From Pseudomonadales bacterium (GTDB lineage Bacteria; Patescibacteriota; Microgenomatia; UBA1400; PJMF01), in NCBI GenBank assembly GCA_020632235.1, contig JACKFY010000001.1:159334-223333 (forward strand): DNA of 64,000 nt, in the 5' to 3' direction. A program made the position numbers and the translations under genes. Below, piece after piece: positions 1 to 64,000 of the stretch (positions are counted from its first letter, which is position 1; each line of letters starts with the position of its first letter). The notes under the pieces are model-generated. The model was given only the letters and a program-made list of their open reading frames with translations. It did no database searches and had not been told where the DNA came from.

Positions 1-2929
1 TCTTGATTACAATATCAACTAATCTGTTCAAGAACTTAGGAAAATCTTCAACTTGGATTCTATCCCTATATTCTTTCAGGATTAGTTCCTGAATCGTTTG
101 CTTGACACCTTTCAAGAACTCCTCTCTCTTTGATGAATTTTGCCAACCCTCATCAAGAACACTTTCCAGCCGTTTAGCTAAATCTCTAGAGAGTGAGATA
201 AGCACTTTCTGATCAGTTTCTGGTAAAAATTCCTGTGAGATAACGAGCAACCCATACTCTCTCAAGTTCAAACCCAACTCCCTTGCCTCATCTGATTTGC
301 TCTTAATGTCGTTCATTAAGTCGTAGTAGCGTTTGATTCTCTCTGAGAGGTCAATTTGATGTTGCTCAAACTCTTTACGAATAGCGGTCAATCTTTCACT
401 GAACTTCTGAAACACAGGGTTGGTGTCGATGTTAATGGAAATCTCCTGCTTGAGCATCTTCTCAAGGTTGAGAGCTTTCTCTTCATCATCCATTTTGTCT
501 AACCGTTCCAGAGTATAGATGTCGTTAATATTAAGCTCCCTGAAACTTTTGGTAATTCCTTCATAATCTAGATTCTCTTGGATTAATTTCTTGACCTTCT
601 GGCCATACTCGCCAAAGGTAGGAATACTACCATCTCTAAAAGCCTCCATGGCCAAGTTTTCTGGACGAAACTCGTTGATAAAGGCAATATAGACACTGGT
701 AGTCCATTCAAAAGTCCTGATGTACTGAGCCAAGAACGGATCAGGAGAGAGCACCTCAAACAACAATTTTAATCGGGAATATTTGTCAGTGAAGTATCGT
801 TGTTTACCTTCATTGTCTATAAAAATCTTGAGACAAGTTCTTAAATTTTCAATCGAAGGATCTTCTTGATTGATGCCAACAAAAATATCTTTAATCTCAC
901 CCAGTACTTCAAGAAATTCCTGCTTGAGATGATCCAAATCAATCATGGCTGAATCGATAATGCTCTCATCAAAATTCAGGGCATCGTAGAGATTTCTGGT
1001 AATTCCATAGTAGTCAATAATCTTTCCGCAACCCTTATTAGGATAGGTTCTGTTAGTTCTGGCGATTGCCTGTAAGAGATTATGATCTCGTAGTGGTTTA
1101 TCCAGGTACATAGCTTGCTCTATTGGAGCATCAAATCCTGTCAACAACATGTCACACACTAAGAGCAACTTGAGAGTACTATTAGGATCTTTGAATGATT
1201 CAATAATTCGTTCTCTTTGAGACTTGGTGGTGTTATATTTTCTGAGGTGCTCTTTGTCTAAATTAGGGTCGCCAGAAGAATAAACCACCTCTGACCATTC
1301 AGGAGAAATTAATTCATCAAACAACTCTTTATACCTAGCCGTTGATTCTCTGTCATAACAGACTACTTGTGCCTTAAAACCATTCGGCTCGATATAAAGT
1401 CGATAATGATCCACAATATCCTGAGCAACTGCTCGCATTCGCTTGTCTAGCTTGATTAGGGCTTCTTTTTTACCAAACCGTTTCATTACCAGTTGCTTTT
1501 GCTCTTCAGATAACTCTGTGGTCATTTCGTCAAACTGTTGGTCAACCCGATCCTCATCTATAAAAAACTTAGATAACCTAGCCTCATATGTTACAGGTAG
1601 AGTTGCGCCATCATCGATGGCTTGCTGAATGGAGTAATAGTCAAGATATCTTTCACCCTCTTGACCAAAGTTCCTGTGAGTATTGAGTGTAGTTTTGTCG
1701 ATTGGTGTGCCAGTAAAACCAAAGAAAAAGGCTTTTCCCATAGAGTCGCGCAACTTAATCGCGGCCACGCCTTCGTTAGTTCTGTGTGCTTCATCGGAAA
1801 GCACAATTACATTCTCATTCGGATTATCCAAACCGAGTGGTAGTTCATTGAACTTCTCAATGGTTGAGATAAAAATACCTCGTTCATCGTTAATGATTTT
1901 CTTCTCAAGATCACGCCTAGAAGTCACTCGAATAACGTTCTTACCTCCAGCGTTAGTGAAGGTGTCATAAATCTGGTCGTCAAGATCAATCCGATCTACC
2001 AAGACAAACACCTTCGGATTTTTCAATTCCTTAGAAAACCTCAGCTTCCAAGCAGTAAAAAACATGGTCAGTGACTTGCCAGATCCTTGAGTGTGCCAAA
2101 TTAAACCTCGTCTTTTCTCTCCATCCTGGACTCTCTCCAAAATTTTATTAGTAGCTCTGAGTTGTTGATAGCGAGCCATCTTTTTAATTCGTCCGTCTTT
2201 TGTCTGTTCAAACAAAATAAAGTTCTTGATGATATCCAGCAACCTCTCTTTGGAGAGTAATGCCACCAAGGTCATTTCAAGCTGCCCATCAAGTTTTTCC
2301 TCTAGCTCTTCATCCCGCCACTGCAAAAAATACTGCTCTGGAGCATAGGTTGTGCCGTAGACAGTCTTGAGCCCATCGGTGGCAATATTAAACATGTTTG
2401 GCCAAAAAAGCTTCATCGCTACTCGCTCATAACGCTTAATTTGACCTACTGCATTCTCATAACTGACACTAGTGGAAGCAGTGGGGCTTTTGGCTTCAAT
2501 ATCAACTACTGGAATACCGTTCAAGAAGATCATCACATCAGTTCTGATGTTTTCCAAATTACCTTCAAAATAAAACTGGTTGGTAACTACAAAGTGATTA
2601 TTTTCAATATTGTCATGATCCACCACCACATAATCTCTCATCTTGCCTGTTGCAGGATCTTTAATGTTGATTCCATTACGCAACAAATTCAAAAAACCTT
2701 CATTAGAATCAATCTTTTTTACTTCTCTCACCACACTTTGCACTTCAGTATCATCGGTCAAATTATTAATTCGCTTTATCGCTTCTACAAGGTGAGACGT
2801 AATTAAATACTGATTTTCAAGCTCACGCAGGAGCGCAAACTCATCCGATTTGATGTACTCATAACCAAGGGTTTCGGCTAAGAACTTAATAATGTGATTT
2901 TCGACTGTGTATTGTTCGTTAAATTTCAT
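1..2929 (-). CDS. hsdR: Type I restriction enzyme R subunit HsdR (C-terminus runs off window start)
   Basis: Minus-strand ORF with ATG at 2929-2927 and no stop in the window. The translation contains SF2 helicase motifs (GSGKS Walker A, VLSDEAHRT DEAH box, TGTP). It directly follows hsdM/hsdS in the same operon. Confidence 0.85.
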   Translation of the reverse strand, partial: MKFNEQYTVENHIIKFLAETLGYEYIKSDEFALLRELENQYLITSHLVEAIKRINNLTDDTEVQSVVREVKKIDSNEGFLNLLRNGINIKDPATGKMRDYVVVDHDNIENNHFVVTNQFYFEGNLENIRTDVMIFLNGIPVVDIEAKSPTASTSVSYENAVGQIKRYERVAMKLFWPNMFNIATDGLKTVYGTTYAPEQYFLQWRDEELEEKLDGQLEMTLVALLSKERLLDIIKNFILFEQTKDGRIKKMARYQQLRATNKILERVQDGEKRRGLIWHTQGSGKSLTMFFTAWKLRFSKELKNPKVFVLVDRIDLDDQIYDTFTNAGGKNVIRVTSRRDLEKKIINDERGIFISTIEKFNELPLGLDNPNENVIVLSDEAHRTNEGVAAIKLRDSMGKAFFFGFTGTPIDKTTLNTHRNFGQEGERYLDYYSIQQAIDDGATLPVTYEARLSKFFIDEDRVDQQFDEMTTELSEEQKQLVMKRFGKKEALIKLDKRMRAVAQDIVDHYRLYIEPNGFKAQVVCYDRESTARYKELFDELISPEWSEVVYSSGDPNLDKEHLRKYNTTKSQRERIIESFKDPNSTLKLLLVCDMLLTGFDAPIEQAMYLDKPLRDHNLLQAIARTNRTYPNKGCGKIIDYYGITRNLYDALNFDESIIDSAMIDLDHLKQEFLEVLGEIKDIFVGINQEDPSIENLRTCLKIFIDNEGKQRYFTDKYSRLKLLFEVLSPDPFLAQYIRTFEWTTSVYIAFINEFRPENLAMEAFRDGSIPTFGEYGQKVKKLIQENLDYEGITKSFRELNINDIYTLERLDKMDDEEKALNLEKMLKQEISINIDTNPVFQKFSERLTAIRKEFEQHQIDLSERIKRYYDLMNDIKSKSDEARELGLNLREYGLLVISQEFLPETDQKVLISLSRDLAKRLESVLDEGWQNSSKREEFLKGVKQTIQELILKEYRDRIQVEDFPKFLNRLVDIVIK

Positions 2930-2930
2930 A

Positions 2931-3701
2931 TTATTTTTGTTTTTCTTGTTTGACTTTTTGAATGCTAAACAACCTACTCGGATCATAAGAATTAGAATCG
3001 ATCCTGTACAATCCCTTTTTCGGATGTTTGACAAAGATTGTTCTTATTGGATTTGCAAAGTTATTCAAGTCTTGAAAATCAGAAACAACAGTTACTTTGT
3101 CTGCGAAAAACTCATTTATTCTATTAAAAATTTCCTCAGTTGTAGCAACTCTTTGAGATTTATATTCACTGTCATTGTATAAACGAATCGAGAACAACGA
3201 AATTGACGTTACTGACAGTGTGATGAAGAAAATAAATAATATGGAACCAATCCAAACAACTTGACTAAAATTTATTAATAGTACAAATGATATAAGCGAA
3301 AACAGTAAGAATAAAAACCCTAAATCAATTGCCGTCATGCTCTTTGGATACGCTGGCCACTGTACTGTAGCTTTGTATTTTTCTGCTTCTTCAATTCCTT
3401 TTTCGAGAATAAGCTTATTAATCTCGTCGTTAATTTGGTTTCGCTTTTTGTTGTACCCAACACTATCCCAAGGAAACAATATAAATGGATTGAGCAATCT
3501 GCTTCTCAAGACAAAAACTCCAAGTATTAATCCAATTGAAATAATAAGTGCGACCAAACTTGATGCCTTATATATTTCTTCATTGCCAGAAAAAAACACT
3601 ACAAAACTTTCATTCAAGGAATATTGAGAAATTGCCACGGCTACGGCAGCAATAAAACCAATATTTTGAAGCAAATCAGCTAAAAATGAGTTTTTGTTCA
3701 T
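2931..3701 (-). CDS. hypothetical membrane protein (about 4 TM helices) embedded in the RM operon
   Basis: 256-aa ORF with four hydrophobic helices. Its stop lies 2 nt from the hsdR start and its start 2 nt from the stop of the upstream gene. No recognisable family. Confidence 0.5.
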   Translation of the reverse strand: MNKNSFLADLLQNIGFIAAVAVAISQYSLNESFVVFFSGNEEIYKASSLVALIISIGLILGVFVLRSRLLNPFILFPWDSVGYNKKRNQINDEINKLILEKGIEEAEKYKATVQWPAYPKSMTAIDLGFLFLLFSLISFVLLINFSQVVWIGSILFIFFITLSVTSISLFSIRLYNDSEYKSQRVATTEEIFNRINEFFADKVTVVSDFQDLNNFANPIRTIFVKHPKKGLYRIDSNSYDPSRLFSIQKVKQEKQK

Positions 3702-3702
3702 A

Positions 3703-4548
3703 TTATTTTTTCCCTAACAGTTTTTTCATTTTGTCTGAAAAATTTTTTGCTTTGTCGCTTCTACTTCTGATTTCCTCAAGCAGATAAGTGAGAATAGCTT
3801 TTATTGTTTCTGCCAGATCCAGGCACTCCTCATCTGTTTTATCGTGGATTCCATCACTTAAGGCTGAATGTAAAGCCTTTAAAGGATTAAATCCATCTGG
3901 CTGAAGCGACGAGGGAAGCAAATCTTGAACAAGTTCAATTTTTTCCTCTGTAACCCTAGTTTTCTTAACTTTCTCTAATGCTGCCTGATACCTTGCTTTG
4001 TCTTCCTCATCGAGTAAATCAGTGATGGAGTTCAATAGCTCATCTATGACATTTTCAGTAATCCGTCTGAAATATGCATACGAACCGATACCATAACTTT
4101 GGGATTCGCAAACTAAACCTTTTTTGTACAGTCCGGCATCTTCACTCAACGCCTTTGCTAGGTTCTGATCGATATCGATTTCCCAAGGCGGAGTTTGGCC
4201 GATCTTCCATACGTAGCCAATATAATTATTTTCATCCGATTTACTCTTTCCAGTTTTTATAAACTCTAAAAAGAATTTGAACTCGTAACTGTTACAAGAT
4301 GAACAAATATATTTGACTCGAAAAGTACTCCCCCAAACATCAGTATTTCTTGCGGTAGATTGATTAGATGCATGAACTTCCCAATAGTTATTGTTATTAT
4401 TAAATGTCTGAACAGATTTGCAGACCTTGCAATACATATTAATTGCAGGTTGTCCAATATCAGTGATGGAATCAGCGTGATAAGGCAATTCCAGCAAGAG
4501 CTTCTTATACAGAGGATATGATTCTAAAAATTGTTTTGTGATTATCAT
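3703..4548 (-). CDS. hypothetical protein with Cys-pair zinc-ribbon-like N-terminal region and an alpha-helical C-terminus resembling DUF4145
   Basis: 281-aa ORF with CKVC...CSSC cysteine pairs. The C-terminal segment (ALHSALSDGIHD...TIKAILTYLLEEI) resembles the DUF4145 domain, which often accompanies Type I RM and abortive-infection loci. The assignment is from memory and not verified. Confidence 0.4.
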   Translation of the reverse strand: MIITKQFLESYPLYKKLLLELPYHADSITDIGQPAINMYCKVCKSVQTFNNNNNYWEVHASNQSTARNTDVWGSTFRVKYICSSCNSYEFKFFLEFIKTGKSKSDENNYIGYVWKIGQTPPWEIDIDQNLAKALSEDAGLYKKGLVCESQSYGIGSYAYFRRITENVIDELLNSITDLLDEEDKARYQAALEKVKKTRVTEEKIELVQDLLPSSLQPDGFNPLKALHSALSDGIHDKTDEECLDLAETIKAILTYLLEEIRSRSDKAKNFSDKMKKLLGKK

Positions 4549-4549
4549 A

Positions 4550-5710
4550 TTAATTTATAGTTACTTTCTGACTAAAAATATCTTGCATGAGGCCTTTTTT
4601 TAGAGATATTAGAGTGTTTTTTTGTTTAATCTCACTTTCTATTTTAATATCAAGTTTGCAAAGTATATCTGCTATTTTTTGTTGCTCATCTGAGGAAGGT
4701 TTTGGAACGTACAAATTCTTTATATGCTTTAGACTCAGGGTCTTTTGATTTGACCCCACAACCTGCTTAGCAACCTGCTCAGTGGGAATTGGAGACTGTA
4801 AAGCGTAATAGAGATATTTACCATTTATTAATGGAGATATTATTGCTGTGTTTTGTCCTAAACAAAACTGCTTCGTTGTTGCCACATAAGAAAATACACC
4901 AAAGGAACCTACTCTGCTTATGACGATGTCGCCTTGCGCTGGAACATGATTTTTTGTGAATAGGTCATAAACCTTTTTTTCAACTTTGATACAACTAGAC
5001 AGATCTAGGTCACCTTGCTTAATATCAATAACTCTAACCATTGGCAATCCATCACCTGAATACTTTGGTGTTTGATGCAGAGAATCCACGACCTTTGCCA
5101 CTAAACTAAGCATTTTTATTTCCCACTCCTCAGGAATTTCACCCAATTTTGTCTTCTTAAACTTCTTGTGTCCTATTCCTTTGGTCAACAACTCACTCAT
5201 CAAACCTTGCTTGAGCTTCTCAGTTTTTTGAATTATTTGATCAGTTTTCTCAATCGTTTCATCAATTGTAGATAAAATATCGGCAACTTTTGCCTGAATT
5301 TTTAATGATGGATTTAGTATTTTTATTTTGTTTAATGAAGCTTGATTTAACTTTCCCCTGGTTGTTCCAGAAATGTAATTTCTCAGATCTGAGTAATTGA
5401 GATAATTCATTACGAACTGGATATTGGCATTTTTTATTCTCAGAACATGAGCATGGTTATTTACCCAACTCTTACCGTTAATGATAAATGCCGTGTTGGC
5501 TCCACCTGACCAGTCAGCTCCATCTTCGCCAATAAGCAGCAATTCCTCATCAAATATGTAGTCATTAACATAGTCAACAATCCCCGTTGCGCCATAGTAG
5601 GGAATATCACCAGATTTCCTCTTTAACTTAGCAACAGGCACTCTTTTGCTATCTAAGTTTTCAGATATATCGCTTATTGTTGTTGTGGGCCATTTATTTG
5701 TCATATTCAT
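4550..5710 (-). CDS. hsdS: Type I restriction-modification specificity subunit HsdS
   Basis: 386 aa with two target-recognition-domain halves separated by a conserved central helical region (LKQGLMSELLTKG), which is typical HsdS architecture. Confidence 0.85.
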   Translation of the reverse strand: MNMTNKWPTTTISDISENLDSKRVPVAKLKRKSGDIPYYGATGIVDYVNDYIFDEELLLIGEDGADWSGGANTAFIINGKSWVNNHAHVLRIKNANIQFVMNYLNYSDLRNYISGTTRGKLNQASLNKIKILNPSLKIQAKVADILSTIDETIEKTDQIIQKTEKLKQGLMSELLTKGIGHKKFKKTKLGEIPEEWEIKMLSLVAKVVDSLHQTPKYSGDGLPMVRVIDIKQGDLDLSSCIKVEKKVYDLFTKNHVPAQGDIVISRVGSFGVFSYVATTKQFCLGQNTAIISPLINGKYLYYALQSPIPTEQVAKQVVGSNQKTLSLKHIKNLYVPKPSSDEQQKIADILCKLDIKIESEIKQKNTLISLKKGLMQDIFSQKVTIN

Positions 5711-6042
5711 TTCTTAAACAAACCAATTATTGAATCAAATCCGTACTTGATGGGAGCTAGTAATGCCTTTTCTGCTGATATAACTACCAACCTTGTTCTC
5801 CAGGGATAAGCTGCTCCACACTCATGACAGTTCCAAGGAACTTCTTTTTTAGTAAGATCCAAAACACTATCTGAATGGTACTTACCTCGAATTTTTGCTT
5901 GGCAAATCAAACATTTAGTAACTGTTTCACCACCACATTTATCACACCGCTTCTGCCTATGGTTTGGTGAAGAATCGTAGTAGGCGGTAATTTGATTACC
6001 GCACCTGCGACACACTTGCATCGTGTCGTAATAATTACTCAT
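5707..6042 (-). CDS. small zinc-ribbon protein (four CxxC motifs)
   Basis: 111 aa with CRRC...CDKC...CLIC...CHEC. It has 4-nt ATGA-type overlaps with both neighbouring genes, which suggests translational coupling inside the RM operon. Confidence 0.5.
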   Translation of the reverse strand: MSNYYDTMQVCRRCGNQITAYYDSSPNHRQKRCDKCGGETVTKCLICQAKIRGKYHSDSVLDLTKKEVPWNCHECGAAYPWRTRLVVISAEKALLAPIKYGFDSIIGLFKK

Positions 6043-6935
6043 TCTCCTAACTCCTTTCTCTTCTGCGGTACCAATTCCTCACCAGTCCCTATCATATCGG
6101 TGACATCACCGGCATGATCGCTGCCCTTGCCCAAGTAGTTACTCCCAGTTACTACTTTTCTTCCTGTCTCTTGTTCTAATTTCTTTCTGGCATCACCAGC
6201 AATATTACCGCCACGCTTGGCTACATGTTTGTTTTGGGTAAATCCTTGAGGGTGTTCTGATTTAGTAATCTCGGTGGTCGATGCTTCACCAAGCATGGAG
6301 AACAATAATTCTAAATCGCTCATGTGATCGCGCAGATTTTCTCGTTTGAGTCCTTTTACTTTCTTATGGGCAGAAGGAGTAATACCAAAGGCAGCCTTTG
6401 ATATTTCTGCCGTCAAGATCGCATATTCTTTCGATTCTTCAATACCATGCTTTTGCCATTCATCTGTGAGTTCTTCACGAATTGCGATCGAACGCATTCT
6501 TCTTTCGATCCATTCATCAGGATAGCCTTTTGCTTTGTATAAAGCTCTAGCTCTTTTTTGGGCAAGCTCGGGATCTTCAATTTCCTGAATTCGCTCATAG
6601 CCTACTTTTGCCAACCAACGTTTGAAGGGTTCTGCTTTGGGTGAAGGAACCGATTGAATAATACGAAAAATCCCCTCAGTATTGGCGCAGTTTACCTTTT
6701 GCTTACCTCCGGCTGTTTGTATCAAAAGGGGGGTGACAATTTGTCCATACCCTTTTGCCAACTCCTCATCACGCTTTCTCATTTTGCTGAGATAGTCTTT
6801 GGGATTGACGCTATCAGTTAGAGCCACAATGACATCTTCGACTACAAACCACCATTCATTTTTATGGATGGTTTTGCGGATCTCTTTTTTTCTAAAAATA
6901 GCAATTTTAGTCAATTCACTGATTTGTTTATTCAT
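6039..6935 (-). CDS. Bro-N/ORF6N-like (antirepressor/RhuM-like) DNA-binding domain protein
   Basis: The N-terminal segment EWWFVVEDVIVALTD...NPKDY...KRWLAKVGYERIQE matches the Bro-N-type fold found in phage antirepressors. The gene lies between hsdM and hsdS, a position where RhuM/Bro-like genes are known to occur. Confidence 0.5.
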   Translation of the reverse strand: MNKQISELTKIAIFRKKEIRKTIHKNEWWFVVEDVIVALTDSVNPKDYLSKMRKRDEELAKGYGQIVTPLLIQTAGGKQKVNCANTEGIFRIIQSVPSPKAEPFKRWLAKVGYERIQEIEDPELAQKRARALYKAKGYPDEWIERRMRSIAIREELTDEWQKHGIEESKEYAILTAEISKAAFGITPSAHKKVKGLKRENLRDHMSDLELLFSMLGEASTTEITKSEHPQGFTQNKHVAKRGGNIAGDARKKLEQETGRKVVTGSNYLGKGSDHAGDVTDMIGTGEELVPQKRKELGE

Positions 6936-8619
6936 AGCCTAGCTCCTTAATAAAACCTGTAACCTTTTTATCGATTTCGTCTCTTTCGGTTTCCAGCTGC
7001 TTAATTTCACCCCAAACCTGCTTAACATCAATCACTTCCTGCTCATCACTGGAATCGATGTAACGCCTGATGTTGAGATTAAAATCATTTTCTTCGAGTT
7101 CATCAGTATCAACCACGCGAGCGTATTTCTCCACGTTCTCATACTTGTCATAAGACGAAACAATCTTATCTATATCCTTCTTCCTTAGGGTATTTTGGTT
7201 TTTGCCTTCCGCATAGTCACGCTCAGCATCAACAATCAGAACCCTGCCTTTTTTATGTTCAGGCTTGTTCCTATTAAAAATTAAAATAGCTGCCGGGATG
7301 CCGGTACCATAGAACAACTTAGAAGGCAGAGCGATAACCGCTTCCAGGAGATCATTCTTGATGATCTGCTCACGGATCCGACCCTCGCTGCCTCCCCGGA
7401 ATAAAACTCCGTGGGGAAGAACCACGCCCGCCCTACCGTTGGCATTCATAGATTTCAAGATGTGGAGCACGAAAGCGTAATCGGCGTTTTTCTTTGGTGG
7501 TTGATCGTAACCCTCAGTACGACCATACTTATCGCTTTTAAATAGCTCAAATTCCCAGTCTTTGATGGAGTAAGGGGGATTAGCCACTACGATATCGAAT
7601 GTCTGTAGGTTGCCCATATTGGTCAAGAACTGGGGGTTGGCCAGCGTGTCGCCTCTCCTGATATCGGCGCTATCCAATCCATGCAAGAACATGTTGATCT
7701 TGGCGATGGCAAAAGTGCTGATGTTGATTTCCTGGCCATAGAGATAAAGAGTTCTAGCAATTTGCTCACCTGATTTATCCTTGAGATAGTTGTAGGCTTC
7801 AAGCAGGAAACCGCCAGAACCTACTGTAGGGTCATAGATGTGATCTTTTTGGTGAGGTTTAACAATACCAATAATGATTCGCTCAACTTCTCGAGGGGTA
7901 TAAAACTCTCCGCCCTTCTTGCCAGCATCAGCGGCGAACTGCTTGATCAGGTACTCATAAGCATCGCCAAGCAAATCCGAGCTTATGTAATTGCTGCCAA
8001 AGTTGTATTGGGAAAAATGGTTAACCAACCTCTGGAGTGTCTCATTAGGGAAGCGGTCTTTGTTGGCAAAATCCAGATCATCAAAAATCTTGTCCAGCTT
8101 AGGACTATTAACATTAGTAATCTTGTCAAAAACATCATTAAGCTTCTGCCCAATGCCCTCTGAAGTTTCGGCGATCACCTGCCAACTGCAATCTTTAGGT
8201 ACTTGAAAACGGTGATTGTAATCAGCGGCGGCCAGAGTCTTGTCGCCGTACTCACCCATTACACTCTGGTACTCCTCGTCCCAAACATCGCTTATCCGTT
8301 TATAAAACAGTAGTCCAAAGATATATTTCTTATAGTCAGAGCTGTCGATTTTACCTCTTAAGATATCTGCCGACTTCCATAAGAATTGCTCAAGCTGAGC
8401 TAAAGTGAGTTTACTACTCATTTCCTCTGCCAAAAGCTGGATGTCTTGCTTACGATATTTGCGGTCCTGTCTCGGCCCAACTCTAAGAGGAGTGAGTTTG
8501 CCAGCTTTCTCCCAATTTCTCAGGGTATCACGGTGGATTTTGAATAAATCAGCTACTTCCCCGATGGTTAGAAGGTCTGGTGTATCTTCAATAACTTTTT
8601 GAGTGATGCTTTTGCTCAT
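6928..8619 (-). CDS. hsdM: Type I RM N6-adenine DNA methyltransferase HsdM with N-terminal MerR/excisionase-type HTH extension
   Basis: The HsdM N-domain (LEQFLWKSADILRGKID) is present, together with an AdoMet-binding region and the VANPPYSIKDW motif IV. The first ~60 aa (LTIGEVADLFKIHRDTLRNWEKAGKL) form a MerR/Xis-like HTH. Confidence 0.9.
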   Translation of the reverse strand: MSKSITQKVIEDTPDLLTIGEVADLFKIHRDTLRNWEKAGKLTPLRVGPRQDRKYRKQDIQLLAEEMSSKLTLAQLEQFLWKSADILRGKIDSSDYKKYIFGLLFYKRISDVWDEEYQSVMGEYGDKTLAAADYNHRFQVPKDCSWQVIAETSEGIGQKLNDVFDKITNVNSPKLDKIFDDLDFANKDRFPNETLQRLVNHFSQYNFGSNYISSDLLGDAYEYLIKQFAADAGKKGGEFYTPREVERIIIGIVKPHQKDHIYDPTVGSGGFLLEAYNYLKDKSGEQIARTLYLYGQEINISTFAIAKINMFLHGLDSADIRRGDTLANPQFLTNMGNLQTFDIVVANPPYSIKDWEFELFKSDKYGRTEGYDQPPKKNADYAFVLHILKSMNANGRAGVVLPHGVLFRGGSEGRIREQIIKNDLLEAVIALPSKLFYGTGIPAAILIFNRNKPEHKKGRVLIVDAERDYAEGKNQNTLRKKDIDKIVSSYDKYENVEKYARVVDTDELEENDFNLNIRRYIDSSDEQEVIDVKQVWGEIKQLETERDEIDKKVTGFIKELGYE

Positions 8620-8689
8620 GCTCTCAATAATATCAGTATTTTAGAAAATGTCAATAAATATCTTTCATAGGTATTCATAGGTTTGATTG

Positions 8690-8745
8690 AAAAAACCAGT
8701 TGTTCGGAAATTCCGGACAACTGTACGATCTTTGCGTACAGTTGG
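8690..8745 (-). terminator. tandem hairpins followed by a T-tract on the minus strand, between the upstream gene and hsdM
   Basis: There is an imperfect 11-5-11 palindrome CAGTTGTTCGGAAATTCCGGACAACTG and a 10-bp-stem hairpin CAACTGTACG-ATCTTTG-CGTACAGTTG. On the minus strand they are followed by GGTTTTTT. This element could also be an operator for the HTH-HsdM. Confidence 0.4.
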
Positions 8746-9019
8746 TTCAACTCATTTCTTACCCCACAACAGCAGTAGTCAAGAATTCCTTGACAACTGG
8801 TGTCTACTCCACACCCATAAAAACGAGCACTGAGCTACTGTGGCCGCTTTTGTGGGGCGTTTGCTGCCTGGTTGGAGAAGTTATGCCTTACGAAACCTTC
8901 AAACCGCTTCTTGGGGACGTTGTGAAGAACGGAAAACCAAACGTTTTAATAGCCTAACCTGCATTTCGATAAACATCAGGAGTTTGAGAGCAATAAAGCG
9001 ATGTAGCTTTTTCATAAAA

Positions 9020-9922
9020 TTATCTGATAGCGGCTCTACTTACCGGTCCATCCAACTCATTGGAGAAGCTAATCAGCTGACCGCCACTAGTAAAGGCGAT
9101 GGAGATGCTTGGTGTTTCTGTGGATTCGTAGACCTTAATACAGGGAACCCCATTGCCGTTGTAATACAAGCCCTCAACGTCTTTATTTAAGTCCTCGCTA
9201 CAGGTTTCAAGCGGTGGGTTATGCTGGACAGTTTGGGCTTCGCCTCTCCAAATGAAGAAATAATTTACCCTACCGTTACCACCATCTTTCCTACCAGTTT
9301 CCAATGCCAGCTTACTCAGATCAATGTCGCCAATAGCTGAGGAGTGTTTGGCAATAAAGCTTCTGGCAAGTCGTTCGACTTCCTCCTGAGAGTAATTTGC
9401 CGAGTAATCATATTCTTTGCCTTCACTAAACCAACGGCTGCCATCGATTTTGTATCCCCAAGTCCCGGGAGTTTCTTCTACCTGCAGGACATGATTAGTT
9501 TCAGGATCCACAATAAAGTAAGTTAAACCAACTATATAAGTCTCACCTTTAGCGGGAATAAGCTTATCTTCTTCCAAGCTATAAAAAGCGTTACTACACT
9601 CATATTCCACTTCCACAGTTGGCATTTCCAGGAAATCACGAACAGAGGCAATAGCTTTCTCTCGCTCTTCCACCGGCCGCGCCGTCAGAGAACATAGCTT
9701 TTCTCTCAATTCCTTGGTGGCTTGAGCAGTATGGTCCCGATATTTAGGGTCGGTACTGAGCTTTTCGGTGATCTCTTTGATCTCCTGAACCCTTTGGTTC
9801 TCAGTTTGTTGAGTTCTATAAGACTGGTATTTTGAACGCGTCACATTAAGCCCAAAGTAAATCACCACCAGGAGCAAAATAACCAGAGCTAATCGTTGAA
9901 AATTTTTCATTGTCATATTCAT
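9020..9922 (-). CDS. hypothetical protein with N-terminal signal-anchor (secreted or membrane-anchored)
   Basis: 300-aa ORF with an N-terminal hydrophobic segment LALVILLLVVIYFGL. No recognisable family. Confidence 0.5.
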   Translation of the reverse strand: MNMTMKNFQRLALVILLLVVIYFGLNVTRSKYQSYRTQQTENQRVQEIKEITEKLSTDPKYRDHTAQATKELREKLCSLTARPVEEREKAIASVRDFLEMPTVEVEYECSNAFYSLEEDKLIPAKGETYIVGLTYFIVDPETNHVLQVEETPGTWGYKIDGSRWFSEGKEYDYSANYSQEEVERLARSFIAKHSSAIGDIDLSKLALETGRKDGGNGRVNYFFIWRGEAQTVQHNPPLETCSEDLNKDVEGLYYNGNGVPCIKVYESTETPSISIAFTSGGQLISFSNELDGPVSRAAIR

Positions 9923-9989
9923 AATTATCCTCCTTTCCTCAAGGTTTGCCGATGTTAGCTTCGTTAGCCATCGGTTGTCAAATCTTCTC

Positions 9990-10055
9990 TCGGTTTCACT
10001 AAAATCACCCTTTTCACTTATTAGTGAAAGTACCCGATTTAGTGAAAATCACCAG
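9990..10055. promoter_or_regulatory. cluster of direct and inverted repeats (TTTCACT / AGTGAAA, AAAATCACC) in a divergent intergenic region
   Basis: The sequence TTTCACTAAAATCACCC-TTTTCACTTATTAGTGAAAG-...-TTAGTGAAAATCACC includes the perfect palindrome TTCACTTATTAGTGAA. It is a candidate operator, or origin-associated site, upstream of the 10156 ORF. Confidence 0.3.
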
Positions 10056-10155
10056 AGGCAATTTACACAAATAAACAGTAACTATCACAAAGTTTATTGA
10101 GATAAACATACGGTCCCGGCTAGGCTAGACATAGTTAATTTTAATCTGAATTTCT

Positions 10156-10410
10156 ATGTCACAAGCAAAACCTGCCACTTATCTCACCAGCGACCTTGCT
10201 CTCGCTACCACCATCTCCCTTAACTTTCCTATTGCAGATATTGATCGAGCCAATCCGCGCAAAGCGGTTTTTGTGTTTCAGCGGTCCCCGGAATTGGAAG
10301 CCTTAGTTGATTCTTACTTCACCCATCAGCTCAAAGTTTCTCCACAGATATTTTTCAACCAGTTACGTGATGTCAAAGCCAGGCTCTATGCCGAAAAACG
10401 ACCATGGTAA
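10156..10410 (+). CDS. hypothetical small protein
   Basis: 84-aa ORF downstream of the repeat-containing intergenic region. No family recognised. Confidence 0.3.
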   Translation: MSQAKPATYLTSDLALATTISLNFPIADIDRANPRKAVFVFQRSPELEALVDSYFTHQLKVSPQIFFNQLRDVKARLYAEKRPW

Positions 10411-10533
10411 GCCAACAACTATTACTCGAGCTGAAGAAAATCATCGAAGAAGACTATGGAATCAAACTAACTTTGGCCGAAGTCATGGAAGTGGCAACCA
10501 CCCTGGTCCAGTTTGCTGAAGTGGCCATGAAGA

Positions 10534-11070
10534 TTGAAGCCAAACCAACAGCTCTTAAGAAGCTTTGTTCAACAAATGAAAATGAAGATGTCAAAACAAC
10601 AACCCACAGACAATCTGTACCTCCAAATCTGGAGAAACCCTATTTTCAAGAATCTTCTTTTGGCGCAAGTAACAGCCGACCAATGGCATACCTTTACTGC
10701 TCTGGCAGTCTTCATGAACAAAAAGGGCGAATGTTACCCGTCTCAGAATAAACTCCAGATACTTGGTTTAAATAGTGTGGCTAGCGTGAGTAGAAGAATT
10801 GCCTCTTTAGAGAAGGCACGTTTTGAAGGCGAACCTTTAATCAAAGTCTTTCGAGATAAAAAGATGAAACGTAAAGGCAAATTCCTCTTTGCCAGCAATG
10901 GCTATCAGCTTAATCAAAACATCATTACTATCTTCGCTCCGCATGACACCACCATCGCATATAGGCGACAACAAATGGAAGCACTCAAAGAACTTAAGGC
11001 TAAAACCTTGGATTCATTAAGCATGGCTGCGTCACGGAAAGACGATAAACAAACTAGAAGGAGTTTTTAA
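10534..11070 (+). CDS. helix-turn-helix protein resembling plasmid/phage replication-initiator HTH (HTH_36-like)
   Basis: The segment CYPSQNKLQILGLNSVASVSRRIASLEKARF is typical of Rep-like winged-helix/HTH proteins. An iteron-like array follows immediately downstream. Confidence 0.4.
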   Translation: MKPNQQLLRSFVQQMKMKMSKQQPTDNLYLQIWRNPIFKNLLLAQVTADQWHTFTALAVFMNKKGECYPSQNKLQILGLNSVASVSRRIASLEKARFEGEPLIKVFRDKKMKRKGKFLFASNGYQLNQNIITIFAPHDTTIAYRRQQMEALKELKAKTLDSLSMAASRKDDKQTRRSF

Positions 11071-11184
11071 CAAAAAATTTAACGAAAACGGCGCCGTTTA
11101 TGAAAGACAAATCAATAGTAAAATCAACAGAACAACTTATAAGGAAGCTTGGTCAATTCCCGGTCAGAAATTGGTCAACTTTTT

Positions 11185-11440
11185 TGGGTGGGCAGAAGGT
11201 GGGCAAAATGCGGGCGGATTTAGAGGATTTTCAGGCTAAACAGGGTGTACAAAAGGTGGACAGAAATAGGACGGAAATACTTCACCAACGCTTCACTGAA
11301 ACTTCACCGGATTTTAGAGCTCTTAGCCTGAAAACCCTTCGGCAGCGCTTCGGCGCAGCTTCGGTGGTTTTGGAGAAGATTAGCCAAGAAAAATGTCGGC
11401 AACGTAACGGCAAACTGTCGGTGGTTTCGAACACATTTCT
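11185..11440. repeat. iteron-like array of short direct repeats with about 11-bp periodicity
   Basis: GGTGGGCA x2 plus TGCGGGCG, GGTGTACA/GGTGGACA, CTTCACC x3, CTTCGGC x3 and TGTCGGC x2, each set spaced by about 11 nt. The track ORF 11100-11543 covering this region is probably not coding. Confidence 0.5.
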
Positions 11441-11539
11441 CCTGCTTCCGTGTATAGCCCAATATATGCGGAATGTCCTGATTCAATTTGATATTCCCTC
11501 GAGTTACCTATATGTTGTTGTGTTGAAAAAGCCAGTCTC

Positions 11540-12797
11540 ATGAAAAGCGTTATATTCTGCCGAGTCTCCAGCAAAGAACAGGAAGAAACGGGCTACTCGC
11601 TCCCGGCGCAGGAGAAGTTCCTCAGAGAATATGGTGATAAACAAGGCTTGGAAGTTAAAAAAGTCTTTGCTATTTCCGAGTCAGCAGCAGGCAAAAGCCA
11701 ACGCAAGGTCTTTGAGGAAATGATCACCTATGTTAGGAAACAGAATATCTGTGCCATCATTGTCGAAACCACCGACCGTTTGACCAGAAACTTCTCCGAC
11801 GTGCCAACTATCGACCAATGGATTACCGAAACGAAACCACCAGATTCACTTAGCCAAAGAAGCCTGTGTCCTGCACAACTCCTCCTGTTCCACGAATGGT
11901 TTATGGCGGGTTAAAGTTGCTACTGCCGAGTATTACGTCCGCCTCCTTTCCGAGAATGTGAAGAAGGGACAAAAGAAAAGCTGGCACAAGGCTGGCTACC
12001 GACCAGACCACCGCTTGGCTACAAACTGTCGGCGAAACCGGCCACAAAATCCACATTATTGATGAAGGCGCTTCTAGGCTGGTGATCAAAATGTTTGAAC
12101 TCTCTGCCTCCGGCGATTATTCCATCAAGAAACTGGCCAACACCATGTATAAGGAAGGCATGAGATCGCCTCAGGGAAATAAGCTGGCGGTCAGTCGAAC
12201 ACACTCCCTACTGCGCGATCCCTTCTATATGGGTAAGATTAGATGGAACGATGAGATTTATGAAGGCAAACAGGAACCATTAATCAGTAAAGAAGTATTC
12301 GATAAAGTTCAGAAGTTACTCAAAAGCAAAACCACACCCACTTATATGAAACACAGTTATTTATTCAAAGGTTTAATTCGCTGCGCTACCTGCAAAGGGC
12401 TGATCACCTGGGAGTTTCATAGTGGCCATCGTTACAGCCACTGCAACCACTACAACGAATGTGATCAGGAAACCCGCACGAGGCAGTTTCTAGAAGAATG
12501 GACAAGTTATACGACGACAAACTTGATGAAAAAATCACCCAGGAGTTTTATAACCGCAAGTTTAAGCAGTACTCAAAGGAAAAAGACGAGCTGACTGAAA
12601 CCATCAAGAGGCACTCCACCGCCAGCACCGGTTACCTGAATCTGGGCATCAACCTCTATGAACTCTCTCAGCGGGCCAAAGAAATCTACTTAACCGCCAA
12701 AAGAAGGAGATGCTAGACGAACAACGCGCACTTATAAGGCTGGTCTTTAAGAAACTCATCTTAGATGAAGGAAAACTCAGCTGGGAATACTCCTGAG
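11540..12797 (+). pseudogene. large serine recombinase (resolvase/integrase family) disrupted by frameshifts
   Basis: The resolvase catalytic N-domain (VIFCRVSSKEQ...) is in ORF 11540-11914. The SENVKKGQKK...GYRPD segment is readable only in another frame at 11915-12080. The recombinase-domain plus zinc-ribbon piece (CATCKG...HCNHYNEC) is in 12082-12594, and the coiled-coil tail is in 12498-12716, continuing in yet another frame to about 12797. Confidence 0.7.
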
Positions 12798-12941
12798 CCT
12801 TTAAGATCCTGTCTGAGGCAGTAAGTCAGACAAATTGTTCTAAAGTGGAAAATTTGGAGGGTTTGAAAAAGAAACTTTCGAACATCGAGAAAGAGCGATG
12901 TTTCGGGACAAAGGACTCTTTGTTGCCCTCTCATGCCATCT

Positions 12942-13013
12942 GGCCCCCGGGAGGATTCGAACCTCCAACCTACCGGTTAACAGCCGGGCGCTCTGCCATT
13001 GAGCTACAGGGGA
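12942..13013 (-). tRNA. tRNA-Asn (anticodon GTT), no encoded CCA, predicted 1:72 T-C mismatch
   Basis: The reverse complement reads TCCCCTG-TA-GCTC-AATGGCA-GAGC-G-CCCGG-CTGTTAA-CCGGT-AGGTT-GGAGG-TTCGAAT-CCTCC-CGGGGGC-C. This gives a cloverleaf with the GTT anticodon and a canonical T-loop, and the 3' end faces the recombinase pseudogene. Confidence 0.6.
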
Positions 13014-13029
13014 TTGTTAAGTATCTTTA

Positions 13030-13090
13030 TCAGCCGGGCGCCCTGCTTGCGCAGGCAGGTCTGCACAGTGAGCCACAGGGTGTCACCTTG
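13030..13090. repeat. degenerate partial duplicate of the tRNA-Asn 5' half
   Basis: CAGCCGGGCGCCCTGC...CTGCACAGTGAGCCACAGGGTG parallels CAGCCGGGCGCTCTGCCATTGAGCTACAGGGG within the tRNA. Confidence 0.35.
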
Positions 13091-13192
13091 TTTTCCCACA
13101 GGTGAAAGTATACCCCATCACCCTTATTTTTTCAGCATGATGTTGTTGTCATCGGCCTTGACATGACGCATGAGTGCTTTCACACTAGAGGT

Positions 13193-13492
13193 ATGTATGC
13201 TACTAGCCTCGCTCTTTCTCGACAAGCTGAAGTGCTTGGTGTTTTGGCAAACCAAACCCGCCTGCACATGCTCTACCTACTTGGTCAGCGCGCACGCACG
13301 GTGCAAGAGTTGGTTGTCCAAACAGGTAAGTCGCAATCAAGCACTAGTCAACACCTAAAAATTCTTCGAGAGACGGGCGTTGTAGAGGTTTCTGCCATGG
13401 GTCGCTACCGGGTGTACTCACTGTCCCACCAAGGCTATGCTGATATGCAAGAGTTATTGTTTGTGGTGCTGCGCCGGCAGGGAGAGCGCTAG
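13193..13492 (+). CDS. ArsR/SmtB family transcriptional regulator
   Basis: A winged HTH spans LANQTRLHMLYLL...RTVQELVVQTGKSQSSTSQHLKILRETGVV. The start was chosen at the internal Met (MYATS); the ORF opens at 13163. Confidence 0.7.
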   Translation: MYATSLALSRQAEVLGVLANQTRLHMLYLLGQRARTVQELVVQTGKSQSSTSQHLKILRETGVVEVSAMGRYRVYSLSHQGYADMQELLFVVLRRQGER

Positions 13493-14511
13493 TAGCCAAT
13501 AGTTTTTTTCAAAAATGGCGTTTTACTGATCATAAACGACAAGAGAAAACTGGCTATAACACTCAAAACGATATGCATGAGGAGTGTGGGCGTGCTTACT
13601 TGAAACGATTCAGATAGCTTGAACCAATCCCACACCATGTCTTGGACAAATGGAGAAATAAGATACACACCAAACGTCAATCCAGCCAGCTGAGAGAGCA
13701 TACTTTGTGTGCCGTGAGAGAGAGACTGAAAGTAGGGTTCTTTTTTTTGAAAGAGAAGAAAAATGCTGATAGCTTGCATCGCAACAATGGGGTTGGTGTA
13801 GTCATAAAAGTAGGTGGGGCTCCAGTGGTTGGTAAAAAAACGGTAGCTGGTGAGCAAAAGTATCAAGAGTGAGGCGCTCAAAAATGTTGCCACAAGCCAC
13901 GTTTTTTTGACTAGATGCTGTGTGTACTCTAGGGCTTTGGGTGCGGTGTAGTAAAAGAGAAAAGGTATCCACAACACATAGAGAAAGTCACGATGCCACC
14001 AGGTGAGAAAGGGGGCAAAAAAAAGAGCTACCAGCCCAATGGTGTTTTTGGGTGAAAGTTGTGAAAATATACTACGCAGCAGAGGGGTGACAACGTACAG
14101 CCCAGCTATAATGAACAAAAAATAGAGGTGATACTGTGGTGCTTGGTAAAGCAGTGTGTGCTTAAGAAATGAGGGCGAGAGCATGCCTACCACGTTACTT
14201 TTATTAACCCAAAACAGATAAAACAGCCACCAGAACACAAGAGGAATAGCCACACGAGCAACTCTCTTTTTATAAAAAACACTCGCGGGCTCTTGTGCGT
14301 TAGGCTTGAGTAGTAGCGCTCCGCTCGCCATGATAAACACAGGCACGGCCCATCTGCTCAGGGCGTGGAGTATGTTGGTTGTCCACCAGTCCAGAGAGGG
14401 AATGCTGGTATAGAGATAGAGTAAACCAGCACTCGAGTGAATAGCCACTACCGCTACAATAGCTAGGATTTTGAGTACATCAAGGTAGATAGTGCGCTGC
14501 ATACAATACAA
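13489..14511 (-). CDS. acyltransferase family 3 integral membrane protein
   Basis: 340 aa with about 10 TM helices and an N-terminal YLDVLKILAIVAVVAIH motif typical of acyltransferase_3 (OatA-like) enzymes. Confidence 0.7.
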   Translation of the reverse strand: MYCMQRTIYLDVLKILAIVAVVAIHSSAGLLYLYTSIPSLDWWTTNILHALSRWAVPVFIMASGALLLKPNAQEPASVFYKKRVARVAIPLVFWWLFYLFWVNKSNVVGMLSPSFLKHTLLYQAPQYHLYFLFIIAGLYVVTPLLRSIFSQLSPKNTIGLVALFFAPFLTWWHRDFLYVLWIPFLFYYTAPKALEYTQHLVKKTWLVATFLSASLLILLLTSYRFFTNHWSPTYFYDYTNPIVAMQAISIFLLFQKKEPYFQSLSHGTQSMLSQLAGLTFGVYLISPFVQDMVWDWFKLSESFQVSTPTLLMHIVLSVIASFLLSFMISKTPFLKKTIGY

Positions 14512-14573
14512 AAGCCCCTCACTTTTTCACTTGGATTGTACCAGGAGCCAAAGTGAGGGATTATCTGTTTTTA

Positions 14574-15320
14574 TTAAAGATATTGATCGATCATCGGTTT
14601 GATCTGCTCGACGGGAAGTGCGCCAGAGATGAGTTCTTGAGCACCATCAGCAGTCATGATAAAGGTAGCGGGAGTACCGGTGACCCCGGCTGCCGTGCCT
14701 TCACTCAGCTGTGTTTTGACCAGATCTGCCATCTCACCACTATCAAGACACTCGGTGAATGCTGCTTCGTTTACACCTGCCTCTGTGGCGGCCTGGGTGA
14801 TTGACTCAGGTTCTAACTTACCACCCATTTCCTCATTGATGGCAAAGATAGCATCAGCATAGCTCCAAAACGCTTCTTCTCCACCTAATTTGGCTACACA
14901 CTCGCTGCCTTCAGCTGCTTTTTGGGCATCATCATGAAATGAGAGTGGGTAGTGCCTGTACACCAGGGCTATATCATCGCCATAGTCGGACAAGAGCTGC
15001 TTGGTTGTCGGGTGGAATCGCTGACAGTAGGGACACTCAAAGTCTGAGTACTCTACCAAGACAACAGGTGCATCGGGCCTACCAATGATGTGATCTTCAC
15101 CCGTGACTGGTGGTACAGCGGCTAGCTGCTCGGCGGTAGGGCCGGTCTCTGTGGGTGCTTGTGCTGTTGGGGTTGTGCCCAGGGCAGTGCCACCCAGAGA
15201 TCCTTCCTTGAGCATCTTGTTTTCCGTCCACATCGAGCCCATGAAAAACCCGAGGGCAAACGCAACGACTGCGATGATAACCATGAGTGGCGTGTTGCTT
15301 TGGTGTGTATCTGCTGGCAT
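14574..15320 (-). CDS. DsbA/BdbD-like thiol:disulfide oxidoreductase (thioredoxin fold, CPYC)
   Basis: An N-terminal TM anchor is followed by a FECPYCQRFHP active site and a DsbA-like helical insertion. Confidence 0.75.
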   Translation of the reverse strand: MPADTHQSNTPLMVIIAVVAFALGFFMGSMWTENKMLKEGSLGGTALGTTPTAQAPTETGPTAEQLAAVPPVTGEDHIIGRPDAPVVLVEYSDFECPYCQRFHPTTKQLLSDYGDDIALVYRHYPLSFHDDAQKAAEGSECVAKLGGEEAFWSYADAIFAINEEMGGKLEPESITQAATEAGVNEAAFTECLDSGEMADLVKTQLSEGTAAGVTGTPATFIMTADGAQELISGALPVEQIKPMIDQYL

Positions 15321-15409
15321 AGGTGCTTTCTATGTACGGTGTATTTATTACGTGTTGTATCTGCGAGTGATCAGTATAGAGGGCAATAGAGATTCTGACA
15401 AGAGAGTGT

Positions 15410-17011
15410 TTATTCTCTTGCTTCCCGTATTTCTACAGTATTGTTATCCTCAGACATCATTTCTTGATCGAAGGCGGCATCTTGTCTCATTGAGTCTTTT
15501 TGGGTCTCGATTACAGATGGTGGCGCTTGCATCACTTCTTGGGGTGCTACGACGGGTGCATCAATTTTTTGCTCTGTTACTGCCGGAGTAGCGGTAGGAC
15601 AGAATGCGCCTAACACATTGCACGTCATGCCGGACCGAGCCAAAAAGGCAGGATCTGCCACCCCAATAGCAGGAGAGGTGGGAAGCAGACGAAAATCAAA
15701 GTTTGCCATACCCACATAGAGTGGGTCTGCCTCTACTTTGTTGGGGAAGTCGCAAATTTCATGTCGACCACAGCCTGTATTTTGTCCTTCATTTGCCCAG
15801 ACTAGGTTGTGGTGGATGTCATCGTTGGCCATATTTTCTGGCACCCCTGCATATGCCCCACCGATCCCAAACCCATAGGTGCCATCGGTGTTTTTTCTAG
15901 TGTGAGTGAAGATGTTGTTTACTAGTGTGACCGATGGATTATGGTCTCCTTCTGAGTAAATGTTGATTCCCACTACTCTATTATGAAAAAAGGTGTTGTT
16001 AATTGCAGTAATTTGGGCTTGTCCGTCTGCAAACACTCCATTCAGTTCATTTTCGTACACAGAAGATTGAGTAATAGTGAGTGAGCTTTGATTTCCCGCT
16101 CGCACCCCACTTAATCCGTTGGAATACGCAGAAGATTGGCCAATAGTGAGTGAGCTTTGATCTACTAATGCAATACCGTATTGCTCATTATCATATACAG
16201 AAGATCTTGCAACTGTCGTACTGCTAGATCCATGTAATACTAATCCTTGGCGCCCATTTTCATATAGTGATGAGTCCAATATACTTACATTTGAGTTGTC
16301 ATGTACGTATACGCCATTATCACTACAGTTAGTTATAACAATGTTGCTTATTCTGCCTCTAGTATCATTGCCAAAACTAAAACAACTCGCCGTACTATTA
16401 TAAATACCCATATTTGAAATAATCAGGCCTCCTACTTCCGTTACCCGAAAGCCATCCACCCTACATCCCTGTGGTACCTCGGTTTTATTAAAGTCTATGC
16501 CCACATCACCCTCACCTTTGAGGTACACAGCCTTATCGCCAATATTGATAGAGAAGTTGTCGCATGTTTGACCCATCGCTTTGTAATACCCATTTTTGAT
16601 ATTGATGGTAGTTAGCCCCGTAGTAGGGGCGCTGTCTATTGCCTGTCTGATACCAGCAAACCCTACAAAATCACACCCAGGTGATTGTTCTGGACAAACA
16701 GTTAAATCTGGATTCCCAGTCCCCGGAGCAGTCTTTGCTTGTTGCCTAACATCTTGGCTAGAGCCCATCAAGAGCATGCTGGTTGCCATACCCACGGCCA
16801 GTATGAGAAATAGAAGTGAAGCAAATGCTCGCTTGGCGACTTGCTTATATGAGAGTGCTTTTGTGGTACTGGGACTGTGTTTTGAGCCGGGTGTTTCTGC
16901 TGCCGGCGGGTGTTTGTTACCTGAAACACCAGAAAAGGTGTTTTTGATGGTGGAGGGAGTAAAATTATGCATCAAGCATTTACTATGCACAAAGAGAAAG
17001 CCTTTTGTCAA
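15410..17011 (-). CDS. secreted right-handed parallel beta-helix repeat protein
   Basis: A signal-anchor is followed by repeated xxNGxxGVxxxxSSxxTIxxSSVYxN units characteristic of pectate-lyase-like beta-helix repeats. Confidence 0.6.
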   Translation of the reverse strand: MTKGFLFVHSKCLMHNFTPSTIKNTFSGVSGNKHPPAAETPGSKHSPSTTKALSYKQVAKRAFASLLFLILAVGMATSMLLMGSSQDVRQQAKTAPGTGNPDLTVCPEQSPGCDFVGFAGIRQAIDSAPTTGLTTINIKNGYYKAMGQTCDNFSINIGDKAVYLKGEGDVGIDFNKTEVPQGCRVDGFRVTEVGGLIISNMGIYNSTASCFSFGNDTRGRISNIVITNCSDNGVYVHDNSNVSILDSSLYENGRQGLVLHGSSSTTVARSSVYDNEQYGIALVDQSSLTIGQSSAYSNGLSGVRAGNQSSLTITQSSVYENELNGVFADGQAQITAINNTFFHNRVVGINIYSEGDHNPSVTLVNNIFTHTRKNTDGTYGFGIGGAYAGVPENMANDDIHHNLVWANEGQNTGCGRHEICDFPNKVEADPLYVGMANFDFRLLPTSPAIGVADPAFLARSGMTCNVLGAFCPTATPAVTEQKIDAPVVAPQEVMQAPPSVIETQKDSMRQDAAFDQEMMSEDNNTVEIREARE

Positions 17012-17071
17012 GCTTGAAAGAAAGCTGCGCAGTTCACTAGAAGGTAGGGTTTTTTACAGAGGTTATGTTTA

Positions 17072-17806
17072 GTGCTATACTTTTATTGTATGACAGATAA
17101 AACACTTTCTACACCAAGTAGTACGACCAGTGAGCCTCAGATGTATGTGGCTGAAGGGCAAAAGAAACGAAGTGTAAAAGATACCGTTGCTCGGATTGTG
17201 AAAGCTGCCAAGATAGGCGTGACGTTGGTACTACTAGCAATTTTTGTGTTTGGTGCCTACTCTGTGTGGCGGCTTGTCTCTCCGTCTTCTGGCACTGTGG
17301 CGGTTGATACTTCCCGCGAGAGTGTGGTGAGCAAGATCCAGAGCTTGCAGCGGGTCGAGACTACGCAATTTACGATAGAAAAAATTATCTCGGCTGGAAC
17401 AGAATCAAACAATAGGTTTGACGAGTTGTTGTTTGAAGACAGACTGTTGCTGGTGGCACACGGAGTAGTAACGGCGGGCGTGGACGTCTCTTCACTACAC
17501 AAAGATGACGTGACTGTTACTGGTAGCACACTCACACTTCGCCTGCCACCCACCAAGATCTTGACCACTACCCTTGATAACAACAAAACAACAGTGTATG
17601 ACCGTCAGCAGGGCTTTTTGATCCAGGCAGACAAAGACTTAGAAAGTACTGCTAGACAGGCAGCCCAAGAAGAAATAAGCAAAACCGCGTGTGAGAGGGA
17701 TATCCTGGTACAAGCTGCCACCAATGCCCAGACGATGTTTGAGCAGATGTTTTTGCTGGCAGGCTTTGAGAGGGTGGAGGTGCTGGTAGCAGCGGGGAGT
17801 TGCTAG
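17072..17806 (+). CDS. DUF4230-like membrane-anchored protein
   Basis: An N-terminal TM is followed by the pattern GVVTAGVDVS...LTLRLPPTKIL...D, which matches my recollection of DUF4230. Not verified. Confidence 0.45.
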   Translation: MLYFYCMTDKTLSTPSSTTSEPQMYVAEGQKKRSVKDTVARIVKAAKIGVTLVLLAIFVFGAYSVWRLVSPSSGTVAVDTSRESVVSKIQSLQRVETTQFTIEKIISAGTESNNRFDELLFEDRLLLVAHGVVTAGVDVSSLHKDDVTVTGSTLTLRLPPTKILTTTLDNNKTTVYDRQQGFLIQADKDLESTARQAAQEEISKTACERDILVQAATNAQTMFEQMFLLAGFERVEVLVAAGSC

Positions 17807-17835
17807 GCTCATTTTTTTCAAGTTGAAAAATTTCT

Positions 17836-18498
17836 ATGACTGTTCGAACATTCTGCACAAAGTGGGGCGCGGTAGTTTCAGATGAGTGCCTAGAGTTGTG
17901 TAGCATTGCCGATGCGTATATGCGCAGAAGCAAAGACCCCTTGCACATGCTAGAACACACTCATTCATTACTGACCAATCTAGACTGGCTCTACACTCGG
18001 CGCCCAGAGTTACGAGAGCGTGTGAATCATACCGTGTTGTTGTTGGCTATCTCTTGGCATGATGTGTGGCGTTCGACAAAAAAGTTTGGCTCTCTTATCG
18101 ATATCATAGTAGCATTTGTGTGGGATGGGCGTGGTTCGTCTCGGTTGTTTCAAAGGTACGCTCGTCAGTATCAGCTGGACGAAGAGGTGCTTGCGCAGGT
18201 GTCATACGCTATTGGCAAACATGACTCGTTTCACTTGAGGGGTAGAAAAACACTTGAGTCACGCATCCTCAAAGACATTGACGAGATGGAGGTATTTGAT
18301 GTGCGACGTTTTGTAGCGCTCAAACAACACGTGATGCCCGAATCGCTGGGGTTTGGTGTGCATGCTGGCATGCGGTTTTTCTTGCGCATGAAACTGCGCC
18401 GCTCAAAAAACAGTGCCTACTTTGCAGAAACAAGAGAGTACATCGTGGCTGAACAGACGCGCTTTCTGGAGTATCTTAGCCAAACGGCTGTTTCATAA
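17836..18498 (+). CDS. hypothetical protein, possible HD-domain phosphohydrolase
   Basis: The spacing HxxH (LEHTHSLL) ... HD (ISWHDVWR) ... D resembles HD-domain metal ligands. This is weak evidence. Confidence 0.35.
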   Translation: MTVRTFCTKWGAVVSDECLELCSIADAYMRRSKDPLHMLEHTHSLLTNLDWLYTRRPELRERVNHTVLLLAISWHDVWRSTKKFGSLIDIIVAFVWDGRGSSRLFQRYARQYQLDEEVLAQVSYAIGKHDSFHLRGRKTLESRILKDIDEMEVFDVRRFVALKQHVMPESLGFGVHAGMRFFLRMKLRRSKNSAYFAETREYIVAEQTRFLEYLSQTAVS

Positions 18499-19624
18499 GC
18501 GCGTTGTAGTATGCCAGGTTGTGGATGCTCAGTAGCCTTCCACCCAGGCTGTCTTTAATTTTAAAAAGGTGATGAAGATAGTACCTTGGGTAGTGAGCAG
18601 CACGTGAGGTGATTATTTTGTCCAACACAGAGGTGTCGTGCTTGTACTTGGCATTGGTGATGCGAACTACTCCGTCAGAGCTGTAACATACGCCGTGGCG
18701 AGCATTCCTGGTTGGCAGCACACAGTCAAACAGGTCGTAGCCGTACTGCATACAGCGCAGCATGTCATCTGGGGTGCCCACACCCATAGCATAGCGAGGC
18801 GCATCTGCTGGCAGTAGCTTGGCCACAAACTGCATTACTTCGTCAGGAAAAAACTCTTTTTCAGTGATGGCCCATCCGCCGAATCCATACCCGTCAAACC
18901 CGATCTGGATGAGTGCCTCGGCGCAGTGCTTGCGCAGGGTTTTGTCAATCCCGCCCTGTACGACGCAAAATAGAAGAGGGCGCACCGTGCTTTCCCAGCC
19001 CAAGCCTCGCTTTGCCAGGTGTTGCTCAAACCGCTGTTTACAGCGCTCTGCCCAGGCTATGGTGCGCTCCACTGATGCTACTAGCTCTGCCTCATCTTGG
19101 TAGTGTCTGCAATCATCGAGTACCACCATGATGTCACTACCCAGGTTCCACTGAATATCAATGGCGTTTTCAGGGGTGAGGATGAGCGGCGCGCCGTCTC
19201 TGGGGTTGGTAAAGTGTGCGCCGTCATTATCAACAGAACCTTTGAGATTGGCAGAGTTGTGAATGAGAGAAAATACCTGAAACCCGCCGCTGTCAGTCAG
19301 CACTGGCCTGTTCCACTGCATGAATTGATGGATGCCACCCATCTGCCTGATGTACTCATCACCTGGGTAGCTGCGCAGATGAAAGGTGTTGGTGAGCAAG
19401 AATTGCAACTCATTTTGTTCTCTCAGATGCTCTGCAGAGAGCGTTTCTCCTTGGGTGAGAGTGCCAGACAGATGGGTTATTTCTTCTGGCGAGAGGTGCT
19501 TGATCACCCCTCTGGTCGCATCAGGCCCAAAGGCGGGAGTCATAATCTGTCCGTGTGGAGTGGTGATCACTCCTCGTCGTGGTGTTTCTCCTGGTGGTGT
19601 AAATAACTGAAAGTGTTTTGACAT
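18476..19624 (-). CDS. tgt: queuine tRNA-ribosyltransferase (tRNA-guanine transglycosylase)
   Basis: It has TPAFMPVGT-like motifs (TPAFGPDATRG, VLTDSGGFQVF, DDC...) and a zinc-binding C-terminus. The start was taken at MSKHF. Confidence 0.85.
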   Translation of the reverse strand: MSKHFQLFTPPGETPRRGVITTPHGQIMTPAFGPDATRGVIKHLSPEEITHLSGTLTQGETLSAEHLREQNELQFLLTNTFHLRSYPGDEYIRQMGGIHQFMQWNRPVLTDSGGFQVFSLIHNSANLKGSVDNDGAHFTNPRDGAPLILTPENAIDIQWNLGSDIMVVLDDCRHYQDEAELVASVERTIAWAERCKQRFEQHLAKRGLGWESTVRPLLFCVVQGGIDKTLRKHCAEALIQIGFDGYGFGGWAITEKEFFPDEVMQFVAKLLPADAPRYAMGVGTPDDMLRCMQYGYDLFDCVLPTRNARHGVCYSSDGVVRITNAKYKHDTSVLDKIITSRAAHYPRYYLHHLFKIKDSLGGRLLSIHNLAYYNALMKQPFG

Positions 19625-19669
19625 GAGGCGTTTTGCTATCGTATCATGCAAATGAAGGAAGTAACGTTT

Positions 19670-20926
19670 ATGAAGATTACACACCTCTGGGCACTTGAAG
19701 TACTTGACTCGCGGGGCAACCCGACAGTCCGCGCGTTTCTCGAGCTTGCAAACGGAGCGCGGGTGAGTGCGAGTGTGCCATCTGGTGCCTCAACGGGAGT
19801 ACACGAGGCGCACGAGCTGCGTGATGGTGACACTACTCGCTACAATGGCAAAGGAGTACTAAAAGCAGTCGAGCACGTCAACACGGTCTTGGCAGAACTA
19901 GTGGTAGGCAGAGATGCCAGTGATCAGCAGACTATTGATAGTGACATGATCGCGCTTGACGGGACACAGCATCTCTCCCGATTAGGGGCAAATGCCCTGT
20001 TGGCAGTCTCGATGGTAGTAGCACGCGCAGGAGCAGTGGCCGAACATACTTCGTTGTATCGCTACTTAGCACACTTGGCTGATCGCCCAACCAACTCATT
20101 CACACTTCCCACACCGATGATGAATGTGCTCAATGGTGGCAAGCACGCCGCTGGTGCGTCCGATTTCCAGGAGTACATGATTGTGCCCGTAGGGGCTACC
20201 AGCATGATAGAGCGCGTGCGCTGGGGGAGTGAGCTGTTTCATGCCCTGGGTAAGATCTTGGCTGACGAGGGGTTTCAAACTACCGTTGGTGATGAGGGTG
20301 GCTACGCGCCTTCGCTTCACTCCAACACTGCACCACTTGACTACGCGCTCCGCGCTATTACGGCAGCAGGATATACCCCTGGGACAGATATAGCACTCGC
20401 CCTCGATACTGCAGCTAGTGAGTTTTACGTAAATGATGTGTATACACTCTCGACTGACGGCACAGAATACTCCCCGCAAGAGCTAACCGATTGGTACGCG
20501 AGGTTACTTGAGAAGTATCCGATTATTTCTCTGGAAGACGGGCATGCGCAGGATGACTGGGCGGGGTTTCAAGACGAGATAAAAACATTTGGCAGTAGGG
20601 TGAACATAGTAGGGGATGATTTGTTTGTGACCAATCCCAAGCGTATTCAAACAGGTATTGAGATGGGAGCTGCCAACGCGCTTTTGGTCAAACCAAATCA
20701 AATAGGGACGCTCACCCAGACTTTAGAGGCTATCAAGATAGCTCGTGGTAGTGACTATACTCTAGTAGTATCACATCGGTCTGGTGAGACAGCAGACACC
20801 TTTATTGCCGATCTCGCTGTTGGGGTGGGGGCAGAGTACATCAAAACTGGCTCGTTGTCGCGCTCCGAGCGGGTGGAGAAGTATAATAGATTGTTGGAGA
20901 TTGAGAGGGAGCTTGCGCGTTTTTAA
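19670..20926 (+). CDS. eno: enolase (phosphopyruvate hydratase)
   Basis: Highly conserved enolase sequence (ITHLWALEVLDSRGNPTV..., SHRSGETED-like HRSGETAD). The start was chosen at MKITHL. Confidence 0.9.
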   Translation: MKITHLWALEVLDSRGNPTVRAFLELANGARVSASVPSGASTGVHEAHELRDGDTTRYNGKGVLKAVEHVNTVLAELVVGRDASDQQTIDSDMIALDGTQHLSRLGANALLAVSMVVARAGAVAEHTSLYRYLAHLADRPTNSFTLPTPMMNVLNGGKHAAGASDFQEYMIVPVGATSMIERVRWGSELFHALGKILADEGFQTTVGDEGGYAPSLHSNTAPLDYALRAITAAGYTPGTDIALALDTAASEFYVNDVYTLSTDGTEYSPQELTDWYARLLEKYPIISLEDGHAQDDWAGFQDEIKTFGSRVNIVGDDLFVTNPKRIQTGIEMGAANALLVKPNQIGTLTQTLEAIKIARGSDYTLVVSHRSGETADTFIADLAVGVGAEYIKTGSLSRSERVEKYNRLLEIERELARF

Positions 20927-21255
20927 ACCCTACACTCACACCTTTTTTTCCTTAACAGGCGGTACTGTGCGTCAACAGAGTCTACATATTCGTCTTGTTT
21001 TTCAGAGCCAATAGCCAAAACTTCATCAAGCGGTGAGTGGTGGTTATAGCCTCTTCTGCCCATTTCTTCCACGAGCTGCTCATGTCGCAGAAATAGAGCT
21101 TTTTCTTTTCCCACCCAGCGTTTTGTTTCTGGGTGGTTGGCATATCCACCTACCCCACCATGTTTTGTCAAGATATTCCACAGGCCGTGTAGCTCTCGGT
21201 GTTCACCCAGTAGGTGTTTTCGGCATAGAATTGATGGTGGTACGTCCCAGACTCT
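20923..21255 (-). CDS. pyrimidine dimer DNA glycosylase (T4 endonuclease V / DenV family)
   Basis: MRVWDVPPSILCRKHLLGEHRELHGLW parallels T4 DenV [26 protein letters not shown]. Confidence 0.65.
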   Translation of the reverse strand, partial: RVWDVPPSILCRKHLLGEHRELHGLWNILTKHGGVGGYANHPETKRWVGKEKALFLRHEQLVEEMGRRGYNHHSPLDEVLAIGSEKQDEYVDSVDAQYRLLRKKRCECRV

Positions 21256-21297
21256 CATGTATTTAGTAGTATACGGTATCAGTGCTATACTCACCCC

Positions 21298-22494
21298 ATG
21301 ATCCTCACTGAGCATGAAGCAAAACAACTACTTGCTGCAGCACAGATTGCTGTTTCTCGGTCAGTTTTGATCACCAAAGAGCAGTTTGAAGACGCTCTAT
21401 ATTTTGAAACAACGAGTCACCTGCAGTTTCCTGCTTTTGCAAAAGCTCAAGTCTTGCATGGCAATAGAGCGCTGTCTGGACTTATCCAAAAAGTAGAAAC
21501 GGCCCAACAGCTGGATGATGTACTTACCAACCTTTTTTCTCTTTCAGATCAAAACAAGCAGCCTGTTACGAGCATATTACTAGAGGAGGCAATAGAGCAT
21601 GACGCTCAGCATTACTTGAGTGTAAGTTACAGTACGCGTGAGAGATCAGTGGTGATGCAGTACTCGGATGCCGGTGGGGTAGGGATGGATGAAAGGGGTG
21701 GGGAGATGCAGACGCACATCCTCTCGATTCTCACTCCGCCGACCAGCTTTCCTCTCAATCCAGAATTACTACCCCTCGTGCAACAACTCTGGCATGTTTT
21801 TACCCAGCATGACGCAACGCTGGTCGAGATCAATCCTTTAGTTCAGAATAATGGTGAGTGGGTGTGTTTGGACGCCAAGATAGAGCTTGATAGCGTTGCT
21901 GCCTTTCGACATTCAGAGTGGAGCGCCTATCCTGCACGAACAACTGCCGGTGCACCGCCAACAGAGCGTGAGCAAAAAGCCAAAGCGGTGAGTCGCTCTG
22001 ATCATCGAGGCGTGGCGGGCGAGAGCTTTTTAGAGTTTCCTGGCGGCGAGGTAGGCATTATGGCGTCTGGCGGTGGCGCTTCTCTTTTAGTAATGGACGC
22101 ACTGCTGTTGGTTGGTATCAAGCCGGCCAACTACACGGAGTACTCCGGCAACCCCACGCGCGAGAAAGTCCACCAGCTGACTGAGGTTGTCCTTTCTATT
22201 CCCCGTCTCAATGCACTTTTCGTGGTGGGGAGTAACGCCAACTTTACTGATATTTACGAAACACTGGCGGGAGTTGTTGATGGGTTTCTTGCCAGTGCGT
22301 ACGCATCGCAAGAAGGGTTTATCATCCTGATTCGCCGCGGTGGTCCGCGGTGGCAAGAGGCATTTGAGATGGTGCGTGAGCGGCTGGCAGACAGAAGTGT
22401 TATTTTAGAGCTGTTGGGGCCTGACGCCCCAGTGACGAGCACTGCCGGTATCTTGAAAGAATTGCTTGAGCAACAAGCAAAAAAGAAAGTATAG
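21298..22494 (+). CDS. succinyl-CoA synthetase beta-subunit-like ATP-grasp protein (possible citryl-CoA synthetase small-subunit homologue)
   Basis: It has an N-terminal MILTEHEAKQLL segment, FAKAQVLHGNR (compare VVKAQVHAGGRGK), LVEINPLV, and a CoA-ligase C-domain GIMASGGGASLLVMDAL. Confidence 0.8.
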   Translation: MILTEHEAKQLLAAAQIAVSRSVLITKEQFEDALYFETTSHLQFPAFAKAQVLHGNRALSGLIQKVETAQQLDDVLTNLFSLSDQNKQPVTSILLEEAIEHDAQHYLSVSYSTRERSVVMQYSDAGGVGMDERGGEMQTHILSILTPPTSFPLNPELLPLVQQLWHVFTQHDATLVEINPLVQNNGEWVCLDAKIELDSVAAFRHSEWSAYPARTTAGAPPTEREQKAKAVSRSDHRGVAGESFLEFPGGEVGIMASGGGASLLVMDALLLVGIKPANYTEYSGNPTREKVHQLTEVVLSIPRLNALFVVGSNANFTDIYETLAGVVDGFLASAYASQEGFIILIRRGGPRWQEAFEMVRERLADRSVILELLGPDAPVTSTAGILKELLEQQAKKKV

Positions 22495-22498
22495 ACGT

Positions 22499-23401
22499 AT
22501 GGCGTTTTTAGTTACCTCAGGCACCAAAGCACTCATCCAGGGCATGACCGGCAAAGAAGGGCAACGCGCGCTGGGGTGGATGCGCGCGGCTGGGACAGAG
22601 GTCTTGGCTGGCGTGACTCCTGGCAAGGGCGGGCAAGAGGTAGGCGGTGTGCCTGTGTTTGACAGTGTGGCAGAGGCTACGGTGGCTTTTCCCCAGATTA
22701 ACGCGACCACGCTCTATGTGCCGCCACGGTTTGTGCTCTCGGCGTTTCGTGAGGCAGCCCAGGCCGATATTCCTCTCATCCATATTTTTGCAGAAAACGT
22801 GCCGGTTAAAGACACAGCCGAGATGATCGAGCTCTCTGGTCAAAAAAACATTCGAGTGGTGGGGCCCAGCTCGGTGGGTGTTTTTAGCCCTGGTGTTGGC
22901 AGACTGGGCACGGCTGGTGGGGGGGATGAGAGTAACTTTTTGGCTCCGTCGGGGGTGGGTGGGGTGGCGATTATCTCAAAAAGCGGTGGGATGATCCCCA
23001 CGCTTGCTTTTCCACTGACGCAAGCAGGCATTGCCCAGACCACCGTGGTAGGCATTGGGGGTGATAGCCTGGTGGGTAGTACCTACGCAGATCTTCTCGA
23101 CCTCATCGCAGCTGACGGGCAAACAAAGGCACTTTTTATCATCGGTGAGATAGGTGGTAGTTATGAAGAACAACTAGCCGAGGCCATTATCCAGACCCAT
23201 TTTGCAAAACCAGTAGTAGCGCTCATCACGGGGCTGTTTGCCCAGACGCTGCCGCAAGGCTCTACCTTTGGTCACGCGGGGGCGATTGTGAGCAGGACTG
23301 AAGGGACGCGGGAGGGCAAGATCAAGGCTTTGCAACGCGCAGGGGTGACTATTTTGGATGATGCCAGTCAGGTGGCGAGGGTGGTGGGGGAAGTGTTGTA
23401 G
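22499..23401 (+). CDS. succinyl-CoA synthetase alpha-subunit-like protein (CoA-binding, catalytic His)
   Basis: It contains GVTPGKGGQEV, SKSGGM, GIGGD and the phospho-histidine loop GHAGAIV. Its start is 5 nt after the sucC-like stop. Confidence 0.85.
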   Translation: MAFLVTSGTKALIQGMTGKEGQRALGWMRAAGTEVLAGVTPGKGGQEVGGVPVFDSVAEATVAFPQINATTLYVPPRFVLSAFREAAQADIPLIHIFAENVPVKDTAEMIELSGQKNIRVVGPSSVGVFSPGVGRLGTAGGGDESNFLAPSGVGGVAIISKSGGMIPTLAFPLTQAGIAQTTVVGIGGDSLVGSTYADLLDLIAADGQTKALFIIGEIGGSYEEQLAEAIIQTHFAKPVVALITGLFAQTLPQGSTFGHAGAIVSRTEGTREGKIKALQRAGVTILDDASQVARVVGEVL

Positions 23402-23476
23402 CAACAACAGTATGTGGGGTATACTGGGAGGCGTGTATTTGAGAAGTAGTATTTCCTGCCAAAAAAGGGTGTTTCA

Positions 23477-26400
23477 ATGAAGCAAAAAAAACCAACAAGC
23501 AAAAACACCTTTGCAGATTTCACCAACCTATATTCACTCTCCAAGACTCTTCGGTTTGAGCTTGTCCCCTACAATGATGAAACAAGAACGATGCTTGGTG
23601 AGCATGACATTTCCCAAAAAGGAAAACTACGCAAGGAAAAATATGAACAGACTAAGCCTTTTATAGATAGATTGCATCGAGAGTTTGTACAAGAGGCTCT
23701 CCTAGATGTAAAGCTGGAAGAGTTAGCAGAGTACGCCCAATCATATGAGTTTTGGAAAAAAGATAAGAAAGGCTCAAAACAGAAAAAAGCACTTGAGTCT
23801 GCTGAAAAAGCTTTGCTGAAAGAAATAGGAGTATTATTTGATTCTCAGGGTAAAAAATGGGCAGAAGAATTTGCAGGTATTGAGGAAGTAAGTCTTAAGA
23901 AAAAAGATAAAGCTATTTTATTTGAAGAGGGCATTATGTCTGTGCTCAAGTATAAGTATGGAGAAGATCCAGAAAGTTTTGTACCAGGGGAAGATGGAGA
24001 GCAAGTCTCAATTTTTGATGACTGGAAGGGTTTTAGCGGTTATTTCACCAAGTTTTTTGAAACGAGGAAAAATTTTTATACAACTGATGGGAAAGCAACA
24101 GAAGTCGCAACACGAATAGTCAATAACCTTCGTCTTTTTTTGGATAATAGGGAAACTGCTAAAAATGTTTTGGGGAAATTATCTCAGAAAGATATAGATA
24201 CTGTCGGTAACAATTTTGATCTGGATGTAACAAATATCTTCACCATTGACTATTACAACCGACTCTTACTGCAAGATGGTATTGATCATTACAATATAAT
24301 TCTTGGCGGTGAGACGAAAGATAACGGAGAGAAACTACAAGGGCTCAATGAACTAATCAATCTTTGGAAACAGCAAAATCCAGGCGAGAAGCCTCCTTTC
24401 TTCAAAAAACTACAAAAGCAGATCTTGAGTCCAAAAGAAGCGTTTATAGAGCAAATTGAAAGTGATGAGGAGTTGCGGCAAGAACTGCAAGGTTTGTTGA
24501 CTGCATATGAAAAACATATTCTGCCTGGCAGAGATTTATTTCAAAACTTAAAAAATGATACGCAAGACTATGATTTAGATAGTATTTATTTCAACTCGTT
24601 TGGTCTCAACACGTTGATTCAAAAATGGGTGGGTGATAAGTCAGAGTTTATTAATAACCTCTACGATGTGCTTTCACAAAAAGAGATAAAACAGATATAC
24701 GAAGGATTTGGATTTGGTATAGCAAAACGGACAGGTGAGAATACTAAGTTTCCAGATTTTGTACGACTCTCAGACCTGCAAGCAGCATTGTTGCGCACTC
24801 CTACAGACCATAAACTTTGGAAAGAGTCATATTACTCTGACAAAGTTGTATTAGCAGATGATAAAAAGAATACTACTTGGCAACAATTCTCAACTATTTT
24901 CATACATGAGTTTGAGCAACAGTTTCAACGCAAGATAAGAGGAGAAGATAATCAAAGTATTACTGCAGGTTTGGACACTTCTTATAAAGAGTTGGTAGAG
25001 ATATTGCCAAGCATGCAGGCACCAACTAGAGAGAATAAAGTGGTTATCAAGAATTTTGCCGATGATCTACTGCGCACCTATCAAATGGCAAAGTACTTTG
25101 CTCTAGAGAAAAAGAGGTCTTGGGTGAGCGGCTTGAGCGAAGACCCAGCTTTTTATGCAGATAAAAATTTTGGTTACTACACTCATTTTTATGAAAATGC
25201 ATATGAAGATATCGTCCAGCCCTACAATAGGATCAGAAATTACTTGACCAAGAAAAATTATGGAGAGGATAAATGGAAGTTGAACTTCAATAAAAGTAAT
25301 TTATTGGGTGGTTGGCCAGATAGCCCCCCTGGAAATACACAGTATGGGGGATTGCTGTTTCGCAAAGATGAAAAGTACTTTTTGGGCGTGACAGATTACC
25401 CTAAAGTATTTGATAAAACACAAAATCCAGAGGCATTTAAAACAAGTGGAGAGACATTTGAAAAGATGGTCTACAAACAAATTGATGCCAAGACTTTGTA
25501 CGGCTCCGTCTACAAAGGTTTGTACGGCTCGAAGTACTCTGATGACAAGGAAGAAATGAGCGACAATGAATTAATAGCAAGAGTGAAAGAGGTACTACTC
25601 ACCAAAGTAGATTCATTTCCAAAACTTCACCAAATAATTAAGAAAATCGAAGCTGGTGCATATACTGATGCAAAAGAATTGGCTCGAGAGATAAGCGCTG
25701 GCAATTTTTATAACATCGATTTTATTCAGGTTTCTGCTGACTACTTAAAGCAAGGCCGTTATGTTTCTGGGAAAAATCAAAAAAATCTTTTCCTCTTCCA
25801 AATCAAAAACAAAGACTGGAATAAAGGAGCGAAAAAAACACAGGCATCTAAAAACCTTCATACCCTGTACTTTGAGGCACTCTTCTCAGAAGAGAATAAA
25901 CAAGCAAACTTCCCATTCAAACTTAACGGACAAGCAGAGTTGTTCTTTAGACCAAAGGTAAGTAAAAGTATTCTGGGTACCAAAAAGGATAAGCAGGGTA
26001 AAGAAGTTATAGACCATAAAAGATTCAACAAAGATATGTACTACTTTCATGTGCCTTTGACAGTAAACAGAACTCAGGAAGATACAAATGCATATCGTTT
26101 CAATAGAGAGATAAACGAATTTCTTGCAGACAAGCCAAATATCAACATCATTGGACTTGACCGAGGGGAGAAACACCTTATTTACTACTCAGTGATTGAT
26201 CAGAAAGGCGAGCGAATCGATGCCGGGAGTTTTAATACTATTAACGGGAAAAATTATAAAGAATTGCTTGAACAAAAAGCTGAAGAGAGGAAGAAAGCAA
26301 AACAAGACTGGCAGAGTGTGGAACAGATCAAAGACTTGAAAAAAGGCTACTTATCACTCGTGGTGCGAAAGGTTGTAGATCTCGTGATAGCACACAATGC

Positions 26401-27418
26401 CATCATCGTCATGGAAGACCTCAATATGCGGTTCAAACAGATCAGGGGTGGTATAGAACAAAGTGTGTATCAACAATTTGAGAAAGCACTCATAGACAAA
26501 CTCTCTTTTTTGGTCAATAAAGGTGAGAAAGATCCAGAATCAGCAGGGTACCTGCTACGCGCATATCAACTAGCAGCTCCTTTTGAGTCATTTCAAAAGA
26601 TGGGAAAACAGACAGGGATAATTTTTTACACAACTGCCAGCTATACCTCCAAGATAGATCCGCTGACTGGATGGCGACCCAATATCTACCTCAAGTACTC
26701 TAATCAAGAGAAGGCGAAAAAAGATATTGCCAAGTTCAAGAATATTGTGTTTGACTCAGTGAAAAATAGATTTGAATTCACCTATGATCTGGCAGATTTT
26801 TATAACAAAAAAGGCAAGATTGAGTTTCCTCAAAAAAGAGAATGGACAGTCTGCTCAAATGTAGAGCGTTATGCGTGGGACAAAAGGCTCAGTGGCAACA
26901 AAGGTGGCTATACGCATTATCCAGACCTAACTGACGGCAAAGCAGAAAATATGTTTAAAGAAAACGCTATCTCAAACTTCAAAAATCTATTTGAAAGTGT
27001 GGGAATAGATATACGCGGTGATATTCAAGCACAAATTGCACAGTTAGATACAAAAGATAACAAACAATTTTTCTCAACTTTTATGTATCTGTTCCGCTTG
27101 ATACTCCAAATCAGAAATACCAACTCTAACGAGACAACTGGTAGTGATGACAACGACTATCTGCAATCACCAGTTGAGCCATTTTTTGACACGCGCAGAT
27201 CTGCAGACTTTGCTGAAGGCCTGCCACAAAATGGTGATGAAAACGGGGCATACAATATTGCCAGGAAAGGCATATTCATCCTAGACAGACTCAGTGAGTT
27301 TGAGAACTTGACCGATAACGAGAAGAAGAAACTCAAATATCCAGATATCTTGGTGAGGAATGTGGAGTGGGATGCATTTGCAACAGAGAGTAAGATGTTT
27401 CTATCATCAATTAGATGA
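23477..27418 (+). CDS. cas12a: Cas12a (Cpf1), type V-A CRISPR effector nuclease
   Basis: 1313 aa. The N-terminus YSLSKTLRFELVPY matches the Cas12a WED-I signature. RuvC-I is IGLDRGEKHLIYYSVID, RuvC-II is IVMEDLNMRFK and RuvC-III is NGDENGAYNIARKG. It is followed by cas4-cas1-cas2 and an array whose repeats end in the Cas12a handle TCTACTTTTGTAGAT. Confidence 0.95.
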   Translation: MKQKKPTSKNTFADFTNLYSLSKTLRFELVPYNDETRTMLGEHDISQKGKLRKEKYEQTKPFIDRLHREFVQEALLDVKLEELAEYAQSYEFWKKDKKGSKQKKALESAEKALLKEIGVLFDSQGKKWAEEFAGIEEVSLKKKDKAILFEEGIMSVLKYKYGEDPESFVPGEDGEQVSIFDDWKGFSGYFTKFFETRKNFYTTDGKATEVATRIVNNLRLFLDNRETAKNVLGKLSQKDIDTVGNNFDLDVTNIFTIDYYNRLLLQDGIDHYNIILGGETKDNGEKLQGLNELINLWKQQNPGEKPPFFKKLQKQILSPKEAFIEQIESDEELRQELQGLLTAYEKHILPGRDLFQNLKNDTQDYDLDSIYFNSFGLNTLIQKWVGDKSEFINNLYDVLSQKEIKQIYEGFGFGIAKRTGENTKFPDFVRLSDLQAALLRTPTDHKLWKESYYSDKVVLADDKKNTTWQQFSTIFIHEFEQQFQRKIRGEDNQSITAGLDTSYKELVEILPSMQAPTRENKVVIKNFADDLLRTYQMAKYFALEKKRSWVSGLSEDPAFYADKNFGYYTHFYENAYEDIVQPYNRIRNYLTKKNYGEDKWKLNFNKSNLLGGWPDSPPGNTQYGGLLFRKDEKYFLGVTDYPKVFDKTQNPEAFKTSGETFEKMVYKQIDAKTLYGSVYKGLYGSKYSDDKEEMSDNELIARVKEVLLTKVDSFPKLHQIIKKIEAGAYTDAKELAREISAGNFYNIDFIQVSADYLKQGRYVSGKNQKNLFLFQIKNKDWNKGAKKTQASKNLHTLYFEALFSEENKQANFPFKLNGQAELFFRPKVSKSILGTKKDKQGKEVIDHKRFNKDMYYFHVPLTVNRTQEDTNAYRFNREINEFLADKPNINIIGLDRGEKHLIYYSVIDQKGERIDAGSFNTINGKNYKELLEQKAEERKKAKQDWQSVEQIKDLKKGYLSLVVRKVVDLVIAHNAIIVMEDLNMRFKQIRGGIEQSVYQQFEKALIDKLSFLVNKGEKDPESAGYLLRAYQLAAPFESFQKMGKQTGIIFYTTASYTSKIDPLTGWRPNIYLKYSNQEKAKKDIAKFKNIVFDSVKNRFEFTYDLADFYNKKGKIEFPQKREWTVCSNVERYAWDKRLSGNKGGYTHYPDLTDGKAENMFKENAISNFKNLFESVGIDIRGDIQAQIAQLDTKDNKQFFSTFMYLFRLILQIRNTNSNETTGSDDNDYLQSPVEPFFDTRRSADFAEGLPQNGDENGAYNIARKGIFILDRLSEFENLTDNEKKKLKYPDILVRNVEWDAFATESKMFLSSIR

Positions 27419-27905
27419 TTGTTGTTTTTGACTCTGATTGCACTTCTGTAATGGCTCGTAATCACGAAAAGCTCTCAAGAGAAATGACACGCTTGGACCT
27501 GGTTGAAGCTATTACAATAGCTACGACAATGATAGTGTATGGGGAAAAACAACATGGACTTGCAAATCAAAGCATGCCGCGTTCTAAGCGAATAAGAATG
27601 ATGGAGTACCTTAAAAATGTGTTGGTTCTTAATATCACTGGTGATGCGCCAAAAATATATGGACAGCTATGCTTTGATTTAACTAACTGATTTAAAGAAA
27701 AGTTTAAAAAAGCATGCAAACAAAAAGAGGCAAAGAAAAAGGCTAAGGAAGAAGTAAAAAAATGCATAATGACATCTGGACGGCTGCTATTTGCATAGAG
27801 AACAAAGCTTTACTATATTCAAGAGATCAAGATTTTGCGAAAATAAAAGCCGTAGACGATAGAGTATCTTGGGTTGACTGCAGAGATCTGTTATCTAATA
27901 GCTAA
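27415..27905 (+). pseudogene. PIN-domain (VapC-like) nuclease gene disrupted by an A-rich insertion with an in-frame stop and a frame change
   Basis: The N-terminal piece (27415-27690, MIVVFDSDC...APKIYGQLCFDLTN) ends at TGA. The C-terminal piece (about 27759-27905, MHNDIWTAAICIENKALLYSRDQDFAKI...) is a canonical VapC C-terminus but lies in the -1 frame. The two are separated by about 70 nt of lysine-codon-rich sequence containing an A7 run. The start overlaps the cas12a stop (ATGA). Confidence 0.6.
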
Positions 27906-28467
27906 TTTTATGCACTCCTACATCCAACTCTCAAAACTCAATGATTTCTTGTTTTGCCCGTACTCTGTTTACTTGAAATCCATCTACGACGGTTTCAAGT
28001 CAGACACCTATCATGCTACTCCGCAAAAACGAGGCAAAATCCATCACAAAGCGATAGATGAAGGCACCTATTCTTCTTCAACCCGCTACCTGCAGGGGCT
28101 TTCTGTCTATTCTGAAAAATATAACATAGCGGGGAAAATAGATATTTACGATACAGAGAAAAAAGCTCTAGTCGATCGAAAATACAAAGTAAAAGCCGTC
28201 TACGACGGGCATCGTTTTCAACTGTTTGGACAGTACTTTTGTATGGCGGAGCGAGGGTATGAGGTTGAAAAACTGTTTTTACACTCATTATCAGACAATA
28301 AACGCTATGAGGTGGCACTACCAGAGGGAATATGGCTTGAAAAGTTTGAGCAATTGGTTGTACGCATGCAGAACCCAGAAAACTATGAAAAAGACCCCGA
28401 TGTAACAATTGAAAAATGTCAAAATTGTATCTATAGTGTGCTGTGCCCGTATGCTAAGTCTGCCTGA
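27874..28467 (+). CDS. cas4: Cas4 (RecB-like nuclease with 4Cys Fe-S cluster)
   Basis: A single Cys (FLFCPYS) lies near the N-terminus and a C-terminal C-x2-C-x5-CPY cluster (CQNCIYSVLCPY) follows. It is positioned between cas12a and cas1. The true start may be the internal Met (MHSYIQL) at 27910. Confidence 0.85.
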   Translation: MTAEICYLIANFMHSYIQLSKLNDFLFCPYSVYLKSIYDGFKSDTYHATPQKRGKIHHKAIDEGTYSSSTRYLQGLSVYSEKYNIAGKIDIYDTEKKALVDRKYKVKAVYDGHRFQLFGQYFCMAERGYEVEKLFLHSLSDNKRYEVALPEGIWLEKFEQLVVRMQNPENYEKDPDVTIEKCQNCIYSVLCPYAKSA

Positions 28468-29407
28468 TTTTATCGAAAAAAAGATTTTAGTTGTTCCTAT
28501 AGAAGAAAAACTGGAGAGTCAGTTGAAATTACAAGTTGGCAACATAGTTTTAATGAAAGAAGGAAAAGTTATTGATAAGGTATCGTGCCACATTGTGTTT
28601 TGCATGGTGATTATTGGCGATTGCTCTATCACAACCAAGCTCATCCGAGAGCTTCAAAGCTATGGTATATCGGTTTTCTTACTCAACAGGTCTTTCAAGT
28701 TTATTACCAGCATACATGCACATGCAGAAGGCAACTATCAACTGAGGGAAAAACAGTATTTCCTTGATAAAGATACAGAGCTTTTGCTTTCCAAGCAGTT
28801 TGTCCAGAATAAGATAGATAACCAATGGGGCATCTTGCAGAAGACTGGACGGCTTGATCTTGAGCAGGCATATCGAGACACAACAGAAAAAGTGACGCTA
28901 GCCAACTCCATCGATTCTCTCAGAGGCCTAGAAGGGTCCTTTGCTTCTCGTTATTTTTCTGGTATTTTTGATGAAATTGGCTGGCTTCGCCGTGCTCCCA
29001 GAACAAAGGAAGATATAGCGAATGTCTTGCTTGATATAGGGTACACGTTTGTGTTCAATTATGTAGATGCACTTTTGCGCTTGTTTGGCTTTGACACATA
29101 CAAAGGTGTGTATCATCAGTTATTTTTCCAAAGACAGTCTCTTTCGTGCGATCTGATGGAGCCAATGCGTCCGATGATTGACTACCAACTCAGAAAGTCG
29201 TTCAATTTAGGCCAAATACAAGAAAAAGACTTTGTATTCAAAAACGAATCATTTCGTTTTAAGGACTACTCAGTCTCTGGGTCGTATTCCAATATTTGGT
29301 TTGATTTGATCATGAAGAAAAGAGAAGACATGTATCAATTCATATTTGGGTACTATCGGTGTTTTCAAAATCCAGAAAAGTATGAGTATGCTCAGTTCAA
29401 AGTATGA
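28409..29407 (+). CDS. cas1: Cas1 integrase
   Basis: Cas1-like sequence throughout. It overlaps the cas4 3' end and is followed by cas2 with a 4-nt overlap. Confidence 0.9.
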   Translation: MKNVKIVSIVCCARMLSLPDFIEKKILVVPIEEKLESQLKLQVGNIVLMKEGKVIDKVSCHIVFCMVIIGDCSITTKLIRELQSYGISVFLLNRSFKFITSIHAHAEGNYQLREKQYFLDKDTELLLSKQFVQNKIDNQWGILQKTGRLDLEQAYRDTTEKVTLANSIDSLRGLEGSFASRYFSGIFDEIGWLRRAPRTKEDIANVLLDIGYTFVFNYVDALLRLFGFDTYKGVYHQLFFQRQSLSCDLMEPMRPMIDYQLRKSFNLGQIQEKDFVFKNESFRFKDYSVSGSYSNIWFDLIMKKREDMYQFIFGYYRCFQNPEKYEYAQFKV

Positions 29408-29685
29408 TTGTTGTTGCCTACGATATCAGTAAGACGTCAAAGAGAACGAAGTTCTCCAAATTTTTAGAAAGGTACGGAGACCGCATTCAGTACTCGGTTT
29501 TTGTGTGCAAAAATAGCAAGCGAATTATGGAAAATATCACCACCGAGATAGAACATCACTTTGCCAAGTATTTTGATGCTGAAGACAGCGTGTTTGTGTT
29601 CACTACGTGTCAGAGTTGTGACAAGAAAACGCTCAAATATGGCAATGCTTCTCACTATGAAAAAGATGTGATATATTTTGGCTAG
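29404..29685 (+). CDS. cas2: Cas2
   Basis: 93-aa MIVVAYDIS... Cas2 fold signature, immediately upstream of the leader and array. Confidence 0.9.
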   Translation: MIVVAYDISKTSKRTKFSKFLERYGDRIQYSVFVCKNSKRIMENITTEIEHHFAKYFDAEDSVFVFTTCQSCDKKTLKYGNASHYEKDVIYFG

Positions 29686-29894
29686 CGTGCTCATTAACAT
29701 AGTTTTTTTACACAAAGGTATAAGTCTTTCTGTGTTGAATAAACCTCGGTCTTTCTATTTTGATATATTTATACTCATTTATAATATATTGTGTGTATAT
29801 ATCAATGTAGTCTCTTCCTGAGTCAGTCAAAAATGTCCAAGTTATATGTGCAGCTTTTTGTATCATTTTTGATTGACTCACCAATATTTAGGCA
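29686..29894 (+). promoter_or_regulatory. AT-rich CRISPR leader with candidate sigma70-like promoter (TTGATA ... TATAAT)
   Basis: A roughly 210-nt AT-rich segment between the cas2 stop and the first repeat. TTGATA sits near 29760 and TATAAT near 29780, with about 14-16 nt spacing. Confidence 0.4.
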
Positions 29895-31760
29895 GTTTAT
29901 TCAAAGTAGTCGATTTCTACTTTTTTGTAGATTCTCGAGCTCAGCGAAGTTTATTCAAAGTAGTCGATTTCACTTTTGTAGTTGAGTGTTTATTCAAAGT
30001 AGTCGATTTCTACTTTTGTAGATAGATGTTACCGTTGACCAGTCGCTCAGTTTATTCAAAGTAGTCGATTTCTACTTTTGTAGATAAGTCGTTTGAGGCT
30101 ACACATTCCACGTAGTTTATTCAAAGTAGTCGATTTCTACTTTTGTAGATTATACCCTGTCGTAATGTAGCGAGTTAATTCAACGAGAAGTTTATTCAAA
30201 GTAGTCGATTTCTACTTTTGTAGATTTTTAACAATGACAGTCCTACAGAAGACGTTTATTCAAAGTAGTCGATTTCTACTTTTTGTAGATCTTTAGTAAA
30301 AACATGATTCCGAGTTTATTCAAAGTAGTCGATTTCTACTTTTTTAGATCGTATAGACTTCTCAATCAGTGAGTTAATTTAGTTTATTCAAAGTAGTCGA
30401 TTTCTACTTTTGTAGATGCGCGTATGATGGCATGGATATATGCAAAAGTTTATTCAAAGTAGTCGATTTCTACTTTTGTAGATAAATAGTCATCTTTCTT
30501 TGTAGTCGATTTCTACTTTTGTTTCTGTTTATTCAAAGTAGTCGATTTCTACTTTTGTAGATAGATGAGCTAAAAGCGTCTGTAAAATGTAGTTTATTCA
30601 AAGTAGTCGATTTCTACTTTTGTAGATTTAAATAATGTTTATTCAAAGTAGTCGATTTCTAGAGAAAAGCTACCTCGAGTTTATTCAAAGTAGTCGATTT
30701 CTACTTTTGTAGATATCGATGTGTAGTGAGTGGGTATTGGTGGTGTTTATTCAAAGTAGTCGATTTCTACTTTTGTAGATAAATGTCCTCTGTTTGTCTA
30801 AACAGTTTATTCAATTAGTCGGTTTATTCAAAGTAGTCGATTTCTACTTTTGTAGTTTATTCAAAGTAGTCGATTTCTACTTTTGTATGAAGAGGAGGAT
30901 ATCTACATTAGTTTATTCAAAGTAGTCGATTTCTACTTTTGTAGATAATTGAAAGTTGTAGCGTTCTATTTAATAGTTTATTCAAAGTAGTCGATTTCTA
31001 CTTTTTGATGCTCGCAGTTAAAAAACAGGTTGGTGATAAGTTTAGTCGATTTCTACTTTTGTAGATTGTAGATGGAGCAGCTTAAAGCTCGTTGATGGTT
31101 TATTCAAAGTAGTCGATTTCTACTTTTGTAGATCACCAGGCTGGCTGGTATTGTTGACAGTTTATTCAAAGTAGTCGATTTCTACTTTTGTAGATAGTGC
31201 TGACCTGTCATCGAATGACGTCATGTTTATTCAAAGTAGTCGATTTCTACTTTTGTAGATCTCGAGAAGATTTTTCTTTATCAAGGGTTTATTCAAAGTA
31301 GTCGATTTCTACTTTTGTAGATATTCTTCTAATGATTTTGATCCTTATCCAGTTTATTCAAAGTAGTCGATTTCTACTTTTGTAGATTTTGTTTATAGTG
31401 AGCTAAAATTTGGTTTATTCAAAGTAGTCGATTTCTACTTTTGTAGATTACCAGTTTATTATTCTTCAAGATAACAATTCGTTTATTCAAAGTAGTCGAT
31501 TTCTACTTTTGTATATTCGAAAAAACCACCTTCTATAACTCCGTTTATTCAAAGTAGTCGATTTCTACTTTTGTAGATATATATGACTTATTTATTGCTT
31601 TTGAGTTTATTCAAAGTAGTCGATTTCTACTTTTGTAGATACTACAAGACCAATATTGATAAGGCAGTTTATTCAAAGTAGTCGATTTCTACTTTTGTAG
31701 ATGTGGCACTGCTACTGATTTACTTCTTGGTTTATTCAAAGTAGTCGATTTCACCCCATC
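29895..31760 (+). CRISPR. Type V-A CRISPR array, about 30 repeats of GTTTATTCAAAGTAGTCGATTTCTACTTTTGTAGAT (36 nt), transcribed in the same direction as the cas genes
   Basis: Direct reading of the sequence. Typical units have 23-32 nt spacers. The 3' part of the repeat forms the Cas12a crRNA hairpin UCUAC-UUUU-GUAGA-U. The terminal repeat, from about 31730, is truncated after GATTTC. Confidence 0.95.
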
Positions 31761-32098
31761 GCCCACCGCACAATTCCTACCACTGCGATGGTGTATACAA
31801 CGAGCCCTAAAAACTTCCTCCAAGGGCAAACTCCCTCAAAGATTTCCAGAAGTGCCCAGTAGATGATGGTGATATAGGATGCTGCCCGAAAGAACGGATG
31901 TAGCTGAGTGAACAAGTGATTTGTCACAAAAAGCCCAATAAGCGTTGTAAACCAAGCCAATAGCGGAGCGTTTGCCTTTTGGGCGATGACAACATTTCCC
32001 TCTTTATCAGTGAAGAATGCTCGAATAGAGGTACGTAGTGCGTGATGCATCTTTTTACTATAGCACTTGTCCTCACCGCGCACTATAATGAACTGCAT
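31751..32098 (-). CDS. hypothetical small membrane protein
   Basis: 115-aa ORF with two or three hydrophobic helices. Its stop codon lies inside the terminal degenerate repeat and its 5' end overlaps the start of the next gene on the opposite strand. It may be shorter (Met at residue 17). Confidence 0.4.
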   Translation of the reverse strand: MQFIIVRGEDKCYSKKMHHALRTSIRAFFTDKEGNVVIAQKANAPLLAWFTTLIGLFVTNHLFTQLHPFFRAASYITIIYWALLEIFEGVCPWRKFLGLVVYTIAVVGIVRWAMG

Positions 32099-32834
32099 GT
32101 CTGCAGGACTTCACTTTGACACTACTGTTTCAACTACTGCATCAGACGGTAGTCACCTCCTTCGTGGCAAGGCACTTACCGAGTGTATAGATGATGCAGA
32201 CTTTGTCAGTACATTTTTTCTCTCGCTGACTGGTCGTGAGCCAACCCAGGTAGAGTCTCGGTTGCTCAACGCTATGTTGGTAGCGTCCCTTGACCATGGG
32301 GTAGAGCCGTCATCTATGTTTGTCCCTAGAGTGGTAGCCTCGACGGGTAACGAGATGCTTCATTGCATGGCTACTTCACTCTTGGCGCTTGGGCCCCTGC
32401 ACGGTGGGGCTATCACCGGGGCAATGGAGATGTTCTACAGCCTCAAAGACAAAGAAGATAAAGAGCAAGCGTGTGTGCAGCTGGTAGAAGAGTTTCGCGC
32501 GAAAAAAAAACGAGTGCCAGGATATGGACATCCAAAGTACAAAGACAAAACAACCGGTGACCCACGCGCCCAGCAACTACTGCAGATGGCAGAAAAGGGA
32601 GGTCTTGATACTTCAGTTACCATGACCGCGCGAATTTTGGAAAATACGCTGGAATGGAAACTCAACAAAGTATTGGTGCTCAATATTGACGGGGCAATGG
32701 CAGCGCTTTTAACCACGTTTGGCATTGCGCCAGAGGCAGGAAACGGTATATTTGGGGTAGCACGCGTGGCTGGTAGTATTGCCCACATCGTAGAAGAACA
32801 AGAGAGTGATGCTGGTGTGAGAAGGCTAGCATAA
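32067..32834 (+). CDS. short citrate-synthase-family protein (citryl-CoA lyase-like)
   Basis: It has LVASLDHG (compare the citrate synthase LxxADHE) and VPGYGHPKYKDKTTGDPRAQQL (compare GFGHRVYKxxDPRA), and ends FGVARVAGSIAHIVEE. At 255 aa it corresponds to the CCL/small citrate-synthase-domain size. Confidence 0.65.
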   Translation: MSSPRTIMNCMSAGLHFDTTVSTTASDGSHLLRGKALTECIDDADFVSTFFLSLTGREPTQVESRLLNAMLVASLDHGVEPSSMFVPRVVASTGNEMLHCMATSLLALGPLHGGAITGAMEMFYSLKDKEDKEQACVQLVEEFRAKKKRVPGYGHPKYKDKTTGDPRAQQLLQMAEKGGLDTSVTMTARILENTLEWKLNKVLVLNIDGAMAALLTTFGIAPEAGNGIFGVARVAGSIAHIVEEQESDAGVRRLA

Positions 32835-32849
32835 AGAAAGAATACAATC

Positions 32850-33809
32850 ATGAGTACGTCAAAAAAAAATACACAAAAATCCACTCATCGTCACCCGTGG
32901 CAACTTCTTTTTGTCAAAGGCTTTGCGATGGGCTCGGCTGACATCGTGCCAGGAGTATCGGGTGGTACGATTGCCTTTATTGTCGGTATCTACCAAGACT
33001 TGATTACAAGTATTAACACCCTGACGAGCACCACGCTCAAGCTCTTTTTACAATTGAAATGGAAAGAAGCGTGGCGCTCTATCCCATTTGGTTTTCTCCT
33101 TCCCCTGGGGATTGGTATTATTGCCGCCATTGCACTACTCACCTCTCTCATCGCTCATCTTCTTGCAACATATCCTGTGTTCGTCTGGTCGTTTTTCTTT
33201 GGTCTGATCTGCGCCTCGATTTTTTTGATTGGCAAGAAACTAGGTTCGTGGACTGTGCAAGATGTCGTGGTACTTTGTTTGTCGGCTGGTGTAGCCTACT
33301 GGATTAGTGGTGCTGTACCCAGTCAGACACCAGACACCCCCACTGCCTACTTTTTGGCAGGGATGATCGCCATTTGTGCCATGATCCTGCCTGGAGTGAG
33401 TGGCTCGTTTCTGCTCATTCTGATGGGAAAGTACCAGCAGATATTGGTGGCGGTTAATACGCTTGATCTGATGACACTAGCCACCTTTATGGCGGGGGCA
33501 GTGCTGGGGTTGGTTTCGTTTGCAAAAGTACTCGGCTATCTCTTTGAACATCACTACCGAGTGGTGATTGCTGCGCTGACTGGCTTTATGCTCGGCTCGC
33601 TGAGAAAAGTCTGGCCCTGGAAAGAAACACTTGAAACCTACACTGACTCTCATGGGGAGGTAATCCCGCTGGTGCAGCACAACGTGTTGCCAACAACCCT
33701 TGATGCGGGGGTGATTGGGGCTGTTGTTCTGGCTTGTGTAGGTATGGGTTTGATTGTGTTGTTGGATCGATCGTCAGATAGCTCTACTAGTGGTAAGAGT
33801 GAGTTCTAG
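32850..33809 (+). CDS. DUF368 family membrane protein (putative undecaprenyl-phosphate transporter family)
   Basis: Two copies of the PGVSGGT/PGVSGSF motif (compare the DUF368 PGVSRSG) and about 8 TM helices. Confidence 0.7.
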   Translation: MSTSKKNTQKSTHRHPWQLLFVKGFAMGSADIVPGVSGGTIAFIVGIYQDLITSINTLTSTTLKLFLQLKWKEAWRSIPFGFLLPLGIGIIAAIALLTSLIAHLLATYPVFVWSFFFGLICASIFLIGKKLGSWTVQDVVVLCLSAGVAYWISGAVPSQTPDTPTAYFLAGMIAICAMILPGVSGSFLLILMGKYQQILVAVNTLDLMTLATFMAGAVLGLVSFAKVLGYLFEHHYRVVIAALTGFMLGSLRKVWPWKETLETYTDSHGEVIPLVQHNVLPTTLDAGVIGAVVLACVGMGLIVLLDRSSDSSTSGKSEF

Positions 33810-33834
33810 CTCAGATGTCAGAGGGATTTTTGGT

Positions 33835-34755
33835 TTACACCAATGCGCTTTGCAGCTTGTTACTCAATTGACCGGCAAACATCTTTGCGTTATGTCCGAT
33901 AAACACCAGTGTGTTGCCCACGTCTTGACTATTATCCAGTAGCTCAAGCGTCACCCTTCCAGCCACAGCGTTACAAAGCACCCTGCCTGCTTGTGTGCGG
34001 ACAATGCCTTTGGCACGAAAGAGTTCTGGTGGCACACTCTCAAGCACTTCGAGTAGTTTTTCTTGATCAAATAACCCCTCCAATGTAATAGTACTAGCAG
34101 AAAAGTGGTCGGTTTCTAGGTGGTTGTGCACTGCACTCTCGGCTGTGCGAAGGAGTGTTTCTAGCTCTTGGCGACTCGCTCCCACAATAACAGCAAGTGG
34201 CGCTTTGCCCCCCACCGCCTCAATAATGGGGGAGTGCTCGTTGAGCTCTCGCACGTACGAAACGACTTGGCGTTTTCGCTCGTCATCTACCATTTCTACC
34301 TTGTTAAACACCAAGACATCAGTAAACTTTGTTTGTTCTTGGGCAGTGATAGAGAGATCTTGGTAGCCCTCAAAGTTGACTACATCTATGACGCTAATCA
34401 CACCGTCTCTGGTGAGTAGTGGGTGAGAGGAAATCATCAGGGCAAGGGCAGCGGGGTCGGCGGCACCTGATGCCTCGATAATAATCCGACTGGGGGTGTA
34501 GCGATAGGCCAACTCGTCAATGGTGGCGGTAAACGGCCCCACCAGCGTACAGCAGATGCAACCGTTTAGGAGCTCTGTTGTCTGGACTCCTTGTTCTTTC
34601 AACACCTGCGCGTCAATATCGGTTTCTCCTACTTCATTTTTAATGTAGATAGTCTGCTCACCCCTGGCTTGCAGTTCGTCAATCAAGTGGGTGATGATAG
34701 TGGTCTTGCCCGAGCCTAAAAAACCAGTGAAGAGGGTGGTGGGGATGCTCTGCAT
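33835..34755 (-). CDS. CobW/HypB/UreG (G3E) family GTPase, COG0523 zinc-chaperone-like
   Basis: It has the Walker A GFLGSGKTT, a GCICC metal-binding motif and a CobW C-terminal domain. Confidence 0.8.
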   Translation of the reverse strand: MQSIPTTLFTGFLGSGKTTIITHLIDELQARGEQTIYIKNEVGETDIDAQVLKEQGVQTTELLNGCICCTLVGPFTATIDELAYRYTPSRIIIEASGAADPAALALMISSHPLLTRDGVISVIDVVNFEGYQDLSITAQEQTKFTDVLVFNKVEMVDDERKRQVVSYVRELNEHSPIIEAVGGKAPLAVIVGASRQELETLLRTAESAVHNHLETDHFSASTITLEGLFDQEKLLEVLESVPPELFRAKGIVRTQAGRVLCNAVAGRVTLELLDNSQDVGNTLVFIGHNAKMFAGQLSNKLQSALV

Positions 34756-34776
34756 TATGTCTATGATACCCGGATA

Positions 34777-35556
34777 TTACTGCTTTGTCAGTTGTGCAAA
34801 TCTGCTTTTTCCAAATTCATCGGCAAAGAGCTCACACCTCCATCTATCTAGATGTGGTTGGAAGTGCTCTCTAGTATGGGTGTGGTCGATCTCTAGTAGC
34901 AACACAGAGTGCTGATGCACGTATGTATTCACTTGATCGAGAAACCGCTCAATAATCTCAAAACCATCCCTGCCACCATCAAGAGCCTGGTACGGCTCAA
35001 AGTCTTTGACTGACGCTGTAAGCTTGGCAATTCTTTGTGTTGGAATGTAGGGCAAGTTGGCAATAATAATGCCAAATGGTCGTTGAGTAATGTTTTCAAA
35101 AAGATCCGACTGCACAAGTTCCACCAAGTTGGGGTTCTCAAGCAATGCCTCTTGATTTTTCTGAACAACGCTGAGTGCCGGGGTAGAGACATCACTTACA
35201 ACTATGTGATGGGCGATGGCGTGTTTTTCTAGCTCTAGTGAGAGCGAGATAGCAACAGCACCACTGCCTGTGCCAAGTTCAAGGATGCTCAGTGGCTGCT
35301 TGATTGTTTGAGATAGCTGGCGGGCTGTTTCGACTGCCATCTGGACGAGCTGCTCTGTTTCAATTCTAGGAATAAGCACCGACTCATCAACACAAAAAAG
35401 ATGCCCGCAAAACTCGGCTACCCCAGAAATATACTCTACAGGCATCTGGCCGTACTGCTCGATAGTTTGTAGCACCTCTGGTTTGTAGCGGGCTAGGTGG
35501 GTTTGCTCGTAAGGGCTCAGTATTCTAGTGTTGTTTTTTTTAGATGCGTGTGTCAT
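34777..35556 (-). CDS. prmC: release-factor glutamine N5-methyltransferase PrmC/HemK
   Basis: It has the AdoMet motif ILELGTGSGAVAI and the substrate-binding IIANLPYIP (an NPPY-type motif). Confidence 0.8.
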   Translation of the reverse strand: MTHASKKNNTRILSPYEQTHLARYKPEVLQTIEQYGQMPVEYISGVAEFCGHLFCVDESVLIPRIETEQLVQMAVETARQLSQTIKQPLSILELGTGSGAVAISLSLELEKHAIAHHIVVSDVSTPALSVVQKNQEALLENPNLVELVQSDLFENITQRPFGIIIANLPYIPTQRIAKLTASVKDFEPYQALDGGRDGFEIIERFLDQVNTYVHQHSVLLLEIDHTHTREHFQPHLDRWRCELFADEFGKSRFAQLTKQ

Positions 35557-35762
35557 AGTGAGTTTGTATGGTACTAGAGACGCTTGCGAGATTAGCTAGT
35601 ATAGAGAACGACTTTGGTAATATTATAGCTCCTACTCCTTCTGACTGGTTGGAGGGAGAAGAAGAGAATGCGCAGCCTTCAGGTAGCAACATTGGTGGCA
35701 GATATATAGAAGACCCTTACGAAGACAACAACAATCATCTCAGTCACGATGATTCATAAGTA

Positions 35763-36095
35763 CTAACCTCCACACCTCCAAGCACACTGGCCGTTATTAT
35801 CAAGTGACCACGCTCCCACACACTGCACTCTAGTGATACTTTGTTCTTCTGCCCAGGCAGTACAGCATGTCTGCAGGTCGCCCGAGTTCTCTGTACTGCA
35901 CGCAGTATTCTGTATTTCTTCTGCGGTAGCTGGTGCCTGCGAGGCGATGGGGAGGGCAGTGGGAATACTTTCGTTACTGGCAGAAAAGATGAGTCCGCCA
36001 AGCGCAAAGACAAAAAAACTAAATACAAAGGCGATAGGCAAGAGCAGTGGGTTGGGTTTGTTGAGAGTGAGGGGGTCTTTTTTAGAGCTCGGCAT
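35763..36095 (-). CDS. small secreted cysteine-rich protein (hypothetical)
   Basis: A signal/TM segment LLLPIAFVFSFFVFALGGLIF is followed by a C-terminus with 7 Cys (CSTENSGDLQTCCTAWAEEQSITRVQCVGAWSLDNNGQCAWRCGG). The start was chosen at MPSSKK within the 125-aa track ORF. Several overlapping ORFs occupy this GC-rich stretch. Confidence 0.35.
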   Translation of the reverse strand: MPSSKKDPLTLNKPNPLLLPIAFVFSFFVFALGGLIFSASNESIPTALPIASQAPATAEEIQNTACSTENSGDLQTCCTAWAEEQSITRVQCVGAWSLDNNGQCAWRCGG

Positions 36096-36191
36096 GGGGG
36101 TATTGTAACATGCGAACCACCCTTGCTTGACCCAGCACACTCTCGTATACTACCCATCTAGGTATAAAGTATCCCAACAACCCACTTAACT

Positions 36192-36626
36192 ATGCCAACA
36201 AAAGCAAGTCTAACAGATGATATGAAGACAGCCATGAAGGCGCGAGACACCCAAAAACTGGGCGTGATCCGTTTTTTACTCTCAGAGTTAAAAAACGAAG
36301 AGATTGATAACGGCGAACTTGATGAAGTTGGTATAGAGACAGTTATTGCCAGACAGATCAAGCAAACCAAAGAATCTATCGAAGAACTACAGAAATCTGG
36401 TAGAGATGAGTTGGTAGCGGAAGAAACAGCTAAGTTAGCGGTCCTGCAAAGCTACCTACCCGCCCCGCTGTCTGAAGATGAGCTGCAAGCAGTTGTGTCA
36501 CAAGTAGTAGCCACGACAGACAACCCCAACATGGGGCAGGTCATTACTGCGGTCAAAGCAAAGGTGGGCACGCGGGCCGAGGGCAGTGTGATTGCCACAA
36601 TGGTAAAAGAAGCGCTTTCCCAGTAA
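36192..36626 (+). CDS. GatB/YqeY domain protein
   Basis: The 144-aa sequence begins with the YqeY N-terminal signature TDDMKTAMKARDTQKLGVIRFLLSELKN and runs to the ORF end. Confidence 0.75.
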   Translation: MPTKASLTDDMKTAMKARDTQKLGVIRFLLSELKNEEIDNGELDEVGIETVIARQIKQTKESIEELQKSGRDELVAEETAKLAVLQSYLPAPLSEDELQAVVSQVVATTDNPNMGQVITAVKAKVGTRAEGSVIATMVKEALSQ

Positions 36627-36651
36627 CTCGTGTGCGCGCTACAATGAAAGC

Positions 36652-37293
36652 ATGAAAACAAAGCGCATTGGCGAGCTCTTACTAGAAGAGCGCACCAAAC
36701 AACACATCTCTTTAGATGCACTTTCAGAACGCACGCACATCAAGCGTGAGTACCTTGAGGCGTTGGAAAATAACCAGTTTGAAGTGTTGCCAGCAGCAGC
36801 TTTTGTGAAAGGCTACATCAAGACCTACGCGAGTGTGTTTGACTTTGATCCCTCTCCGGTGTTGGCACTCCTTCGACGTGACTTTAAAGAAAGCGCGCGC
36901 GGCACCCTCGTCCCCCGAGAGTTTATCAAGCCAGTGCTCAAAAAACGCACCATCAACCAAACGACGCTTGGGGCCTTACTGGTCAGTATAATGTTATTAT
37001 TGGTGGCAGGCTACATCGGCTATCGGTGGTTTGAGTTTTTACAACCTCCTCGGCTGCTGCTCGACCAACCAGAAGAGTATGCCTTTGTTGGGGCGGAGAT
37101 GGTGGTAGAGGGCAGTACAGACGCCGATGCGGTGGTAAGTGTTGATGGTCTACCGGTAGAGCTTGCACCAGATGCTACATTTGAAACGACCGTCTCATTT
37201 GAAACAGAGGGCACACACCTCCTGCCCGTAGTTGCAACTGACAGGCGCGGCAAGCAGACAGAGGTAGTACGCAAGGTCTTTGTTCGGTTTTGA
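36652..37293 (+). CDS. RodZ-like HTH (XRE-type) membrane protein
   Basis: An N-terminal HTH (RIGELLLEERTKQHISLDALSERTHIKREYLEALE) is followed by a single TM and a C-terminal beta-rich domain. Confidence 0.55.
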   Translation: MKTKRIGELLLEERTKQHISLDALSERTHIKREYLEALENNQFEVLPAAAFVKGYIKTYASVFDFDPSPVLALLRRDFKESARGTLVPREFIKPVLKKRTINQTTLGALLVSIMLLLVAGYIGYRWFEFLQPPRLLLDQPEEYAFVGAEMVVEGSTDADAVVSVDGLPVELAPDATFETTVSFETEGTHLLPVVATDRRGKQTEVVRKVFVRF

Positions 37294-37320
37294 CCAGTCT
37301 GTAGTGCACTGTTACACTAC

Positions 37321-37629
37321 ATGAGCATGCAGTACGCTCCTCACATTATTGTTATCAGCTTGAGTATGGTGAGCATTGTGCTCTTCATCATGTCATTTTT
37401 TGTCATTAGAGTGCTCCTTCGTGCCAATAGAGTACTTCGTTCTCTTGAAGAAATAGTAGATGTTTCAGGCATGGAGGTGCGCTCATTTGTAACGCAGGTG
37501 TTCGAGCAGATCTTACTCAAAACAGAGCTTAGGCAAGAGCTCATTGAGGATGCTGTTCAGGCAGCTACAACTCCGCCCAAGAAATCACGCAAACCAAAGC
37601 AAAAGAAGCGGTTGTTTCGGGGGGTATAG
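37321..37629 (+). CDS. hypothetical small membrane protein
   Basis: 102 aa with one N-terminal TM helix and a basic C-terminus. Confidence 0.3.
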   Translation: MSMQYAPHIIVISLSMVSIVLFIMSFFVIRVLLRANRVLRSLEEIVDVSGMEVRSFVTQVFEQILLKTELRQELIEDAVQAATTPPKKSRKPKQKKRLFRGV

Positions 37630-37652
37630 AGGTTGTGTAGTACAATGCCTAC

Positions 37653-39518
37653 ATGACACTAGATCAGCTTCGCACAGCCTACATTGATTTTTTTGTAAAA
37701 CGAGGGCACGTCCATATTCCATCGGCCTCGCTGGTGCCGGAAAATGACCCCACCACACTGTTTACCGGCTCTGGTATGCAGCCGATTGTGCCGTATTTGC
37801 TGGGAGCTGTGCATCCAGAGGGAGAAAGACTGGTGAACTCTCAGCGCTGTTTTCGCTCACAAGACATCGAAGACATTGGCGACAACCGCCACACCACGTT
37901 TTTTGAGATGCTGGGGAATTGGTCGTTGGGTGATTACTTTAAAAGAGAGCAACTCTCTTGGGTGTTTGAGTTTTTGACGACTGTAGTTGGTATCGACCCA
38001 GCCAAACTGTACGTGACGGTCTTTGCTGGAAACAGCGACATTGGGGTGAGTGCTGACGAAAGATCGGTGGGTATTTGGAAAGAATTGTTTTCAGGAGTTG
38101 GTATAGAGGCAAAAGCAGTTAAACATGCCGGCACAAAGGGTATCCAAGATGGGCGGATTTTTTACTACGACGACGAGAAAAACTGGTGGTCACGATCGGG
38201 AATACCTGCCAAGATGCCAGTGGGTGAGCCAGGTGGGCCCGACAGCGAGCTGTTTTATGACTTTGGTAGTGAGTTGCGCTTGCATGAAACCTCTGTGTTT
38301 GCCAGTGACCCTTGTCATGTCAACTGCGACTGCGGACGGTTTATGGAGATAGGCAACTCTGTCTTTATGGAGTTTCAAAAAACAGACAGCGGGTTTGCCC
38401 CACTCTCACAAAAAAATGTTGATTTTGGCGGCGGGTTGGAGCGCATTTTAGCGGCCAAGCACAACACGCCTGACGTGTTTCAAACCGATGCGTTTGCCCC
38501 GATCATAGCCAAGTTGGAAACGGCAAGTGGGATTTCTTACACCCAAAACTCAGAGACTACGCGGATATTTCGAGTAGTAGCCGACCACATGCGGGCAGCA
38601 GTTATGCTGGCGGCTGATGGCGTGGTGCCGGGCGGTAAAGGCCAGGGGTACTTTGCCCGTCGCCTACTGCGGCGCAGCGTGCGGTTTGCCCACCAATCAG
38701 GACGAGAGATCCACCTCTCGCCACTCCTGACTCCCGTTATTGCCCAGATGTATGCAACTGTACACCCGACTATCTCAGAACAGGCCAAGTATATCCAAGA
38801 TGTGCTGTTTGAAGAAGAAAAAAAATTTGAAAAAACACTTGAAAAAGGTTTGAAAGAACTGGAAAAGTATGAAACCCTTGATGCAGAACGCGCGTTCAAG
38901 CTCTACGAGACGTACGGCTTTCCGTTTGAGCTGACACAAGAAATTGCTCGTGAACGTGGGCAAGAGCTGTGTGAAGAAGACTTTCAAAAAGCACAAGATG
39001 CTCACTCTCAAGCCTCTCGCTCGGCCTCAGCCGGCATGTTTAAGGGTGGTCTAGAGGATGACTCAGACACAACGGTGGCGTTTCACACAGCAACACACCT
39101 GCTGCATGCAGCGCTGCGCCAAGTGCTAGGAGAAGAAGTGCAGCAGAAAGGCTCCAACATCACCGCCGATCGTCTGCGCTTTGATTTTTCTTGGGGGCAT
39201 AAGCTGACTCAGGAAGAAAAACATGCAGTCATAACCCAGGTAAACGACTGGATTGACGCTGATCTACCCGTGCATCACGCCATGCAAGACAAAGCCGAGG
39301 CGCTCAAACAGGGTGCACTGGCGTTTTTTGGCGAGACGTACCCTGACACCGTCAGTGTCTACATTATTGGTGCGTCTCCTGATGCAGATTGGGTTTCAAA
39401 AGAACTGTGTGGTGGCCCTCATGTGACCAGCACCGGGCAGATAGGCCACCTTGTTCTGCAAAAAGAAAAAGCAGTCAGTAGTGGTGTGCGCCGGGTGTAT
39501 CTTGCTCGCTCGGGGTAG
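37653..39518 (+). CDS. alaS: alanine--tRNA ligase (short form lacking the C-Ala domain)
   Basis: It has the class II catalytic core (FFVKRGHVHIPSASLVPENDPTTLFTGSGMQ, FEMLGNWSLGDYFK) and an editing-domain HxxxH...CGGPH motif. It is only 621 aa. Confidence 0.85.
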   Translation: MTLDQLRTAYIDFFVKRGHVHIPSASLVPENDPTTLFTGSGMQPIVPYLLGAVHPEGERLVNSQRCFRSQDIEDIGDNRHTTFFEMLGNWSLGDYFKREQLSWVFEFLTTVVGIDPAKLYVTVFAGNSDIGVSADERSVGIWKELFSGVGIEAKAVKHAGTKGIQDGRIFYYDDEKNWWSRSGIPAKMPVGEPGGPDSELFYDFGSELRLHETSVFASDPCHVNCDCGRFMEIGNSVFMEFQKTDSGFAPLSQKNVDFGGGLERILAAKHNTPDVFQTDAFAPIIAKLETASGISYTQNSETTRIFRVVADHMRAAVMLAADGVVPGGKGQGYFARRLLRRSVRFAHQSGREIHLSPLLTPVIAQMYATVHPTISEQAKYIQDVLFEEEKKFEKTLEKGLKELEKYETLDAERAFKLYETYGFPFELTQEIARERGQELCEEDFQKAQDAHSQASRSASAGMFKGGLEDDSDTTVAFHTATHLLHAALRQVLGEEVQQKGSNITADRLRFDFSWGHKLTQEEKHAVITQVNDWIDADLPVHHAMQDKAEALKQGALAFFGETYPDTVSVYIIGASPDADWVSKELCGGPHVTSTGQIGHLVLQKEKAVSSGVRRVYLARSG

Positions 39519-39559
39519 TAGCGCGTCCATCTTGAGTCTTTGCCAGGAAGGGTGCTATA

Positions 39560-41779
39560 GTGTTTGAAAAACACCTACCACCCATGCGCCTACCATCATT
39601 CCTTCCTAGTCTACCCAAGAGAAACAAAACGACCGACCCGCAGTACTTATGCGTGCTGTTTTCCCCCAAGTCGCTACGCGCGTGCTTGCTTACTATCTCT
39701 CAGGGGCAGGTGCTTGTCACCGCCCAGTCAAACACCCATGTATACCTTGGCAATCACGACTGCATTGTGAGTACTGATAACGCTTTGCAAGAACTTCCCA
39801 AAGAGTCAGAGGCAGTCCATGAGGTTATTTTTGCCTTAGAAACCAGCTGGATAGACCAAGATGGCATTGTAGACGAAAAAAAGGCACTTCTGAAAGAATT
39901 GAGTAGCGATTTGGCGCTCAAGCCAGTCGGCTTTGTGGTCATGACCGAGACGCTGGTGCAGGCCTATTCACAGCAGAACACAGAGTTTTCAGCCCTTGTT
40001 GTGCAGTTGAGTGAGCAAATGTGTACTGTCTCACTGGTAGATGAAGGCGCGATAGGTCAAGTAGAGAGCGTCCCACTAGAAAAAACCCCCGTCCAGACGC
40101 TGACTCAGGCGCTTGGTCACTTTACCAACACACAACACGCAGAAGGTCGGGAAGACAGCGCTGATGAAGTGTCTACCCCGTCCGCGCAGCTTTACTTTCC
40201 ACCTCATATCGTCGTGTTTGGTCTTGGCGTTGCTCCAGAGCAGCTTTCTTCGTTTGTGTCACAGTTGACCGATCACGACTGGCACGAGACACCCTTGTTT
40301 GGTGACGAAGTGCAGATAGAGCGAATCGCGAGCGAAACACTCACCCAACTAGTGGCAAAAAAAGGAGGTGAGGCAGTGGCGCGCTCGCAGGGTCATGATG
40401 TTGTTATTTCTAGCGCTGATGTAACAGAGCTACCAGCTCAGCCAGAAATTACAAAAGCAGCTATACCCATGGATGACTCAGACTCGCTTGGTGTAGCCGA
40501 GCCGCCTACCTCGTTTGGCGTGCCTATTCAAGAGAGTGTGACCCAGATTGGGGAAGCCCAAGACGAAGCACTAGAAGAGCTTCTTCATGAGGCACACCCA
40601 CCACACTCAAAGAAAAAAATTATGCTGTGGAGCGGTGTGGCGGTACTCCTTGGTCTTTTGGCCACAGGCGTTATTCTCTATTTTTTCTTGGTTCGTAGTG
40701 TGACTGCAGTAGTGATGATTACACCAAAAAAGAACACTATCACCGCCCAGTCAACCCTCACGGTAGATGAAGATGCACGAGAGCCTGATCTAGAAAGCAT
40801 GACCCTACCAGGTATTCTAGTTGAGAAAGCGGTATCGGGTAGTGAGAGCACGACTGCTTCTGGTACCACCACAGTCGGTGACAAGGCTACTGGCAGCATC
40901 ACTCTGCTCAACAGCACTGAGTCGGAAAAAACGTTTGCAGCTGGCACCACGGTGAGTGGGAATGGGCAGAGCTTTACGCTTGATAGTGCAGTGAGTGTAC
41001 CAGCAGCGACACGAAAAGATACAAGTGTAACGACCACCGAGATCAAAAAAGGTGAGGCATCAGCAACAGTCACTGCAACCGAAATAGGTGACGGAGGGAA
41101 CTTGGGTGAAGATGTCCAGCTGCAAGTAGCAGACTTTGCCAGCAATACCTACGAGGCAGTGACACAGAGTGCCTTTTCAGGTGGTTCGAGTAGAGAGATT
41201 ACCGTGGTGGCAGAGCAAGACTTAACAGCGCTACGCACCACGCTTGAAAAGCAACTGCTCGAAACAGGGGGAGGGCAGCTAGCAGACGAGCAAAGTGCAG
41301 GAGTGTACGTACTGCCAGGATACTCTCTTACCGTGAGTAGCGCCCAGTACTCAGCGGAGGTGGGTGACGAAACCAGGGAGATCACCCTCACTATGCAAGG
41401 CACTGTGCAGGCACTTTCGTATCGGGCAGAAGACCTAAAACCACTTGCCCACCAGTTGCTTATCTCGCAAGTACCAGAGGGGTTTCAGCTCAGCGATGAC
41501 GACCCACAGATTTTATCGTCACCAACTGATGCCCAAGAAGAAATAAGTACTAGCACCCGCACGCTGGAGGCAAACATCACTACTACCGCAGTTGCAACAA
41601 TCTCCAGTGAAGATATTAAAACAAGTATTGCAGGAAAACGAGCATCGGAGGCAGAAAGTCAGCTTTCTAGCACGATGGGCATTACCTCGGCCCAGCTTGA
41701 ACTTCGTCCAGTTTTAGCAACACGTTTTGGCATTGGTGTGCCCAGTGACACACAAAAAATAGAGATACTCTTTGAGTAA
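39560..41779 (+). CDS. large hypothetical membrane protein (N-terminal cytoplasmic domain, single TM near residue 355, Thr/Ser-rich extracytoplasmic C-domain)
   Basis: 739-aa ORF with no family recognised. It is immediately upstream of a sortase-like gene. Confidence 0.5.
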   Translation: MFEKHLPPMRLPSFLPSLPKRNKTTDPQYLCVLFSPKSLRACLLTISQGQVLVTAQSNTHVYLGNHDCIVSTDNALQELPKESEAVHEVIFALETSWIDQDGIVDEKKALLKELSSDLALKPVGFVVMTETLVQAYSQQNTEFSALVVQLSEQMCTVSLVDEGAIGQVESVPLEKTPVQTLTQALGHFTNTQHAEGREDSADEVSTPSAQLYFPPHIVVFGLGVAPEQLSSFVSQLTDHDWHETPLFGDEVQIERIASETLTQLVAKKGGEAVARSQGHDVVISSADVTELPAQPEITKAAIPMDDSDSLGVAEPPTSFGVPIQESVTQIGEAQDEALEELLHEAHPPHSKKKIMLWSGVAVLLGLLATGVILYFFLVRSVTAVVMITPKKNTITAQSTLTVDEDAREPDLESMTLPGILVEKAVSGSESTTASGTTTVGDKATGSITLLNSTESEKTFAAGTTVSGNGQSFTLDSAVSVPAATRKDTSVTTTEIKKGEASATVTATEIGDGGNLGEDVQLQVADFASNTYEAVTQSAFSGGSSREITVVAEQDLTALRTTLEKQLLETGGGQLADEQSAGVYVLPGYSLTVSSAQYSAEVGDETREITLTMQGTVQALSYRAEDLKPLAHQLLISQVPEGFQLSDDDPQILSSPTDAQEEISTSTRTLEANITTTAVATISSEDIKTSIAGKRASEAESQLSSTMGITSAQLELRPVLATRFGIGVPSDTQKIEILFE

Positions 41780-41791
41780 AGGAGTATATAT

Positions 41792-42757
41792 ATGTTTCAA
41801 AAACACACTACCCCGAGCTCTACACTCTCTCAGCAAGAAATTATTGCCCTCTACAGACAGGCGGTGGCGAGTGGCCAGTCACTGGGTGAAATAGAAAAAA
41901 AAGTGCAGGCAAAACAAGAGCGACTTGGTGCCACCGACAGGGTAGAGCAGACAGAGGCCTTGAGGCGCGAGACAACGCTTAAAAACAAACTGCCACGCAT
42001 TGTGCGTCTGGGGGCATTTACCGTTCCAGCAGTCTTTATGTTGGCAGGGTTGTATTTGGTGGGCACCGCGCTGTTTCCACTCGTGCGCTACTACGTGAGC
42101 ACCTCACCACAACTGCAGGCAGCCGTACTCAAGACCCCCATTCCGCTCGATAACGTTCTTGATGGTAATGCAGTCGCTATTGTAGGCAGTAGCGAGTCTG
42201 TTATCAGGGAGAAACCCTACACAGGCCCGGTGTTTTTGACCACCCAGCTGGACTACACCAATCTTTCCAACTGGTTTGATACAGAGACAGGCAAGGCGTT
42301 GGCTGCAGAGCCTCCAACCCAAGGATTTACCGAGTACACACTCGACATCCCCAAGCTTAATATAACCAATGCCATAGTAGCGGTGGGTGGCACAGACCTC
42401 AACCAAAGTTTGATAGCCTACCCTGGCACGGCATTGCCAGGTGATGTTGGCGCACCGGTGATCTTTGGTCATTCGGTGCTCAGGCGCTTTTACAACCCCA
42501 GTGAGCAAAACCCCCGCAGATATAACTCTATCTTTAGTACTATCATGACGCTGGAACCAGGAGACGAAATTTACGTTACTGCTGGGGGAAAAGAGTACAC
42601 CTACCGCGTGCAAGACAAAACAGAGGTACAACCCACCGACGTGCACATCTTGGCGCAAAAGTATGACTCAAAACTACTCAAGCTGGTTACCTGCACCCCC
42701 GAGGGCACGTACCTTAGGCGCGGGGTAGTGACCGCGGCGCTGGTGGAGGTGGGGTAG
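41792..42757 (+). CDS. sortase family transpeptidase
   Basis: An N-terminal TM is followed by a catalytic His (IFGHSVLRRF) and a TLVTCTP Cys motif near the C-terminus. Confidence 0.6.
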   Translation: MFQKHTTPSSTLSQQEIIALYRQAVASGQSLGEIEKKVQAKQERLGATDRVEQTEALRRETTLKNKLPRIVRLGAFTVPAVFMLAGLYLVGTALFPLVRYYVSTSPQLQAAVLKTPIPLDNVLDGNAVAIVGSSESVIREKPYTGPVFLTTQLDYTNLSNWFDTETGKALAAEPPTQGFTEYTLDIPKLNITNAIVAVGGTDLNQSLIAYPGTALPGDVGAPVIFGHSVLRRFYNPSEQNPRRYNSIFSTIMTLEPGDEIYVTAGGKEYTYRVQDKTEVQPTDVHILAQKYDSKLLKLVTCTPEGTYLRRGVVTAALVEVG

Positions 42758-42774
42758 GGAGTATACTAATACTC

Positions 42775-43158
42775 ATGCAAAAAACCCTTGCCATAGACTA
42801 CGGCACCAAGCGGGTAGGGGTGGCGGTGTCTCGTGGGACGCTGGCAGAGCCACTACTCGTTGTACCCAATGATGATAGAGTATTTATTACACTCCTGGAA
42901 GTACTTGCAGAACACCAGATAGAGCAGATTGTGGTGGGGTTGTCTGAGAGTGCGATGGCTGTCAAGACAAAAGAGTTTGCCGCTGTGCTGGCTAAAAAAA
43001 CAACCGTGCCCATTGTTTTTGCCGATGAAACGTTGAGTTCTCAAAAAGTGAAGGCACAGTTGCGCTTTTCCAAACAATCCAAGCGTCAGGGGCCGATAGA
43101 CCACTATGCGGCAGCAGAGTTCTTGGGGGAGTGGCTTGACGCGCAATCTCCTCGTTGA
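42775..43158 (+). CDS. ruvX: Holliday-junction-resolvase-like YqgF/RuvX (pre-16S rRNA nuclease)
   Basis: LAIDYGTKRVGVAVS N-terminal signature. 127 aa. Confidence 0.8.
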   Translation: MQKTLAIDYGTKRVGVAVSRGTLAEPLLVVPNDDRVFITLLEVLAEHQIEQIVVGLSESAMAVKTKEFAAVLAKKTTVPIVFADETLSSQKVKAQLRFSKQSKRQGPIDHYAAAEFLGEWLDAQSPR

Positions 43159-43213
43159 CTCTATGCACTCTCTCATTTATATAGTAACAGTTTAATACTC
43201 CTACACCTTCAAG

Positions 43214-44188
43214 TTGCAACATATGAAAAAAATACTTACTGGTGTCATTGGTTGTGGTATTCTTTTGGTTGGTATGGGTGCCTGGTGGTTGAGTACCCAA
43301 CTCCAGCCAGTCTCGGGTGACACTACTACTGTTACCTTCATCGTGAAAAAGGGAGAGTCAGCTGCTAGCATCGCAGATCGTCTGGCAGAGCAAGGTTTGG
43401 TTAAGAACGCGCAGGTGTTTCGCTACTACGCTCGCCTGAATGACTTGATTCCACTCTTTCAGTCTGGCTCGTTTCAGCTCTCGCCGGCTATGGACGCTCA
43501 TCAGCTGGCCCAACAACTCACACAAGGCACCGAGGACATCTGGATTACTATTTTAGAAGGGTGGCGACCAGAAGAAGTAGCAACCTACTTGTTGTCACTT
43601 GGGCTGCCAGAAGAAACACAGACAACACTTTTGACCGCAGCAGAAACACAGCCACAGCTCCTCTACCCAGATACCTACCTTATTCCGCGACAGATAGAAC
43701 CAGCAACACTTAAATCGCTGCTTGAAAATACCTATCAAACAAAAATTGTAGATCAATATGAGTCAGAAATTACTGCTTCATCACACTCTTTAGAAGAGTT
43801 GGTTGCCATGGCGTCTCTTGTGCAGCGTGAGGCCCGCGACCCAGAAGACATGCGCAAGGTGGCCGGTATTTTATGGAAACGAATAGAAATAGATATGCCG
43901 CTACAGGTAGATGCGACACTGCAGTACGCACGTGGTCAGGACGCTCAGGGAGCATGGTGGTCGCCACCACTCGCGATCGATAAAGAGCTTGACTCGCCAT
44001 TCAATACCTATGTCAACGTTGGGCTGCCACCCCATGCAATCAGCAATTTTGGTCAGGCTGCATTTTCGGCCGCCCTCAACCCCATTCTCGGTGACGACCT
44101 ATTTTACATCCACGCACCAGATGGTACTATGTACTACGCCCAGACGTACGATGAACACTTGCAGTTGGTAAATAGATACTTGCGCTAG
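43214..44188 (+). CDS. mltG: endolytic murein transglycosylase MltG (YceG family)
   Basis: It has an N-terminal TM and the YceG-like domain architecture. 324 aa. Confidence 0.75.
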   Translation: MQHMKKILTGVIGCGILLVGMGAWWLSTQLQPVSGDTTTVTFIVKKGESAASIADRLAEQGLVKNAQVFRYYARLNDLIPLFQSGSFQLSPAMDAHQLAQQLTQGTEDIWITILEGWRPEEVATYLLSLGLPEETQTTLLTAAETQPQLLYPDTYLIPRQIEPATLKSLLENTYQTKIVDQYESEITASSHSLEELVAMASLVQREARDPEDMRKVAGILWKRIEIDMPLQVDATLQYARGQDAQGAWWSPPLAIDKELDSPFNTYVNVGLPPHAISNFGQAAFSAALNPILGDDLFYIHAPDGTMYYAQTYDEHLQLVNRYLR

Positions 44189-44368
44189 CTGCATCCTGCT
44201 GTTACAATCGCCCATTCTTGGGGAATTAAGGTAAAGTAGCGGTTGAGGACTAGATACTTGAGGAGCGCCCACACACAAATCGGTAGTACACAGCAGTAAG
44301 TACGAAGTGGTAAGAACACGATAGGTGTTCTTCTTTTGGTGGGGACTAGAAATAATAAAAGGAAATGT

Positions 44369-47300
44369 ATGCGACAGCAATCTCGTCAAAATTGGGGTAC
44401 AAATCACACAGTACTACCAGAGCTGAACTTGGTGCAACTACAGAAAGACTCGTATCGAGAGTTTTTGGAACATGGTTTGGTAGAGGCGCTTGCAGTCGTC
44501 AATAACGAGAATGGAATAGAAGACTACACAGGTAAAAACTGGTCTCTCAAGTTTGGGCAGTATCGATTTGGTCCGTCCAAGTATGGCATAGAAGAAGCCA
44601 AGAGCAAGGGTGTGACCTACGACATGCCGCTCTACGTTGAGGCAGTACTTCTTAATAAAAAAACAGGTGAAGAGCAGACACAGGAGGTGTTTTTGGGTGA
44701 CATGCCTCGCATGACTCCTATCGGCACGTTTATTATCAATGGTATTGAGCGAGCCGTGGTGACACAGCTGGTGCGCTCACCTGGCGTTTCGTTTTCTGCC
44801 GACATTGACCCTGCTACCAATCGTGCGCTCTACAAAGCAGAACTAAGGCCAAAGCGTGGCTCGTGGCTTGAGTTTTCCGTTAACAAGCGTAACGTGATGA
44901 CGGTCAAGATAGATCGTCGGCGCAAGATGCCGGTCACGGTGTTACTTCGTGCCGTTGGTTGGGCGAGTGATGACGAGATCACCAGCGCTCTGAAAGACGC
45001 ACTCAAAGCAGATGAGTATGACTTGGTACAAAACACTTTAGAAAAAGACACGACTAAAACGACCGAGGAAGCGCTGATCGAGATCTATGAAAAGATGCGC
45101 CCTGGAGAGCCGGCGGTGCTTGAAAACGCCAAGGAGTATGTTTCACAGCTATTTTTTGACCCAAGACGATATGACTTGGGTGGTGTTGGCCGCTACAAGC
45201 TCAACAGACGACTTAAACTCTCGATTGATGAGACTACCACTACGCTTGTTCCAGAAGATATTTTGGCAACCGTTGCGTACTTGATACAGCTGCAAAATGG
45301 GCAAGGAAAGACTGATGATATTGACCACCTCTCCAACCGTCGCGTGCGCCAAATAGGCGAGCTCTTAAAAGAGTCAGCGTTTCGTATTGGGCTGATCCGC
45401 CTGGAGCGATCCATCAGAGAAAAGATGTCCCTTACCAAAACAGAAGACGTGCTCACACCAGCAGCGCTTGTTAATGCACGACCGCTCATCGCTACTGTCT
45501 CGGAGTTTTTCCGTCGCAATAGACTATCGACTATTCTTGATCAAACCAACCCGCTATCAGAGATTGATAACTTGAGGCGTTTGTCGGTGATGGGTTCGGG
45601 CGGCGTAACCCGCGAGCGAGCATCATTTTCGATGCGTGACATTAACGCGTCACAGTACTCGCGCATTGACCCTGTTCGCTCACCAGAGGGGCCAAACATT
45701 GGCTTGGTGACGTACTTATCACTCTATACCAAGGTAAATAAGTATGGCTTTCTCGAGGCTCCCTACAGACCAATCACGGTACAAGGAGATACCGCCACTG
45801 TGCAAGATGAAATTGTGTATCTCTCGGCAGATGATGAAGAGGACTACTACATTACCCACGCAGGAGTATCGGTCAGTGACGTGGGAGTGATTGAAGACGA
45901 ATGGGTGCCGATGCGCCATATGAATACGTTTATTGAGGGATCAGCGACCAAGTTGCAGTACATCGATGTTGTGCCGCGTCAGGTAATTGGTACTTCAGCC
46001 TCGATTATTCCTTTTATTGCACACGATGAGGCAACGCGCGCACTGATGGGCACACACATGCAGTGTCAGGCAGTGCCACTAATCAAGCCACAAGCTCCTA
46101 TTGTGGGCACTGGTATGGAGGCGGCAGTCGCAACTGCTATGAACAGAACAGTGATAGCACGACACGCTGGTGAAGTGAGCTACGTTGACGCCAAGCAAGT
46201 ACGTGTAAGACTGAGCAAAGCAGCGCTCAAACACAAAGAAAAAGAAGCAGTTGACAGCGTGTTTGACAACACTACTTCAGTTATCGAAGGTGATGAAGAG
46301 GTCTACGGCGTGTCAAAGTTTGTACGTACTTCCCAGAGCACTTCGTACTCGCAGCGACCAGTGGTGCGTGTGGGCCAAAAAGTAGCAGAAGGTGAAGTCT
46401 TGATTGATGGGCCAGCTGCTGATCACGGCGAACTAGCACTAGGTGCAAACATGGTGATTGCCTACTCCTCGTTTGAAGGTTTGGGGCACGAAGACGCCAT
46501 TGTGATCTCTGACACATTGGTTAAAAAAGATCTTTTGACATCCATTCAAATTAATGAGTATAAGGCAAAGGTGATGGACACCAAGCTGGGCGAGGAAGAG
46601 CTTACTTCCGACATCCCCAATGTGGCGGAAATGTACTTGAGTAACTTAATGCCCGATGGTGTTGTGCGAGTAGGAAGTGAGGTCTCGGCTGGCGATATAT
46701 TGGTGGGTAAAATTGCCCCCAAAGGCGAAACAGAGCTGACCCCTGAAGAACGACTGCTGCGCGCCATTTTTGGTGAAAAGTCGCGCGAAGTGCGTGATAC
46801 CTCTCTGAGAATGCCGCACGGTGAAGAGGGAACGGTTATTGATGTGCAGGTACTTGATTCTGATCTGGGTGACGAGCTTGACCCTGGCACCTTAAAAGAA
46901 GTGATTGTCAAAGTTGCTCAGGTAAGAAAAATTACCGTAGGTGACAAGCTTGCAGGTAGGCATGGCAACAAAGGGGTGATCTCCAAAATTGTCCCCGCAG
47001 CCGATATGCCACATCTGGAAGATGGAACACCTGTTGATATTATTATCTCACCCCTCTCGGTGCTTGCTCGCATGAACCTGGGTCAACTACTTGAGGCACA
47101 CGCTGGATGGGCAGCTCAAAAACTAGGGTACACCATCGCGGTACCTGCGTTTGAGCACTTTGATGAGTCAAAGATTTGGAGTGAGCTGGAGCGCGCAGGA
47201 CTGCCAGTAAGCGGTAAAGCAACGCTTATTGATGGTAAAACGGGCGAAAAATTTGCCGAACCCACAACGGTGGGCATCGGGTATATCTTGAAGTTGAGCC

Positions 47301-47839
47301 ACATGGTGGAAGACAAGATGCACGCCCGGTCAACCGGTCCCTACTCACTCGTTACCCAGCAACCACTTGGTGGAAAAGCGCAGATGGGTGGGCAGCGACT
47401 TGGAGAGATGGAAGTCTGGGCGTTGGAAGCGCACCGAGCTGCTCATGTCTTACAAGAGATGCTTACCATCAAATCTGATGACGTGATTGGTCGCTCAAAG
47501 GCCTTTGAGGCGATTGTCAAGGGTGTGCCGATCCCTGCACCTACTGTCCCAGAGTCTTTCCGAGTGCTGATGCGCGAGCTTAACTCATTGGTTGTTGATA
47601 TTGTGCCGTATGAAGCTACCGAGATAGAAGAAGACGAAGCTATAGATCCAACCATCGCCGCAGAACTGCAGGCAGAAGCCGCGGAAGGTGAAGACGAACT
47701 CAAAGACGCGATGGACAAAGAGGTAGAAGAAGAGATGGAGGAAGTTGATGCAGATGAAGAGGTCGACTTTTCACCTGATGATGACGATGAGGATGATGAT
47801 ACCTCAGATGATGTAGAAGATAGCCATGACGAATCATAA
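44369..47839 (+). CDS. rpoB: DNA-directed RNA polymerase subunit beta
   Basis: Conserved along its whole length, with an acidic C-terminal tail. The start was chosen at the Met preceded by AAAGGA. Confidence 0.95.
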   Translation: MRQQSRQNWGTNHTVLPELNLVQLQKDSYREFLEHGLVEALAVVNNENGIEDYTGKNWSLKFGQYRFGPSKYGIEEAKSKGVTYDMPLYVEAVLLNKKTGEEQTQEVFLGDMPRMTPIGTFIINGIERAVVTQLVRSPGVSFSADIDPATNRALYKAELRPKRGSWLEFSVNKRNVMTVKIDRRRKMPVTVLLRAVGWASDDEITSALKDALKADEYDLVQNTLEKDTTKTTEEALIEIYEKMRPGEPAVLENAKEYVSQLFFDPRRYDLGGVGRYKLNRRLKLSIDETTTTLVPEDILATVAYLIQLQNGQGKTDDIDHLSNRRVRQIGELLKESAFRIGLIRLERSIREKMSLTKTEDVLTPAALVNARPLIATVSEFFRRNRLSTILDQTNPLSEIDNLRRLSVMGSGGVTRERASFSMRDINASQYSRIDPVRSPEGPNIGLVTYLSLYTKVNKYGFLEAPYRPITVQGDTATVQDEIVYLSADDEEDYYITHAGVSVSDVGVIEDEWVPMRHMNTFIEGSATKLQYIDVVPRQVIGTSASIIPFIAHDEATRALMGTHMQCQAVPLIKPQAPIVGTGMEAAVATAMNRTVIARHAGEVSYVDAKQVRVRLSKAALKHKEKEAVDSVFDNTTSVIEGDEEVYGVSKFVRTSQSTSYSQRPVVRVGQKVAEGEVLIDGPAADHGELALGANMVIAYSSFEGLGHEDAIVISDTLVKKDLLTSIQINEYKAKVMDTKLGEEELTSDIPNVAEMYLSNLMPDGVVRVGSEVSAGDILVGKIAPKGETELTPEERLLRAIFGEKSREVRDTSLRMPHGEEGTVIDVQVLDSDLGDELDPGTLKEVIVKVAQVRKITVGDKLAGRHGNKGVISKIVPAADMPHLEDGTPVDIIISPLSVLARMNLGQLLEAHAGWAAQKLGYTIAVPAFEHFDESKIWSELERAGLPVSGKATLIDGKTGEKFAEPTTVGIGYILKLSHMVEDKMHARSTGPYSLVTQQPLGGKAQMGGQRLGEMEVWALEAHRAAHVLQEMLTIKSDDVIGRSKAFEAIVKGVPIPAPTVPESFRVLMRELNSLVVDIVPYEATEIEEDEAIDPTIAAELQAEAAEGEDELKDAMDKEVEEEMEEVDADEEVDFSPDDDDEDDDTSDDVEDSHDES

Positions 47840-47854
47840 GACAAAGGACGCTTT

Positions 47855-50800
47855 ATGAAGAACATTACCGATTTTTCAGCACTAGAAATTCGCATTGCAT
47901 CACCCGATTCTGTCAAGTCGTGGTCGTATGGTGAGGTAAAAAAACCAGAAACAATCAATTATCGTTCTCTCAAGGCAGAGAAGGACGGTTTGTTTGATGA
48001 GAAAATTTTTGGTCCAATCAAGGATTACGAGTGTTACTGCGGTAAGTACAAGCGCATTCGCTACAAAGGCATTATCTGTGATAAGTGTGGTGTTGAGGTC
48101 ACCCAGTCAAAGGTGCGCCGAGAGCGCATGGGGCATATCGGGCTTGCAGCGCCAGTTGCGCACATTTGGTACTTTAAAGGCGCACCGTCCAAACTATCAC
48201 TCCTCCTCAACATCTCTCCGCGCAACCTAAACGCCATTATGTACTTCTCAAAGTATCTTGTCTTGGAGGTTGATACAGACGAAAAACAATCGGTCACAGA
48301 ACAACTCGCTGTTGATATTATTGCCGCACAAGACGAACTGCGTGAGAGCAGTAAACAAGAAATGCAAGCGGTCAAAGACGCACTTGCTGCCGACAAGAAA
48401 AATCTGAAAGAAAAAGTAACCAATAAAGAGACGCTGCAGCTCAAGCTTACCGAGCTTGAAGTCAAAGCTAAAAATAAATTGGTTGGGCTCAAAGAACAGC
48501 TTGCAGTGCAGCTTGATCAAACCAAAGAAATTTATGACACTTTGGGCAAGATGGTCAAGAAAATTAAGAAGGGTTCGATCTTGAGCGAAGATGAGTATCT
48601 CAAGCTTGATGAGTACAACGCCGCTTCGTTTATGCGAGTAGCCATGGGTGCGGAGGCAGTACTCGAGATGGTCAATCAACTTGATATGGACGCGTTGGTC
48701 GAGCGCCTGAGAAACGAGATGGCAGAGACCAAGGGTGCAAAACGCGCCAAGGCAACCAAGCGCTTGCGCGTGGCAGAGGGACTGCGCAAAGCACGCATTG
48801 ATCCTAGCTGGATGTTTATGACGGTACTACCTGTTATTCCACCAGATTTACGCCCTATGGTACAACTCTCGGGTGGTCGGTTTGCCACCTCAGATCTCAA
48901 TGATCTGTATCGCAGAGTTATCAACCGCAATAATCGCTTAAAGCATCTGATTGATCTTGGCGCACCAGAAATTATCTTGCGCAACGAAAAGCGTATGTTG
49001 CAAGAAGCGGTTGATGCACTGATTGATGGTGGTCAAACCAGGCAATCAAGACGACGTTCCAACAGACGACCACTCAAGTCTCTCTCAGAGATGCTCAAGG
49101 GTAAACAGGGACGCTTTAGGCAGAACTTGCTTGGTAAGCGTGTTGACTATTCTGGTCGCTCGGTTATCGTGGTAGGTCCAGAGCTCAGTTTGAGCGAGTG
49201 TGGCCTACCCAAAGATATGGCACTCGAGATGTTCAAGCCGTTTGTGCTGCGCGAGCTGATCATTCATGGTACTGCGCCAAACGTAAAGAGTGCGCGTCAG
49301 ATGATAGAGCAGCGAGACGACATTGTGTACTCTATACTCGAGCGCGTTACGCACAAACACCCGGTGATTCTCAACCGCGCACCAACACTTCACAAACTTG
49401 GAATGCAGGCGTTTTATCCTATTTTGATTGAGGGAAATGCAATTCGATTGCACCCCTGTGTGTGTTCTGGCTACAACGCCGACTTTGATGGTGACCAGAT
49501 GGCAGTGCATGTGCCGCTCACCCAGCAAGCACAAGAGGAAGCGCGTCAATTGATGATGGCAACTCATAACTTGCTCAAACCAGCAAACGGTAAGCCGATC
49601 ACCATTCCCAACAAAGAAATGGCGATGGGTGTGTACTACCACACCGTGATGGATGAGTCACTCGAACAACACGAAACTGTCTTTAGTTCATCCAGCGAGG
49701 CATACTATGCGTACCAAACAGGAAACGTTGCACTGCGACAGCCTATCGAGGTGCGTGTTTCTCTAGATGGGTCACTCCAGCGTGTTGTCACCACCATTGG
49801 GAGATTGCAGTTTAATGATATCTTGCCAGATGACTCACCGTTTGTGAACGAGGCAGTGACAGCCAAGCACATAGAGCAGCTCGTCACACTCGCTATTCAA
49901 ACGCAAGAGAGAGAGACCATCACGGTCTTGATTGATGCTATTAAAGAGCTTGGATTTCGCGCGGCTACCATTTCTGGACTGTCTGTATCAGTGACCGACT
50001 GCGAGATGATTCCAGAAAAAGACGAGATTATAGAGAAAGCCAACAAGCGGGTCGAGGCTGTGCAAGAGCGATACCAAGATGGTTTGCTCACCCTCGAAGA
50101 GCGCAAGCGCTTGGCATTTGACGTCTGGATCGACACCACCGAAGAAGTAGCCGATAAAACCTGGGATTCGTACGATGCTGCAAATGCGGTCAAGGTGATG
50201 ATTAACTCTGGAGGTACTCGTGCATCCAAGGACCAGGTCAAGCAGCTGGCTGCTATGCGTGGGCTGGTTGTTGACCCTCTGGGCAACATTGTTGAGATGC
50301 CTACCAAGTCAAACTTCCGCGAGGGGTTGTCTATTTTTGAGTACGTGACCTCTGCTCGTGGTTCTAGAAAAGGTCTGACCGACTCGGCAGTTAAAACTGC
50401 TGATGCAGGGTATCTCACCAGGCGTTTGACAGATGTGGCCCATGACATGATTATTCGCGATGAAGACTGTGGTACCACGCAGGGCATCATCATCACTAAA
50501 GATAAGAGACCAGATGTATTTGAGACGCGCATCACGGGTCGGGTTACCAATCAAGATGTAGTGGTTGGCAAGAAAGCACTTGTCAAGGCAGGCGAGATGA
50601 TCTCTGCTGAAACAGCAGCCCAGATTGCACACTCAAAACTCGATGAGCTCACCATCCGCTCGCCACTCACCTGCGAACTGCCGAAAGGTATGTGTGCTCA
50701 TTGTTATGGATGGGACTTTTCTACCAGAGCAATGGTCGAGGTCGGTGTACCAGTTGGGATTGTGGCTGCTCAATCTATTGGTGAGCCTGGCACACAGTTA

Positions 50801-51541
50801 ACAATGCGCGTCAAGCACTCGGGTGGCATTGTGGGTCTTGATGTGACGCAGGGCTTGCCCCGTGTTGAAGAACTACTGGAAGCCCGTACCCCAAAGAGCG
50901 TGGCTCTTATTAGTGAAGTGGCAGGCACTGCCCGCATTGAGCAAGCCGACAAAGAGACAACACTCACTATCAGTCCGGCAGGGAGTGACGATGAGGTGCA
51001 GTACATCGTCTCAAACACCACTCCACTACTTGTTAAAAACAACCAGAAGGTGCGACTTGGCCAGCAGTTGACAGCAGGATCACTCAACCCAAAGGAACTA
51101 CTGCAGATCAAGGGCTTGACGTTTACCCAGCAGCAAACCATTAATGATGTGCAAGCGGTATATGAGTCACAGGGTATCCAGATCCATGACAAGCACTTTG
51201 AGGTGATCGTGCGCAAGATGAGTGACAAAGTGCTCATCGAGTCGGCTGGTGACACCAGTTTCTTAACTGGCGAGGTAGTCGAGCGCAGTCGGTTTATCGA
51301 GGTCAATGATGAGACTATGGCGGGTGGCGGCGAGCCAGCGACAGCCAAGATTCTCTTCCTTGGCATCACACGCTCATCAATCTTTACCAACTCGTGGCTT
51401 TCGGCAGCGTCATTCCAGTACACCAAGGCAGTCTTGACTGACGCAGCGGCTTCCGGTTCGGTCGATTATCTAGAAGGACTCAAGGAGAATGTCATTATTG
51501 GCCGACTCATCCCTACTAGTGAAGAGCGCGCCCGTTTGTAA
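47855..51541 (+). CDS. rpoC: DNA-directed RNA polymerase subunit beta-prime
   Basis: It has the Zn-finger [23 protein letters not shown] and the NADFDGD catalytic motif. Confidence 0.95.
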
Positions 51542-51633
51542 TAACTTTGCCGTTACTCATGAGTGAGAGGTATGATACAATGCCTACTCGCTTGAGGGCG
51601 GAAAAAAAAGAAAAAAAAGAAATCATACGCACA

Positions 51634-52047
51634 ATGCCAACGATAAACCAGTTAATTAGAAAAGGTGGACGAAAGTCAAAGTCAAAGCGAGTGAAGGCTA
51701 TGGCACTGCGTCGTAGTTATAACTCCAACACTAATCAGTTGGTAAAAACTAAAAACCCACAAAAGCGCGGGGTGGTGACATTGGTAAAGACCATGACACC
51801 AAAAAAGCCAAACTCAGCACTGCGTAAGGTTGCCCGTGTGCGTCTTTCCAACAAGATGGAGGTGACCGCCTACATCATGGGTGAGAAGCACAACCTCAAT
51901 GAGCACAACATTGTGTTGGTGCGTGGCGGGAGGGTCAAAGATCTCCCTGGTGTGAAGTATCACATCGTGCGTGGCAAGTATGATGCTAGCGGAGTAGATG
52001 GTAGAAAAACCAGTAGAAGCAAGTACGGAGCCAAACGACCAAGTTAA
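51634..52047 (+). CDS. rpsL: 30S ribosomal protein S12
   Basis: It starts [13 protein letters not shown] and contains [16 protein letters not shown]. The track ORF starts earlier at 51547; the internal Met was chosen. Confidence 0.9.
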
Positions 52048-52142
52048 TACTACAGTACTATACACGCCAAGACTCTGTCTTGAGCATGCACTAAGTAATT
52101 TTTCTCGCCTAATCAGGTAGAGAAAAGTGAAGAAAGCACTCT

Positions 52143-52619
52143 ATGCGACAAAAAAAAGCACGCGTTCGATCAATTGCTCCCGACCCTCGATATGGATCGG
52201 TTACTATAGCCCGCATTATCAATCGCGCCATGCGTGATGGTAAGAAATCAGTTGCACAGCGTCAGGTGTATGGTGCGCTCGATGTTGTTTCAAAACAGCT
52301 TAAAAAACAAGTCACAGAGGTAGTTGAGATGGTACTGGCGGCAATTACTCCTCAAATGGAGGTGCGCTCGCGCAGAGTGGGTGGTGCATCCTATCAAGTG
52401 CCAATGCCGGTCAGTGAGCGCCGTGGGTTTTCTCTAGCAGTCCGTTGGTTGTTAGCCGAGGCAAATAAACGCCCCAACAAGCAGTATCACACCTTTGCTG
52501 AAAAACTAGCAGCCGAGATGCTTGACGCCCTCAATGGTGAGGGTGGAGCTATCCAAAAGAAAGAAACCTCTCACAGAATGGCAGAAGCCAACAAGGCATT
52601 TAGTCACTTTCGATGGTAG
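52143..52619 (+). CDS. rpsG: 30S ribosomal protein S7
   Basis: Conserved uS7 sequence. Confidence 0.9.
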   Translation: MRQKKARVRSIAPDPRYGSVTIARIINRAMRDGKKSVAQRQVYGALDVVSKQLKKQVTEVVEMVLAAITPQMEVRSRRVGGASYQVPMPVSERRGFSLAVRWLLAEANKRPNKQYHTFAEKLAAEMLDALNGEGGAIQKKETSHRMAEANKAFSHFRW

Positions 52620-52653
52620 CTATCCTTTTTATAAAGTAGAAAAAAACTGACCC

Positions 52654-54786
52654 ATGGCACAACAACCTGTTAAAAACACCGATAGAAACAAAATCCCTCT
52701 CAAGCGAATTAGAAACATTGGCATTATTGCCCATATTGATGCAGGTAAAACCACCACCACCGAGCGTATTTTATACTTCACTGGTCGCACCTACAAGATA
52801 GGCGAGGTACATGAGGGTGCGGCAACTATGGACTGGATGGAGCAAGAGCAAGAGCGTGGTATCACGATTGTTTCTGCTGCCACTACCACGTTTTGGACTC
52901 CCTACTTTGAAACACACCTAGAAAAAGAGCAGTATCGTTTTAACATTATTGATACTCCGGGGCATGTCGACTTTACCGCAGAGGTAGAGCGTAGCTTGCG
53001 CGTACTTGATGGTGGTATTACCGTGCTGGATGCATCTGAAGGCGTACAATCACAGTCTGAAACTGTCTGGCGCCAGGCAGATAAATACAAAGTGCCTCGC
53101 ATCTGTTTTGTTAACAAGATGGATAAGCTTGGTGCAGACTTTTTTGCCACCGTTGAAGATATCAAGGAAAAATTTGGTGTTGTGCCAGCAGTTATGGTGC
53201 TGCCGATGGGTGCTGAAAACGAGTTTCGGGGCGTTATTCAGCTGCTGGAGCGAAAAGCGCTCTACTGGAAAGACAACGAGGCAGATACCGAGCCAGAGGT
53301 AAAAGATATTCCAGACGAGTACAAAGATCGAGTCGAAGAGCTGCGTTCTCAATTGGTCGAGCAAATTGCCGAGACAAATGACGCAATCATGGAAAAGTTT
53401 TTTGCCGAAGAAGAATTGAGTGTTGACGAGCTGAAAGCAGCTCTCAGGACAGCAGTGATTAACTACCAATTAGTCCCTGTGTACGCAGGCTCATCACTCA
53501 AGAACACTGGGGTGCAGCCGCTGCTTGATGCAGTTGTTGACTATCTACCCTCACCAGTTGACATCGACCACATCACGGGTACCAACCCAAAAACAGAAGA
53601 AGAAACAGAGAGAAAGCTGGTGCCAGAAGAAGATTTTTGTGGTCTTGCGTTCAAGATCCAGACCGACCCTCACGTGGGTCGCATCACCTACTTTAGGGTG
53701 TACTCGGGCGTGTTGCAGGCAGGTAGTTATGTGTATAACCCTGTGCGCGGTGAAAAAGAGCGTGTGGCCCGACTTCTTTTGATGCATGCTAATCAACGTG
53801 AGGAAATTTCCGAGGCGCGTGCTGGTGAAATAGTAGCGGTAGTTGGTTTGAAGGCCACCAAGACAGGTGATACTCTGTGTGATGAGGCTAACCCCATTGT
53901 GCTTGAAGGTATTACGTTTGCCGAGCCAGTTATCTCGCTTGCTATCGAGCCCAAAACAAAGTCTGACCAAGAGAAAATGTCAATGGCGCTTGCCAAACTG
54001 AGTGACGAAGACCCCACATTTACTATCAAGTCCAACACCGAGACGGGTCAAACTATCATCGGTGGTATGGGAGAGCTGCATCTCGAGATCCTGGTTGATC
54101 GTATGAAACGAGAGTTTAAAGTTGATGCCGATGTTGGTGCGCCACAAGTTGCGTACCGCGAGACCATCACTAAAGACTCACAAGGTGAGGGTAAGTACAT
54201 CAAGCAGTCTGGGGGTCGTGGTCAATACGGCCACGTGCTCCTTCGAGTTACTGCAAAGGACAGAGGTACCGGTTATGAGTTTGTTAACGAGATCACTGGC
54301 GGTGCTGTACCCAGAGAGTTTATCGAGCCGACCAACAAGGGCATCCAGGAAGCACTTGAAAGAGGCGTTTTGGCGGGCTATCCCCTCTCTGATATTCAGG
54401 TGTCACTGTACGATGGTTCGTATCATGACGTTGACTCAAGCGAGCTTGCATTCAAGATGGCGGGGTCACTCGGTATTAAAGATGCGCTCAAGGGCGCCAA
54501 GATGGTACTCTTGGAGCCAATCATGAAGGTTGAAGTTTCAACTCCAGAAGAGTACATGGGTGATGTGATTGGTGATTTGGGCTCACGCCGGGCACAAATC
54601 CAAGGTACTGCCCAAAGAAATAATGTCACTATCATCACTGCACTTGTGCCATTGGCAGAGATGCAGGGCTATGTTACAATTTTGAGAAGTATGACGCAGG
54701 GTCGTGCCAGCTCGGTGATGTTACCGAGTCATTACGACATCGTTCCTCAGTCTATTACGGAAGGTATTATTTCGGAGCGAAAGTAA
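52654..54786 (+). CDS. fusA: elongation factor G
   Basis: It has the G-domain motifs AHIDAGKTT and DTPGHVDF and spans 710 aa. Confidence 0.95.
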
Positions 54787-54807
54787 TAAGCCAATACACA
54801 CATTATT

Positions 54808-55080
54808 ATGAGTAAAATAGAGACTTCTACTCTTACTGGTTCTACTGAGGCTAAAAGACTTGCAGAAGGGATAAGAAATGATGTAGGTTGGGCTGAGAAA
54901 AAAAGAGCATATGCTCAAGAATTACAAAAGGAACGAAATTATTTTCCTGTTCCTCCAGAAATGGAATACATTCGGGACTCCTACAAACAAGAGAAAACCC
55001 ACGAAGAACATTTGAGGTGGTGGGCTGGTAGAAATGGAAGAGGAGTGCCTTTGAGAAGAAAGTTCAGATCATCTAATTGA
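54808..55080 (+). CDS. hypothetical protein (AT-rich orphan ORF between fusA and tuf)
   Basis: 90-aa ORF in a roughly 450-nt AT-rich insert. No family recognised. Confidence 0.3.
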   Translation: MSKIETSTLTGSTEAKRLAEGIRNDVGWAEKKRAYAQELQKERNYFPVPPEMEYIRDSYKQEKTHEEHLRWWAGRNGRGVPLRRKFRSSN

Positions 55081-55249
55081 TTAAAAGAAATATTGATCTT
55101 TTTGCAAAAGAGGAAGGCGGAAATGAAAAACATAGGTTGGCATTAGAAATTTTAGCACTTGAGGAAGCTTTGTCAAAACTACAATCTTCTCCAATAAAAA
55201 GATTTAGATTTTTTTAAAAGTAATAAACAATAAGTAAAAAAGGAACCAT

Positions 55250-56440
55250 ATGGCAGACACATTTGTTCGCAACAAGACTCACGTTAACATCGGTACGATT
55301 GGTCACGTGGACCACGGTAAAACAACTCTTACCGCTGCAATCGCAACTACGCTCGCAGACAGGGTGCCTTCACCTATCAACTTGGCAAAGGGCTACACCG
55401 ATATTGATAACGCTCCTGAAGAGGCAGCTCGTGGTGTGACCATCAATATCTCACACATCGAGTACGAAACAGAACAACGTCACTACGCACACATCGATGC
55501 TCCAGGGCATGCTGACTACATCAAAAACATGATCACTGGTGCTGCTCAGATGGACGGCGCTATCCTCGTAGTAGCTGCAACTGATGGCCCAATGCCTCAG
55601 ACAAGAGAGCATATTCTCTTGGCAAAACAGGTGAACGTACCACAACTCGTGGTTGCACTTAACAAAGTTGACATGGTCGATGACGCAGAGCTTCTTGACT
55701 TGGTCGAGATGGAGGTGCGCGAGCTCCTCACCAAGTACGGCTATGATGGCGACAACACCCCTGTTATTCGTGTCTCAGCACTTAAAGCACTCGAGGGTGA
55801 CAAAGATGCGCAAGAAAAAGTTATGGAGCTGATGAACACGGTGGATGAGCAAATCCCCGACCCCGTGCGTGAGCTTGACAAGCCATTCTTGATGCCTGTT
55901 GAAGACGTCTTTTCTATCAAGGGTCGCGGCACCGTGGTCACGGGTAGAATTGAGTCTGGTAAGGTCAAGGTCGGTGAGGAAATCGAGATTGTTGGCCTCA
56001 AGGCAGCGCAAAAATCAGTGGTGACGGGTGTTGAGATGTTTAAAAAGATGCTTGATGAAGGTCAGGCCGGCGACAACGTTGGCATTCTCCTTCGCGGTAT
56101 CGAAAAAGACGACGTCGAGCGTGGCCAGGTTTTGGCAAAGCCAGGTACGGCGAACCCGCACACCGAGTTTGAGGCAGAGGTCTACATTCTCACCAAAGAA
56201 GAAGGTGGTAGACACAAGCCATTCTTCACTGGGTACAGACCACAGTTTTACATCAGAACCACTGATGTAACGGGCGAGGTCACACTCCCTGATGGTGTTG
56301 AGATGGTCATTCCTGGCGATAACGCCAAGATGAAGGTGAAACTCATCGTGCCAGTGGCAATGCAGGAAGGTGTTCGGTTCGCTATTCGCGAAGGTGGACA
56401 TACTATTGGTGCAGGTGCTATTACCAAGGTCATCAAGTAA
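55250..56440 (+). CDS. tuf: elongation factor Tu
   Basis: [18 protein letters not shown] and NKVD motifs. 396 aa. Confidence 0.95.
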
Positions 56441-56454
56441 GTACTACGTATTTT

Positions 56455-56490
56455 CAAAAACCCCTCACTATGTATGGTGAGGGGTTTTGG
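56455..56490 (+). terminator. rho-independent terminator after tuf
   Basis: AAAAACCCCTCAC-TATGTATG-GTGAGGGGTTTTGG, a GC-rich 8-bp stem followed by a T-run. Confidence 0.55.
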
Positions 56491-56494
56491 TAGG

Positions 56495-56523
56495 TTTACA
56501 TCTGGGGCTAAGGGCGGTATAAT
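56495..56523 (+). promoter_or_regulatory. sigma70-like promoter for the S10 operon (TTTACA-17nt-TATAAT)
   Basis: TTTACATCTGGGGCTAAGGGCGGTATAAT lies about 30 nt upstream of the rpsJ start. Confidence 0.5.
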
Positions 56524-56555
56524 CTCACGTCTGTGACGGCATTTATAAGACACAC

Positions 56556-56888
56556 ATGGCAGCAAAGAAACAAACAACAACACCAGAATACAAAATTAGG
56601 GTTCGACTCAAGTCTCACGACCATAGGGTTATCGACGATGCGGGGAGAAAAATACTCGAAACAGCGCTTTCAACGGGGGCAAAGATAATTGGTCCGGTGC
56701 CACTCCCCACGCACATTAAGTCATTTACTGTCTTGGTTTCTCCTCACACCGACAAAAATGCGCAGGAACACTATGAAATTCGCACGCATAAGCGCATGAT
56801 TGAGATAGTAGACCCAACAAACAAAACAATTGACTCGCTGATGCATTTGGAGTTGCCAGCTGGAGTCTCAATTCAGATCAAGATGTAA
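56556..56888 (+). CDS. rpsJ: 30S ribosomal protein S10
   Basis: [14 protein letters not shown]...GPVPLPT. Confidence 0.9.
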
Positions 56889-56916
56889 GGAAGCAATCAA
56901 ACACACATGACTACAT

Positions 56917-57669
56917 ATGCCAGGAGTAACAGATTTTTTCGCCACCAAGATAGGAATGAGTCAAGTATGGACGACAGCAGGTAAGAGATTAGCCATTACT
57001 CGGCTCAAAAGTCAGCCTGCAGTTGTGATTGGAGTGCAAAATGCTCACACTGAGTCAGTCCCCACGCGCATAGAGGTAGGATACGGTGCTAAAAAAGCAA
57101 AAAACACACCAAAGCCACTTCGTGCCAGATTAGAAAAGCTGCAGTACCCTACGGGGGTTCGTCACGTTGCAGCTATTTCCGTTGGTCAAGATCAAGATCT
57201 GCCAGAAATGGGAACGGTTATCTCTGCTGTCGGTCATCTGCAGCCAGGTGATGTTGTTTGGGTGCAAGGCACTACCAAGGGAAAGGGGTTTGCTGGTGGC
57301 ATCAAGCGTCATGGGTTTCATGGAGGGCCAAAAACACATGGTCAGTCAGACAGAGCACGTGCTGTTGGCTCGATCGGCCAGCAGACACCAGGAAGAGTGT
57401 TTAAGGGCAAAAAGATGCCTGGTCACATGGGGGTTACTACCCACACGGTAAAAAATCTTGTAGTACTGCATGTTGACTCGACAACCGGAGAGATTTGGGT
57501 GAGTGGCCCTGTACCTGGCTCCCTAACAGCTTCAGTGAGACTCAGAAAAACAGGTGAGACGAAAACAATCGATCTTGACAAGATGGCCTCTGGAATTCCT
57601 GAAGAAAAAACACAGGAAGTATCTACGCCGGAAGAACAAACCACAGCAGTAGCAGAGGAAACAGCATAA
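56917..57669 (+). CDS. rplC: 50S ribosomal protein L3 (with C-terminal extension)
   Basis: It has TKGKGFAGGIKRHGF and GRVFKGKKMPGHMG plus an extra acidic Thr/Glu-rich tail of about 35 aa. Confidence 0.9.
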   Translation: MPGVTDFFATKIGMSQVWTTAGKRLAITRLKSQPAVVIGVQNAHTESVPTRIEVGYGAKKAKNTPKPLRARLEKLQYPTGVRHVAAISVGQDQDLPEMGTVISAVGHLQPGDVVWVQGTTKGKGFAGGIKRHGFHGGPKTHGQSDRARAVGSIGQQTPGRVFKGKKMPGHMGVTTHTVKNLVVLHVDSTTGEIWVSGPVPGSLTASVRLRKTGETKTIDLDKMASGIPEEKTQEVSTPEEQTTAVAEETA

Positions 57670-57670
57670 T

Positions 57671-58390
57671 ATGAAGTTGACAAAGTATAGCTCTACTGGC
57701 AGTAAAACGAGTATAACTGTGCCTGACTTGTTGTTTGCAAAACCAAATGCACCGTTGGTTGCGCAGGCGGTACGTGTGTATTTAAGCAACCAACGTCAAG
57801 GCACAAGTAGCACCCAGACGCGTTCTGACGTCACTACCTCGCACAGAAAAATATACAAGCAAAAAGGAACGGGTGGTGCTCGCCATGGTTCTCGCAACGC
57901 CCCTATCTTTGTGGGCGGTGGTGTGGCTCATGGTCCCACTGGTACTCAAAACTGGAGCAGATCTTTGTCAAAACAGATGAAGCGCGGAGCTTTGATTGCC
58001 TCCCTCAGTGCTCAAGTTGACCGCTGCATTGTGCATGAAGGACTTGATGCCTTATCAGGAAAAACAAAAGAGGCAGCGCAGCTGCTTTCTTCTGTTTCAG
58101 ACACCACATCATTGGTCGTTTTAGCAGAAAGATCAGAGGTTATTGAGCGGTCACTCAGAAACATACCTGCTGTTTCGTACACCACTGCCTCACTTCTCAC
58201 TGCCTTTGATGTAGCCCGCGCCCACACTATTATATTTGCTGGCGGCGCGCTGGATGCTCTCCAGCAACGACTCGCAAAACAACCCACCAAGGCAGCGCCC
58301 ACTAAAAAATCAAGCAGTACAGCAAAAAAGACAGTGTCAAAACAAGAGGTAACGGTAGAAAAAAAATCAAGCAAAAAATCAAAGAAGTAA
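57671..58390 (+). CDS. rplD: 50S ribosomal protein L4 (Lys-rich C-terminal extension)
   Basis: QKGTGGARHGS motif, with a KKSSSTAKK...SKKSKK tail. Confidence 0.9.
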   Translation: MKLTKYSSTGSKTSITVPDLLFAKPNAPLVAQAVRVYLSNQRQGTSSTQTRSDVTTSHRKIYKQKGTGGARHGSRNAPIFVGGGVAHGPTGTQNWSRSLSKQMKRGALIASLSAQVDRCIVHEGLDALSGKTKEAAQLLSSVSDTTSLVVLAERSEVIERSLRNIPAVSYTTASLLTAFDVARAHTIIFAGGALDALQQRLAKQPTKAAPTKKSSSTAKKTVSKQEVTVEKKSSKKSKK

Positions 58391-58393
58391 CGT

Positions 58394-58696
58394 ATGCATA
58401 GCACGATTATTATAAAGCCAGTTATTACCGAAAAAACTGTTTCTCTTGCCAAGCAGAAGAATGTCTATACCTTTGAAGTTGTCAAGGGCGCAAATAAGTA
58501 TCAAGTGAAAGAAGTGATAGAAAAACTGTATGATGTGCGTGTTGTTGGTGTACGCACCATTATGGTGCAGGCTGGCACAAGAAAAACAGGGAAACGCCGG
58601 CTCTCATCCCAGACCTCAGTGAGTAAAAAAGCGCTTATTAGTTTGAAAAAAGGTGATACAATACCCCTTTTTGATATAGGAGAGACAGAAAACTAA
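58394..58696 (+). CDS. rplW: 50S ribosomal protein L23
   Basis: Conserved uL23 sequence. Confidence 0.9.
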   Translation: MHSTIIIKPVITEKTVSLAKQKNVYTFEVVKGANKYQVKEVIEKLYDVRVVGVRTIMVQAGTRKTGKRRLSSQTSVSKKALISLKKGDTIPLFDIGETEN

Positions 58697-58700
58697 GTAT

Positions 58701-59531
58701 ATGCTACGGAGTAAACATCCTACCACCAGCGGACAACGCCATCAGGTAACGATCGATAGATCACACCTGCATAGCGGTAAGCCAGAAAAGTCACTTTTGG
58801 CGAAAGGTCATAAGAAACGCCAGGGGAGAAACTCCAGTGGTACAATTACTGTTCGTCATCGTGGTGGAGGAGTCAAGAAACGCATGCGTATTATTGAGTG
58901 GAAGCGCACCAAACATGGTGTGCCGGCAGTCGTGGTGCGCATTGAGTACGACCCAATGCGTAGTGCAAACATTGCACTCCTTCATTACAAAGACGGGAGT
59001 AAAGCATATATTTTGGCTCCAAGCGATCTACAGCCAGGTAGCACGGTGGTAGCTGGTGAGTCAGTTGAGGCAACCCCTGGCAACGCGCTGCCACTCAAGC
59101 AAGTGCCGGTCGGTACGCCCATTCATGCTATCGAACTTACCCCAGGCAAAGGAGCTCAAATCTGCAGAGGGGCAGGTACTGCTGCTACTGTGCAGTCAAA
59201 GGAGGGAAAGTTTGTGACCGTACTTTTACCCAGCAAAGAGCTTCGCTTGATAAATGGAGAGTCGTTCGCTACAATCGGCCAGGTTGCAAATGTCCGGTGG
59301 AAGAGTAGAAAGCTTGGCAAAGCTGGCCGCAAGCGCCTGATGGGCATTCGCCCAACAGTACGTGGTACCGCTCAGCATCCAGGCAGTCATCCTCATGGTG
59401 GCGGTGAAGGTCGCGCGGGGGTTGGCATGAAGTATCCAAAAACTCCTTGGGGCAAGCCTGCGATGGGTAAGAAGACTAGGTCGAAACGCAAGTCTCGCAA
59501 GATGATCGTGAGAGATAGGAGAGTCAAATAA
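58701..59531 (+). CDS. rplB: 50S ribosomal protein L2
   Basis: HPHGGGEGR motif. Confidence 0.95.
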
Positions 59532-59532
59532 T

Positions 59533-59817
59533 ATGAGCAGAAGTTTAAAGAAAGGCCCGTTTGTTGACCCAAAATTACTACAAAAAGTAATGGCGCAGAA
59601 GCAATCGGGTGACAAGTCAGCACTCAAGACATGGCGAAGGAACTCGGTTATTCCACCAGAGTTTGTTGGTCATACATTTTTGGTGCATCAAGGAAAAACA
59701 TTTATCGAGGTGTTTGTATCAGAGGCAATGGTGGGGCATAAGCTAGGTGAGTTTGCTCCCACCCGCACCTTTAGAGGCCATGGCAAGATCGTAAAGAGAA
59801 TTACATCAAAGACATAA
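59533..59817 (+). CDS. rpsS: 30S ribosomal protein S19
   Basis: [13 protein letters not shown]-terminus. Confidence 0.9.
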
Positions 59818-60158
59818 TGATAATTACAGCAACACAAAAATACACTCGGCAGGCTCCACGTAAAGTGCGACTTGTGGCCAATGCGGTCAAAAATTTGCCG
59901 TTAGTTGTGGCGATTGATCAGTTAGCTCATATAGAGCAAAAAGCGTCTCTTGTGGTGCTCAAAGTACTGCGACAGGCGGTTGCTAATGCAGAGAACAACC
60001 ATCGACTAGATCCAAATACGCTCAAGATACGGTCGATTCAGGTGCAGAACGGGCCTGTGTACAAGCGTTTTCAAGCGGTGAGTAGAGGGAGGGCGCACGC
60101 TATCCAAAAAAAAACAAGTCATATTATGGTAGAGCTTGAAGCAGTATCAAAACAATAA
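59817..60158 (+). CDS. rplV: 50S ribosomal protein L22
   Basis: Conserved uL22 sequence. Confidence 0.9.
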   Translation: MIITATQKYTRQAPRKVRLVANAVKNLPLVVAIDQLAHIEQKASLVVLKVLRQAVANAENNHRLDPNTLKIRSIQVQNGPVYKRFQAVSRGRAHAIQKKTSHIMVELEAVSKQ

Positions 60159-60164
60159 GAACAT

Positions 60165-60818
60165 ATGGGACAAAAAGTAAACCCGATTAGCTTTCGACTT
60201 GGCAACACACTTTCATGGAAGTCGCGTTGGTATGCTGATGGCGCTGCATACGCCAGCACACTTCTTGAAGACTATCGCATTCGCCGTGCGCTTAAAGACA
60301 AGCTTTCAGGCGCCGGGGTGGTTACGATTGGTATCGAGCGTTCTCCTTCTGCGCTAACCATCATCTTACATGTGGCAAAGCCAGGTGTTGTGATCGGTAA
60401 AGGTGGCTCAAACTTGGAGGAAGTCAAGAAAGTGGTTGAGCGGCTGGTGAACGTCTCCAAAAGCAAAAAAGATAGAGTAAAGATAGACCTCAAAGTAGAG
60501 GAGGTACAGCAGCCAGACTTGAGTGCAAAGTTAGTAGCAGAGCGTATTACCAATCAACTACAAAAACGCTTTCCGCATCGACGGGCTGTTTCACAAGCAT
60601 TAGAAAAGGCAATGCAGGCTGGTGCAAAAGGCATCAAAATAGAGTTGAGCGGTCGCATTGGTGGGGCTGAGATTGGTAGGCGAGAGAAGTACTCTGAGGG
60701 GAGTGTGCCCACCCAGACACTTCGGGCAAAGATTGATTACTACCAAGCACCCATTCCTACTCGCTCTGGGTATGTGGGTTTGAAAGTATGGATTTATACC
60801 GGTGATGCCGTAGAGTAA
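60165..60818 (+). CDS. rpsC: 30S ribosomal protein S3
   Basis: MGQKVNPISFRLG N-terminus and a KH domain. Confidence 0.9.
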   Translation: MGQKVNPISFRLGNTLSWKSRWYADGAAYASTLLEDYRIRRALKDKLSGAGVVTIGIERSPSALTIILHVAKPGVVIGKGGSNLEEVKKVVERLVNVSKSKKDRVKIDLKVEEVQQPDLSAKLVAERITNQLQKRFPHRRAVSQALEKAMQAGAKGIKIELSGRIGGAEIGRREKYSEGSVPTQTLRAKIDYYQAPIPTRSGYVGLKVWIYTGDAVE

Positions 60819-60819
60819 T

Positions 60820-61224
60820 ATGTTGCAACCAAAAAAAACAAAATACCGCAAAGCATTTCGAGGTCGCATCAGAGGCAGCGCTTCTCGTGGGGCAGACATT
60901 GCGTATGGTGAGTTTGGTCTCAAAGCCACTAGCTTTGGTCGCGTCAACTCTCGAGAAATTGAGGCTGCTCGCAAGAAAATCACCTACATGACAAAACGAG
61001 CGGGTATTTACTGGATCAGAATCTTCCCACACAAACCAGTTACCAAAAAGCCAGTTGGTGTCAAGATGGGAGGAGGAAAAGGCGCACTTGACTCGTACGT
61101 GGCAGTGGTAAAGCCGGGCACTATTTTGTTTGAACTAGGTGGGGTGTCTGAAGAAATAGCCAAAGAGGCGTTTCGCAAAGCAGGGCATAAGCTCTCGGTG
61201 CAAACGACGTTTGTAGCAAAATAA
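60820..61224 (+). CDS. rplP: 50S ribosomal protein L16
   Basis: MLQPKKTKYRK N-terminus. Confidence 0.9.
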   Translation: MLQPKKTKYRKAFRGRIRGSASRGADIAYGEFGLKATSFGRVNSREIEAARKKITYMTKRAGIYWIRIFPHKPVTKKPVGVKMGGGKGALDSYVAVVKPGTILFELGGVSEEIAKEAFRKAGHKLSVQTTFVAK

Positions 61225-61228
61225 ACAT

Positions 61229-61462
61229 ATGAAGCGATACACAAAAAAAACACTAGCAGACAAATCCACCACAGAGCTCAAAGAGCTTGTTTCGCAGCTC
61301 CGCACAGAGTCAGCGCAAGCCATGCTTGAAAAACGAGCAGGGACTGGACGCACAAACGTTCGATTCCTCAGAGATCAACTCGCACGAGTGCTCACCATTC
61401 TTTCCCAAAAGGAGCGAAGCGAAGCACTGATTGGACACACAACAGACAAAGGAACAGCATGA
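61229..61462 (+). CDS. rpmC: 50S ribosomal protein L29
   Basis: Size and position between L16 and S17, with the helical KELVSQLRTE.. segment. Confidence 0.8.
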   Translation: MKRYTKKTLADKSTTELKELVSQLRTESAQAMLEKRAGTGRTNVRFLRDQLARVLTILSQKERSEALIGHTTDKGTA

Positions 61463-61701
61463 AAACACTCCAAGGAACTGTCGTTTCACTCAAAACCCCA
61501 CGAACTGCGCAGGTGCGTGTAGCCAGGCAGTGGCAGCACCCTCTCTATAAAAAGTCGGTCAAGAGAACAAAGCGATACGCCTGTGACTATCAAGGATTAG
61601 AGTTAGCGTTGGGTGACACAGTGATCATTAGAGAATCAAGACCGCTCAGTAAAACAAAGCGCTTTGTGGTTGTAGAAAAGGTGGTGGAAGGAGCACAATG
61701 A
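61459..61701 (+). CDS. rpsQ: 30S ribosomal protein S17
   Basis: LQGTVVS...VIIRESRPLSKTKRF. Confidence 0.9.
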   Translation: MKTLQGTVVSLKTPRTAQVRVARQWQHPLYKKSVKRTKRYACDYQGLELALGDTVIIRESRPLSKTKRFVVVEKVVEGAQ

Positions 61702-62072
61702 TACAGCTGAGATCAGTTCTTCATGTTGCCGATAATAGCGGAGCGAGGAAAATCAGAGTCATTCAAGTTCATGGCGGCTCTCGTCGTCGGTTTGGTCGGG
61801 CTGGCGATATTGTTGCAGCCTCAGTTATCGATGCGGATGCAAATAGTGCTATTCCTAGAGGGGAAAAGGTAAAGGCAGTTATTGTGCGTACTAAAAAGGA
61901 AGAACGTCGTCCGGGTGGTGAGTACGTACGTTTTGATGACAACGCAGCGGTGATTATAGAGTCAAGAAAGAACACTGTGCCGTTGGGCAGTCGTGTCTTT
62001 GGCCCTATTTCAAGAACAGTCAAGAACAAAGGGTTTAGTAAAATAGCAAGTTTAGCACCAGAGGTTATATGA
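61698..62072 (+). CDS. rplN: 50S ribosomal protein L14
   Basis: MIQLRSVLHVADNSGA N-terminus. Confidence 0.9.
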   Translation: MIQLRSVLHVADNSGARKIRVIQVHGGSRRRFGRAGDIVAASVIDADANSAIPRGEKVKAVIVRTKKEERRPGGEYVRFDDNAAVIIESRKNTVPLGSRVFGPISRTVKNKGFSKIASLAPEVI

Positions 62073-62470
62073 AATTACGGGTAGGAGACAACGTTATAGT
62101 TACAGCCGGCAAGGACAAGGGTGTTAAAAGCGAGATTACCCGGGTCATCCCTAAATCAAATAAGGTGGTGGTGAGGGGTGTTAATATGTATGTCAAGCAC
62201 ACTAAGCCCATGATGGGCAGAAGCGGTGAGCGTACCCGCACTGAGCGACCACTTTCTACAGCCAAAGTTGCGATACTTAACCAAGAGGGAGCTCCAGATA
62301 GAGTAGGGTACGTAGTCGATAAAAAAGGCGTCAAGCAGCGCATCTTTAAGAAAACAGGTAACGCTGTAGATGCTGCCTCAACACCAAAAAAATCAGCTGC
62401 AGCAGCTACCGCCAAGAAAACAACAGCAAAAGCAAAAAAATCAACCAAGAAGTCAGCTAAAAAGAAGTAG
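62069..62470 (+). CDS. rplX: 50S ribosomal protein L24 (Lys/Ala-rich C-terminal extension)
   Basis: A KOW motif (RVGDNVIVTAGKDKG) and a tail AAAATAKKTTAKAKKSTKKSAKKK. Confidence 0.9.
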   Translation: MKLRVGDNVIVTAGKDKGVKSEITRVIPKSNKVVVRGVNMYVKHTKPMMGRSGERTRTERPLSTAKVAILNQEGAPDRVGYVVDKKGVKQRIFKKTGNAVDAASTPKKSAAAATAKKTTAKAKKSTKKSAKKK

Positions 62471-62473
62471 TTT

Positions 62474-63034
62474 ATGTCATCACTCAAACAACTCTACCAG
62501 GATACTATCACGCCCTCTATGATCAAGGAGTTTTCCTATAGCTCTCCTTTTCAAGTACCGCGACTGCAAAAAATCATCCTCAACATGGGTGTAAGTGAGC
62601 CTCAAGATCCTAGAGCACGAAAGCAAGTAGTTCAAAACATCGCTGAGCAGTTTGCTGTTATTTCTGGACAAAAAGCACAAATCACGACTGCTCATAAAGC
62701 AATTGCTAACTTTAAGCTACGCGCTGGCGACCCGCTTGGAGTAATGGTGACGCTGCGTGGTGAGCGTATGTGGGACTTTTTTGAAAAACTAATTGCCATC
62801 GCGCTACCCCGAGTAAAAGACTTTCGTGGTGTCTCTCGCACTGCTTTTGATGGTCAAGGCAACTACAGTATGGGGCTGGAAGAGCAGATTATGTTCCCCG
62901 AGATTGACTACGATGCTATCGAGCGAGTGCGCAGCCTGCAGGCTGTGTTTGTTACAACAGCCCAGAGTGATAAGGAAAGCTTTAGATTGCTCGAGCTTTT
63001 TGGCGTTCCGTTTGCTAAAATACAAGACCGTTAA
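62474..63034 (+). CDS. rplE: 50S ribosomal protein L5
   Basis: Conserved uL5 sequence. Confidence 0.9.
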
Positions 63035-63054
63035 TTGGAAGAGATAAAACATAT

Positions 63055-63285
63055 ATGGCAAAAAAATCGAAAATAGCAAAATCAAAAAAACTACTGAAGG
63101 CCCGAGCTTCGTACTTGAAAAAAGGCAAGAGGAAAGCAAACACGGTGTCCACCCGTGGTGTAAACAGGTGTGCTATTACTGGCAGGCCAAAAGGTTTTAT
63201 GCGCTACTTTGGCTTGAGCAGACTTACCTTTCGAGAGTTGGCAGTAAAAGGAGAACTTCCTGGAGTAGTGAAAGCAAGTAAGTAA
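63055..63285 (+). CDS. rpsN: 30S ribosomal protein S14 (short form, single Cys, zinc-independent type)
   Basis: [39 protein letters not shown]. Confidence 0.8.
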
Positions 63286-63296
63286 GTAACACCCGT

Positions 63297-63686
63297 ATGA
63301 CAGATCCTATCGCAGACATGCTCATCAGAATTAAGAACGGTTTCTTGGCTCGTCATACCAAGGTGAGCATTCCATTCTCAAAAGCAAAGAAATCAATTGC
63401 TGATATCTTGGTAGCCGAGGGGTACCTGGCCGATGTACAGATAGTACATGATGGATCGTTTGACACCATACAGGTAACATTACAGTACAAATCAGATGCA
63501 TCAGTTATTCATGATGTGAAGCGTCTTTCTCGTCCAGGAAGACGACTGTACGCCCCCTCAAAAAGCATTCCTCGTGCTCTTGGTGGATACGGCATTACTA
63601 TTGTCTCGACCAGCAAAGGCATCATGACCGATACTGCAGCACGCAAACAAAACGTAGGAGGTGAGCTACTCTGTCAGGTTTGGTAG
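63297..63686 (+). CDS. rpsH: 30S ribosomal protein S8
   Basis: MTDPIADMLIRIKNG N-terminus. Confidence 0.9.
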   Translation: MTDPIADMLIRIKNGFLARHTKVSIPFSKAKKSIADILVAEGYLADVQIVHDGSFDTIQVTLQYKSDASVIHDVKRLSRPGRRLYAPSKSIPRALGGYGITIVSTSKGIMTDTAARKQNVGGELLCQVW

Positions 63687-63687
63687 T

Positions 63688-64000
63688 ATGTCAAAAATTG
63701 GAAAAAAACGAATCACTATTCCTGATGGGGTCACGATTACCGTGAATGAAGGTGTGGTGCAGGTAGCGGGTAGTAAAGGCTCGCTCCATGTTTCACTGCC
63801 TCAAGCTATTACAGTCTCTCTGCAAGATGGGGAGCTTGCAGTCGCGCGAGCGAGTGATGAAAAACAAGCCAGAGCATTTCATGGTTTAGTGCGTAGCCTG
63901 GTGCAAAACGCGGTTATAGGAGTTTCTCAAGGATACAAAAAAACACTCAAACTTGTTGGCACTGGTTATAGAGTGCAGTCGCAGGGAGCAAACCTTTCAT
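63688..64000 (+). CDS. rplF: 50S ribosomal protein L6 (N-terminal part; runs off window end)
   Basis: MSKIGKKRITIPDGVTITV.. N-terminus. No stop before base 64000. Confidence 0.8.
   Translation, partial: MSKIGKKRITIPDGVTITVNEGVVQVAGSKGSLHVSLPQAITVSLQDGELAVARASDEKQARAFHGLVRSLVQNAVIGVSQGYKKTLKLVGTGYRVQSQGANLS

What the first reader, a model, noticed from the sequence alone, without database searches (positions are those of the whole stretch)
11185..11440. 11-bp-periodic direct repeat clusters (candidate iterons/origin) masquerading as a 147-aa ORF
From the sequence: GGTGGGCAgaaGGTGGGCAaaaTGCGGGCG, GGTGTACAaaaGGTGGACA, CTTCACCaacgCTTCACTgaaaCTTCACC, CTTCGGCagcgCTTCGGCgcagCTTCGGT and TGTCGGCaacgtaacggcaaacTGTCGGT. 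Several families of 7-8-bp repeats recur at one helical turn spacing within about 250 nt. From established knowledge: such phased repeats are typical binding arrays for Rep initiators at theta or rolling-circle origins, or for partition proteins. The long ORF predicted over them (11100-11543) is probably an artefact.
Basis: seen in the sequence. Interest (0 to 1): 0.55.

Follow-up and report, generated by a model that had tools for sequence, protein, structure and literature searches.

The report
Phased repeat array inside a translated spacer
The 11-base repeats are real and conserved in about 30 related small mobile elements of Patescibacteria; the reading frame over them is kept open by selection although its amino-acid sequence is not, so this is a conserved DNA or RNA signal array lying in a translated spacer just upstream of a serine recombinase gene.

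Summary
Observation confirmed and extended. Window 11150-11426 holds six clusters, each three 11-nt units (7-mer plus 4 nt), with a 57-nt higher-order period. Lag-11 identity is 0.48 and lag-57 0.51; 0 of 2000 shuffles reach either.

The array lies in a ~3.1-kb integrative element: DUF5659, small ORF, HTH_36 protein, ORF X, large serine recombinase (LSR). I recovered 33 related loci.

ORF X shows no protein-level selection:
- dN/dS is 0.79, against 0.05 for the LSR and 0.10 for HTH_36.
- Variability has no period 3.
- AlphaFold2 gives pLDDT 37, and there is no Pfam, PHROG or NCBIfam match.

Its "synonymous" sites evolve several-fold slower than its neighbours'. Heptamer cores are the best-conserved positions.

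The ORF is nevertheless not an artefact. Frame 0 has no stop in 26 loci, where about 32 stop-creating substitutions were expected. All length variants are in frame. Its stop overlaps the LSR start (ATGA).

No RNA structure has covariation support and nothing matches Rfam.

Best reading, inferred: a nucleotide-level array of phased protein-binding sites (operator or iteron-like). It sits upstream of an invariant promoter-like 48-mer, in a frame kept open to deliver ribosomes to the recombinase gene. An origin function is neither shown nor excluded.

The parts
10582..11070 (+). HTH_36 DNA-binding protein gene (about 163 aa; the ORF may start at 10534). Candidate binder of the array and candidate initiator or regulator.
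   Evidence: Pfam HTH_36 E 6.5e-5, below the curated cut-off. phrog_12720 'DNA binding protein' E 4.8e-17. Normal coding signature, dN/dS 0.10, except the last ~45 codons.
11065..11099 (+). Nearly invariant AT-rich leader TTTTAACAAAAAATTTAACGAAAAC... between the HTH_36 stop and the ORF X ATG. Contains a 12-nt tandem repeat at 11066-11088. No Shine-Dalgarno sequence.
   Evidence: Invariant columns in the 23-sequence alignment A2. TRF period 12. Most AT-rich 50-nt bin of the element, 72%.
11100..11543 (+). ORF X (147 codons). The frame is kept open by selection but carries no amino-acid-level constraint; read here as a translated spacer.
11150..11182 (+). Cluster A: TGGTCAAttcc CGGTCAGaaat TGGTCAActtt
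11187..11219 (+). Cluster B: GGTGGGCagaa GGTGGGCaaaa TGCGGGCggat. It contains AGGTG Shine-Dalgarno-like motifs and an in-frame ATG at 11208.
11224..11239 (+). Arm 1 of the inverted repeat (tail of module B, AGGATTTTCAGGCTAA).
   Evidence: 16 nt, 94% complementary to 11323-11338. The core is kept in most loci, but without compensatory changes.
11244..11276 (+). Cluster C: GGTGTACaaaa GGTGGACagaa ATAGGACggaa
11280..11312 (+). Cluster D: CTTCACCaacg CTTCACTgaaa CTTCACCggat. This is the most conserved cluster; its heptamers are essentially invariant.
   Evidence: Also present next to the 48-mer in L029-type elements.
11323..11338 (+). Arm 2 of the inverted repeat (tail of module D, TTAGCCTGAAAACCCT).
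11337..11369 (+). Cluster E: CTTCGGCagcg CTTCGGCgcag CTTCGGTggtt. This module is present in only some loci.
11394..11426 (+). Cluster F: TGTCGGCaacg TAACGGCaaac TGTCGGTggtt
11446..11473 (+). 11-bp inverted repeat or hairpin TTCCGTGTATA-GCCCAA-TATATGCGGAA.
   Evidence: 92.7% of cells paired in 26 sequences, but covariation is not above the shuffle control.
11484..11531 (+). Nearly invariant 48-mer CAATTTGATATTCCCTCGAGTTACCTATATGTTGTTGTGTTGAAAAAG. It contains a sigma-70-like TTGATA-17-TATGTT at 11488-11516.
   Evidence: 0-5 mismatches in all 31 loci checked, including L029-L031 where it is intergenic. Promoter consensus match.
11540..11543 (+). ATGA overlap: the ORF X stop (TGA) overlaps the recombinase start (ATG).
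11540..12716 (+). Large serine recombinase gene, broken in this window into three frames (11540-11914, 12082-12594, 12498-12716). It is intact (528-557 aa) in related loci.
   Evidence: Pfam Resolvase, Recombinase and Zn_ribbon_recom. phrog_95 integrase E 4e-70..

Best explanation
Shown: the repeat region evolves as a conserved nucleic-acid element, not as a protein. At the same time its reading frame is kept open and ends on the start codon of the large serine recombinase (LSR).

Inferred mechanism:
- The six clusters are phased binding sites on double-stranded DNA. Each is three 7-mer + 4-nt units, one unit per helical turn.
- The binder would be an oligomerising DNA-binding protein of the element. 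The HTH_36 protein encoded directly upstream is the first candidate, and the recombinase itself is a second.
- The array sits upstream of an invariant promoter-like 48-mer. It would set recombinase expression, or more generally assemble a nucleoprotein complex, for which an iteron-type origin is one possibility.
- The genes of the element lack Shine-Dalgarno sequences and are packed head to tail. Ribosomes must therefore read through the array to terminate at ATGA and restart on the recombinase gene, and to avoid polarity.
- That need keeps frame 0 free of stops and forces all insertions and deletions into multiples of three. This in turn would explain why 11-nt units occur in threes (33 nt) and modules in 57 nt.
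For: Nucleotide-level, not protein-level, constraint:
- Divergence at codon positions 1/2/3 is 0.19/0.175/0.185 in ORF X, against 0.09/0.055/0.38 in the LSR and 0.125/0.098/0.34 in HTH_36.
- dN/dS is 0.79 with dS 0.26, against 0.053 with dS 1.23 for the LSR. The pN/pS ratio is 0.56-1.16 in every 15-codon block.
- Period-3 power of variability is 0.2 (p = 0.80), against 317 for the LSR and 48 for HTH_36.
- pLDDT is 36.9. No Pfam, PHROG or NCBIfam family matches.
- ORF X evolves 3-10 times slower than third positions of the adjacent HTH_36 gene in the same pairs of loci.
- Heptamer cores are the best-conserved positions: 0.92-0.96, against 0.76-0.86 for spacers.

Open frame:
- Frame 0 has no stop in 26 loci, while the other five frames have 3-15 each.
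- Column shuffles give a mean of 18.7 stops and a minimum of 11.
- 31.7 stop-creating substitutions were expected on a 917-substitution spanning tree and none was seen. Frames +1 and +2 show 62 and 74 stop gains or losses.
- The ATGA overlap is conserved.

DNA-array reading:
- The repeats have a 7+4 direct-repeat format with an 11-bp period.
- Three-unit runs occur 108 times, against 1.85 expected.
- A DNA-binding gene lies upstream. Its positional counterpart in L029-type elements matches replication-initiator PHROGs at E 2e-6.
- The 48-mer is invariant and contains TTGATA-17-TATGTT.
- One mixed cluster, TGTCGGC/CTTCACT/CTTCACC, is retained next to the 48-mer in elements that lack ORF X.
- No RNA structure has covariation support, and nothing matches Rfam even at E <= 1.

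Precedent from the literature:
- Binding sites of recombination directionality factors and regulators are direct repeats one helix turn apart (PMC7498355, abstract).
- SARP regulators bind heptameric direct repeats, and the retrieved papers mention 4-bp spacers (PMC5930380 title and PMC3367932, as listed).
Against: - No binding was tested, and no protein-DNA link is shown.
- The clusters use at least seven different heptamers, with only a weak common pattern (KTSRNCR). A single sequence-specific protein does not explain this easily.
- The same D and F heptamers occur with very different upstream DNA-binding genes. HTH_36 may therefore not be the binder.
- The promoter is only a consensus match.
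- The plus strand folds somewhat better than shuffles (z = -2.35), whereas the minus strand does not (z = 0.09). One-sided A-to-G changes in the B/D tails give G-U pairs only on the plus strand. Reduced synonymous diversity extends 30 codons into the recombinase gene. All of this fits an mRNA-level role as well.
- An origin lacks DnaA boxes and any sign of an episomal form.
Confidence: 0.4

Rival explanations
1. An mRNA-level device. The conserved heptamer arrays and tails act in the transcript, as linear protein- or ribosome-binding motifs or as weak local structure. They would meter how many ribosomes traverse ORF X and re-initiate at the ATGA on the recombinase gene. Because 11 = 2 mod 3, three units present each heptamer in all three frames and then restore the frame.
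For: - One mechanism would explain both the nucleotide constraint and the open frame.
- The plus-strand fold has z = -2.35, against 0.09 for the minus strand.
- U-A to U-G changes occur in the B/D tail pairing and in the 11446-11473 hairpin, which also shows A-U to G-C double changes at one pair in three sequences.
- Clusters B and C carry AGGUG Shine-Dalgarno-like motifs, and cluster D carries UCACC, which resembles the 16S 3' end (read from the sequence).
- The constraint reaches into the first 30 recombinase codons.
Against: - The RNAalifold covariation term is only -1.03.
- Hairpin covariation is not above shuffles, 154 of 500.
- The B/D tail helix has about 15 uncompensated disruptions and no double compensatory change.
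- The long-range 23-nt pairing 11124-11146 / 11504-11526 is broken in several lineages while the 3' arm never changes.
- There is no Rfam match.
- Direct repeats cannot pair with each other, and no complementary heptamers exist elsewhere in the element.
Confidence: 0.28
2. One reading: an iteron-type replication origin (or partition site) for the excised circle, fired by the HTH_36 protein.
For: - Phased direct repeats lie directly downstream of a DNA-binding gene.
- An invariant AT-rich stretch with a 12-nt tandem repeat lies at the upstream edge.
- In sister elements the corresponding position holds a gene matching replication-initiator PHROGs at E 2e-6.
- From my own knowledge, the origin of phage lambda likewise lies inside the translated O gene.
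Against: - There are seven heptamer families instead of one iteron consensus.
- There are no DnaA boxes.
- AT-richness is only moderate, at 72%.
- The heptamers are kept in elements with an unrelated Rep-like gene.
- All copies found are chromosomally integrated. None occurs in the plasmid, phage or viral-contig collections.
- There is no partition NTPase.
Confidence: 0.15
3. ORF X encodes a genuine, fast-evolving, disordered basic protein, for example an accessory factor of the recombinase. Its gene would have grown by in-frame tandem duplications, and the repeats would be a by-product.
For: - The ORF is open in every locus, with a conserved start and stop.
- 87 predicted homologues exist.
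- It occupies the position of a real 153-aa gene in L029-type elements.
- dN/dS is slightly below 1, at 0.79.
Against: - 'Synonymous' sites are several-fold slower than in both neighbouring genes, which a protein model does not explain.
- Variability has no period 3.
- The most conserved 'residues' are simply the heptamer cores and the 48-mer. The 48-mer stays invariant where it is non-coding.
- An 11-nt repeat cannot be selected at the protein level.
- pLDDT is 36.9.
Confidence: 0.07

Closest known systems
Binding-site arrays of recombination directionality factors and regulators (phage 186 Apl, P2 Cox, lambda Xis, ICE RdfS)
   Same: Direct repeats spaced one DNA helical turn apart are bound by an oligomerising small DNA-binding protein. 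They sit in an integrative element and are used both at promoters and for recombination control (PMC7498355 abstract; PMC11963761 abstract). Lambda Xis binding three adjacent sites is from my own knowledge.
   Different: - Those systems serve tyrosine integrases and use one repeat consensus.
- They lie at att sites or between switch promoters and are not translated.
- Here the recombinase is a large serine recombinase, and the array is internal, 1.3-1.7 kb from either end of the element.
- It has several heptamer families and lies within a maintained ORF.
- No winged-helix RDF was identified; the DUF5659 model is not one.
7-bp + 4-bp-spacer direct repeats of OmpR/PhoB-type and SARP activators
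   Same: The geometry is identical: heptamers with a 4-bp spacer and an 11-bp period, often three copies, placed just upstream of a promoter (PMC5930380 and PMC3367932 for SARP; Pho boxes from my own knowledge).
   Different: No OmpR-type domain is detected in the element. There are six clusters over 280 bp rather than one site overlapping the -35 box, and the array is inside an ORF.
Iteron origins lying inside a translated gene (phage lambda ori within gene O) and plasmid iteron origins
   Same: Phased direct repeats next to or within the gene region of a DNA-binding initiator, with an adjacent AT-rich stretch. The reading frame has to be preserved across the cis-acting site (my own knowledge).
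   Different: Lambda iterons share one ~19-bp consensus, and the surrounding ORF encodes a conserved protein. Here the units are 11 bp and belong to several families. The ORF shows no protein-level constraint anywhere, and replication is unshown.
Plasmid R1 parC centromere (two sets of 11-bp repeats around a promoter, bound by ParR)
   Same: 11-bp direct repeats in clusters adjoining a promoter (my own knowledge).
   Different: There is no ParM/ParA-type NTPase or ParR-like gene in the 3.1-kb element. The units are heterogeneous.

Membership tests
Conserved protein-coding gene | Purifying selection on amino acids (dN/dS well below 1; third codon positions most variable) | tested here: not met
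   dN/dS is 0.79, and codon-position divergence is 0.19/0.175/0.185. Period-3 power is 0.2 (p = 0.80). The neighbouring genes give dN/dS 0.05 and 0.10.
Conserved protein-coding gene | Open reading frame maintained across homologues | tested here: met
   No stop in 26 loci, with 31.7 stop-creating substitutions expected. Eleven length classes are all in frame.
Conserved protein-coding gene | Recognisable family or confident fold | tested here: not met
   No Pfam, PHROG or NCBIfam hit. AlphaFold2 mean pLDDT is 36.9.
Iteron-type replication origin | Several direct repeats of one consensus, phased with the helix | tested here: inconclusive
   Phasing at 11 bp is strong. However, at least seven heptamer families exist, with only a weak shared pattern.
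Iteron-type replication origin | Adjacent gene for the initiator that binds the repeats | tested here: inconclusive
   An HTH_36 / phrog_12720 'DNA binding protein' gene lies directly upstream. The Rep-like annotation applies only to the non-homologous counterpart in L029-type elements. Binding was not tested.
Iteron-type replication origin | AT-rich unwinding region and host-factor (DnaA) boxes nearby | tested here: inconclusive
   An invariant stretch of 64-72% AT lies at 11034-11133. No DnaA box occurs in or next to the array, allowing up to 1 mismatch.
Iteron-type replication origin | Supports autonomous, Rep-dependent replication | not testable with these tools
   All copies found are integrated. 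None occurs in plasmid, phage or viral-contig collections.
Structured cis-regulatory RNA or ncRNA | Match to a described RNA family | tested here: not met
   Rfam shows nothing in the region, either at gathering scores or at E <= 1 in the window, or at gathering scores in six related loci.
Structured cis-regulatory RNA or ncRNA | Helices supported by compensatory changes | tested here: not met
   The covariation term is -1.03. Hairpin 11446-11473 is 92.7% paired, but its covariation score is reached by 154 of 500 shuffles. The B/D tail helix has no double compensatory change.
RDF or regulator binding array (Apl / Cox / Xis type) | Direct repeats one helical turn apart | tested here: met
   11-bp period, all units in one orientation.
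RDF or regulator binding array (Apl / Cox / Xis type) | Located at the att site and/or at a controlled promoter | tested here: inconclusive
   The array is not at the ends of the element. It ends about 60 bp upstream of an invariant promoter-like 48-mer.
RDF or regulator binding array (Apl / Cox / Xis type) | Cognate small winged-helix protein encoded by the element | tested here: inconclusive
   The DUF5659 model (pLDDT 87) is not a winged helix. HTH_36 is a helix-turn-helix protein of unknown mode.
Plasmid partition centromere (parC / tubC type) | Adjacent partition NTPase and adaptor genes | tested here: not met
   The element encodes only DUF5659, a ~50-aa ORF, HTH_36, ORF X and the recombinase.

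The most novel reading that the evidence does not exclude
The region is a translation-coupled nucleic-acid gate of a kind not yet described. It would be a 'protein-less' ORF whose only coding requirement is to stay open. Its conserved 3 x 11-nt units present each heptamer to the ribosome in all three frames. Its out-of-frame stops in the module tails catch slipped ribosomes. The fraction of ribosomes reaching the ATGA junction would then set serine-recombinase synthesis, and so couple excision or integration to the translational state of the host.
Probability: 0.15. Interest if true: 0.8.

Novelty: new variant of a known kind. Interest (0 to 1): 0.5.

Why it matters
- It corrects an annotation. 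"Hypothetical protein" H6774_01100 and at least 86 database relatives are predicted proteins that do not evolve as proteins.
- It defines a compact (~3.1 kb), widespread serine-recombinase element of Patescibacteria that inserts at tRNA 3' ends.
- It gives a clear case of a reading frame maintained purely for being open, over a conserved cis-acting repeat array. Such cases are missed both by gene callers, which call a protein, and by RNA-family searches, which find nothing.
- If the array controls the recombinase, it is a handle on how a minimal mobile element regulates integration in organisms with no genetic tools. It also bears on the large serine recombinases used as genome-engineering enzymes.

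Tried and rejected
1. tRNA mimicry of cluster F plus its tail (TGTCGGTGGTTTCGAAC). The window tRNA-Asn T-arm is GGAGG-TTCGAAT-CCTCC, so there is no real match.
2. TTCAC motifs upstream of the DUF5659 gene as shared operators. They lie in host flank that only some loci share.
3. Heptamers pairing with complementary copies elsewhere in the element. No consistent partners exist.
4. Clusters A-C as inverted copies of D-F. Rejected, because module B shares the YGGWTTTWGAG junction in direct orientation.
5. The long-range stem 11124-11146 / 11504-11526, the B/D tail stem and the 11446-11473 hairpin as an RNA fold. They are conserved in part but lack covariation support.
6. Ongoing homogenisation of units within a module. 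Same-locus and cross-locus unit identities are nearly equal.
8. DnaA boxes. None found in or next to the array.
9. Copies in viral contigs, plasmids or phages. None found.
10. DNA or translated homology between ORF X and the genes that replace it in L029-type elements. Only the short heptamer cluster matches.
11. Literature on DUF5659, or on Patescibacteria serine-recombinase integrative elements. Nothing was found in the searchable library.
12. PDB sequence search and NCBIfam for HTH_36. Uninformative.
13. Low divergence of ORF X as an effect of recombination only. The elements are mosaic, but ORF X is also 3-10 times slower than third positions of the physically adjacent HTH_36 gene in the same pairs.

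Full report
**1. Observation**

Identity at lag 11 is 0.478 and at lag 57 is 0.513. First-order Markov shuffles give 0.256 +/- 0.03, and none of 2000 shuffles reaches either value. The nine highest lag-11 values among all 256-nt windows of the 64-kb window lie at this locus. TRF reports period-11 arrays.

The anatomy is more regular than first described.
- There are six clusters, A to F, starting at 11150, 11187, 11244, 11280, 11337 and 11394.
- Each cluster is three units of a 7-mer plus 4 nt.
- The third unit runs into GGWTTT and a ~24-nt tail, which gives 57-nt modules.
- The tails of modules B and D are a 16-nt, 94% inverted repeat.

**2. Context**

ORF X (11100-11543) has no Pfam, PHROG or NCBIfam match. 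Its neighbours are as follows.
- Upstream lie a DUF5659 gene, a small ORF and an HTH_36 / phrog_12720 'DNA binding protein' gene.
- Downstream, overlapping in ATGA, lies a large serine recombinase. It is broken into three frames in this window.
- A tRNA-Asn gene follows.

A protein search found 87 predicted homologues in Patescibacteria-type metagenome bins. Scans of the genome and metagenome collections, plus two contig look-ups, returned 33 loci.

In all of them the same ~3.1-kb unit recurs between unrelated host genes.
- Its left end lies about 90 nt upstream of the DUF5659 start.
- Its right end is ...CCCATCTGGCTC, usually fused to the 3' end of a tRNA gene. The recombinase ORF reads across that junction.

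This is therefore a small integrative element.

**3. Protein or nucleic acid?**

Every test for coding-type evolution fails for ORF X and succeeds for its neighbours.

| Measure | ORF X | LSR | HTH_36 |
|---|---|---|---|
| Divergence at codon positions 1/2/3 | 0.19/0.175/0.185 | 0.09/0.055/0.38 | 0.125/0.098/0.34 |
| dN/dS (NG86) | 0.79 (dN 0.22, dS 0.26) | 0.053 (dS 1.23) | 0.10 |
| Period-3 power of column variability | 0.2 (p = 0.80) | 317 | 48 |

- No 15-codon block of ORF X has pN/pS below 0.56.
- AlphaFold2 with the family alignment gives pLDDT 36.9.
- The elements are mosaics, so the recombinase is an imperfect clock. L020 and L021 share near-identical HTH_36 and ORF X but differ by 33% at recombinase third positions.
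- ORF X is nevertheless 3-10 times slower than third positions of the adjacent HTH_36 gene in the same pairs.
- Within the clusters the heptamer cores are the best-conserved positions, at 0.92-0.96, against 0.76-0.86 for the spacers.
- The 48-nt block 11484-11531 is essentially invariant in all 31 loci. That includes L029-L031, where ORF X is absent and the block is intergenic.

The constraint is on the nucleotides.

**4. The ORF is still not an artefact**

- Frame 0 has no stop in any of 26 loci. The other two forward frames have 5-15 stops each and the reverse frames 3-10.
- Shuffling alignment columns gives a mean of 18.7 stops and never fewer than 11.
- On a minimum spanning tree with 917 substitutions, 31.7 stop-creating changes were expected in frame 0 and none occurred. 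Frames +1 and +2 show 62 and 74 stop gains or losses.
- Eleven length classes (321-573 nt) all keep the frame between a conserved ATG and the conserved TGA that overlaps the recombinase ATG.
- The start is preceded by an invariant AT-rich leader without a Shine-Dalgarno sequence.

Translation through the region, or at least an open frame, is selected. The identity of the peptide is not.

**5. RNA structure**

- The plus strand folds slightly better than shuffles (z = -2.35). The minus strand does not (z = 0.09).
- RNAalifold on 23 sequences gives a covariation term of only -1.03.
- The B/D tail pairing has many one-sided U-A to U-G changes. It also has about 15 uncompensated disruptions and no double compensatory change.
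- The 11446-11473 hairpin is 92.7% paired, but 154 of 500 shuffles match its covariation score.
- Rfam gives nothing, even at E <= 1.

A defined RNA fold is therefore unsupported. Linear RNA motifs cannot be excluded.

**6. What the repeats look like**

- Aligned in one register, the units share only a weak pattern, KTSRNCR, ending in a pyrimidine-purine step.
- Heptamers are module-specific: TGGTCAA, GGTGGGC, GGTGKAC, CTTCACY, CTTCGGY and TGWCGGY. Other loci also carry CTKCRYC.
- They are conserved unit by unit across loci, without ongoing homogenisation. Same-locus and cross-locus unit identities are almost equal.
- Runs of three units occur 108 times, against 1.85 expected. Only nine four-unit runs occur and none is longer.
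- 3 x 11 = 33 and 57 are both multiples of three. The frame constraint may therefore itself explain why the units come in threes.
- L029-type elements replace HTH_36 + ORF X with two other genes. One is a 245-aa gene matching replication-initiator PHROGs (E 2e-6). The other is a 153-aa HTH gene.
- These elements still keep one mixed cluster, TGTCGGC-acac-CTTCACT-acca-CTTCACC, just upstream of the 48-mer.
- The 48-mer contains the only forward-strand sigma-70-like match in the element, TTGATA-17-TATGTT.

**7. Explanation**

The best-supported reading is a nucleotide-level array of phased binding sites embedded in a translated spacer. The 7+4, one-turn direct-repeat format is that of arrays bound by oligomerising DNA-binding proteins.
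- SARP activators bind heptameric direct repeats, and the retrieved papers mention 4-bp spacers (PMC5930380, PMC3367932).

The position of the array suggests control of recombinase expression or assembly of a nucleoprotein complex. It lies between a DNA-binding gene and an invariant promoter-like block in front of the recombinase. The open frame is explained by termination-reinitiation at ATGA and by avoidance of polarity, in an operon whose genes lack Shine-Dalgarno sequences. These steps are inferred, and no binding or expression was tested.

The main rival is an mRNA-level gate on ribosome flow. It would explain the open frame and the nucleotide constraint with one mechanism, but it lacks structural support.

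- A DNA-binding gene lies directly upstream.
- An AT-rich invariant edge adjoins the array.
- The positional counterpart of HTH_36 in sister elements is Rep-like.

It also has points against it.
- The heptamers are heterogeneous.
- There are no DnaA boxes.
- The heptamers persist with a different Rep-like gene.
- No episomal, plasmid, phage or viral-contig copies were found.

A genuine fast-evolving protein is unlikely, because 'synonymous' sites are strongly constrained and the periodicity is 11 nt.

**8. Dead ends**

**9. Verdict**

A cis-acting repeat array is likely. 'ORF is an artefact' is wrong in the sense that the frame is under selection. An origin function is unproven.
- Novelty: a new variant of a known kind, namely phased direct-repeat arrays inside a frame that must stay open. 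Its unusual features are several heptamer families, units in threes, and an ORF with no protein-level constraint.
- Interest is moderate (0.5).

Noticed in passing
window 11540-12716: The large serine recombinase gene of this copy is split over three reading frames (11540-11914, 12082-12594, 12498-12716). It is intact (528-557 aa) in most related loci, so this copy is probably immobile, or the assembly carries frameshift errors.
   Followed up: partly
window ~12930-13013; L002, L005, L022 and others, right ends: The element ends at ...CCCATCTGGCTC, usually fused to the CCA end of a tRNA gene (tRNA-Asn, 12942-13013, minus strand, in the window). The recombinase ORF reads across the junction, so its C-terminal tail depends on the insertion site (528 to 570 aa).
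   Followed up: partly
L029 5696-5924, L022 6080-6335, L026 2678-2916, L004 2248-2440 (minus strand): The tRNA genes next to the insertion site in four loci carry group I introns (Rfam RF00028, 56-108 bits).
   Followed up: yes
L020 vs L021; L029-L031: The elements are mosaics. L020 and L021 have near-identical HTH_36 and ORF X but 33% third-position divergence in the recombinase gene. L029-type elements swap HTH_36 + ORF X for a Rep-like 245-aa gene and a 153-aa HTH gene, while keeping DUF5659, the small ORF, the invariant 48-mer and the recombinase. The 48-mer sits at the exchange boundary.
   Followed up: partly
window ~10935-11070 and 11540-11630: The last ~45 codons of the HTH_36 gene lose the coding signature (third-position diversity 0.26-0.31, equal to positions 1+2). 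The first 30 recombinase codons have reduced third-position diversity (0.15-0.26, against 0.35-0.5 further on). The nucleotide-level constraint therefore spans about 700 nt, more than ORF X alone.
   Followed up: partly
[not shown]
   Followed up: partly
window 11208: An in-frame ATG inside cluster B is preceded at a 6-nt spacing by AAGGTGG. This is the only strong Shine-Dalgarno-like motif in the element, and it is conserved in most loci. An internal start for a shorter product is possible.
   Followed up: no
L003, L005, L007, L013, L019, L020 left flanks (about 100 nt before the element): Several insertion sites share a conserved host sequence (tttagccttgaaactctttattttaactagctgtagtgtaacaaaagtaaccctttcttaccagag...) directly left of the element. 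Its nature was not examined.
   Followed up: no
window 6928-8619 (minus strand): A type I restriction-modification methyltransferase (HsdM-like, 563 aa by its sequence motifs) lies upstream. It is host DNA and not part of the element, since it is absent from the other loci.
   Followed up: no

What the first reader, a model, noticed from the sequence alone, without database searches (positions are those of the whole stretch)
21298..32834. The cas12a cassette splits a sucC-like / sucD-like / citrate-synthase-like (ATP-citrate-lyase-type) gene set
From the sequence: SucC-like (21298-22494) and SucD-like (22499-23401, catalytic GHAGAIV) genes end 76 nt before cas12a. A 255-aa citrate-synthase-family gene (32067-32834, motifs LDHG and GYGHPKYK...DPRA) begins right after the array. 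From established knowledge: ATP-citrate lyase is composed of exactly these three modules, fused in eukaryotes and split as citryl-CoA synthetase plus citryl-CoA lyase in some bacteria. By inference: the three genes were probably once contiguous, and the roughly 8.4-kb CRISPR-Cas island inserted between them. A rTCA-type module in this kind of genome would also be interesting.
Basis: inference. Interest (0 to 1): 0.7.

Follow-up and report, generated by a model that had tools for sequence, protein, structure and literature searches.

The report
CRISPR-Cas12a island splits citrate-cleavage operon
In this tiny-genome (Patescibacteria/CPR) bacterium, a three-gene set for ATP-dependent citrate cleavage that sits as one block in most relatives has been split by an 8.4-kb Cas12a CRISPR locus plus one small gene; this is a tidy but fairly ordinary case of a defence locus landing in a metabolic operon.

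Summary
Genes 21298-22494 and 22499-23401 encode a citryl-CoA-synthetase-like pair: the beta subunit carries the ATP-citrate-lyase citrate-binding domain, and the alpha subunit has the GHAGA phosphohistidine motif. Gene 32088/32097-32834 encodes a short citryl-CoA-lyase-like protein, not a full citrate synthase.

Between them lie cas12a, a 91-aa ORF, cas4, cas1, cas2 and a CRISPR array of about 30 repeats (23477-31752).

In 18 of 26 informative related Patescibacteria loci the three metabolic genes are directly adjacent (gaps of 85 nt or less). The closest relatives also share the downstream backbone (cobW, prmC, yqeY, alaS). The nearest Cas12a cassettes sit in unrelated contexts. Insertion into an ancestral ccsA-ccsB-ccl cluster is therefore the best reading (about 0.8).

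- No target-site duplication, integrase or transposase was found, so the insertion mechanism is unknown.
- An rTCA cycle is not implied. CCS/CCL and ACL genes in CPR bacteria have already been reported, with citrate scavenging proposed for the ACL.

Verdict: new member of a known kind, modest interest.

Side observations:
- Some relatives keep ccl but have no ccsAB nearby.
- Other CPR lineages carry a fused archaeal/eukaryote-like ACL.

The parts
21298..22494 (+). ccsA-like gene: citryl-CoA synthetase large (beta) subunit-like protein, 398 aa, with an ATP-grasp domain plus the ACL-type citrate-binding domain
   Evidence: Pfam ATP-grasp_2 and Citrate_bind PF16114 (85 bits, cutoff 26.8). Best PDB matches are 6hxq_B CcsA (1.7e-39) and 6hxj_A AclB (9e-38), against SucC at 5e-21. 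The NCBIfam SucC model scores 127 bits, far below its 375 cutoff. The motifs EYSGNP, SNANFTD and IRRGGP align to human ACLY G309, N346/T348 and R379 (residue roles recalled from memory).
22499..23401 (+). ccsB-like gene: small (alpha) subunit, 300 aa, with CoA-binding and CoA-ligase domains and the phosphohistidine motif GHAGA
   Evidence: Pfam CoA_binding and Ligase_CoA. PDB matches: archaeal SCS-alpha 1e-67, CcsB 6hxq_A 2e-53, AclA 8e-35. The NCBIfam SucD model scores 247 bits, below its 336 cutoff.
23402..23476 (.). Left junction: 75-nt spacer between the ccsB stop codon and the cas12a start codon
   Evidence: Sequence. GC is 42.7%. An NCBI contig of the same organism (L003) ends at window position 23444, inside this spacer. 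No repeat of 8 nt or more is shared with the right junction.
23477..27418 (+). cas12a (type V-A effector), 1313 aa
   Evidence: TIGR04330 at 724 bits (cutoff 300). Pfam REC1, RuvC_1 and NUC. GC is 37.8%. The nearest homologues are about 50% identical and lie in other CPR lineages.
27415..27690 (+). 91-aa ORF of unknown function that overlaps the cas12a stop codon
   Evidence: Called as a gene in Logan assemblies. No Pfam or PHROGs match. Absent from the two nearest Cas12a cassettes examined.
27874..28467 (+). cas4 (the start is probably at 27910)
   Evidence: Pfam Cas_Cas4. The public gene call is 185 aa.
28409..29407 (+). cas1 (the start is probably at 28451)
   Evidence: Pfam Cas_Cas1 at 1.5e-49. 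The public gene call is 318 aa.
29404..29685 (+). cas2
   Evidence: Pfam CRISPR_Cas2 at 3e-17.
29686..29894 (+). AT-rich CRISPR leader
   Evidence: GC is 29.7%. It lies between cas2 and the first repeat.
29895..31752 (+). CRISPR array of about 30 copies of a 36-nt Cas12a-type repeat, ending in a 23-nt truncated repeat
   Evidence: The repeat 3' end TCTACTTTTGTAGAT is the canonical Cas12a crRNA handle (established knowledge). Several units have abnormal spacing.
31751..32050 (-). Gene for a small, apparently membrane protein of unknown function (99 aa; the longest ORF runs to 32098). It is not part of the low-GC island by composition.
   Evidence: 280 homologues at E<=1e-3 in the representative library, and the window's own product is on record as 99 aa. 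GC is 46.6% and GC3 51.7%. No Pfam or PHROGs match. Absent within 10 kb of ccl in all 52 related loci. Homologues sit in unrelated contexts. The membrane and two-TM description is my own reading of the sequences.
32088..32834 (+). ccl-like gene: citryl-CoA lyase-like protein, 248 aa (245 aa if it starts at 32097; the TTG at 32067 gives 255 aa)
   Evidence: NCBIfam citryl-CoA lyase subfamily NF004869 at 182.5 bits (cutoff 212), against at most 105 bits for citrate synthase models. PDB 6hxp CCL at 3.4e-35 against citrate synthase at 1e-20. Catalytic His/His/Asp are conserved in LDHG, GYGHPKY and NIDGA. NJ tree.
32850..35556 (.). Conserved downstream backbone that anchors the ancestral locus: VCA0040-like (+), cobW (-), prmC-like methyltransferase (-)
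   Evidence: Pfam matches. The same genes in the same order follow ccl in L005, L007, L010 and L017, among others. yqeY, an HTH_25 gene and alaS further downstream are also syntenic.

Best explanation
The window comes from a Patescibacteria (CPR) genome that NCBI nr labels Candidatus Woesebacteria. Its lineage inherited a three-gene cluster, ccsA-ccsB-ccl. This is the split, two-enzyme form of ATP-citrate lyase.

Proposed chemistry (inferred from homology, not shown):
- The CcsA/CcsB-like heteromer would use ATP and CoA to make citryl-CoA from citrate through a phosphohistidine on the alpha subunit.
- The short Ccl-like protein would cleave citryl-CoA into acetyl-CoA and oxaloacetate. The pair could also run in reverse.

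In this genome alone among those sampled, the tight ccsB-ccl junction has been opened. It now holds an 8.35-kb low-GC type V-A CRISPR-Cas locus (cas12a, orf91, cas4, cas1, cas2, leader, array of about 30 repeats) and a 99-aa membrane-protein gene on the opposite strand. All three metabolic genes remain full length with catalytic motifs intact, so the enzyme set is probably still functional. ccl must now be transcribed separately from ccsAB.

Shown here: gene identities at family level, the synteny, the composition, and the junctions in an independent assembly.
Inferred: the direction of the event (insertion here rather than loss elsewhere), continued function, and the physiological role. The most likely role is use of scavenged citrate as a source of acetyl-CoA and oxaloacetate in an organism without a TCA cycle, not autotrophic rTCA.
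Unknown: the insertion mechanism.
For: Family assignment:
- Citrate_bind domain on the beta subunit.
- Best solved relatives are the H. thermophilus CCS large subunit and CCL.
- NCBIfam citryl-CoA lyase models score far above citrate synthase models.
- ACLY citrate-contact motifs align.
- The citrate synthase/CCL catalytic His/His/Asp are invariant or nearly invariant across the family, including the window copy.
- The NJ tree places ccl in a Patescibacteria clade whose nearest neighbour is a mixed group containing the Aquificota/6hxp CCL, separate from citrate synthases and from the fused CPR AclA clade.

Synteny:
- 18 of 26 informative split-type loci have a ccsB-ccl gap of 85 nt or less.
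- The backbone ccl ... cobW-prmC-yqeY-HTH-alaS is shared with the window.
- NJ trees of ccsAB and of ccl both place the window in the same major clade (support values were not shown).

Foreignness of the insert:
- GC is 36.4% against 48.2-48.5% in the flanks.
- The nearest Cas12a cassettes, about 50% identical, sit between unrelated housekeeping genes in other CPR genomes: pheT|dnaE and uvrA|uppS.

Reality of the junctions: the independent assembly L001 agrees at 99.9% identity.

Intactness: the window proteins keep 93-99% of the columns that are at least 95% conserved.

Literature: CCS/CCL are reported in CPR and DPANN (10.1101/2022.10.25.513756). An ACL with a proposed citrate-scavenging role is reported in a Gracilibacterium (PMC6851277).
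Against: - No target-site duplication (longest shared word 7 nt), and no integrase or transposase, so there is no mechanistic signature of insertion.
- Cas12a cassettes in two other CPR contigs are also 4-8 GC points below their flanks, so low GC alone is weak evidence of recent transfer.
- The closest relatives are only 49-61% identical in these proteins. No strain-level empty site is available.
- Left-flank synteny (PDDEXK-DUF5665 upstream of ccsA) is not kept in the window.
- Six related loci carry ccl with no ccsAB within at least 8.4 kb upstream. Three other loci have other inserts of about 1-2 kb between ccsB and ccl. The trio is therefore not universally contiguous.
- The alpha subunit scores higher against archaeal succinyl-CoA synthetase alpha than against CcsB.
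- NCBIfam scores for all three proteins lie below the curated cutoffs.
- ccl shows the most deviations from conserved columns among its clade, at 3 of 58.
- No enzymology and no whole-genome pathway context were available.
Confidence: 0.8

Rival explanations
1. The ancestor carried an orphan ccl, as in relatives L013, L016 and L020. A later rearrangement or recombination then brought a segment with enolase, the pyrimidine-dimer glycosylase gene, ccsA, ccsB, the cas locus and the small gene next to it. On this reading the present order is secondary and not an insertion into an intact trio.
For: Six related loci share the PDDEXK-DUF5665-ccl backbone but lack ccsAB. The window lacks PDDEXK and DUF5665 and has a different left flank. 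The ccsA start codon lies 3 nt from the divergent start of the glycosylase gene, which points to a rearranged left side.
Against: ccsAB lie upstream of ccl on the same strand and in the ancestral order. NJ trees of ccsAB and of ccl both place the window in the same major clade. ccsAB have host-like GC (50-57%), unlike the island, so they did not arrive together as one foreign block. The scenario needs a coincidence that recreates the ancestral order.
Confidence: 0.1
2. The genes are an ordinary succinyl-CoA synthetase (SucCD) plus a truncated, decaying citrate synthase, and have nothing to do with citrate cleavage.
For: The alpha subunit is most similar to archaeal succinyl-CoA synthetase alpha (1e-67). 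Public annotations often name these proteins succinyl-CoA synthetase or citrate synthase.
Against: The beta subunit has the ACL citrate-binding domain and scores 127 bits against a 375-bit SucC cutoff. The short protein belongs to a conserved family of 245-260 aa with more than 85 clusters at 43-61% identity and intact catalytic residues. Its best match is a characterised CCL.
Confidence: 0.03
3. The cas locus between ccsB and ccl is ancestral and the relatives lost it, or the arrangement is a metagenome assembly chimera.
For: The NCBI contig L003 breaks 43 nt after ccsB. The CRISPR array contains many abnormal units and collapses in another assembly.
Against: Loss would have to be precise and repeated across at least 18 lineages, each leaving gaps of 0-85 nt. 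Cas12a cassettes sit in unrelated contexts elsewhere. Two independent assemblies agree on both junctions at 99.2-99.9% identity.
Confidence: 0.04

Closest known systems
Citryl-CoA synthetase (CcsA/CcsB) plus citryl-CoA lyase (Ccl) of Hydrogenobacter thermophilus (Aquificae); PDB 6HXQ and 6HXP
   Same: The same three separate polypeptides are present. The beta subunit has an ATP-grasp domain plus a citrate-binding domain. The alpha subunit has the GHAGA phosphohistidine motif. The lyase is a short protein of about 250 aa with the citrate-synthase fold and lacks the citrate synthase N-terminal region. These are the best solved-structure matches for the beta subunit and the lyase.
   Different: Identity is low and the phmmer E-values are only 1e-35 to 1e-39. 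NCBIfam scores fall below the curated cutoffs. The host is a reduced-genome Patescibacterium in which a full rTCA cycle is not expected (established knowledge about CPR; not tested here). In most CPR relatives the three genes form one cluster. In the one Aquificota locus sampled (L032), ccl has no ccsAB within 10 kb upstream.
Two-subunit ATP-citrate lyase AclB/AclA (Chlorobium; archaeal Methanosaeta type) and eukaryotic ACLY
   Same: The modules and the presumed chemistry are the same. The citrate-binding motifs align to human ACLY. AclB is the second-best match for the beta subunit.
   Different: In ACL the SucD-like and CCL-like modules are fused in one chain. Here they are separate genes, now 8.7 kb apart. 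Other CPR lineages (L042-L055) do carry the fused form, and that form is closest to human and Methanosaeta ACLY.
ACL reported in a Gracilibacterium (CPR), Sieber et al. 2019, PMC6851277; CCS/CCL noted in CPR and DPANN, bioRxiv 10.1101/2022.10.25.513756
   Same: Both concern citrate-cleaving enzymes in CPR bacteria that lack a TCA cycle, often misannotated as succinyl-CoA synthetase or citrate synthase. For the Gracilibacterium ACL the proposed role is use of external citrate to make acetyl-CoA and oxaloacetate.
   Different: Those reports do not describe an operon interrupted by a CRISPR-Cas locus. The Gracilibacterium enzyme is the two-subunit fused type, not the split CCS/CCL type.
Type V-A (Cas12a/Cpf1) CRISPR-Cas loci of CPR bacteria
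   Same: The locus has cas12a-cas4-cas1-cas2 plus an array of 36-nt repeats ending in TCTACTTTTGTAGAT. The nearest homologues are in Peregrinibacteria, Roizmanbacteria, Moranbacteria and others.
   Different: There is an extra 91-aa ORF between cas12a and cas4, and the location is inside a metabolic gene cluster. The nearest cassettes lie between unrelated housekeeping genes.

Membership tests
[quoted passage not shown] | Short protein of about 250-270 aa with the citrate-synthase fold that lacks the N-terminal part of citrate synthase | tested here: met
   245-248 aa. Matches Pfam Citrate_synt profile positions 134-352 of 357 only. Family members are 225-272 aa.
[quoted passage not shown] | Closer in sequence to characterised CCL than to citrate synthase or the ACL C-terminal module | tested here: met
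   6hxp CCL scores 125 bits, against 77 or less for citrate synthase and 57 or less for AclA. NCBIfam CCL models score 143-182 bits against 105 or less for citrate synthase models. NJ tree.
[quoted passage not shown] | Reaches the curated NCBIfam cutoff for a citryl-CoA lyase model | tested here: not met
   The best model, NF004869, scores 182.5 bits against a cutoff of 212. The protein is a divergent lineage of the family.
[quoted passage not shown] | Catalytic His, His and Asp of the citrate synthase/CCL active site | tested here: met
   H70 (LDHG), H148 (GYGH) and D201 (NIDGA) are invariant or nearly invariant in 32 family members, including the window copy. Residue roles come from established knowledge of citrate synthase.
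[quoted passage not shown] | Cleaves citryl-CoA to acetyl-CoA and oxaloacetate | not testable with these tools
   Needs an enzyme assay.
[quoted passage not shown] | Large subunit with an ATP-grasp domain plus the ACL-type citrate-binding domain | tested here: met
   PF08442 and PF16114 both score above their gathering cutoffs. The best PDB match is CcsA 6hxq_B. Citrate-contact motifs are conserved.
[quoted passage not shown] | Small subunit with a CoA-binding domain and the phosphohistidine loop GHAGA | tested here: met
   PF02629 and PF00549. FGHAGAIVS is present.
[quoted passage not shown] | Small subunit distinguishable from succinyl-CoA synthetase alpha | tested here: inconclusive
   Archaeal SCS-alpha scores 232 bits, CcsB 185 bits and E. 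coli SucD 170 bits. The assignment rests on its pairing with the citrate-binding beta subunit.
ATP-citrate lyase (AclAB / ACLY, EC 2.3.3.8) | SucD-like and CCL-like modules fused in one polypeptide | tested here: not met
   They are separate ORFs here and in the split-type relatives. Fused AclA (594 aa) occurs only in other CPR loci, L042-L055.
Succinyl-CoA synthetase (SucCD) | Reaches the NCBIfam equivalog cutoffs for SucC and SucD | tested here: not met
   SucC model: 126.6 bits against a cutoff of 370. SucD model: 247.3 bits against a cutoff of 336.
Citrate synthase | Full-length enzyme of about 360-430 aa that reaches a citrate synthase model cutoff | tested here: not met
   The protein is 248 aa. 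The best citrate synthase model scores 105 bits against a cutoff of 421.
Type V-A CRISPR-Cas | Cas12a effector, adaptation genes cas4-cas1-cas2, and an array with a Cas12a-type repeat | tested here: met
Reductive TCA cycle | Co-occurrence with 2-oxoglutarate:ferredoxin oxidoreductase, fumarate reductase, aconitase, isocitrate dehydrogenase and the other cycle enzymes | not testable with these tools
   None of these appears among the window ORFs that were annotated, nor among the gene families recurrent in the +/-10 kb flanks of related loci. Whole genomes were not available. CPR genomes generally lack the cycle (established knowledge).
Transposon or integrative mobile island | Target-site duplication, terminal repeats, integrase or transposase | tested here: not met
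   The longest word shared between the two junction zones is 7 nt. No recombinase was found among the island's ORFs.

The most novel reading that the evidence does not exclude
Citrate cleavage may be a widespread, conserved entry point of carbon in CPR bacteria rather than the rarity the literature suggests. The radiation may also preserve every architectural stage of ATP-citrate lyase. These stages are the split ccsA-ccsB-ccl cluster in Woesebacteria/Pacebacteria-type lineages, an orphan ccl in the same genomic backbone, and a fused archaeal/eukaryote-like AclB/AclA in Saccharibacteria, Parcubacteria and Roizmanbacteria. On this reading the ccsB|ccl seam is a recurrent breakpoint where the modules are uncoupled by inserts or by loss of ccsAB. 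The orphan CCL would then have a function independent of CCS, for example citrate-synthase-like condensation.
Probability: 0.25. Interest if true: 0.55.

Novelty: new member of a known kind. Interest (0 to 1): 0.3.

Why it matters
The finding documents a clean natural case in which a CRISPR-Cas locus has landed inside a tightly packed metabolic gene cluster of a minimal-genome symbiont without destroying the genes. That is useful for thinking about where defence loci integrate in CPR genomes and how such operons tolerate being split.

The more general value lies in the metabolic module. A citryl-CoA synthetase/lyase set is conserved across many Patescibacteria that are not expected to run a TCA cycle. 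This points to citrate, probably taken from a host or the environment, as a source of acetyl-CoA and oxaloacetate. Alternatively the reverse reaction could serve as an ATP-yielding step.

That idea, and the presence of these genes in CPR, is already in the literature. The increment here is therefore modest.

Tried and rejected
- Target-site duplication or inverted repeats between 23380-23500 and 31690-32110: only chance 7-mers were found.
- Sigma-70 promoter and terminator scan of 20800-33900: promoter-like sites are no more frequent than in shuffles (24 against 25.7), so it says nothing about how ccl is now transcribed. A TATAAT at 32084-32089, just upstream of ATG 32097, is noted from the sequence only.
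- Exact look-up of the 255-aa TTG-start ccl product: not on record. Public gene calls use the ATG starts.
- Is the small minus-strand gene the DUF5665 gene that precedes ccsA or ccl in relatives? No similarity (E=20).
- Pfam and PHROGs for the small gene, nine of its homologues (Pfam only) and orf91: no matches.
- Is the small gene linked to ccl or to CRISPR elsewhere? No. It is absent from all 52 related loci, and its homologues sit next to dUTPase/NUDIX or DUF981/PhyH genes.
- Conserved-neighbour analysis for metabolic partners such as transporters, malate dehydrogenase or acetate kinase: only housekeeping neighbours recur.
- The first bootstrapped tree with Biopython timed out. The faster rerun gave topologies, but support values were not displayed, so those trees are used only for gross congruence.
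- Low GC as proof of recent transfer: weakened, because cas12a cassettes in two other CPR contigs are also AT-richer than their flanks.
- Literature searches with Patescibacteria/Microgenomates plus citryl-CoA lyase or ATP citrate lyase mostly returned community surveys. None of the hits that I opened describes this interrupted arrangement.

Full report
**1. What is in the sequence**

- 21298-22494 (+): a 398-aa protein with an ATP-grasp domain and the ATP-citrate-lyase citrate-binding domain (PF16114, 85 bits against a cutoff of 26.8).
- 22499-23401 (+): a 300-aa CoA-binding/CoA-ligase alpha subunit with FGHAGAIVS.
- 23477-27418: Cas12a (TIGR04330, 724 bits).
- 27415-27690: an unannotated 91-aa ORF.
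- Then cas4, cas1 and cas2, up to 29685.
- 29686-29894: a 209-nt AT-rich leader.
- 29895-31752: an array of about 30 copies of a 36-nt repeat that ends in the Cas12a handle TCTACTTTTGTAGAT.
- 32067-32834: the longest ORF of a short citrate-synthase-family protein. Public gene calls start it at ATG 32088 (248 aa) or ATG 32097 (245 aa).

On the minus strand at 31751-32050 there is a 99-aa small protein gene that looks like a membrane protein. It has 280 homologues at E<=1e-3. Its stop codon overlaps the truncated terminal repeat.

**2. Is the arrangement real?**

An independent assembly from another sequencing run (L001) is 99.9% identical from upstream of ccsA through cas2. It reproduces the junction of truncated repeat, small gene and ccl. 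Only the array is collapsed. A chimera is therefore unlikely. NCBI nr names the organism Candidatus Woesebacteria bacterium. The 'Pseudomonadales' labels on these records are misnomers for Patescibacteria MAGs.

**3. What the three metabolic proteins are**

*Beta subunit.* Its best solved relatives are the Hydrogenobacter thermophilus citryl-CoA synthetase large subunit (1.7e-39) and Chlorobium AclB (9e-38). SucC reaches only 5e-21, and the NCBIfam SucC model scores 127 bits against a cutoff of 375. The C-terminal domain alone matches ACL/CCS at 1e-24 and SucC at 8e-6. The motifs EYSGNP, SNANFTD and IRRGGP align with human ACLY G309, N346/T348 and R379. I recall these as citrate contacts from the ACLY crystal-structure literature; the alignment is tool-based and the residue roles are from memory.

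*Short protein.* Its best solved relative is H. thermophilus citryl-CoA lyase (3.4e-35), against 1e-20 for citrate synthases and 1e-14 for ACL C-terminal modules. The best NCBIfam models are citryl-CoA lyase subfamilies at 143-182 bits, against 105 or less for citrate synthase models, though all are below curated cutoffs. The catalytic His/His/Asp are conserved. An NJ tree puts it inside a large Patescibacteria clade. That clade's nearest neighbour is a mixed group containing the Aquificota/6HXP CCL. Both lie apart from citrate synthases and from a second CPR clade made of fused AclA proteins.

*Alpha subunit.* It cannot be discriminated. Archaeal succinyl-CoA synthetase alpha scores 232 bits, CcsB 185 and AclA 124.

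Overall this is the split CCS/CCL form of ATP-citrate lyase. It is not SucCD plus citrate synthase, and it is not the fused AclAB.

**4. Were the genes once contiguous?**

A scan of one genome per GTDB species returned 52 loci. tblastn mapping gave the following.

Split-type Patescibacteria loci (29 in total):

| Arrangement | Loci |
|---|---|
| ccsB to ccl gap of 85 nt or less | 18 |
| Gap of 292 nt | 1 |
| 1.96-kb insert encoding an ATPase-like gene and a 172-aa gene (L024) | 1 |
| ccl present, no ccsAB within at least 8.4 kb upstream | 6 |
| Too short to tell | 3 |

More distant loci:
- Contiguous sets occur in Nanohaloarchaea and two other lineages.
- Daviesbacteria (L038) and Nanohalobium (L041) have inserts of 1-1.4 kb.

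The closest relatives (L005, L007, L010, L017) share the window's downstream order: ccl, then (Band_7), then VCA0040-like, cobW(-), prmC(-), yqeY, an HTH gene and alaS. The right side of the window is therefore the ancestral locus. NJ trees of ccsA+ccsB and of ccl place the window in the same major clade, which argues against separate origins for the two halves. Parsimony strongly favours an ancestral ccsA-ccsB-ccl cluster that was opened in this lineage.

**5. The insert**

The stretch 23402-31752 has 36.4% GC, against 48.2% and 48.5% on either side. The nearest Cas12a proteins are only about 50% identical and belong to other CPR lineages. Two of their cassettes sit between pheT and dnaE, and between uvrA and uppS. 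The cassette therefore lands in varied housekeeping contexts.

Two cautions apply. Those two cassettes are also 4-8 GC points below their flanks, so composition alone is weak evidence. And there is no target-site duplication, integrase or transposase, so the mechanism is unknown.

The small minus-strand gene has host-like GC (46.6%). It is absent near ccl in every relative and occurs in unrelated contexts elsewhere. It truncates the terminal repeat. It is either a separate event or the right-hand recombination partner of the island.

The window's left flank also differs from relatives: it has no PDDEXK or DUF5665 genes. This leaves a minority scenario, about 0.1, in which a rearrangement joined ccsAB plus the island to an orphan ccl.

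**6. Are the genes still functional?**

All three are full length. They keep 93-99% of the columns that are at least 95% conserved in the clade. ccl has the most deviations in its clade (A75S, G77M, F165L), and the alpha subunit has five conservative changes. These numbers are too small to claim relaxed selection.

In relatives, ccl starts 0-60 nt after ccsB, which suggests co-transcription. Here it must be expressed on its own or by read-through from the array. The promoter scan was uninformative.

**7. How it most likely works, and what it is for**

By homology, CcsAB would form citryl-CoA from citrate, ATP and CoA, and Ccl would split it into acetyl-CoA and oxaloacetate. The reaction pair can in principle run backwards and yield ATP.

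Neither the window ORFs that were annotated nor the gene families that recur in the 10-kb flanks of relatives include other TCA or rTCA genes. CPR genomes generally lack the cycle (established knowledge). An autotrophic rTCA reading is therefore unlikely. Citrate scavenging, as proposed for the ACL of a Gracilibacterium (PMC6851277), is the most economical hypothesis. This step is inference.

**8. Comparison with what is known, and novelty**

CCS/CCL homologues in CPR and DPANN, misannotated as succinyl-CoA synthetase or citrate synthase, were reported in a 2022 preprint (10.1101/2022.10.25.513756). A two-subunit ACL in a CPR bacterium was reported in 2019, where it was called 'rarely detected in CPR'. 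Cas12a loci in CPR are well known.

What is specific here is the interruption of the cluster by a CRISPR-Cas locus. I rate this a new member of a known kind, with interest about 0.3.

Side observations that may deserve more attention than the split itself:
- Orphan-ccl genomes in the same backbone.
- A fused AclB/AclA, closest to human and Methanosaeta ACLY, in Saccharibacteria, Parcubacteria and Roizmanbacteria loci.
- Recurrence of rearrangements at the ccsB|ccl seam.

Noticed in passing
L013, L016, L018, L020, L022, L023 (ccl at about 10001 in each; 8421 in L023): Six related Patescibacteria loci carry ccl but have no ccsA or ccsB within at least 8.4 kb upstream. In L013, L016 and L020 the PDDEXK-nuclease and DUF5665 genes that precede ccsA in other relatives sit directly upstream of ccl, as if ccsAB had been cleanly removed. 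No ccsA-like hit from the 1.08-Mb contig of L016 appears among the top 120 homologues listed. This suggests a truly orphan CCL.
   Followed up: partly
L042-L055, e.g. L047:7783-10738: Fourteen loci titled Saccharibacteria, Parcubacteria/Paceibacterota, Roizmanbacteria, Patescibacteria group or 'Gammaproteobacteria' carry a two-gene pair. In L047, the one read in detail, it is AclB-like (389 aa) plus a fused AclA-like protein (594 aa, SucD-like plus CCL-like modules). The fused protein is closest to human ACLY and Methanosaeta ACL (about 330 bits), not to Chlorobium AclA (217 bits). Split and fused citrate-cleavage enzymes therefore both exist within CPR.
   Followed up: partly
L024:1110-3018; L038:3412-4415; L041:6374-7814: Other lineages also have unrelated inserts exactly between the sucD-like gene and ccl. 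L024 has a 420-aa ATPase-like gene and a 172-aa gene on the opposite strand. The Daviesbacteria locus L038 has a 258-aa ORF. The Nanohalobium locus L041 has two ORFs. The junction appears to be a recurrent breakpoint.
   Followed up: partly
window 29895-31752: The CRISPR array contains many abnormal units. These include repeats with 1-2 extra T (29895, 30254), repeats with internal deletions followed by almost no spacer (29949), repeats abutting each other with no spacer (30822/30855), half repeats (30503, 30637, 31043), and spacings of 33-45 and 122 nt instead of 61-68. The cause may be real recombination scars or misassembly. The independent assembly L001 collapses the array and shows a spacer not present in the window.
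   Followed up: partly
window 27415-27690 (+): A 91-aa ORF overlaps the cas12a stop codon by 4 nt and precedes cas4. It has no Pfam or PHROGs match and is absent from the two nearest Cas12a cassettes examined. Its function is unknown; an accessory or anti-defence role is pure speculation.
   Followed up: partly
window 31751-32050 (-): The small protein gene belongs to an uncharacterised family of 85-120-aa proteins with 280 homologues and no Pfam model. From the sequences it looks like a two-TM protein with a conserved W-A-x-x-E-x-x-x-G-x-x-P-W-R-R/K stretch. Its stop codon overlaps the last, truncated CRISPR repeat.
   Followed up: partly
window 1-10000: A second low-GC stretch (34-45% GC) carries type I restriction-modification genes: hsdS-like 4550-5710, and hsdM-like with an N-terminal MerR/HTH domain at 6928-8619. 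It also carries a Bro-N domain gene (6039-6935) and several ORFs with no family match. It is probably another acquired defence island.
   Followed up: partly
window 21294-21298: The start codon of ccsA (21298, +) lies 3 nt from the start of the divergent pyrimidine-dimer glycosylase gene as publicly called (20923-21294, -). There is essentially no intergenic promoter space. The upstream genes (enolase, TGT) differ from those upstream of ccsA in relatives.
   Followed up: no
L003 (NCBI GCA_020429115.1, JAGQLT010000024.1), end of contig = window 23444: A public contig from the same organism ends 43 nt after the ccsB stop codon, inside the 75-nt spacer before cas12a. The break could reflect population heterogeneity at the island boundary or simply a coverage or composition break.
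   Followed up: no
record titles of L005, L007, L011-L016 and others: Many Patescibacteria MAG records are titled 'Pseudomonadales bacterium' or 'uncultured Gammaproteobacteria bacterium', although their isolate names (HK-STAS-PATE-xx) and nr names (Candidatus Woesebacteria) indicate CPR. Taxon labels in these collections should not be taken at face value.
   Followed up: partly

Follow-up and report, generated by a model that had tools for sequence, protein, structure and literature searches.

Organization of the Locus and Identity of the Effector

The 64,000-nucleotide stretch of DNA analyzed here (the window) carries on its forward strand a class 2 type V-A CRISPR-Cas locus with the gene order cas12a, cas4, cas1, cas2, followed by a 209-bp leader and an array with 36-nt repeats. 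The effector gene, cas12a (23477..27418, +), encodes a protein of 1313 aa, which carries the sequence FADFTNLYSLSKTLRFELVPY at its N-terminal start, and it was this signature, together with three RuvC catalytic motifs, that led the original prediction to call the protein Cas12a. The identification is borne out by a score of 724.1 bits against the Cas12a equivalog model TIGR04330 (cutoff 300) and by Pfam matches to REC1, RuvC_1, and NUC (PF18510, 88.5 bits), with no Pfam match to an HNH domain. The top PDB sequence matches are all Cas12a (E 1e-156 to 1e-111), and the protein aligns with Cas12a structures from end to end; the comparison with Cas12a profiles and sequences that had been proposed as a check returns strong matches, with the RuvC Asp and Glu residues retained. 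Specifically, D895 of RuvC-I, E980 of RuvC-II, and D1254 of RuvC-III align to D917, E1006, and D1255 of FnCas12a, and R1213 of the Nuc domain (motif QIRN) aligns to Fn R1218, all four residues being invariant across 28 relatives. The protein is a new, uncharacterized representative of Cas12a, and an identical sequence has already been deposited in NCBI under that name (MCB9801678.1).

In its operon of cas12a-cas4-cas1-cas2-leader-array, its single RuvC site accompanied by a Nuc domain (D/E/D and Arg conserved), its 36-nt repeat ending in UCUAC-N4-GUAGAU, the lack of a tracrRNA, and its spacers of ~25–30 nt, the locus resembles the systems of FnCas12a (Francisella novicida U112), AsCas12a, and LbCas12a, from which it differs in that the effector is only ~25–31% identical to the solved orthologs. 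Its closer relatives are the NCBI-annotated Cas12a proteins of CPR/Patescibacteria (Peregrinibacteria, Moranbacteria, Roizmanbacteria, Uhrbacteria), to which it is 42–53% identical, a clade that also takes in metagenomic V-A families (PMC7757703, PMC6509639). Type V-A systems are already known from CPR, and the architecture of the locus is ordinary.

The Predicted crRNA-Processing Site

In contrast to the Fn, As, and Lb proteins, the WED-III segment of the window Cas12a is short and has no His aligned to H843 of FnCas12a, while Fn K869 aligns to D846, which is adjoined by H847, K848, and the invariant R849. The shortened segment, with its V-I-[ND]-H-K-R-[YF] motif, is common to the whole CPR clade, because of which a defect peculiar to this gene could be ruled out as the cause of the missing H843. 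Processing of the crRNA by the single effector, as the original prediction had it, is a prediction. Cas12a2 and Cas12a3 process their own crRNA despite lacking the H843/K852/K869-type triad (PMC13594972).

The incomplete triad, shared with Cas12a2 and Cas12a3 (PMC13594972), in combination with a repeat and handle of the same type, a divergent PI region, and the presence of a second cas12-like ORF in some related CPR loci, could be taken to mean that the protein belongs to the RNA-targeting enzymes of the Cas12a2 or Cas12a3 type rather than being a DNA-cutting Cas12a. Those effectors, however, are defined by the absence of the Nuc/TNB domain, by an identity to Cas12a of 10–20%, and by zinc-ribbon or tRLD inserts (PMC13594972), whereas the window encodes a full Cas12a, with a Nuc domain that includes the conserved Arg, the end-to-end structural alignment, and the TIGR04330 score described above, and contains no second effector. 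A Cas12a2/Cas12a3 identity was rejected on these grounds and has next to no probability.

Adaptation Genes and a Disrupted PIN-Like Gene

Downstream of cas12a, where the original prediction had placed them, cas4, cas1, and cas2 were identified by HMM matches, with their motifs intact. The cas4 gene (27910..28467, +; 185 aa) matches the type-V Cas4 model TIGR04328 at the equivalog level (204 bits) and retains the Fe–S cysteines C16, C170, C173, and C179 as well as the RecB motifs. The product of cas1 (28451..29407, +; 318 aa), with its catalytic motifs conserved, scores 288 bits against TIGR04329, just below the cutoff of 300, and 144 bits against the generic cas1 model (cutoff 72), and that of cas2 (29404..29685, +; 93 aa) scores 45 bits against a Cas2 model. 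The overlapping junctions that had been claimed for the cas genes are present between cas4 and cas1 (17 nt) and between cas1 and cas2 (4 nt), but cas12a overlaps a 91-aa ORF and not cas4.

This ORF is the N-terminal part (27415–27690) of a disrupted PIN/VapC-like gene (27415..27905, +), which the original prediction had not noticed and which is an addition relative to the Fn, As, and Lb loci. It has a 4-nt overlap with the stop of cas12a and ends at an in-frame TGA (27688–27690), beyond which there is a frameshift near an A-run, and the C-terminal part (27762–27905) reads MHNDIWTAAICIEN...DFAKIKAV. When stitched together, the two parts give matches below the cutoffs, of 19.3 bits to PF01850 (cutoff 23.6) and 22 bits to the VapC model NF047863 (cutoff 140). 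The gene is broken by a stop and a frameshift in all assemblies of the locus, while one related locus (L053) has an intact 156-aa homolog at the same position; it is not found in about 60 other related loci. A role of the 91-aa ORF as a conserved accessory gene of type V-A systems was therefore rejected as a general feature (2 of ~62 loci), and the presence of a pseudogene next to the cas genes points to some decay within the locus.

The leader (29686..29894, +) is AT-rich (29.7% GC) and identical in four assemblies, and contains a promoter-like site (29760–29787) and a 17-nt inverted repeat (29819–29835 / 29864–29880).

The Repeat and Its Handle

The 36-nt repeat, GTTTATTCAAAGTAGTCGATTTCTACTTTTGTAGAT, occurs in 20 perfect copies (chance expectation 0) and ends in ...GUCGAUUUCUACUUUUGUAGAU, which contains the handle UCUAC-UUUU-GUAGAU. 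This agrees with the definition of the 3′ motif of V-A repeats as UCUAC-N3-5-GUAGAU (PMC7757703), and folding of the 19-nt handle yields the canonical 5-bp stem as the minimum free energy structure (−4.8 kcal/mol, z = −4), confirming the assignment of the 3′ half of the repeat as a Cas12a handle. The predicted crRNA is 5′-GAUUUCUACUUUUGUAGAU followed by the guide; the crRNA given earlier, starting with 5′-AGAUUUC..., was a misreading, since the sequence of the handle has CGAUUUC, and the correct form is (C)GAUUUC. In the CPR clade the handle is [A/G]AUUUCUACUUUUGUAGAU, and both this and the gene order are the same in the window.

The UUUU loop, which had been singled out as uncommon, is the norm in the clade, being present in ~40 of 46 related arrays, and was rejected as a distinguishing trait. 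The repeats of the Parcubacteria and Peregrinibacteria Cpf1 loci in the original Cpf1 paper reportedly have UUUU loops as well. Loops of 4 nt are the commonest type in V-A repeats (PMC7757703). With such a loop and a protein that was already in GenBank as Cas12a, the special interest that had been attached to this orthologue is reduced to a modest one.

No anti-repeat was found when the reverse complement of the repeat was searched for with up to 3 mismatches, only the array itself being matched, and the inverted-repeat matches outside the array are at the chance level and fall within coding sequence. A tracrRNA was ruled out on this basis, as the original prediction had anticipated, and the analysis supports a class 2 type V-A locus that is complete, has no tracrRNA, and forms a low-GC island. 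The repeat gave no match in IMG/VR.

Irregularity of the Array and Turnover of Spacers

The array (29895..31752, +) is oriented such that every repeat carries its crRNA handle 3′-terminally, and its spacers are mostly of 25–32 nt. The array of 36-nt repeats that had been predicted is present, with the perfect copies noted above, but ~11 of the ~31 units are aberrant, with truncations, repeat–repeat fusions, indels, or point changes. The terminal repeat (31730..31752, +) is cut to 23 nt at 31752, precisely where the GC content steps, and abuts sequence of host GC; its truncation is real, as the junction is identical in the independent assembly L006.

These irregularities raise the possibility that the locus is a decaying, inactive relic, in which a scrambled array would accompany the loss of interference. 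Consistent with that are the fused and truncated repeats, the terminal truncation seen again in L006, the PIN-like gene broken in every assembly, and the fold favored by the full-length repeat, which sequesters the handle and is unique among 39 repeats (none of the 38 related ones does so). All four cas ORFs, however, are intact with conserved catalytic residues, and the aberrant units gather at the young, leader-proximal end (11/22 vs 1/10), which counts against mutational decay, from which the opposite pattern would be expected. Moreover, four other assemblies have a perfect first repeat, and four assemblies have four different leader-proximal spacers; the newest spacers differ among samples in which the cas genes are >99.9% identical, which implies that they were acquired recently. 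A relic is accordingly improbable, and the data suggest that adaptation is ongoing in the population.

The aberrant units may be an artifact of the assembly consensus, and this calls for caution with CRISPR arrays in long MAG contigs, which may be consensus-garbled. The locus also offers a view of spacer turnover at the population level in an uncultured Microgenomates bacterium, with a relative from the same Cas12a sub-clade tied to a specific phage contig, as discussed below.

The PAM-Interacting Region and Target Search

The PAM-interacting region of the window Cas12a, the one unusual trait of the locus, is noncanonical, with GWPDSPPGNTQY at 612–623 and YKQIDAKTLYGSVYKG at 666–681. In this protein the Pfam model PF22222 (Cpf1 PI) has no match even at E ≤ 1, and P0001 and P0002 gave none, as opposed to 81–112 bits in ordinary members of the clade. 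In contrast to the Fn, As, and Lb proteins, both of the canonical PAM lysines are replaced: the GWxxxK motif has become GWPDSP, so that the equivalent of As K548 and Fn K613 is P617, and the “PKV” motif, which bears As K607 and Fn K671, is absent. The replacement sequence is strongly conserved within a sub-clade that is distinguished from the rest of the CPR clade by GWPDSPEGNTQY and by a shorter, alternative PI segment. This sub-clade is a minority: among the top 120 homologs it has 11 members, and among 1.84 billion representatives it has 15–24 clusters.

Together with the reported variation of PAMs even among close Cas12a orthologs (PMC7261169), the unmatched PI model and the conserved replacement of both lysines could indicate that target recognition is altered, such that the PAM is other than TTV/TTTV or is read very loosely. 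Natural protospacers of another sub-clade member argue otherwise. This relative (L013) has a Cas12a that is 51% identical to that of the window, with the same PI motifs, and its three protospacers, on one tailed-phage contig, are all flanked by 5′-TTV (TT[G/C]; chance 2.5e-4), which makes an altered PAM unlikely and implies that the PAM of the sub-clade is probably conventional. The PAM of the window Cas12a is, by this analysis, probably conventional as well and most likely TTV, as for the Fn, As, and Lb enzymes, with the understanding that the evidence consists of three protospacers only, which belong to the 51%-identical relative and not to the window protein.

The spacers of the window itself gave no protospacer inside the window (with up to 4 mismatches) or among 50,697 phage genomes, so that the PAM and the targets of this locus were not directly observed; the three newest spacers of the other assemblies likewise gave no protospacer in IMG/VR, and the 51 spacers of L013 no match in the phage collection.

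A tentative proposal that would accommodate both the divergence of the region and a conventional PAM is that the sub-clade has exchanged the canonical PI module (its loop with GWxxxK and the PI helices that carry K607) for a smaller, differently built one that still reads 5′-TTV; this is possible, and rather doubtful at present. The model of the WED-II/PI/WED-III fragment (mean pLDDT 59; the top Foldseek matches are Cas12a, with a TM of 0.35) is too poor to judge the PI fold. If true, the proposal would mean that PAM reading has been solved structurally in an independent way within Cas12a, and PAM stringency, engineering, or anti-CRISPR sensitivity could differ. A small Cas12a lineage with a conserved noncanonical PI region and apparently a TTV PAM could be taken up in structural work and in the engineering of PAMs.

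[quoted passage not shown] The complex would then scan dsDNA for a 5′ T-rich PAM, most likely TTV if the sub-clade relative is a guide, following which an R-loop would form and the single RuvC site, assisted by the Nuc domain, would cut both strands. Cas4, Cas1, and Cas2 would add spacers of ~25–30 bp at the leader end.

Host and Origin of the Locus

The cassette sits within an ATP-citrate-lyase-like gene cluster and has a GC content of 36.4% compared with 49.4% and 48.5% in its two flanks, the GC content changing sharply at either end. The GC island described by the original prediction (35–38%) is thus as stated, and the flanks are slightly lower than the 50–55% assigned to them. The nearest named relatives of the RpoC′ encoded on the contig are from Pacebacteria, Woesebacteria, and Microgenomates, and the host is a tiny bacterium of the candidate phyla radiation (CPR). 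The taxonomy labels of the MAGs disagree (Pseudomonadales vs Woesebacteria), a conflict that is one of naming, as RpoC′ places the contig in the Microgenomates/CPR; the label “Pseudomonadales bacterium,” which one record gives to this host and which CPR MAGs carry in NCBI, is wrong.

Sharp GC steps at both ends and conflicting MAG labels would also be expected if the cassette were foreign to this genome and had been joined to it by chimeric assembly. Further assemblies of the locus, however, which were retrieved by Cas2 (Cas12a had no exact match in the contig index), have the same genomic context: both junctions recur in L006 and L007, from other samples, at 99.8–99.9% identity, so that the context is seen in three assemblies, and the label conflict is accounted for by naming. 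A chimera is extremely improbable. The locus very probably represents a type V-A CRISPR-Cas system that is chromosomal, intact, and probably active, belonging to a Woesebacteria/Pacebacteria-like CPR bacterium of the Microgenomates group. What speaks against this reading is that the searches with its spacers gave no protospacer, that about one in three array units is aberrant, that the favored fold of the full-length repeat hides the handle, that the H843 equivalent, the canonical PAM lysines, and the Pfam PI domain are missing, that the neighboring PIN-like gene is broken, and that no empty-site relative turned up.

The horizontal acquisition that had been proposed is plausible in view of the low-GC island with its sharp steps, and the cassette probably came by transfer from a CPR lineage of lower GC: cas12a genes of the sub-clade have a GC content of 28–34%, against which the 49% of the window host is unusually high. 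The transfer event itself we infer only, as no empty-site relative was found among the species-representative genomes probed with the upstream gene, a collection without the genome of the window, where the relatives found are at most 41% identical. A type I R-M system is present in the window as a second defense locus and is low in GC as well.

The type V-A locus and its effector

The locus is a bona fide, intact type V-A system in a CPR chromosome, already annotated in GenBank, and its effector is an uncharacterised Cas12a belonging to a minor lineage in which the PAM-interacting (PI) region is non-canonical. The complete cas12a, cas4, cas1, cas2 and array complement claimed in the original prediction is present, with supporting family models, catalytic residues and repeats, all on the plus strand, and the locus is probably active. 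The 1313-aa ORF (23477-27418), called Cas12a on its N-terminal signature and RuvC motifs, was borne out by family models, with an NCBIfam Cas12a equivalog score of 724 bits (cutoff 300) and matches to the Pfam REC1, RuvC_1 and NUC domains, and in a search of all PDB sequences its best matches were exclusively Cas12a chains (E 1e-156 to 1e-111). On alignment the catalytic Asp/Glu residues are kept: D895 of RuvC-I (IGLDRGE), E980 of RuvC-II (MEDLN) and D1254 of RuvC-III (GDENGAY) align with FnCas12a D917, E1006 and D1255, the Nuc arginine R1213 (QIRN) aligns with R1218, and all four are invariant in a 28-relative alignment. Identity as Cas12a2 or Cas12a3 was rejected, as those effectors have no Nuc domain and are only 10-20% identical to Cas12a (PMC13594972); the window Cas12a possesses a Nuc domain and, unlike them, shows both hallmarks of Cas12a. 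A second cas12-like ORF, 1011-1165 aa long with the N-terminus M..F.NLYEV.K, directly follows cas12a in several related CPR loci (L015, L045, L059, L063, L074); these ORFs are probably type V effectors encoded alongside cas12a (Cas12a2/a3-like or 'V-L'), recalling those reported previously (PMC7757703, PMC6509639), and none is found in the window.

Among the adaptation genes, cas4 (27910-28467) scores 204 bits on a type-V-specific model and retains its four Fe-S cysteines and RecB motifs, while cas1 (28451-29407) falls just short of the type-V cutoff (288 bits against 300) and has a generic-model score of 144 bits, with all motifs that are invariant among relatives retained. The cas2 gene (29404-29685) scores above the threshold of its family model and is followed by a 209-bp AT-rich leader and the array (29895-31752). 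Within the leader, at 29819-29880, there is a 17-nt inverted repeat (TGAGTCAGTCAAAAATG / CATTTTTGATTGACTCA, 94% complementary, 28-nt spacing), which stops 14 nt short of the first repeat, is conserved across all assemblies, and could be a candidate protein-binding or regulatory element.

Between cas12a and cas4 lies a disrupted PIN/VapC-like gene (27415-27905, plus strand), the N-terminal part of which is a 91-aa ORF (27415-27690) overlapping the cas12a stop codon, with the C-terminal part (MHNDIWTAAICIEN...DFAKIKAV) ending at 27905 in a different frame, the break consisting of an in-frame TGA followed by a frameshift close to a run of A. Family scores are weak (19.3 bits on the PIN model, cutoff 23.6; 22 bits on the VapC model). 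In a related locus, L053, this position ahead of cas4 is taken by an intact homolog of 156 aa (4329-4799), which likewise shares an ATGA overlap with cas12a, and in ~60 other related loci cas12a is directly followed by cas4; this distribution makes the gene a sporadic passenger, and in the window locus it is degraded.

The PAM-interacting region and the natural PAM

The window Cas12a belongs to a sub-clade comprising 11 of its 120 top homologs, ~50% identical to it, in which an invariant 'GWPDSP.GNTQY' stands in place of the PAM loop 'GWDKNKE' (the equivalent of As K548 / Fn K613 is P617 in the window protein) and a conserved, shorter 'YKQ[IV]DAKTLYGSVYKGLFGTKYSDD...' takes the place of the K607-bearing segment 'PD..KM.PKV.FS...'. 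Ordinary clade members score 81-112 bits on the Pfam Cpf1 PI model, whereas neither the window Cas12a nor the relative nearest to it gives a match, even at E<=1. When 1.84 billion cluster representatives were searched with a profile of the variant segment, only 24 proteins matched (15 at E<=1e-10), all Cas12a-sized and matching at the same position. An AlphaFold model of residues 575-885 is of only moderate confidence and does not resolve how the PI module folds. Other non-canonical variants of the GWxxxK PAM loop, e.g. 'GWSSEFETYGS' and 'KYTTRAIIF', occur among CPR Cas12a proteins (the homologs P0050, P0063, P0070, P0080 and P0060, P0061, P0090), and the WED-II/PI junction appears to be a variation hotspot in the CPR Cas12a clade.

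The natural PAM appears conventional despite the variant PI region. The array of a sub-clade relative (L013, 13943-17120) has 52 repeats, and two of its four newest spacers match exactly, and a third with 3 mismatches, one IMG/VR contig (L091, IMGVR_UViG_3300009690_000065). The 5' flanks of these three protospacers are TTTTG|, CTTC| and GTTC|, the probability of TTV at all three by chance being about 2.5e-4, which suggests that the sub-clade most likely reads 5'-TTV. The targeted contig encodes a large terminase, portal/adaptor, primase-helicase and exonuclease, as of a tailed phage, with the three sites located in the terminase and primase-helicase genes, and the match ties a phage to a host from an uncultured CPR lineage.

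The crRNA handle and its processing

The repeat GTTTATTCAAAGTAGTCGATTTCTACTTTTGTAGAT occurs in 20 perfect copies in the array, and its 25-nt core gives 26 matches where zero are expected by chance. The processed 19-nt handle GAUUUCUACUUUUGUAGAU folds, as had been proposed, into the Cas12a hairpin, with a canonical 5-bp stem and a UUUU loop (-4.8 kcal/mol, z = -4). There is likewise no tracrRNA-like anti-repeat, again as predicted, since the reverse complement of the repeat matches only in the array itself and inverted-repeat scans returned only chance-level partial matches inside coding sequence. Two further details of the original prediction did not hold: the crRNA it proposed, 5'-AGAUUUC..., is a misreading of DNA that reads ...GTCGATTTC..., and the UUUU loop is not special, as ~40 of the 46 arrays adjoining related cas12a genes have exactly [A/G]ATTTCTACTTTTGTAGAT and four-nucleotide loops were the commonest type in a survey of 69,117 arrays (PMC7757703). 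What does set the window repeat apart is that the minimum-free-energy (MFE) structure of its full 36 nt is another hairpin, AAAGUAG/CUACUUU (-7.6 kcal/mol vs -4.8 for the handle), which sequesters the 5' strand of the handle, whereas the canonical handle is kept in the MFE structure of all 38 related repeats folded.

In the effector, the WED-III segment, which in FnCas12a carries the RNase triad H843/K852/K869, is ~16 residues shorter, with no His opposite H843 and with 'IKDKRF' replaced by 'IDHKRF'. A lesion of the window gene was rejected as the explanation, the short WED-III without an H843 equivalent being common to the whole CPR clade. Cas12a2 and Cas12a3, which likewise lack the triad, self-process their crRNA via Lys/Arg at analogous positions (PMC13594972), and by this analogy self-processing would still be the likeliest reading for the window Cas12a.

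Array irregularity and spacer turnover

Approximately 11 of the ~31 units in the array are aberrant, with loop T-runs of varying length, a deletion of 1 nt, stem-breaking point changes, repeats cut to 17-25 nt, 3'-only fragments and two repeat-repeat fusions without a spacer, whereas related arrays are perfectly regular (e.g. 52/52 and 36/36 identical repeats). Mutational decay is disfavoured because it would strike the old distal end first, and the aberrant units make up 11 of 22 in the leader-proximal two thirds vs 1 of 10 in the distal third (Fisher p = 0.05). The window copy of the first repeat contains an additional TT, but four other assemblies have a perfect first repeat, each followed by a different first spacer. 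The disorder falls where the population is most heterogeneous and the order where it is clonal, which points to a possible assembly-consensus artefact. The 23-nt terminal repeat, which abuts host sequence at 31752, is real, since it is reproduced in an independent assembly of the locus (L006). The newest spacers differ between samples whose cas genes are >99.9% identical, which is good indirect evidence of ongoing adaptation. Between the array and the downstream lyase gene there is a 115-aa hydrophobic ORF of host-like GC (31751-32098, minus strand), with a stop codon that runs into the truncated terminal repeat; no family model matches this ORF, which is uncalled by the gene caller in L006 and possibly spurious.

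Host and genomic setting

A 271-kb contig encodes an identical protein, deposited as MCB9801678.1 ('MAG: type V CRISPR-associated protein Cas12a/Cpf1 [Pseudomonadales bacterium]'), and a second MAG of this population, GCA_020429005.1 ('Candidatus Woesebacteria bacterium'), also carries parts of the locus. The nearest named relatives of RpoC' (47855-51541), at 72-76% identity, are Pacebacteria, Woesebacteria, Microgenomates and Patescibacteria, and several of them come from contigs about 1.0-1.4 Mb long. Judged by these relatives, the host is a Microgenomates-group CPR bacterium and 'Pseudomonadales', a label shared by a few sister records, likely a taxonomic mislabel. The locus sits in the core chromosome, upstream of alaS, rpoB, rpoC, fusA and tuf. 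A chimeric contig is rejected because the left junction recurs in two Logan assemblies from other runs, and the right junction in one of them, at 99.8-99.9% identity with essentially no indels outside the array.

The AT-rich island of the original prediction stands as a low-GC segment (36.4%) with sharp steps at 23,400 and 31,752, its flanks (49.4% and 48.5%) being slightly below the 50-55% given there. Sub-clade cas12a genes have 28-34% GC in contigs of 36-39%, which would fit acquisition of the cassette from a lower-GC CPR donor. Upstream are an ATP-grasp/citrate-binding gene and a CoA-binding/ligase gene (21298-23401) and downstream a citrate-synthase-family, citryl-CoA-lyase-like gene (32067-32834), the three being contiguous in one distant relative (L003); species-representative genomes include no close relative in which an empty site could be seen. 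The cluster that the island interrupts resembles ATP-citrate lyase or citryl-CoA synthetase plus lyase, and its best matches in species-representative genomes, from Anaerolineales, Sphaerochaetaceae and Chthoniobacterales, share only ~40% identity with it, which makes it an unusual cluster for a CPR bacterium to carry.

The other low-GC block, at roughly 1-10 kb (39.6% GC), is a type I restriction-modification locus, and low GC is therefore a general trait of the defence genes in the window. In this block, three ORFs (2931-3701, 3703-4548, 9020-9922) have no family match, a Bro-N domain gene (6039-6935) lies between HsdS (4550-5710) and HsdM (6928-8619), and a tRNA-Asn (12942-13013) is located nearby.
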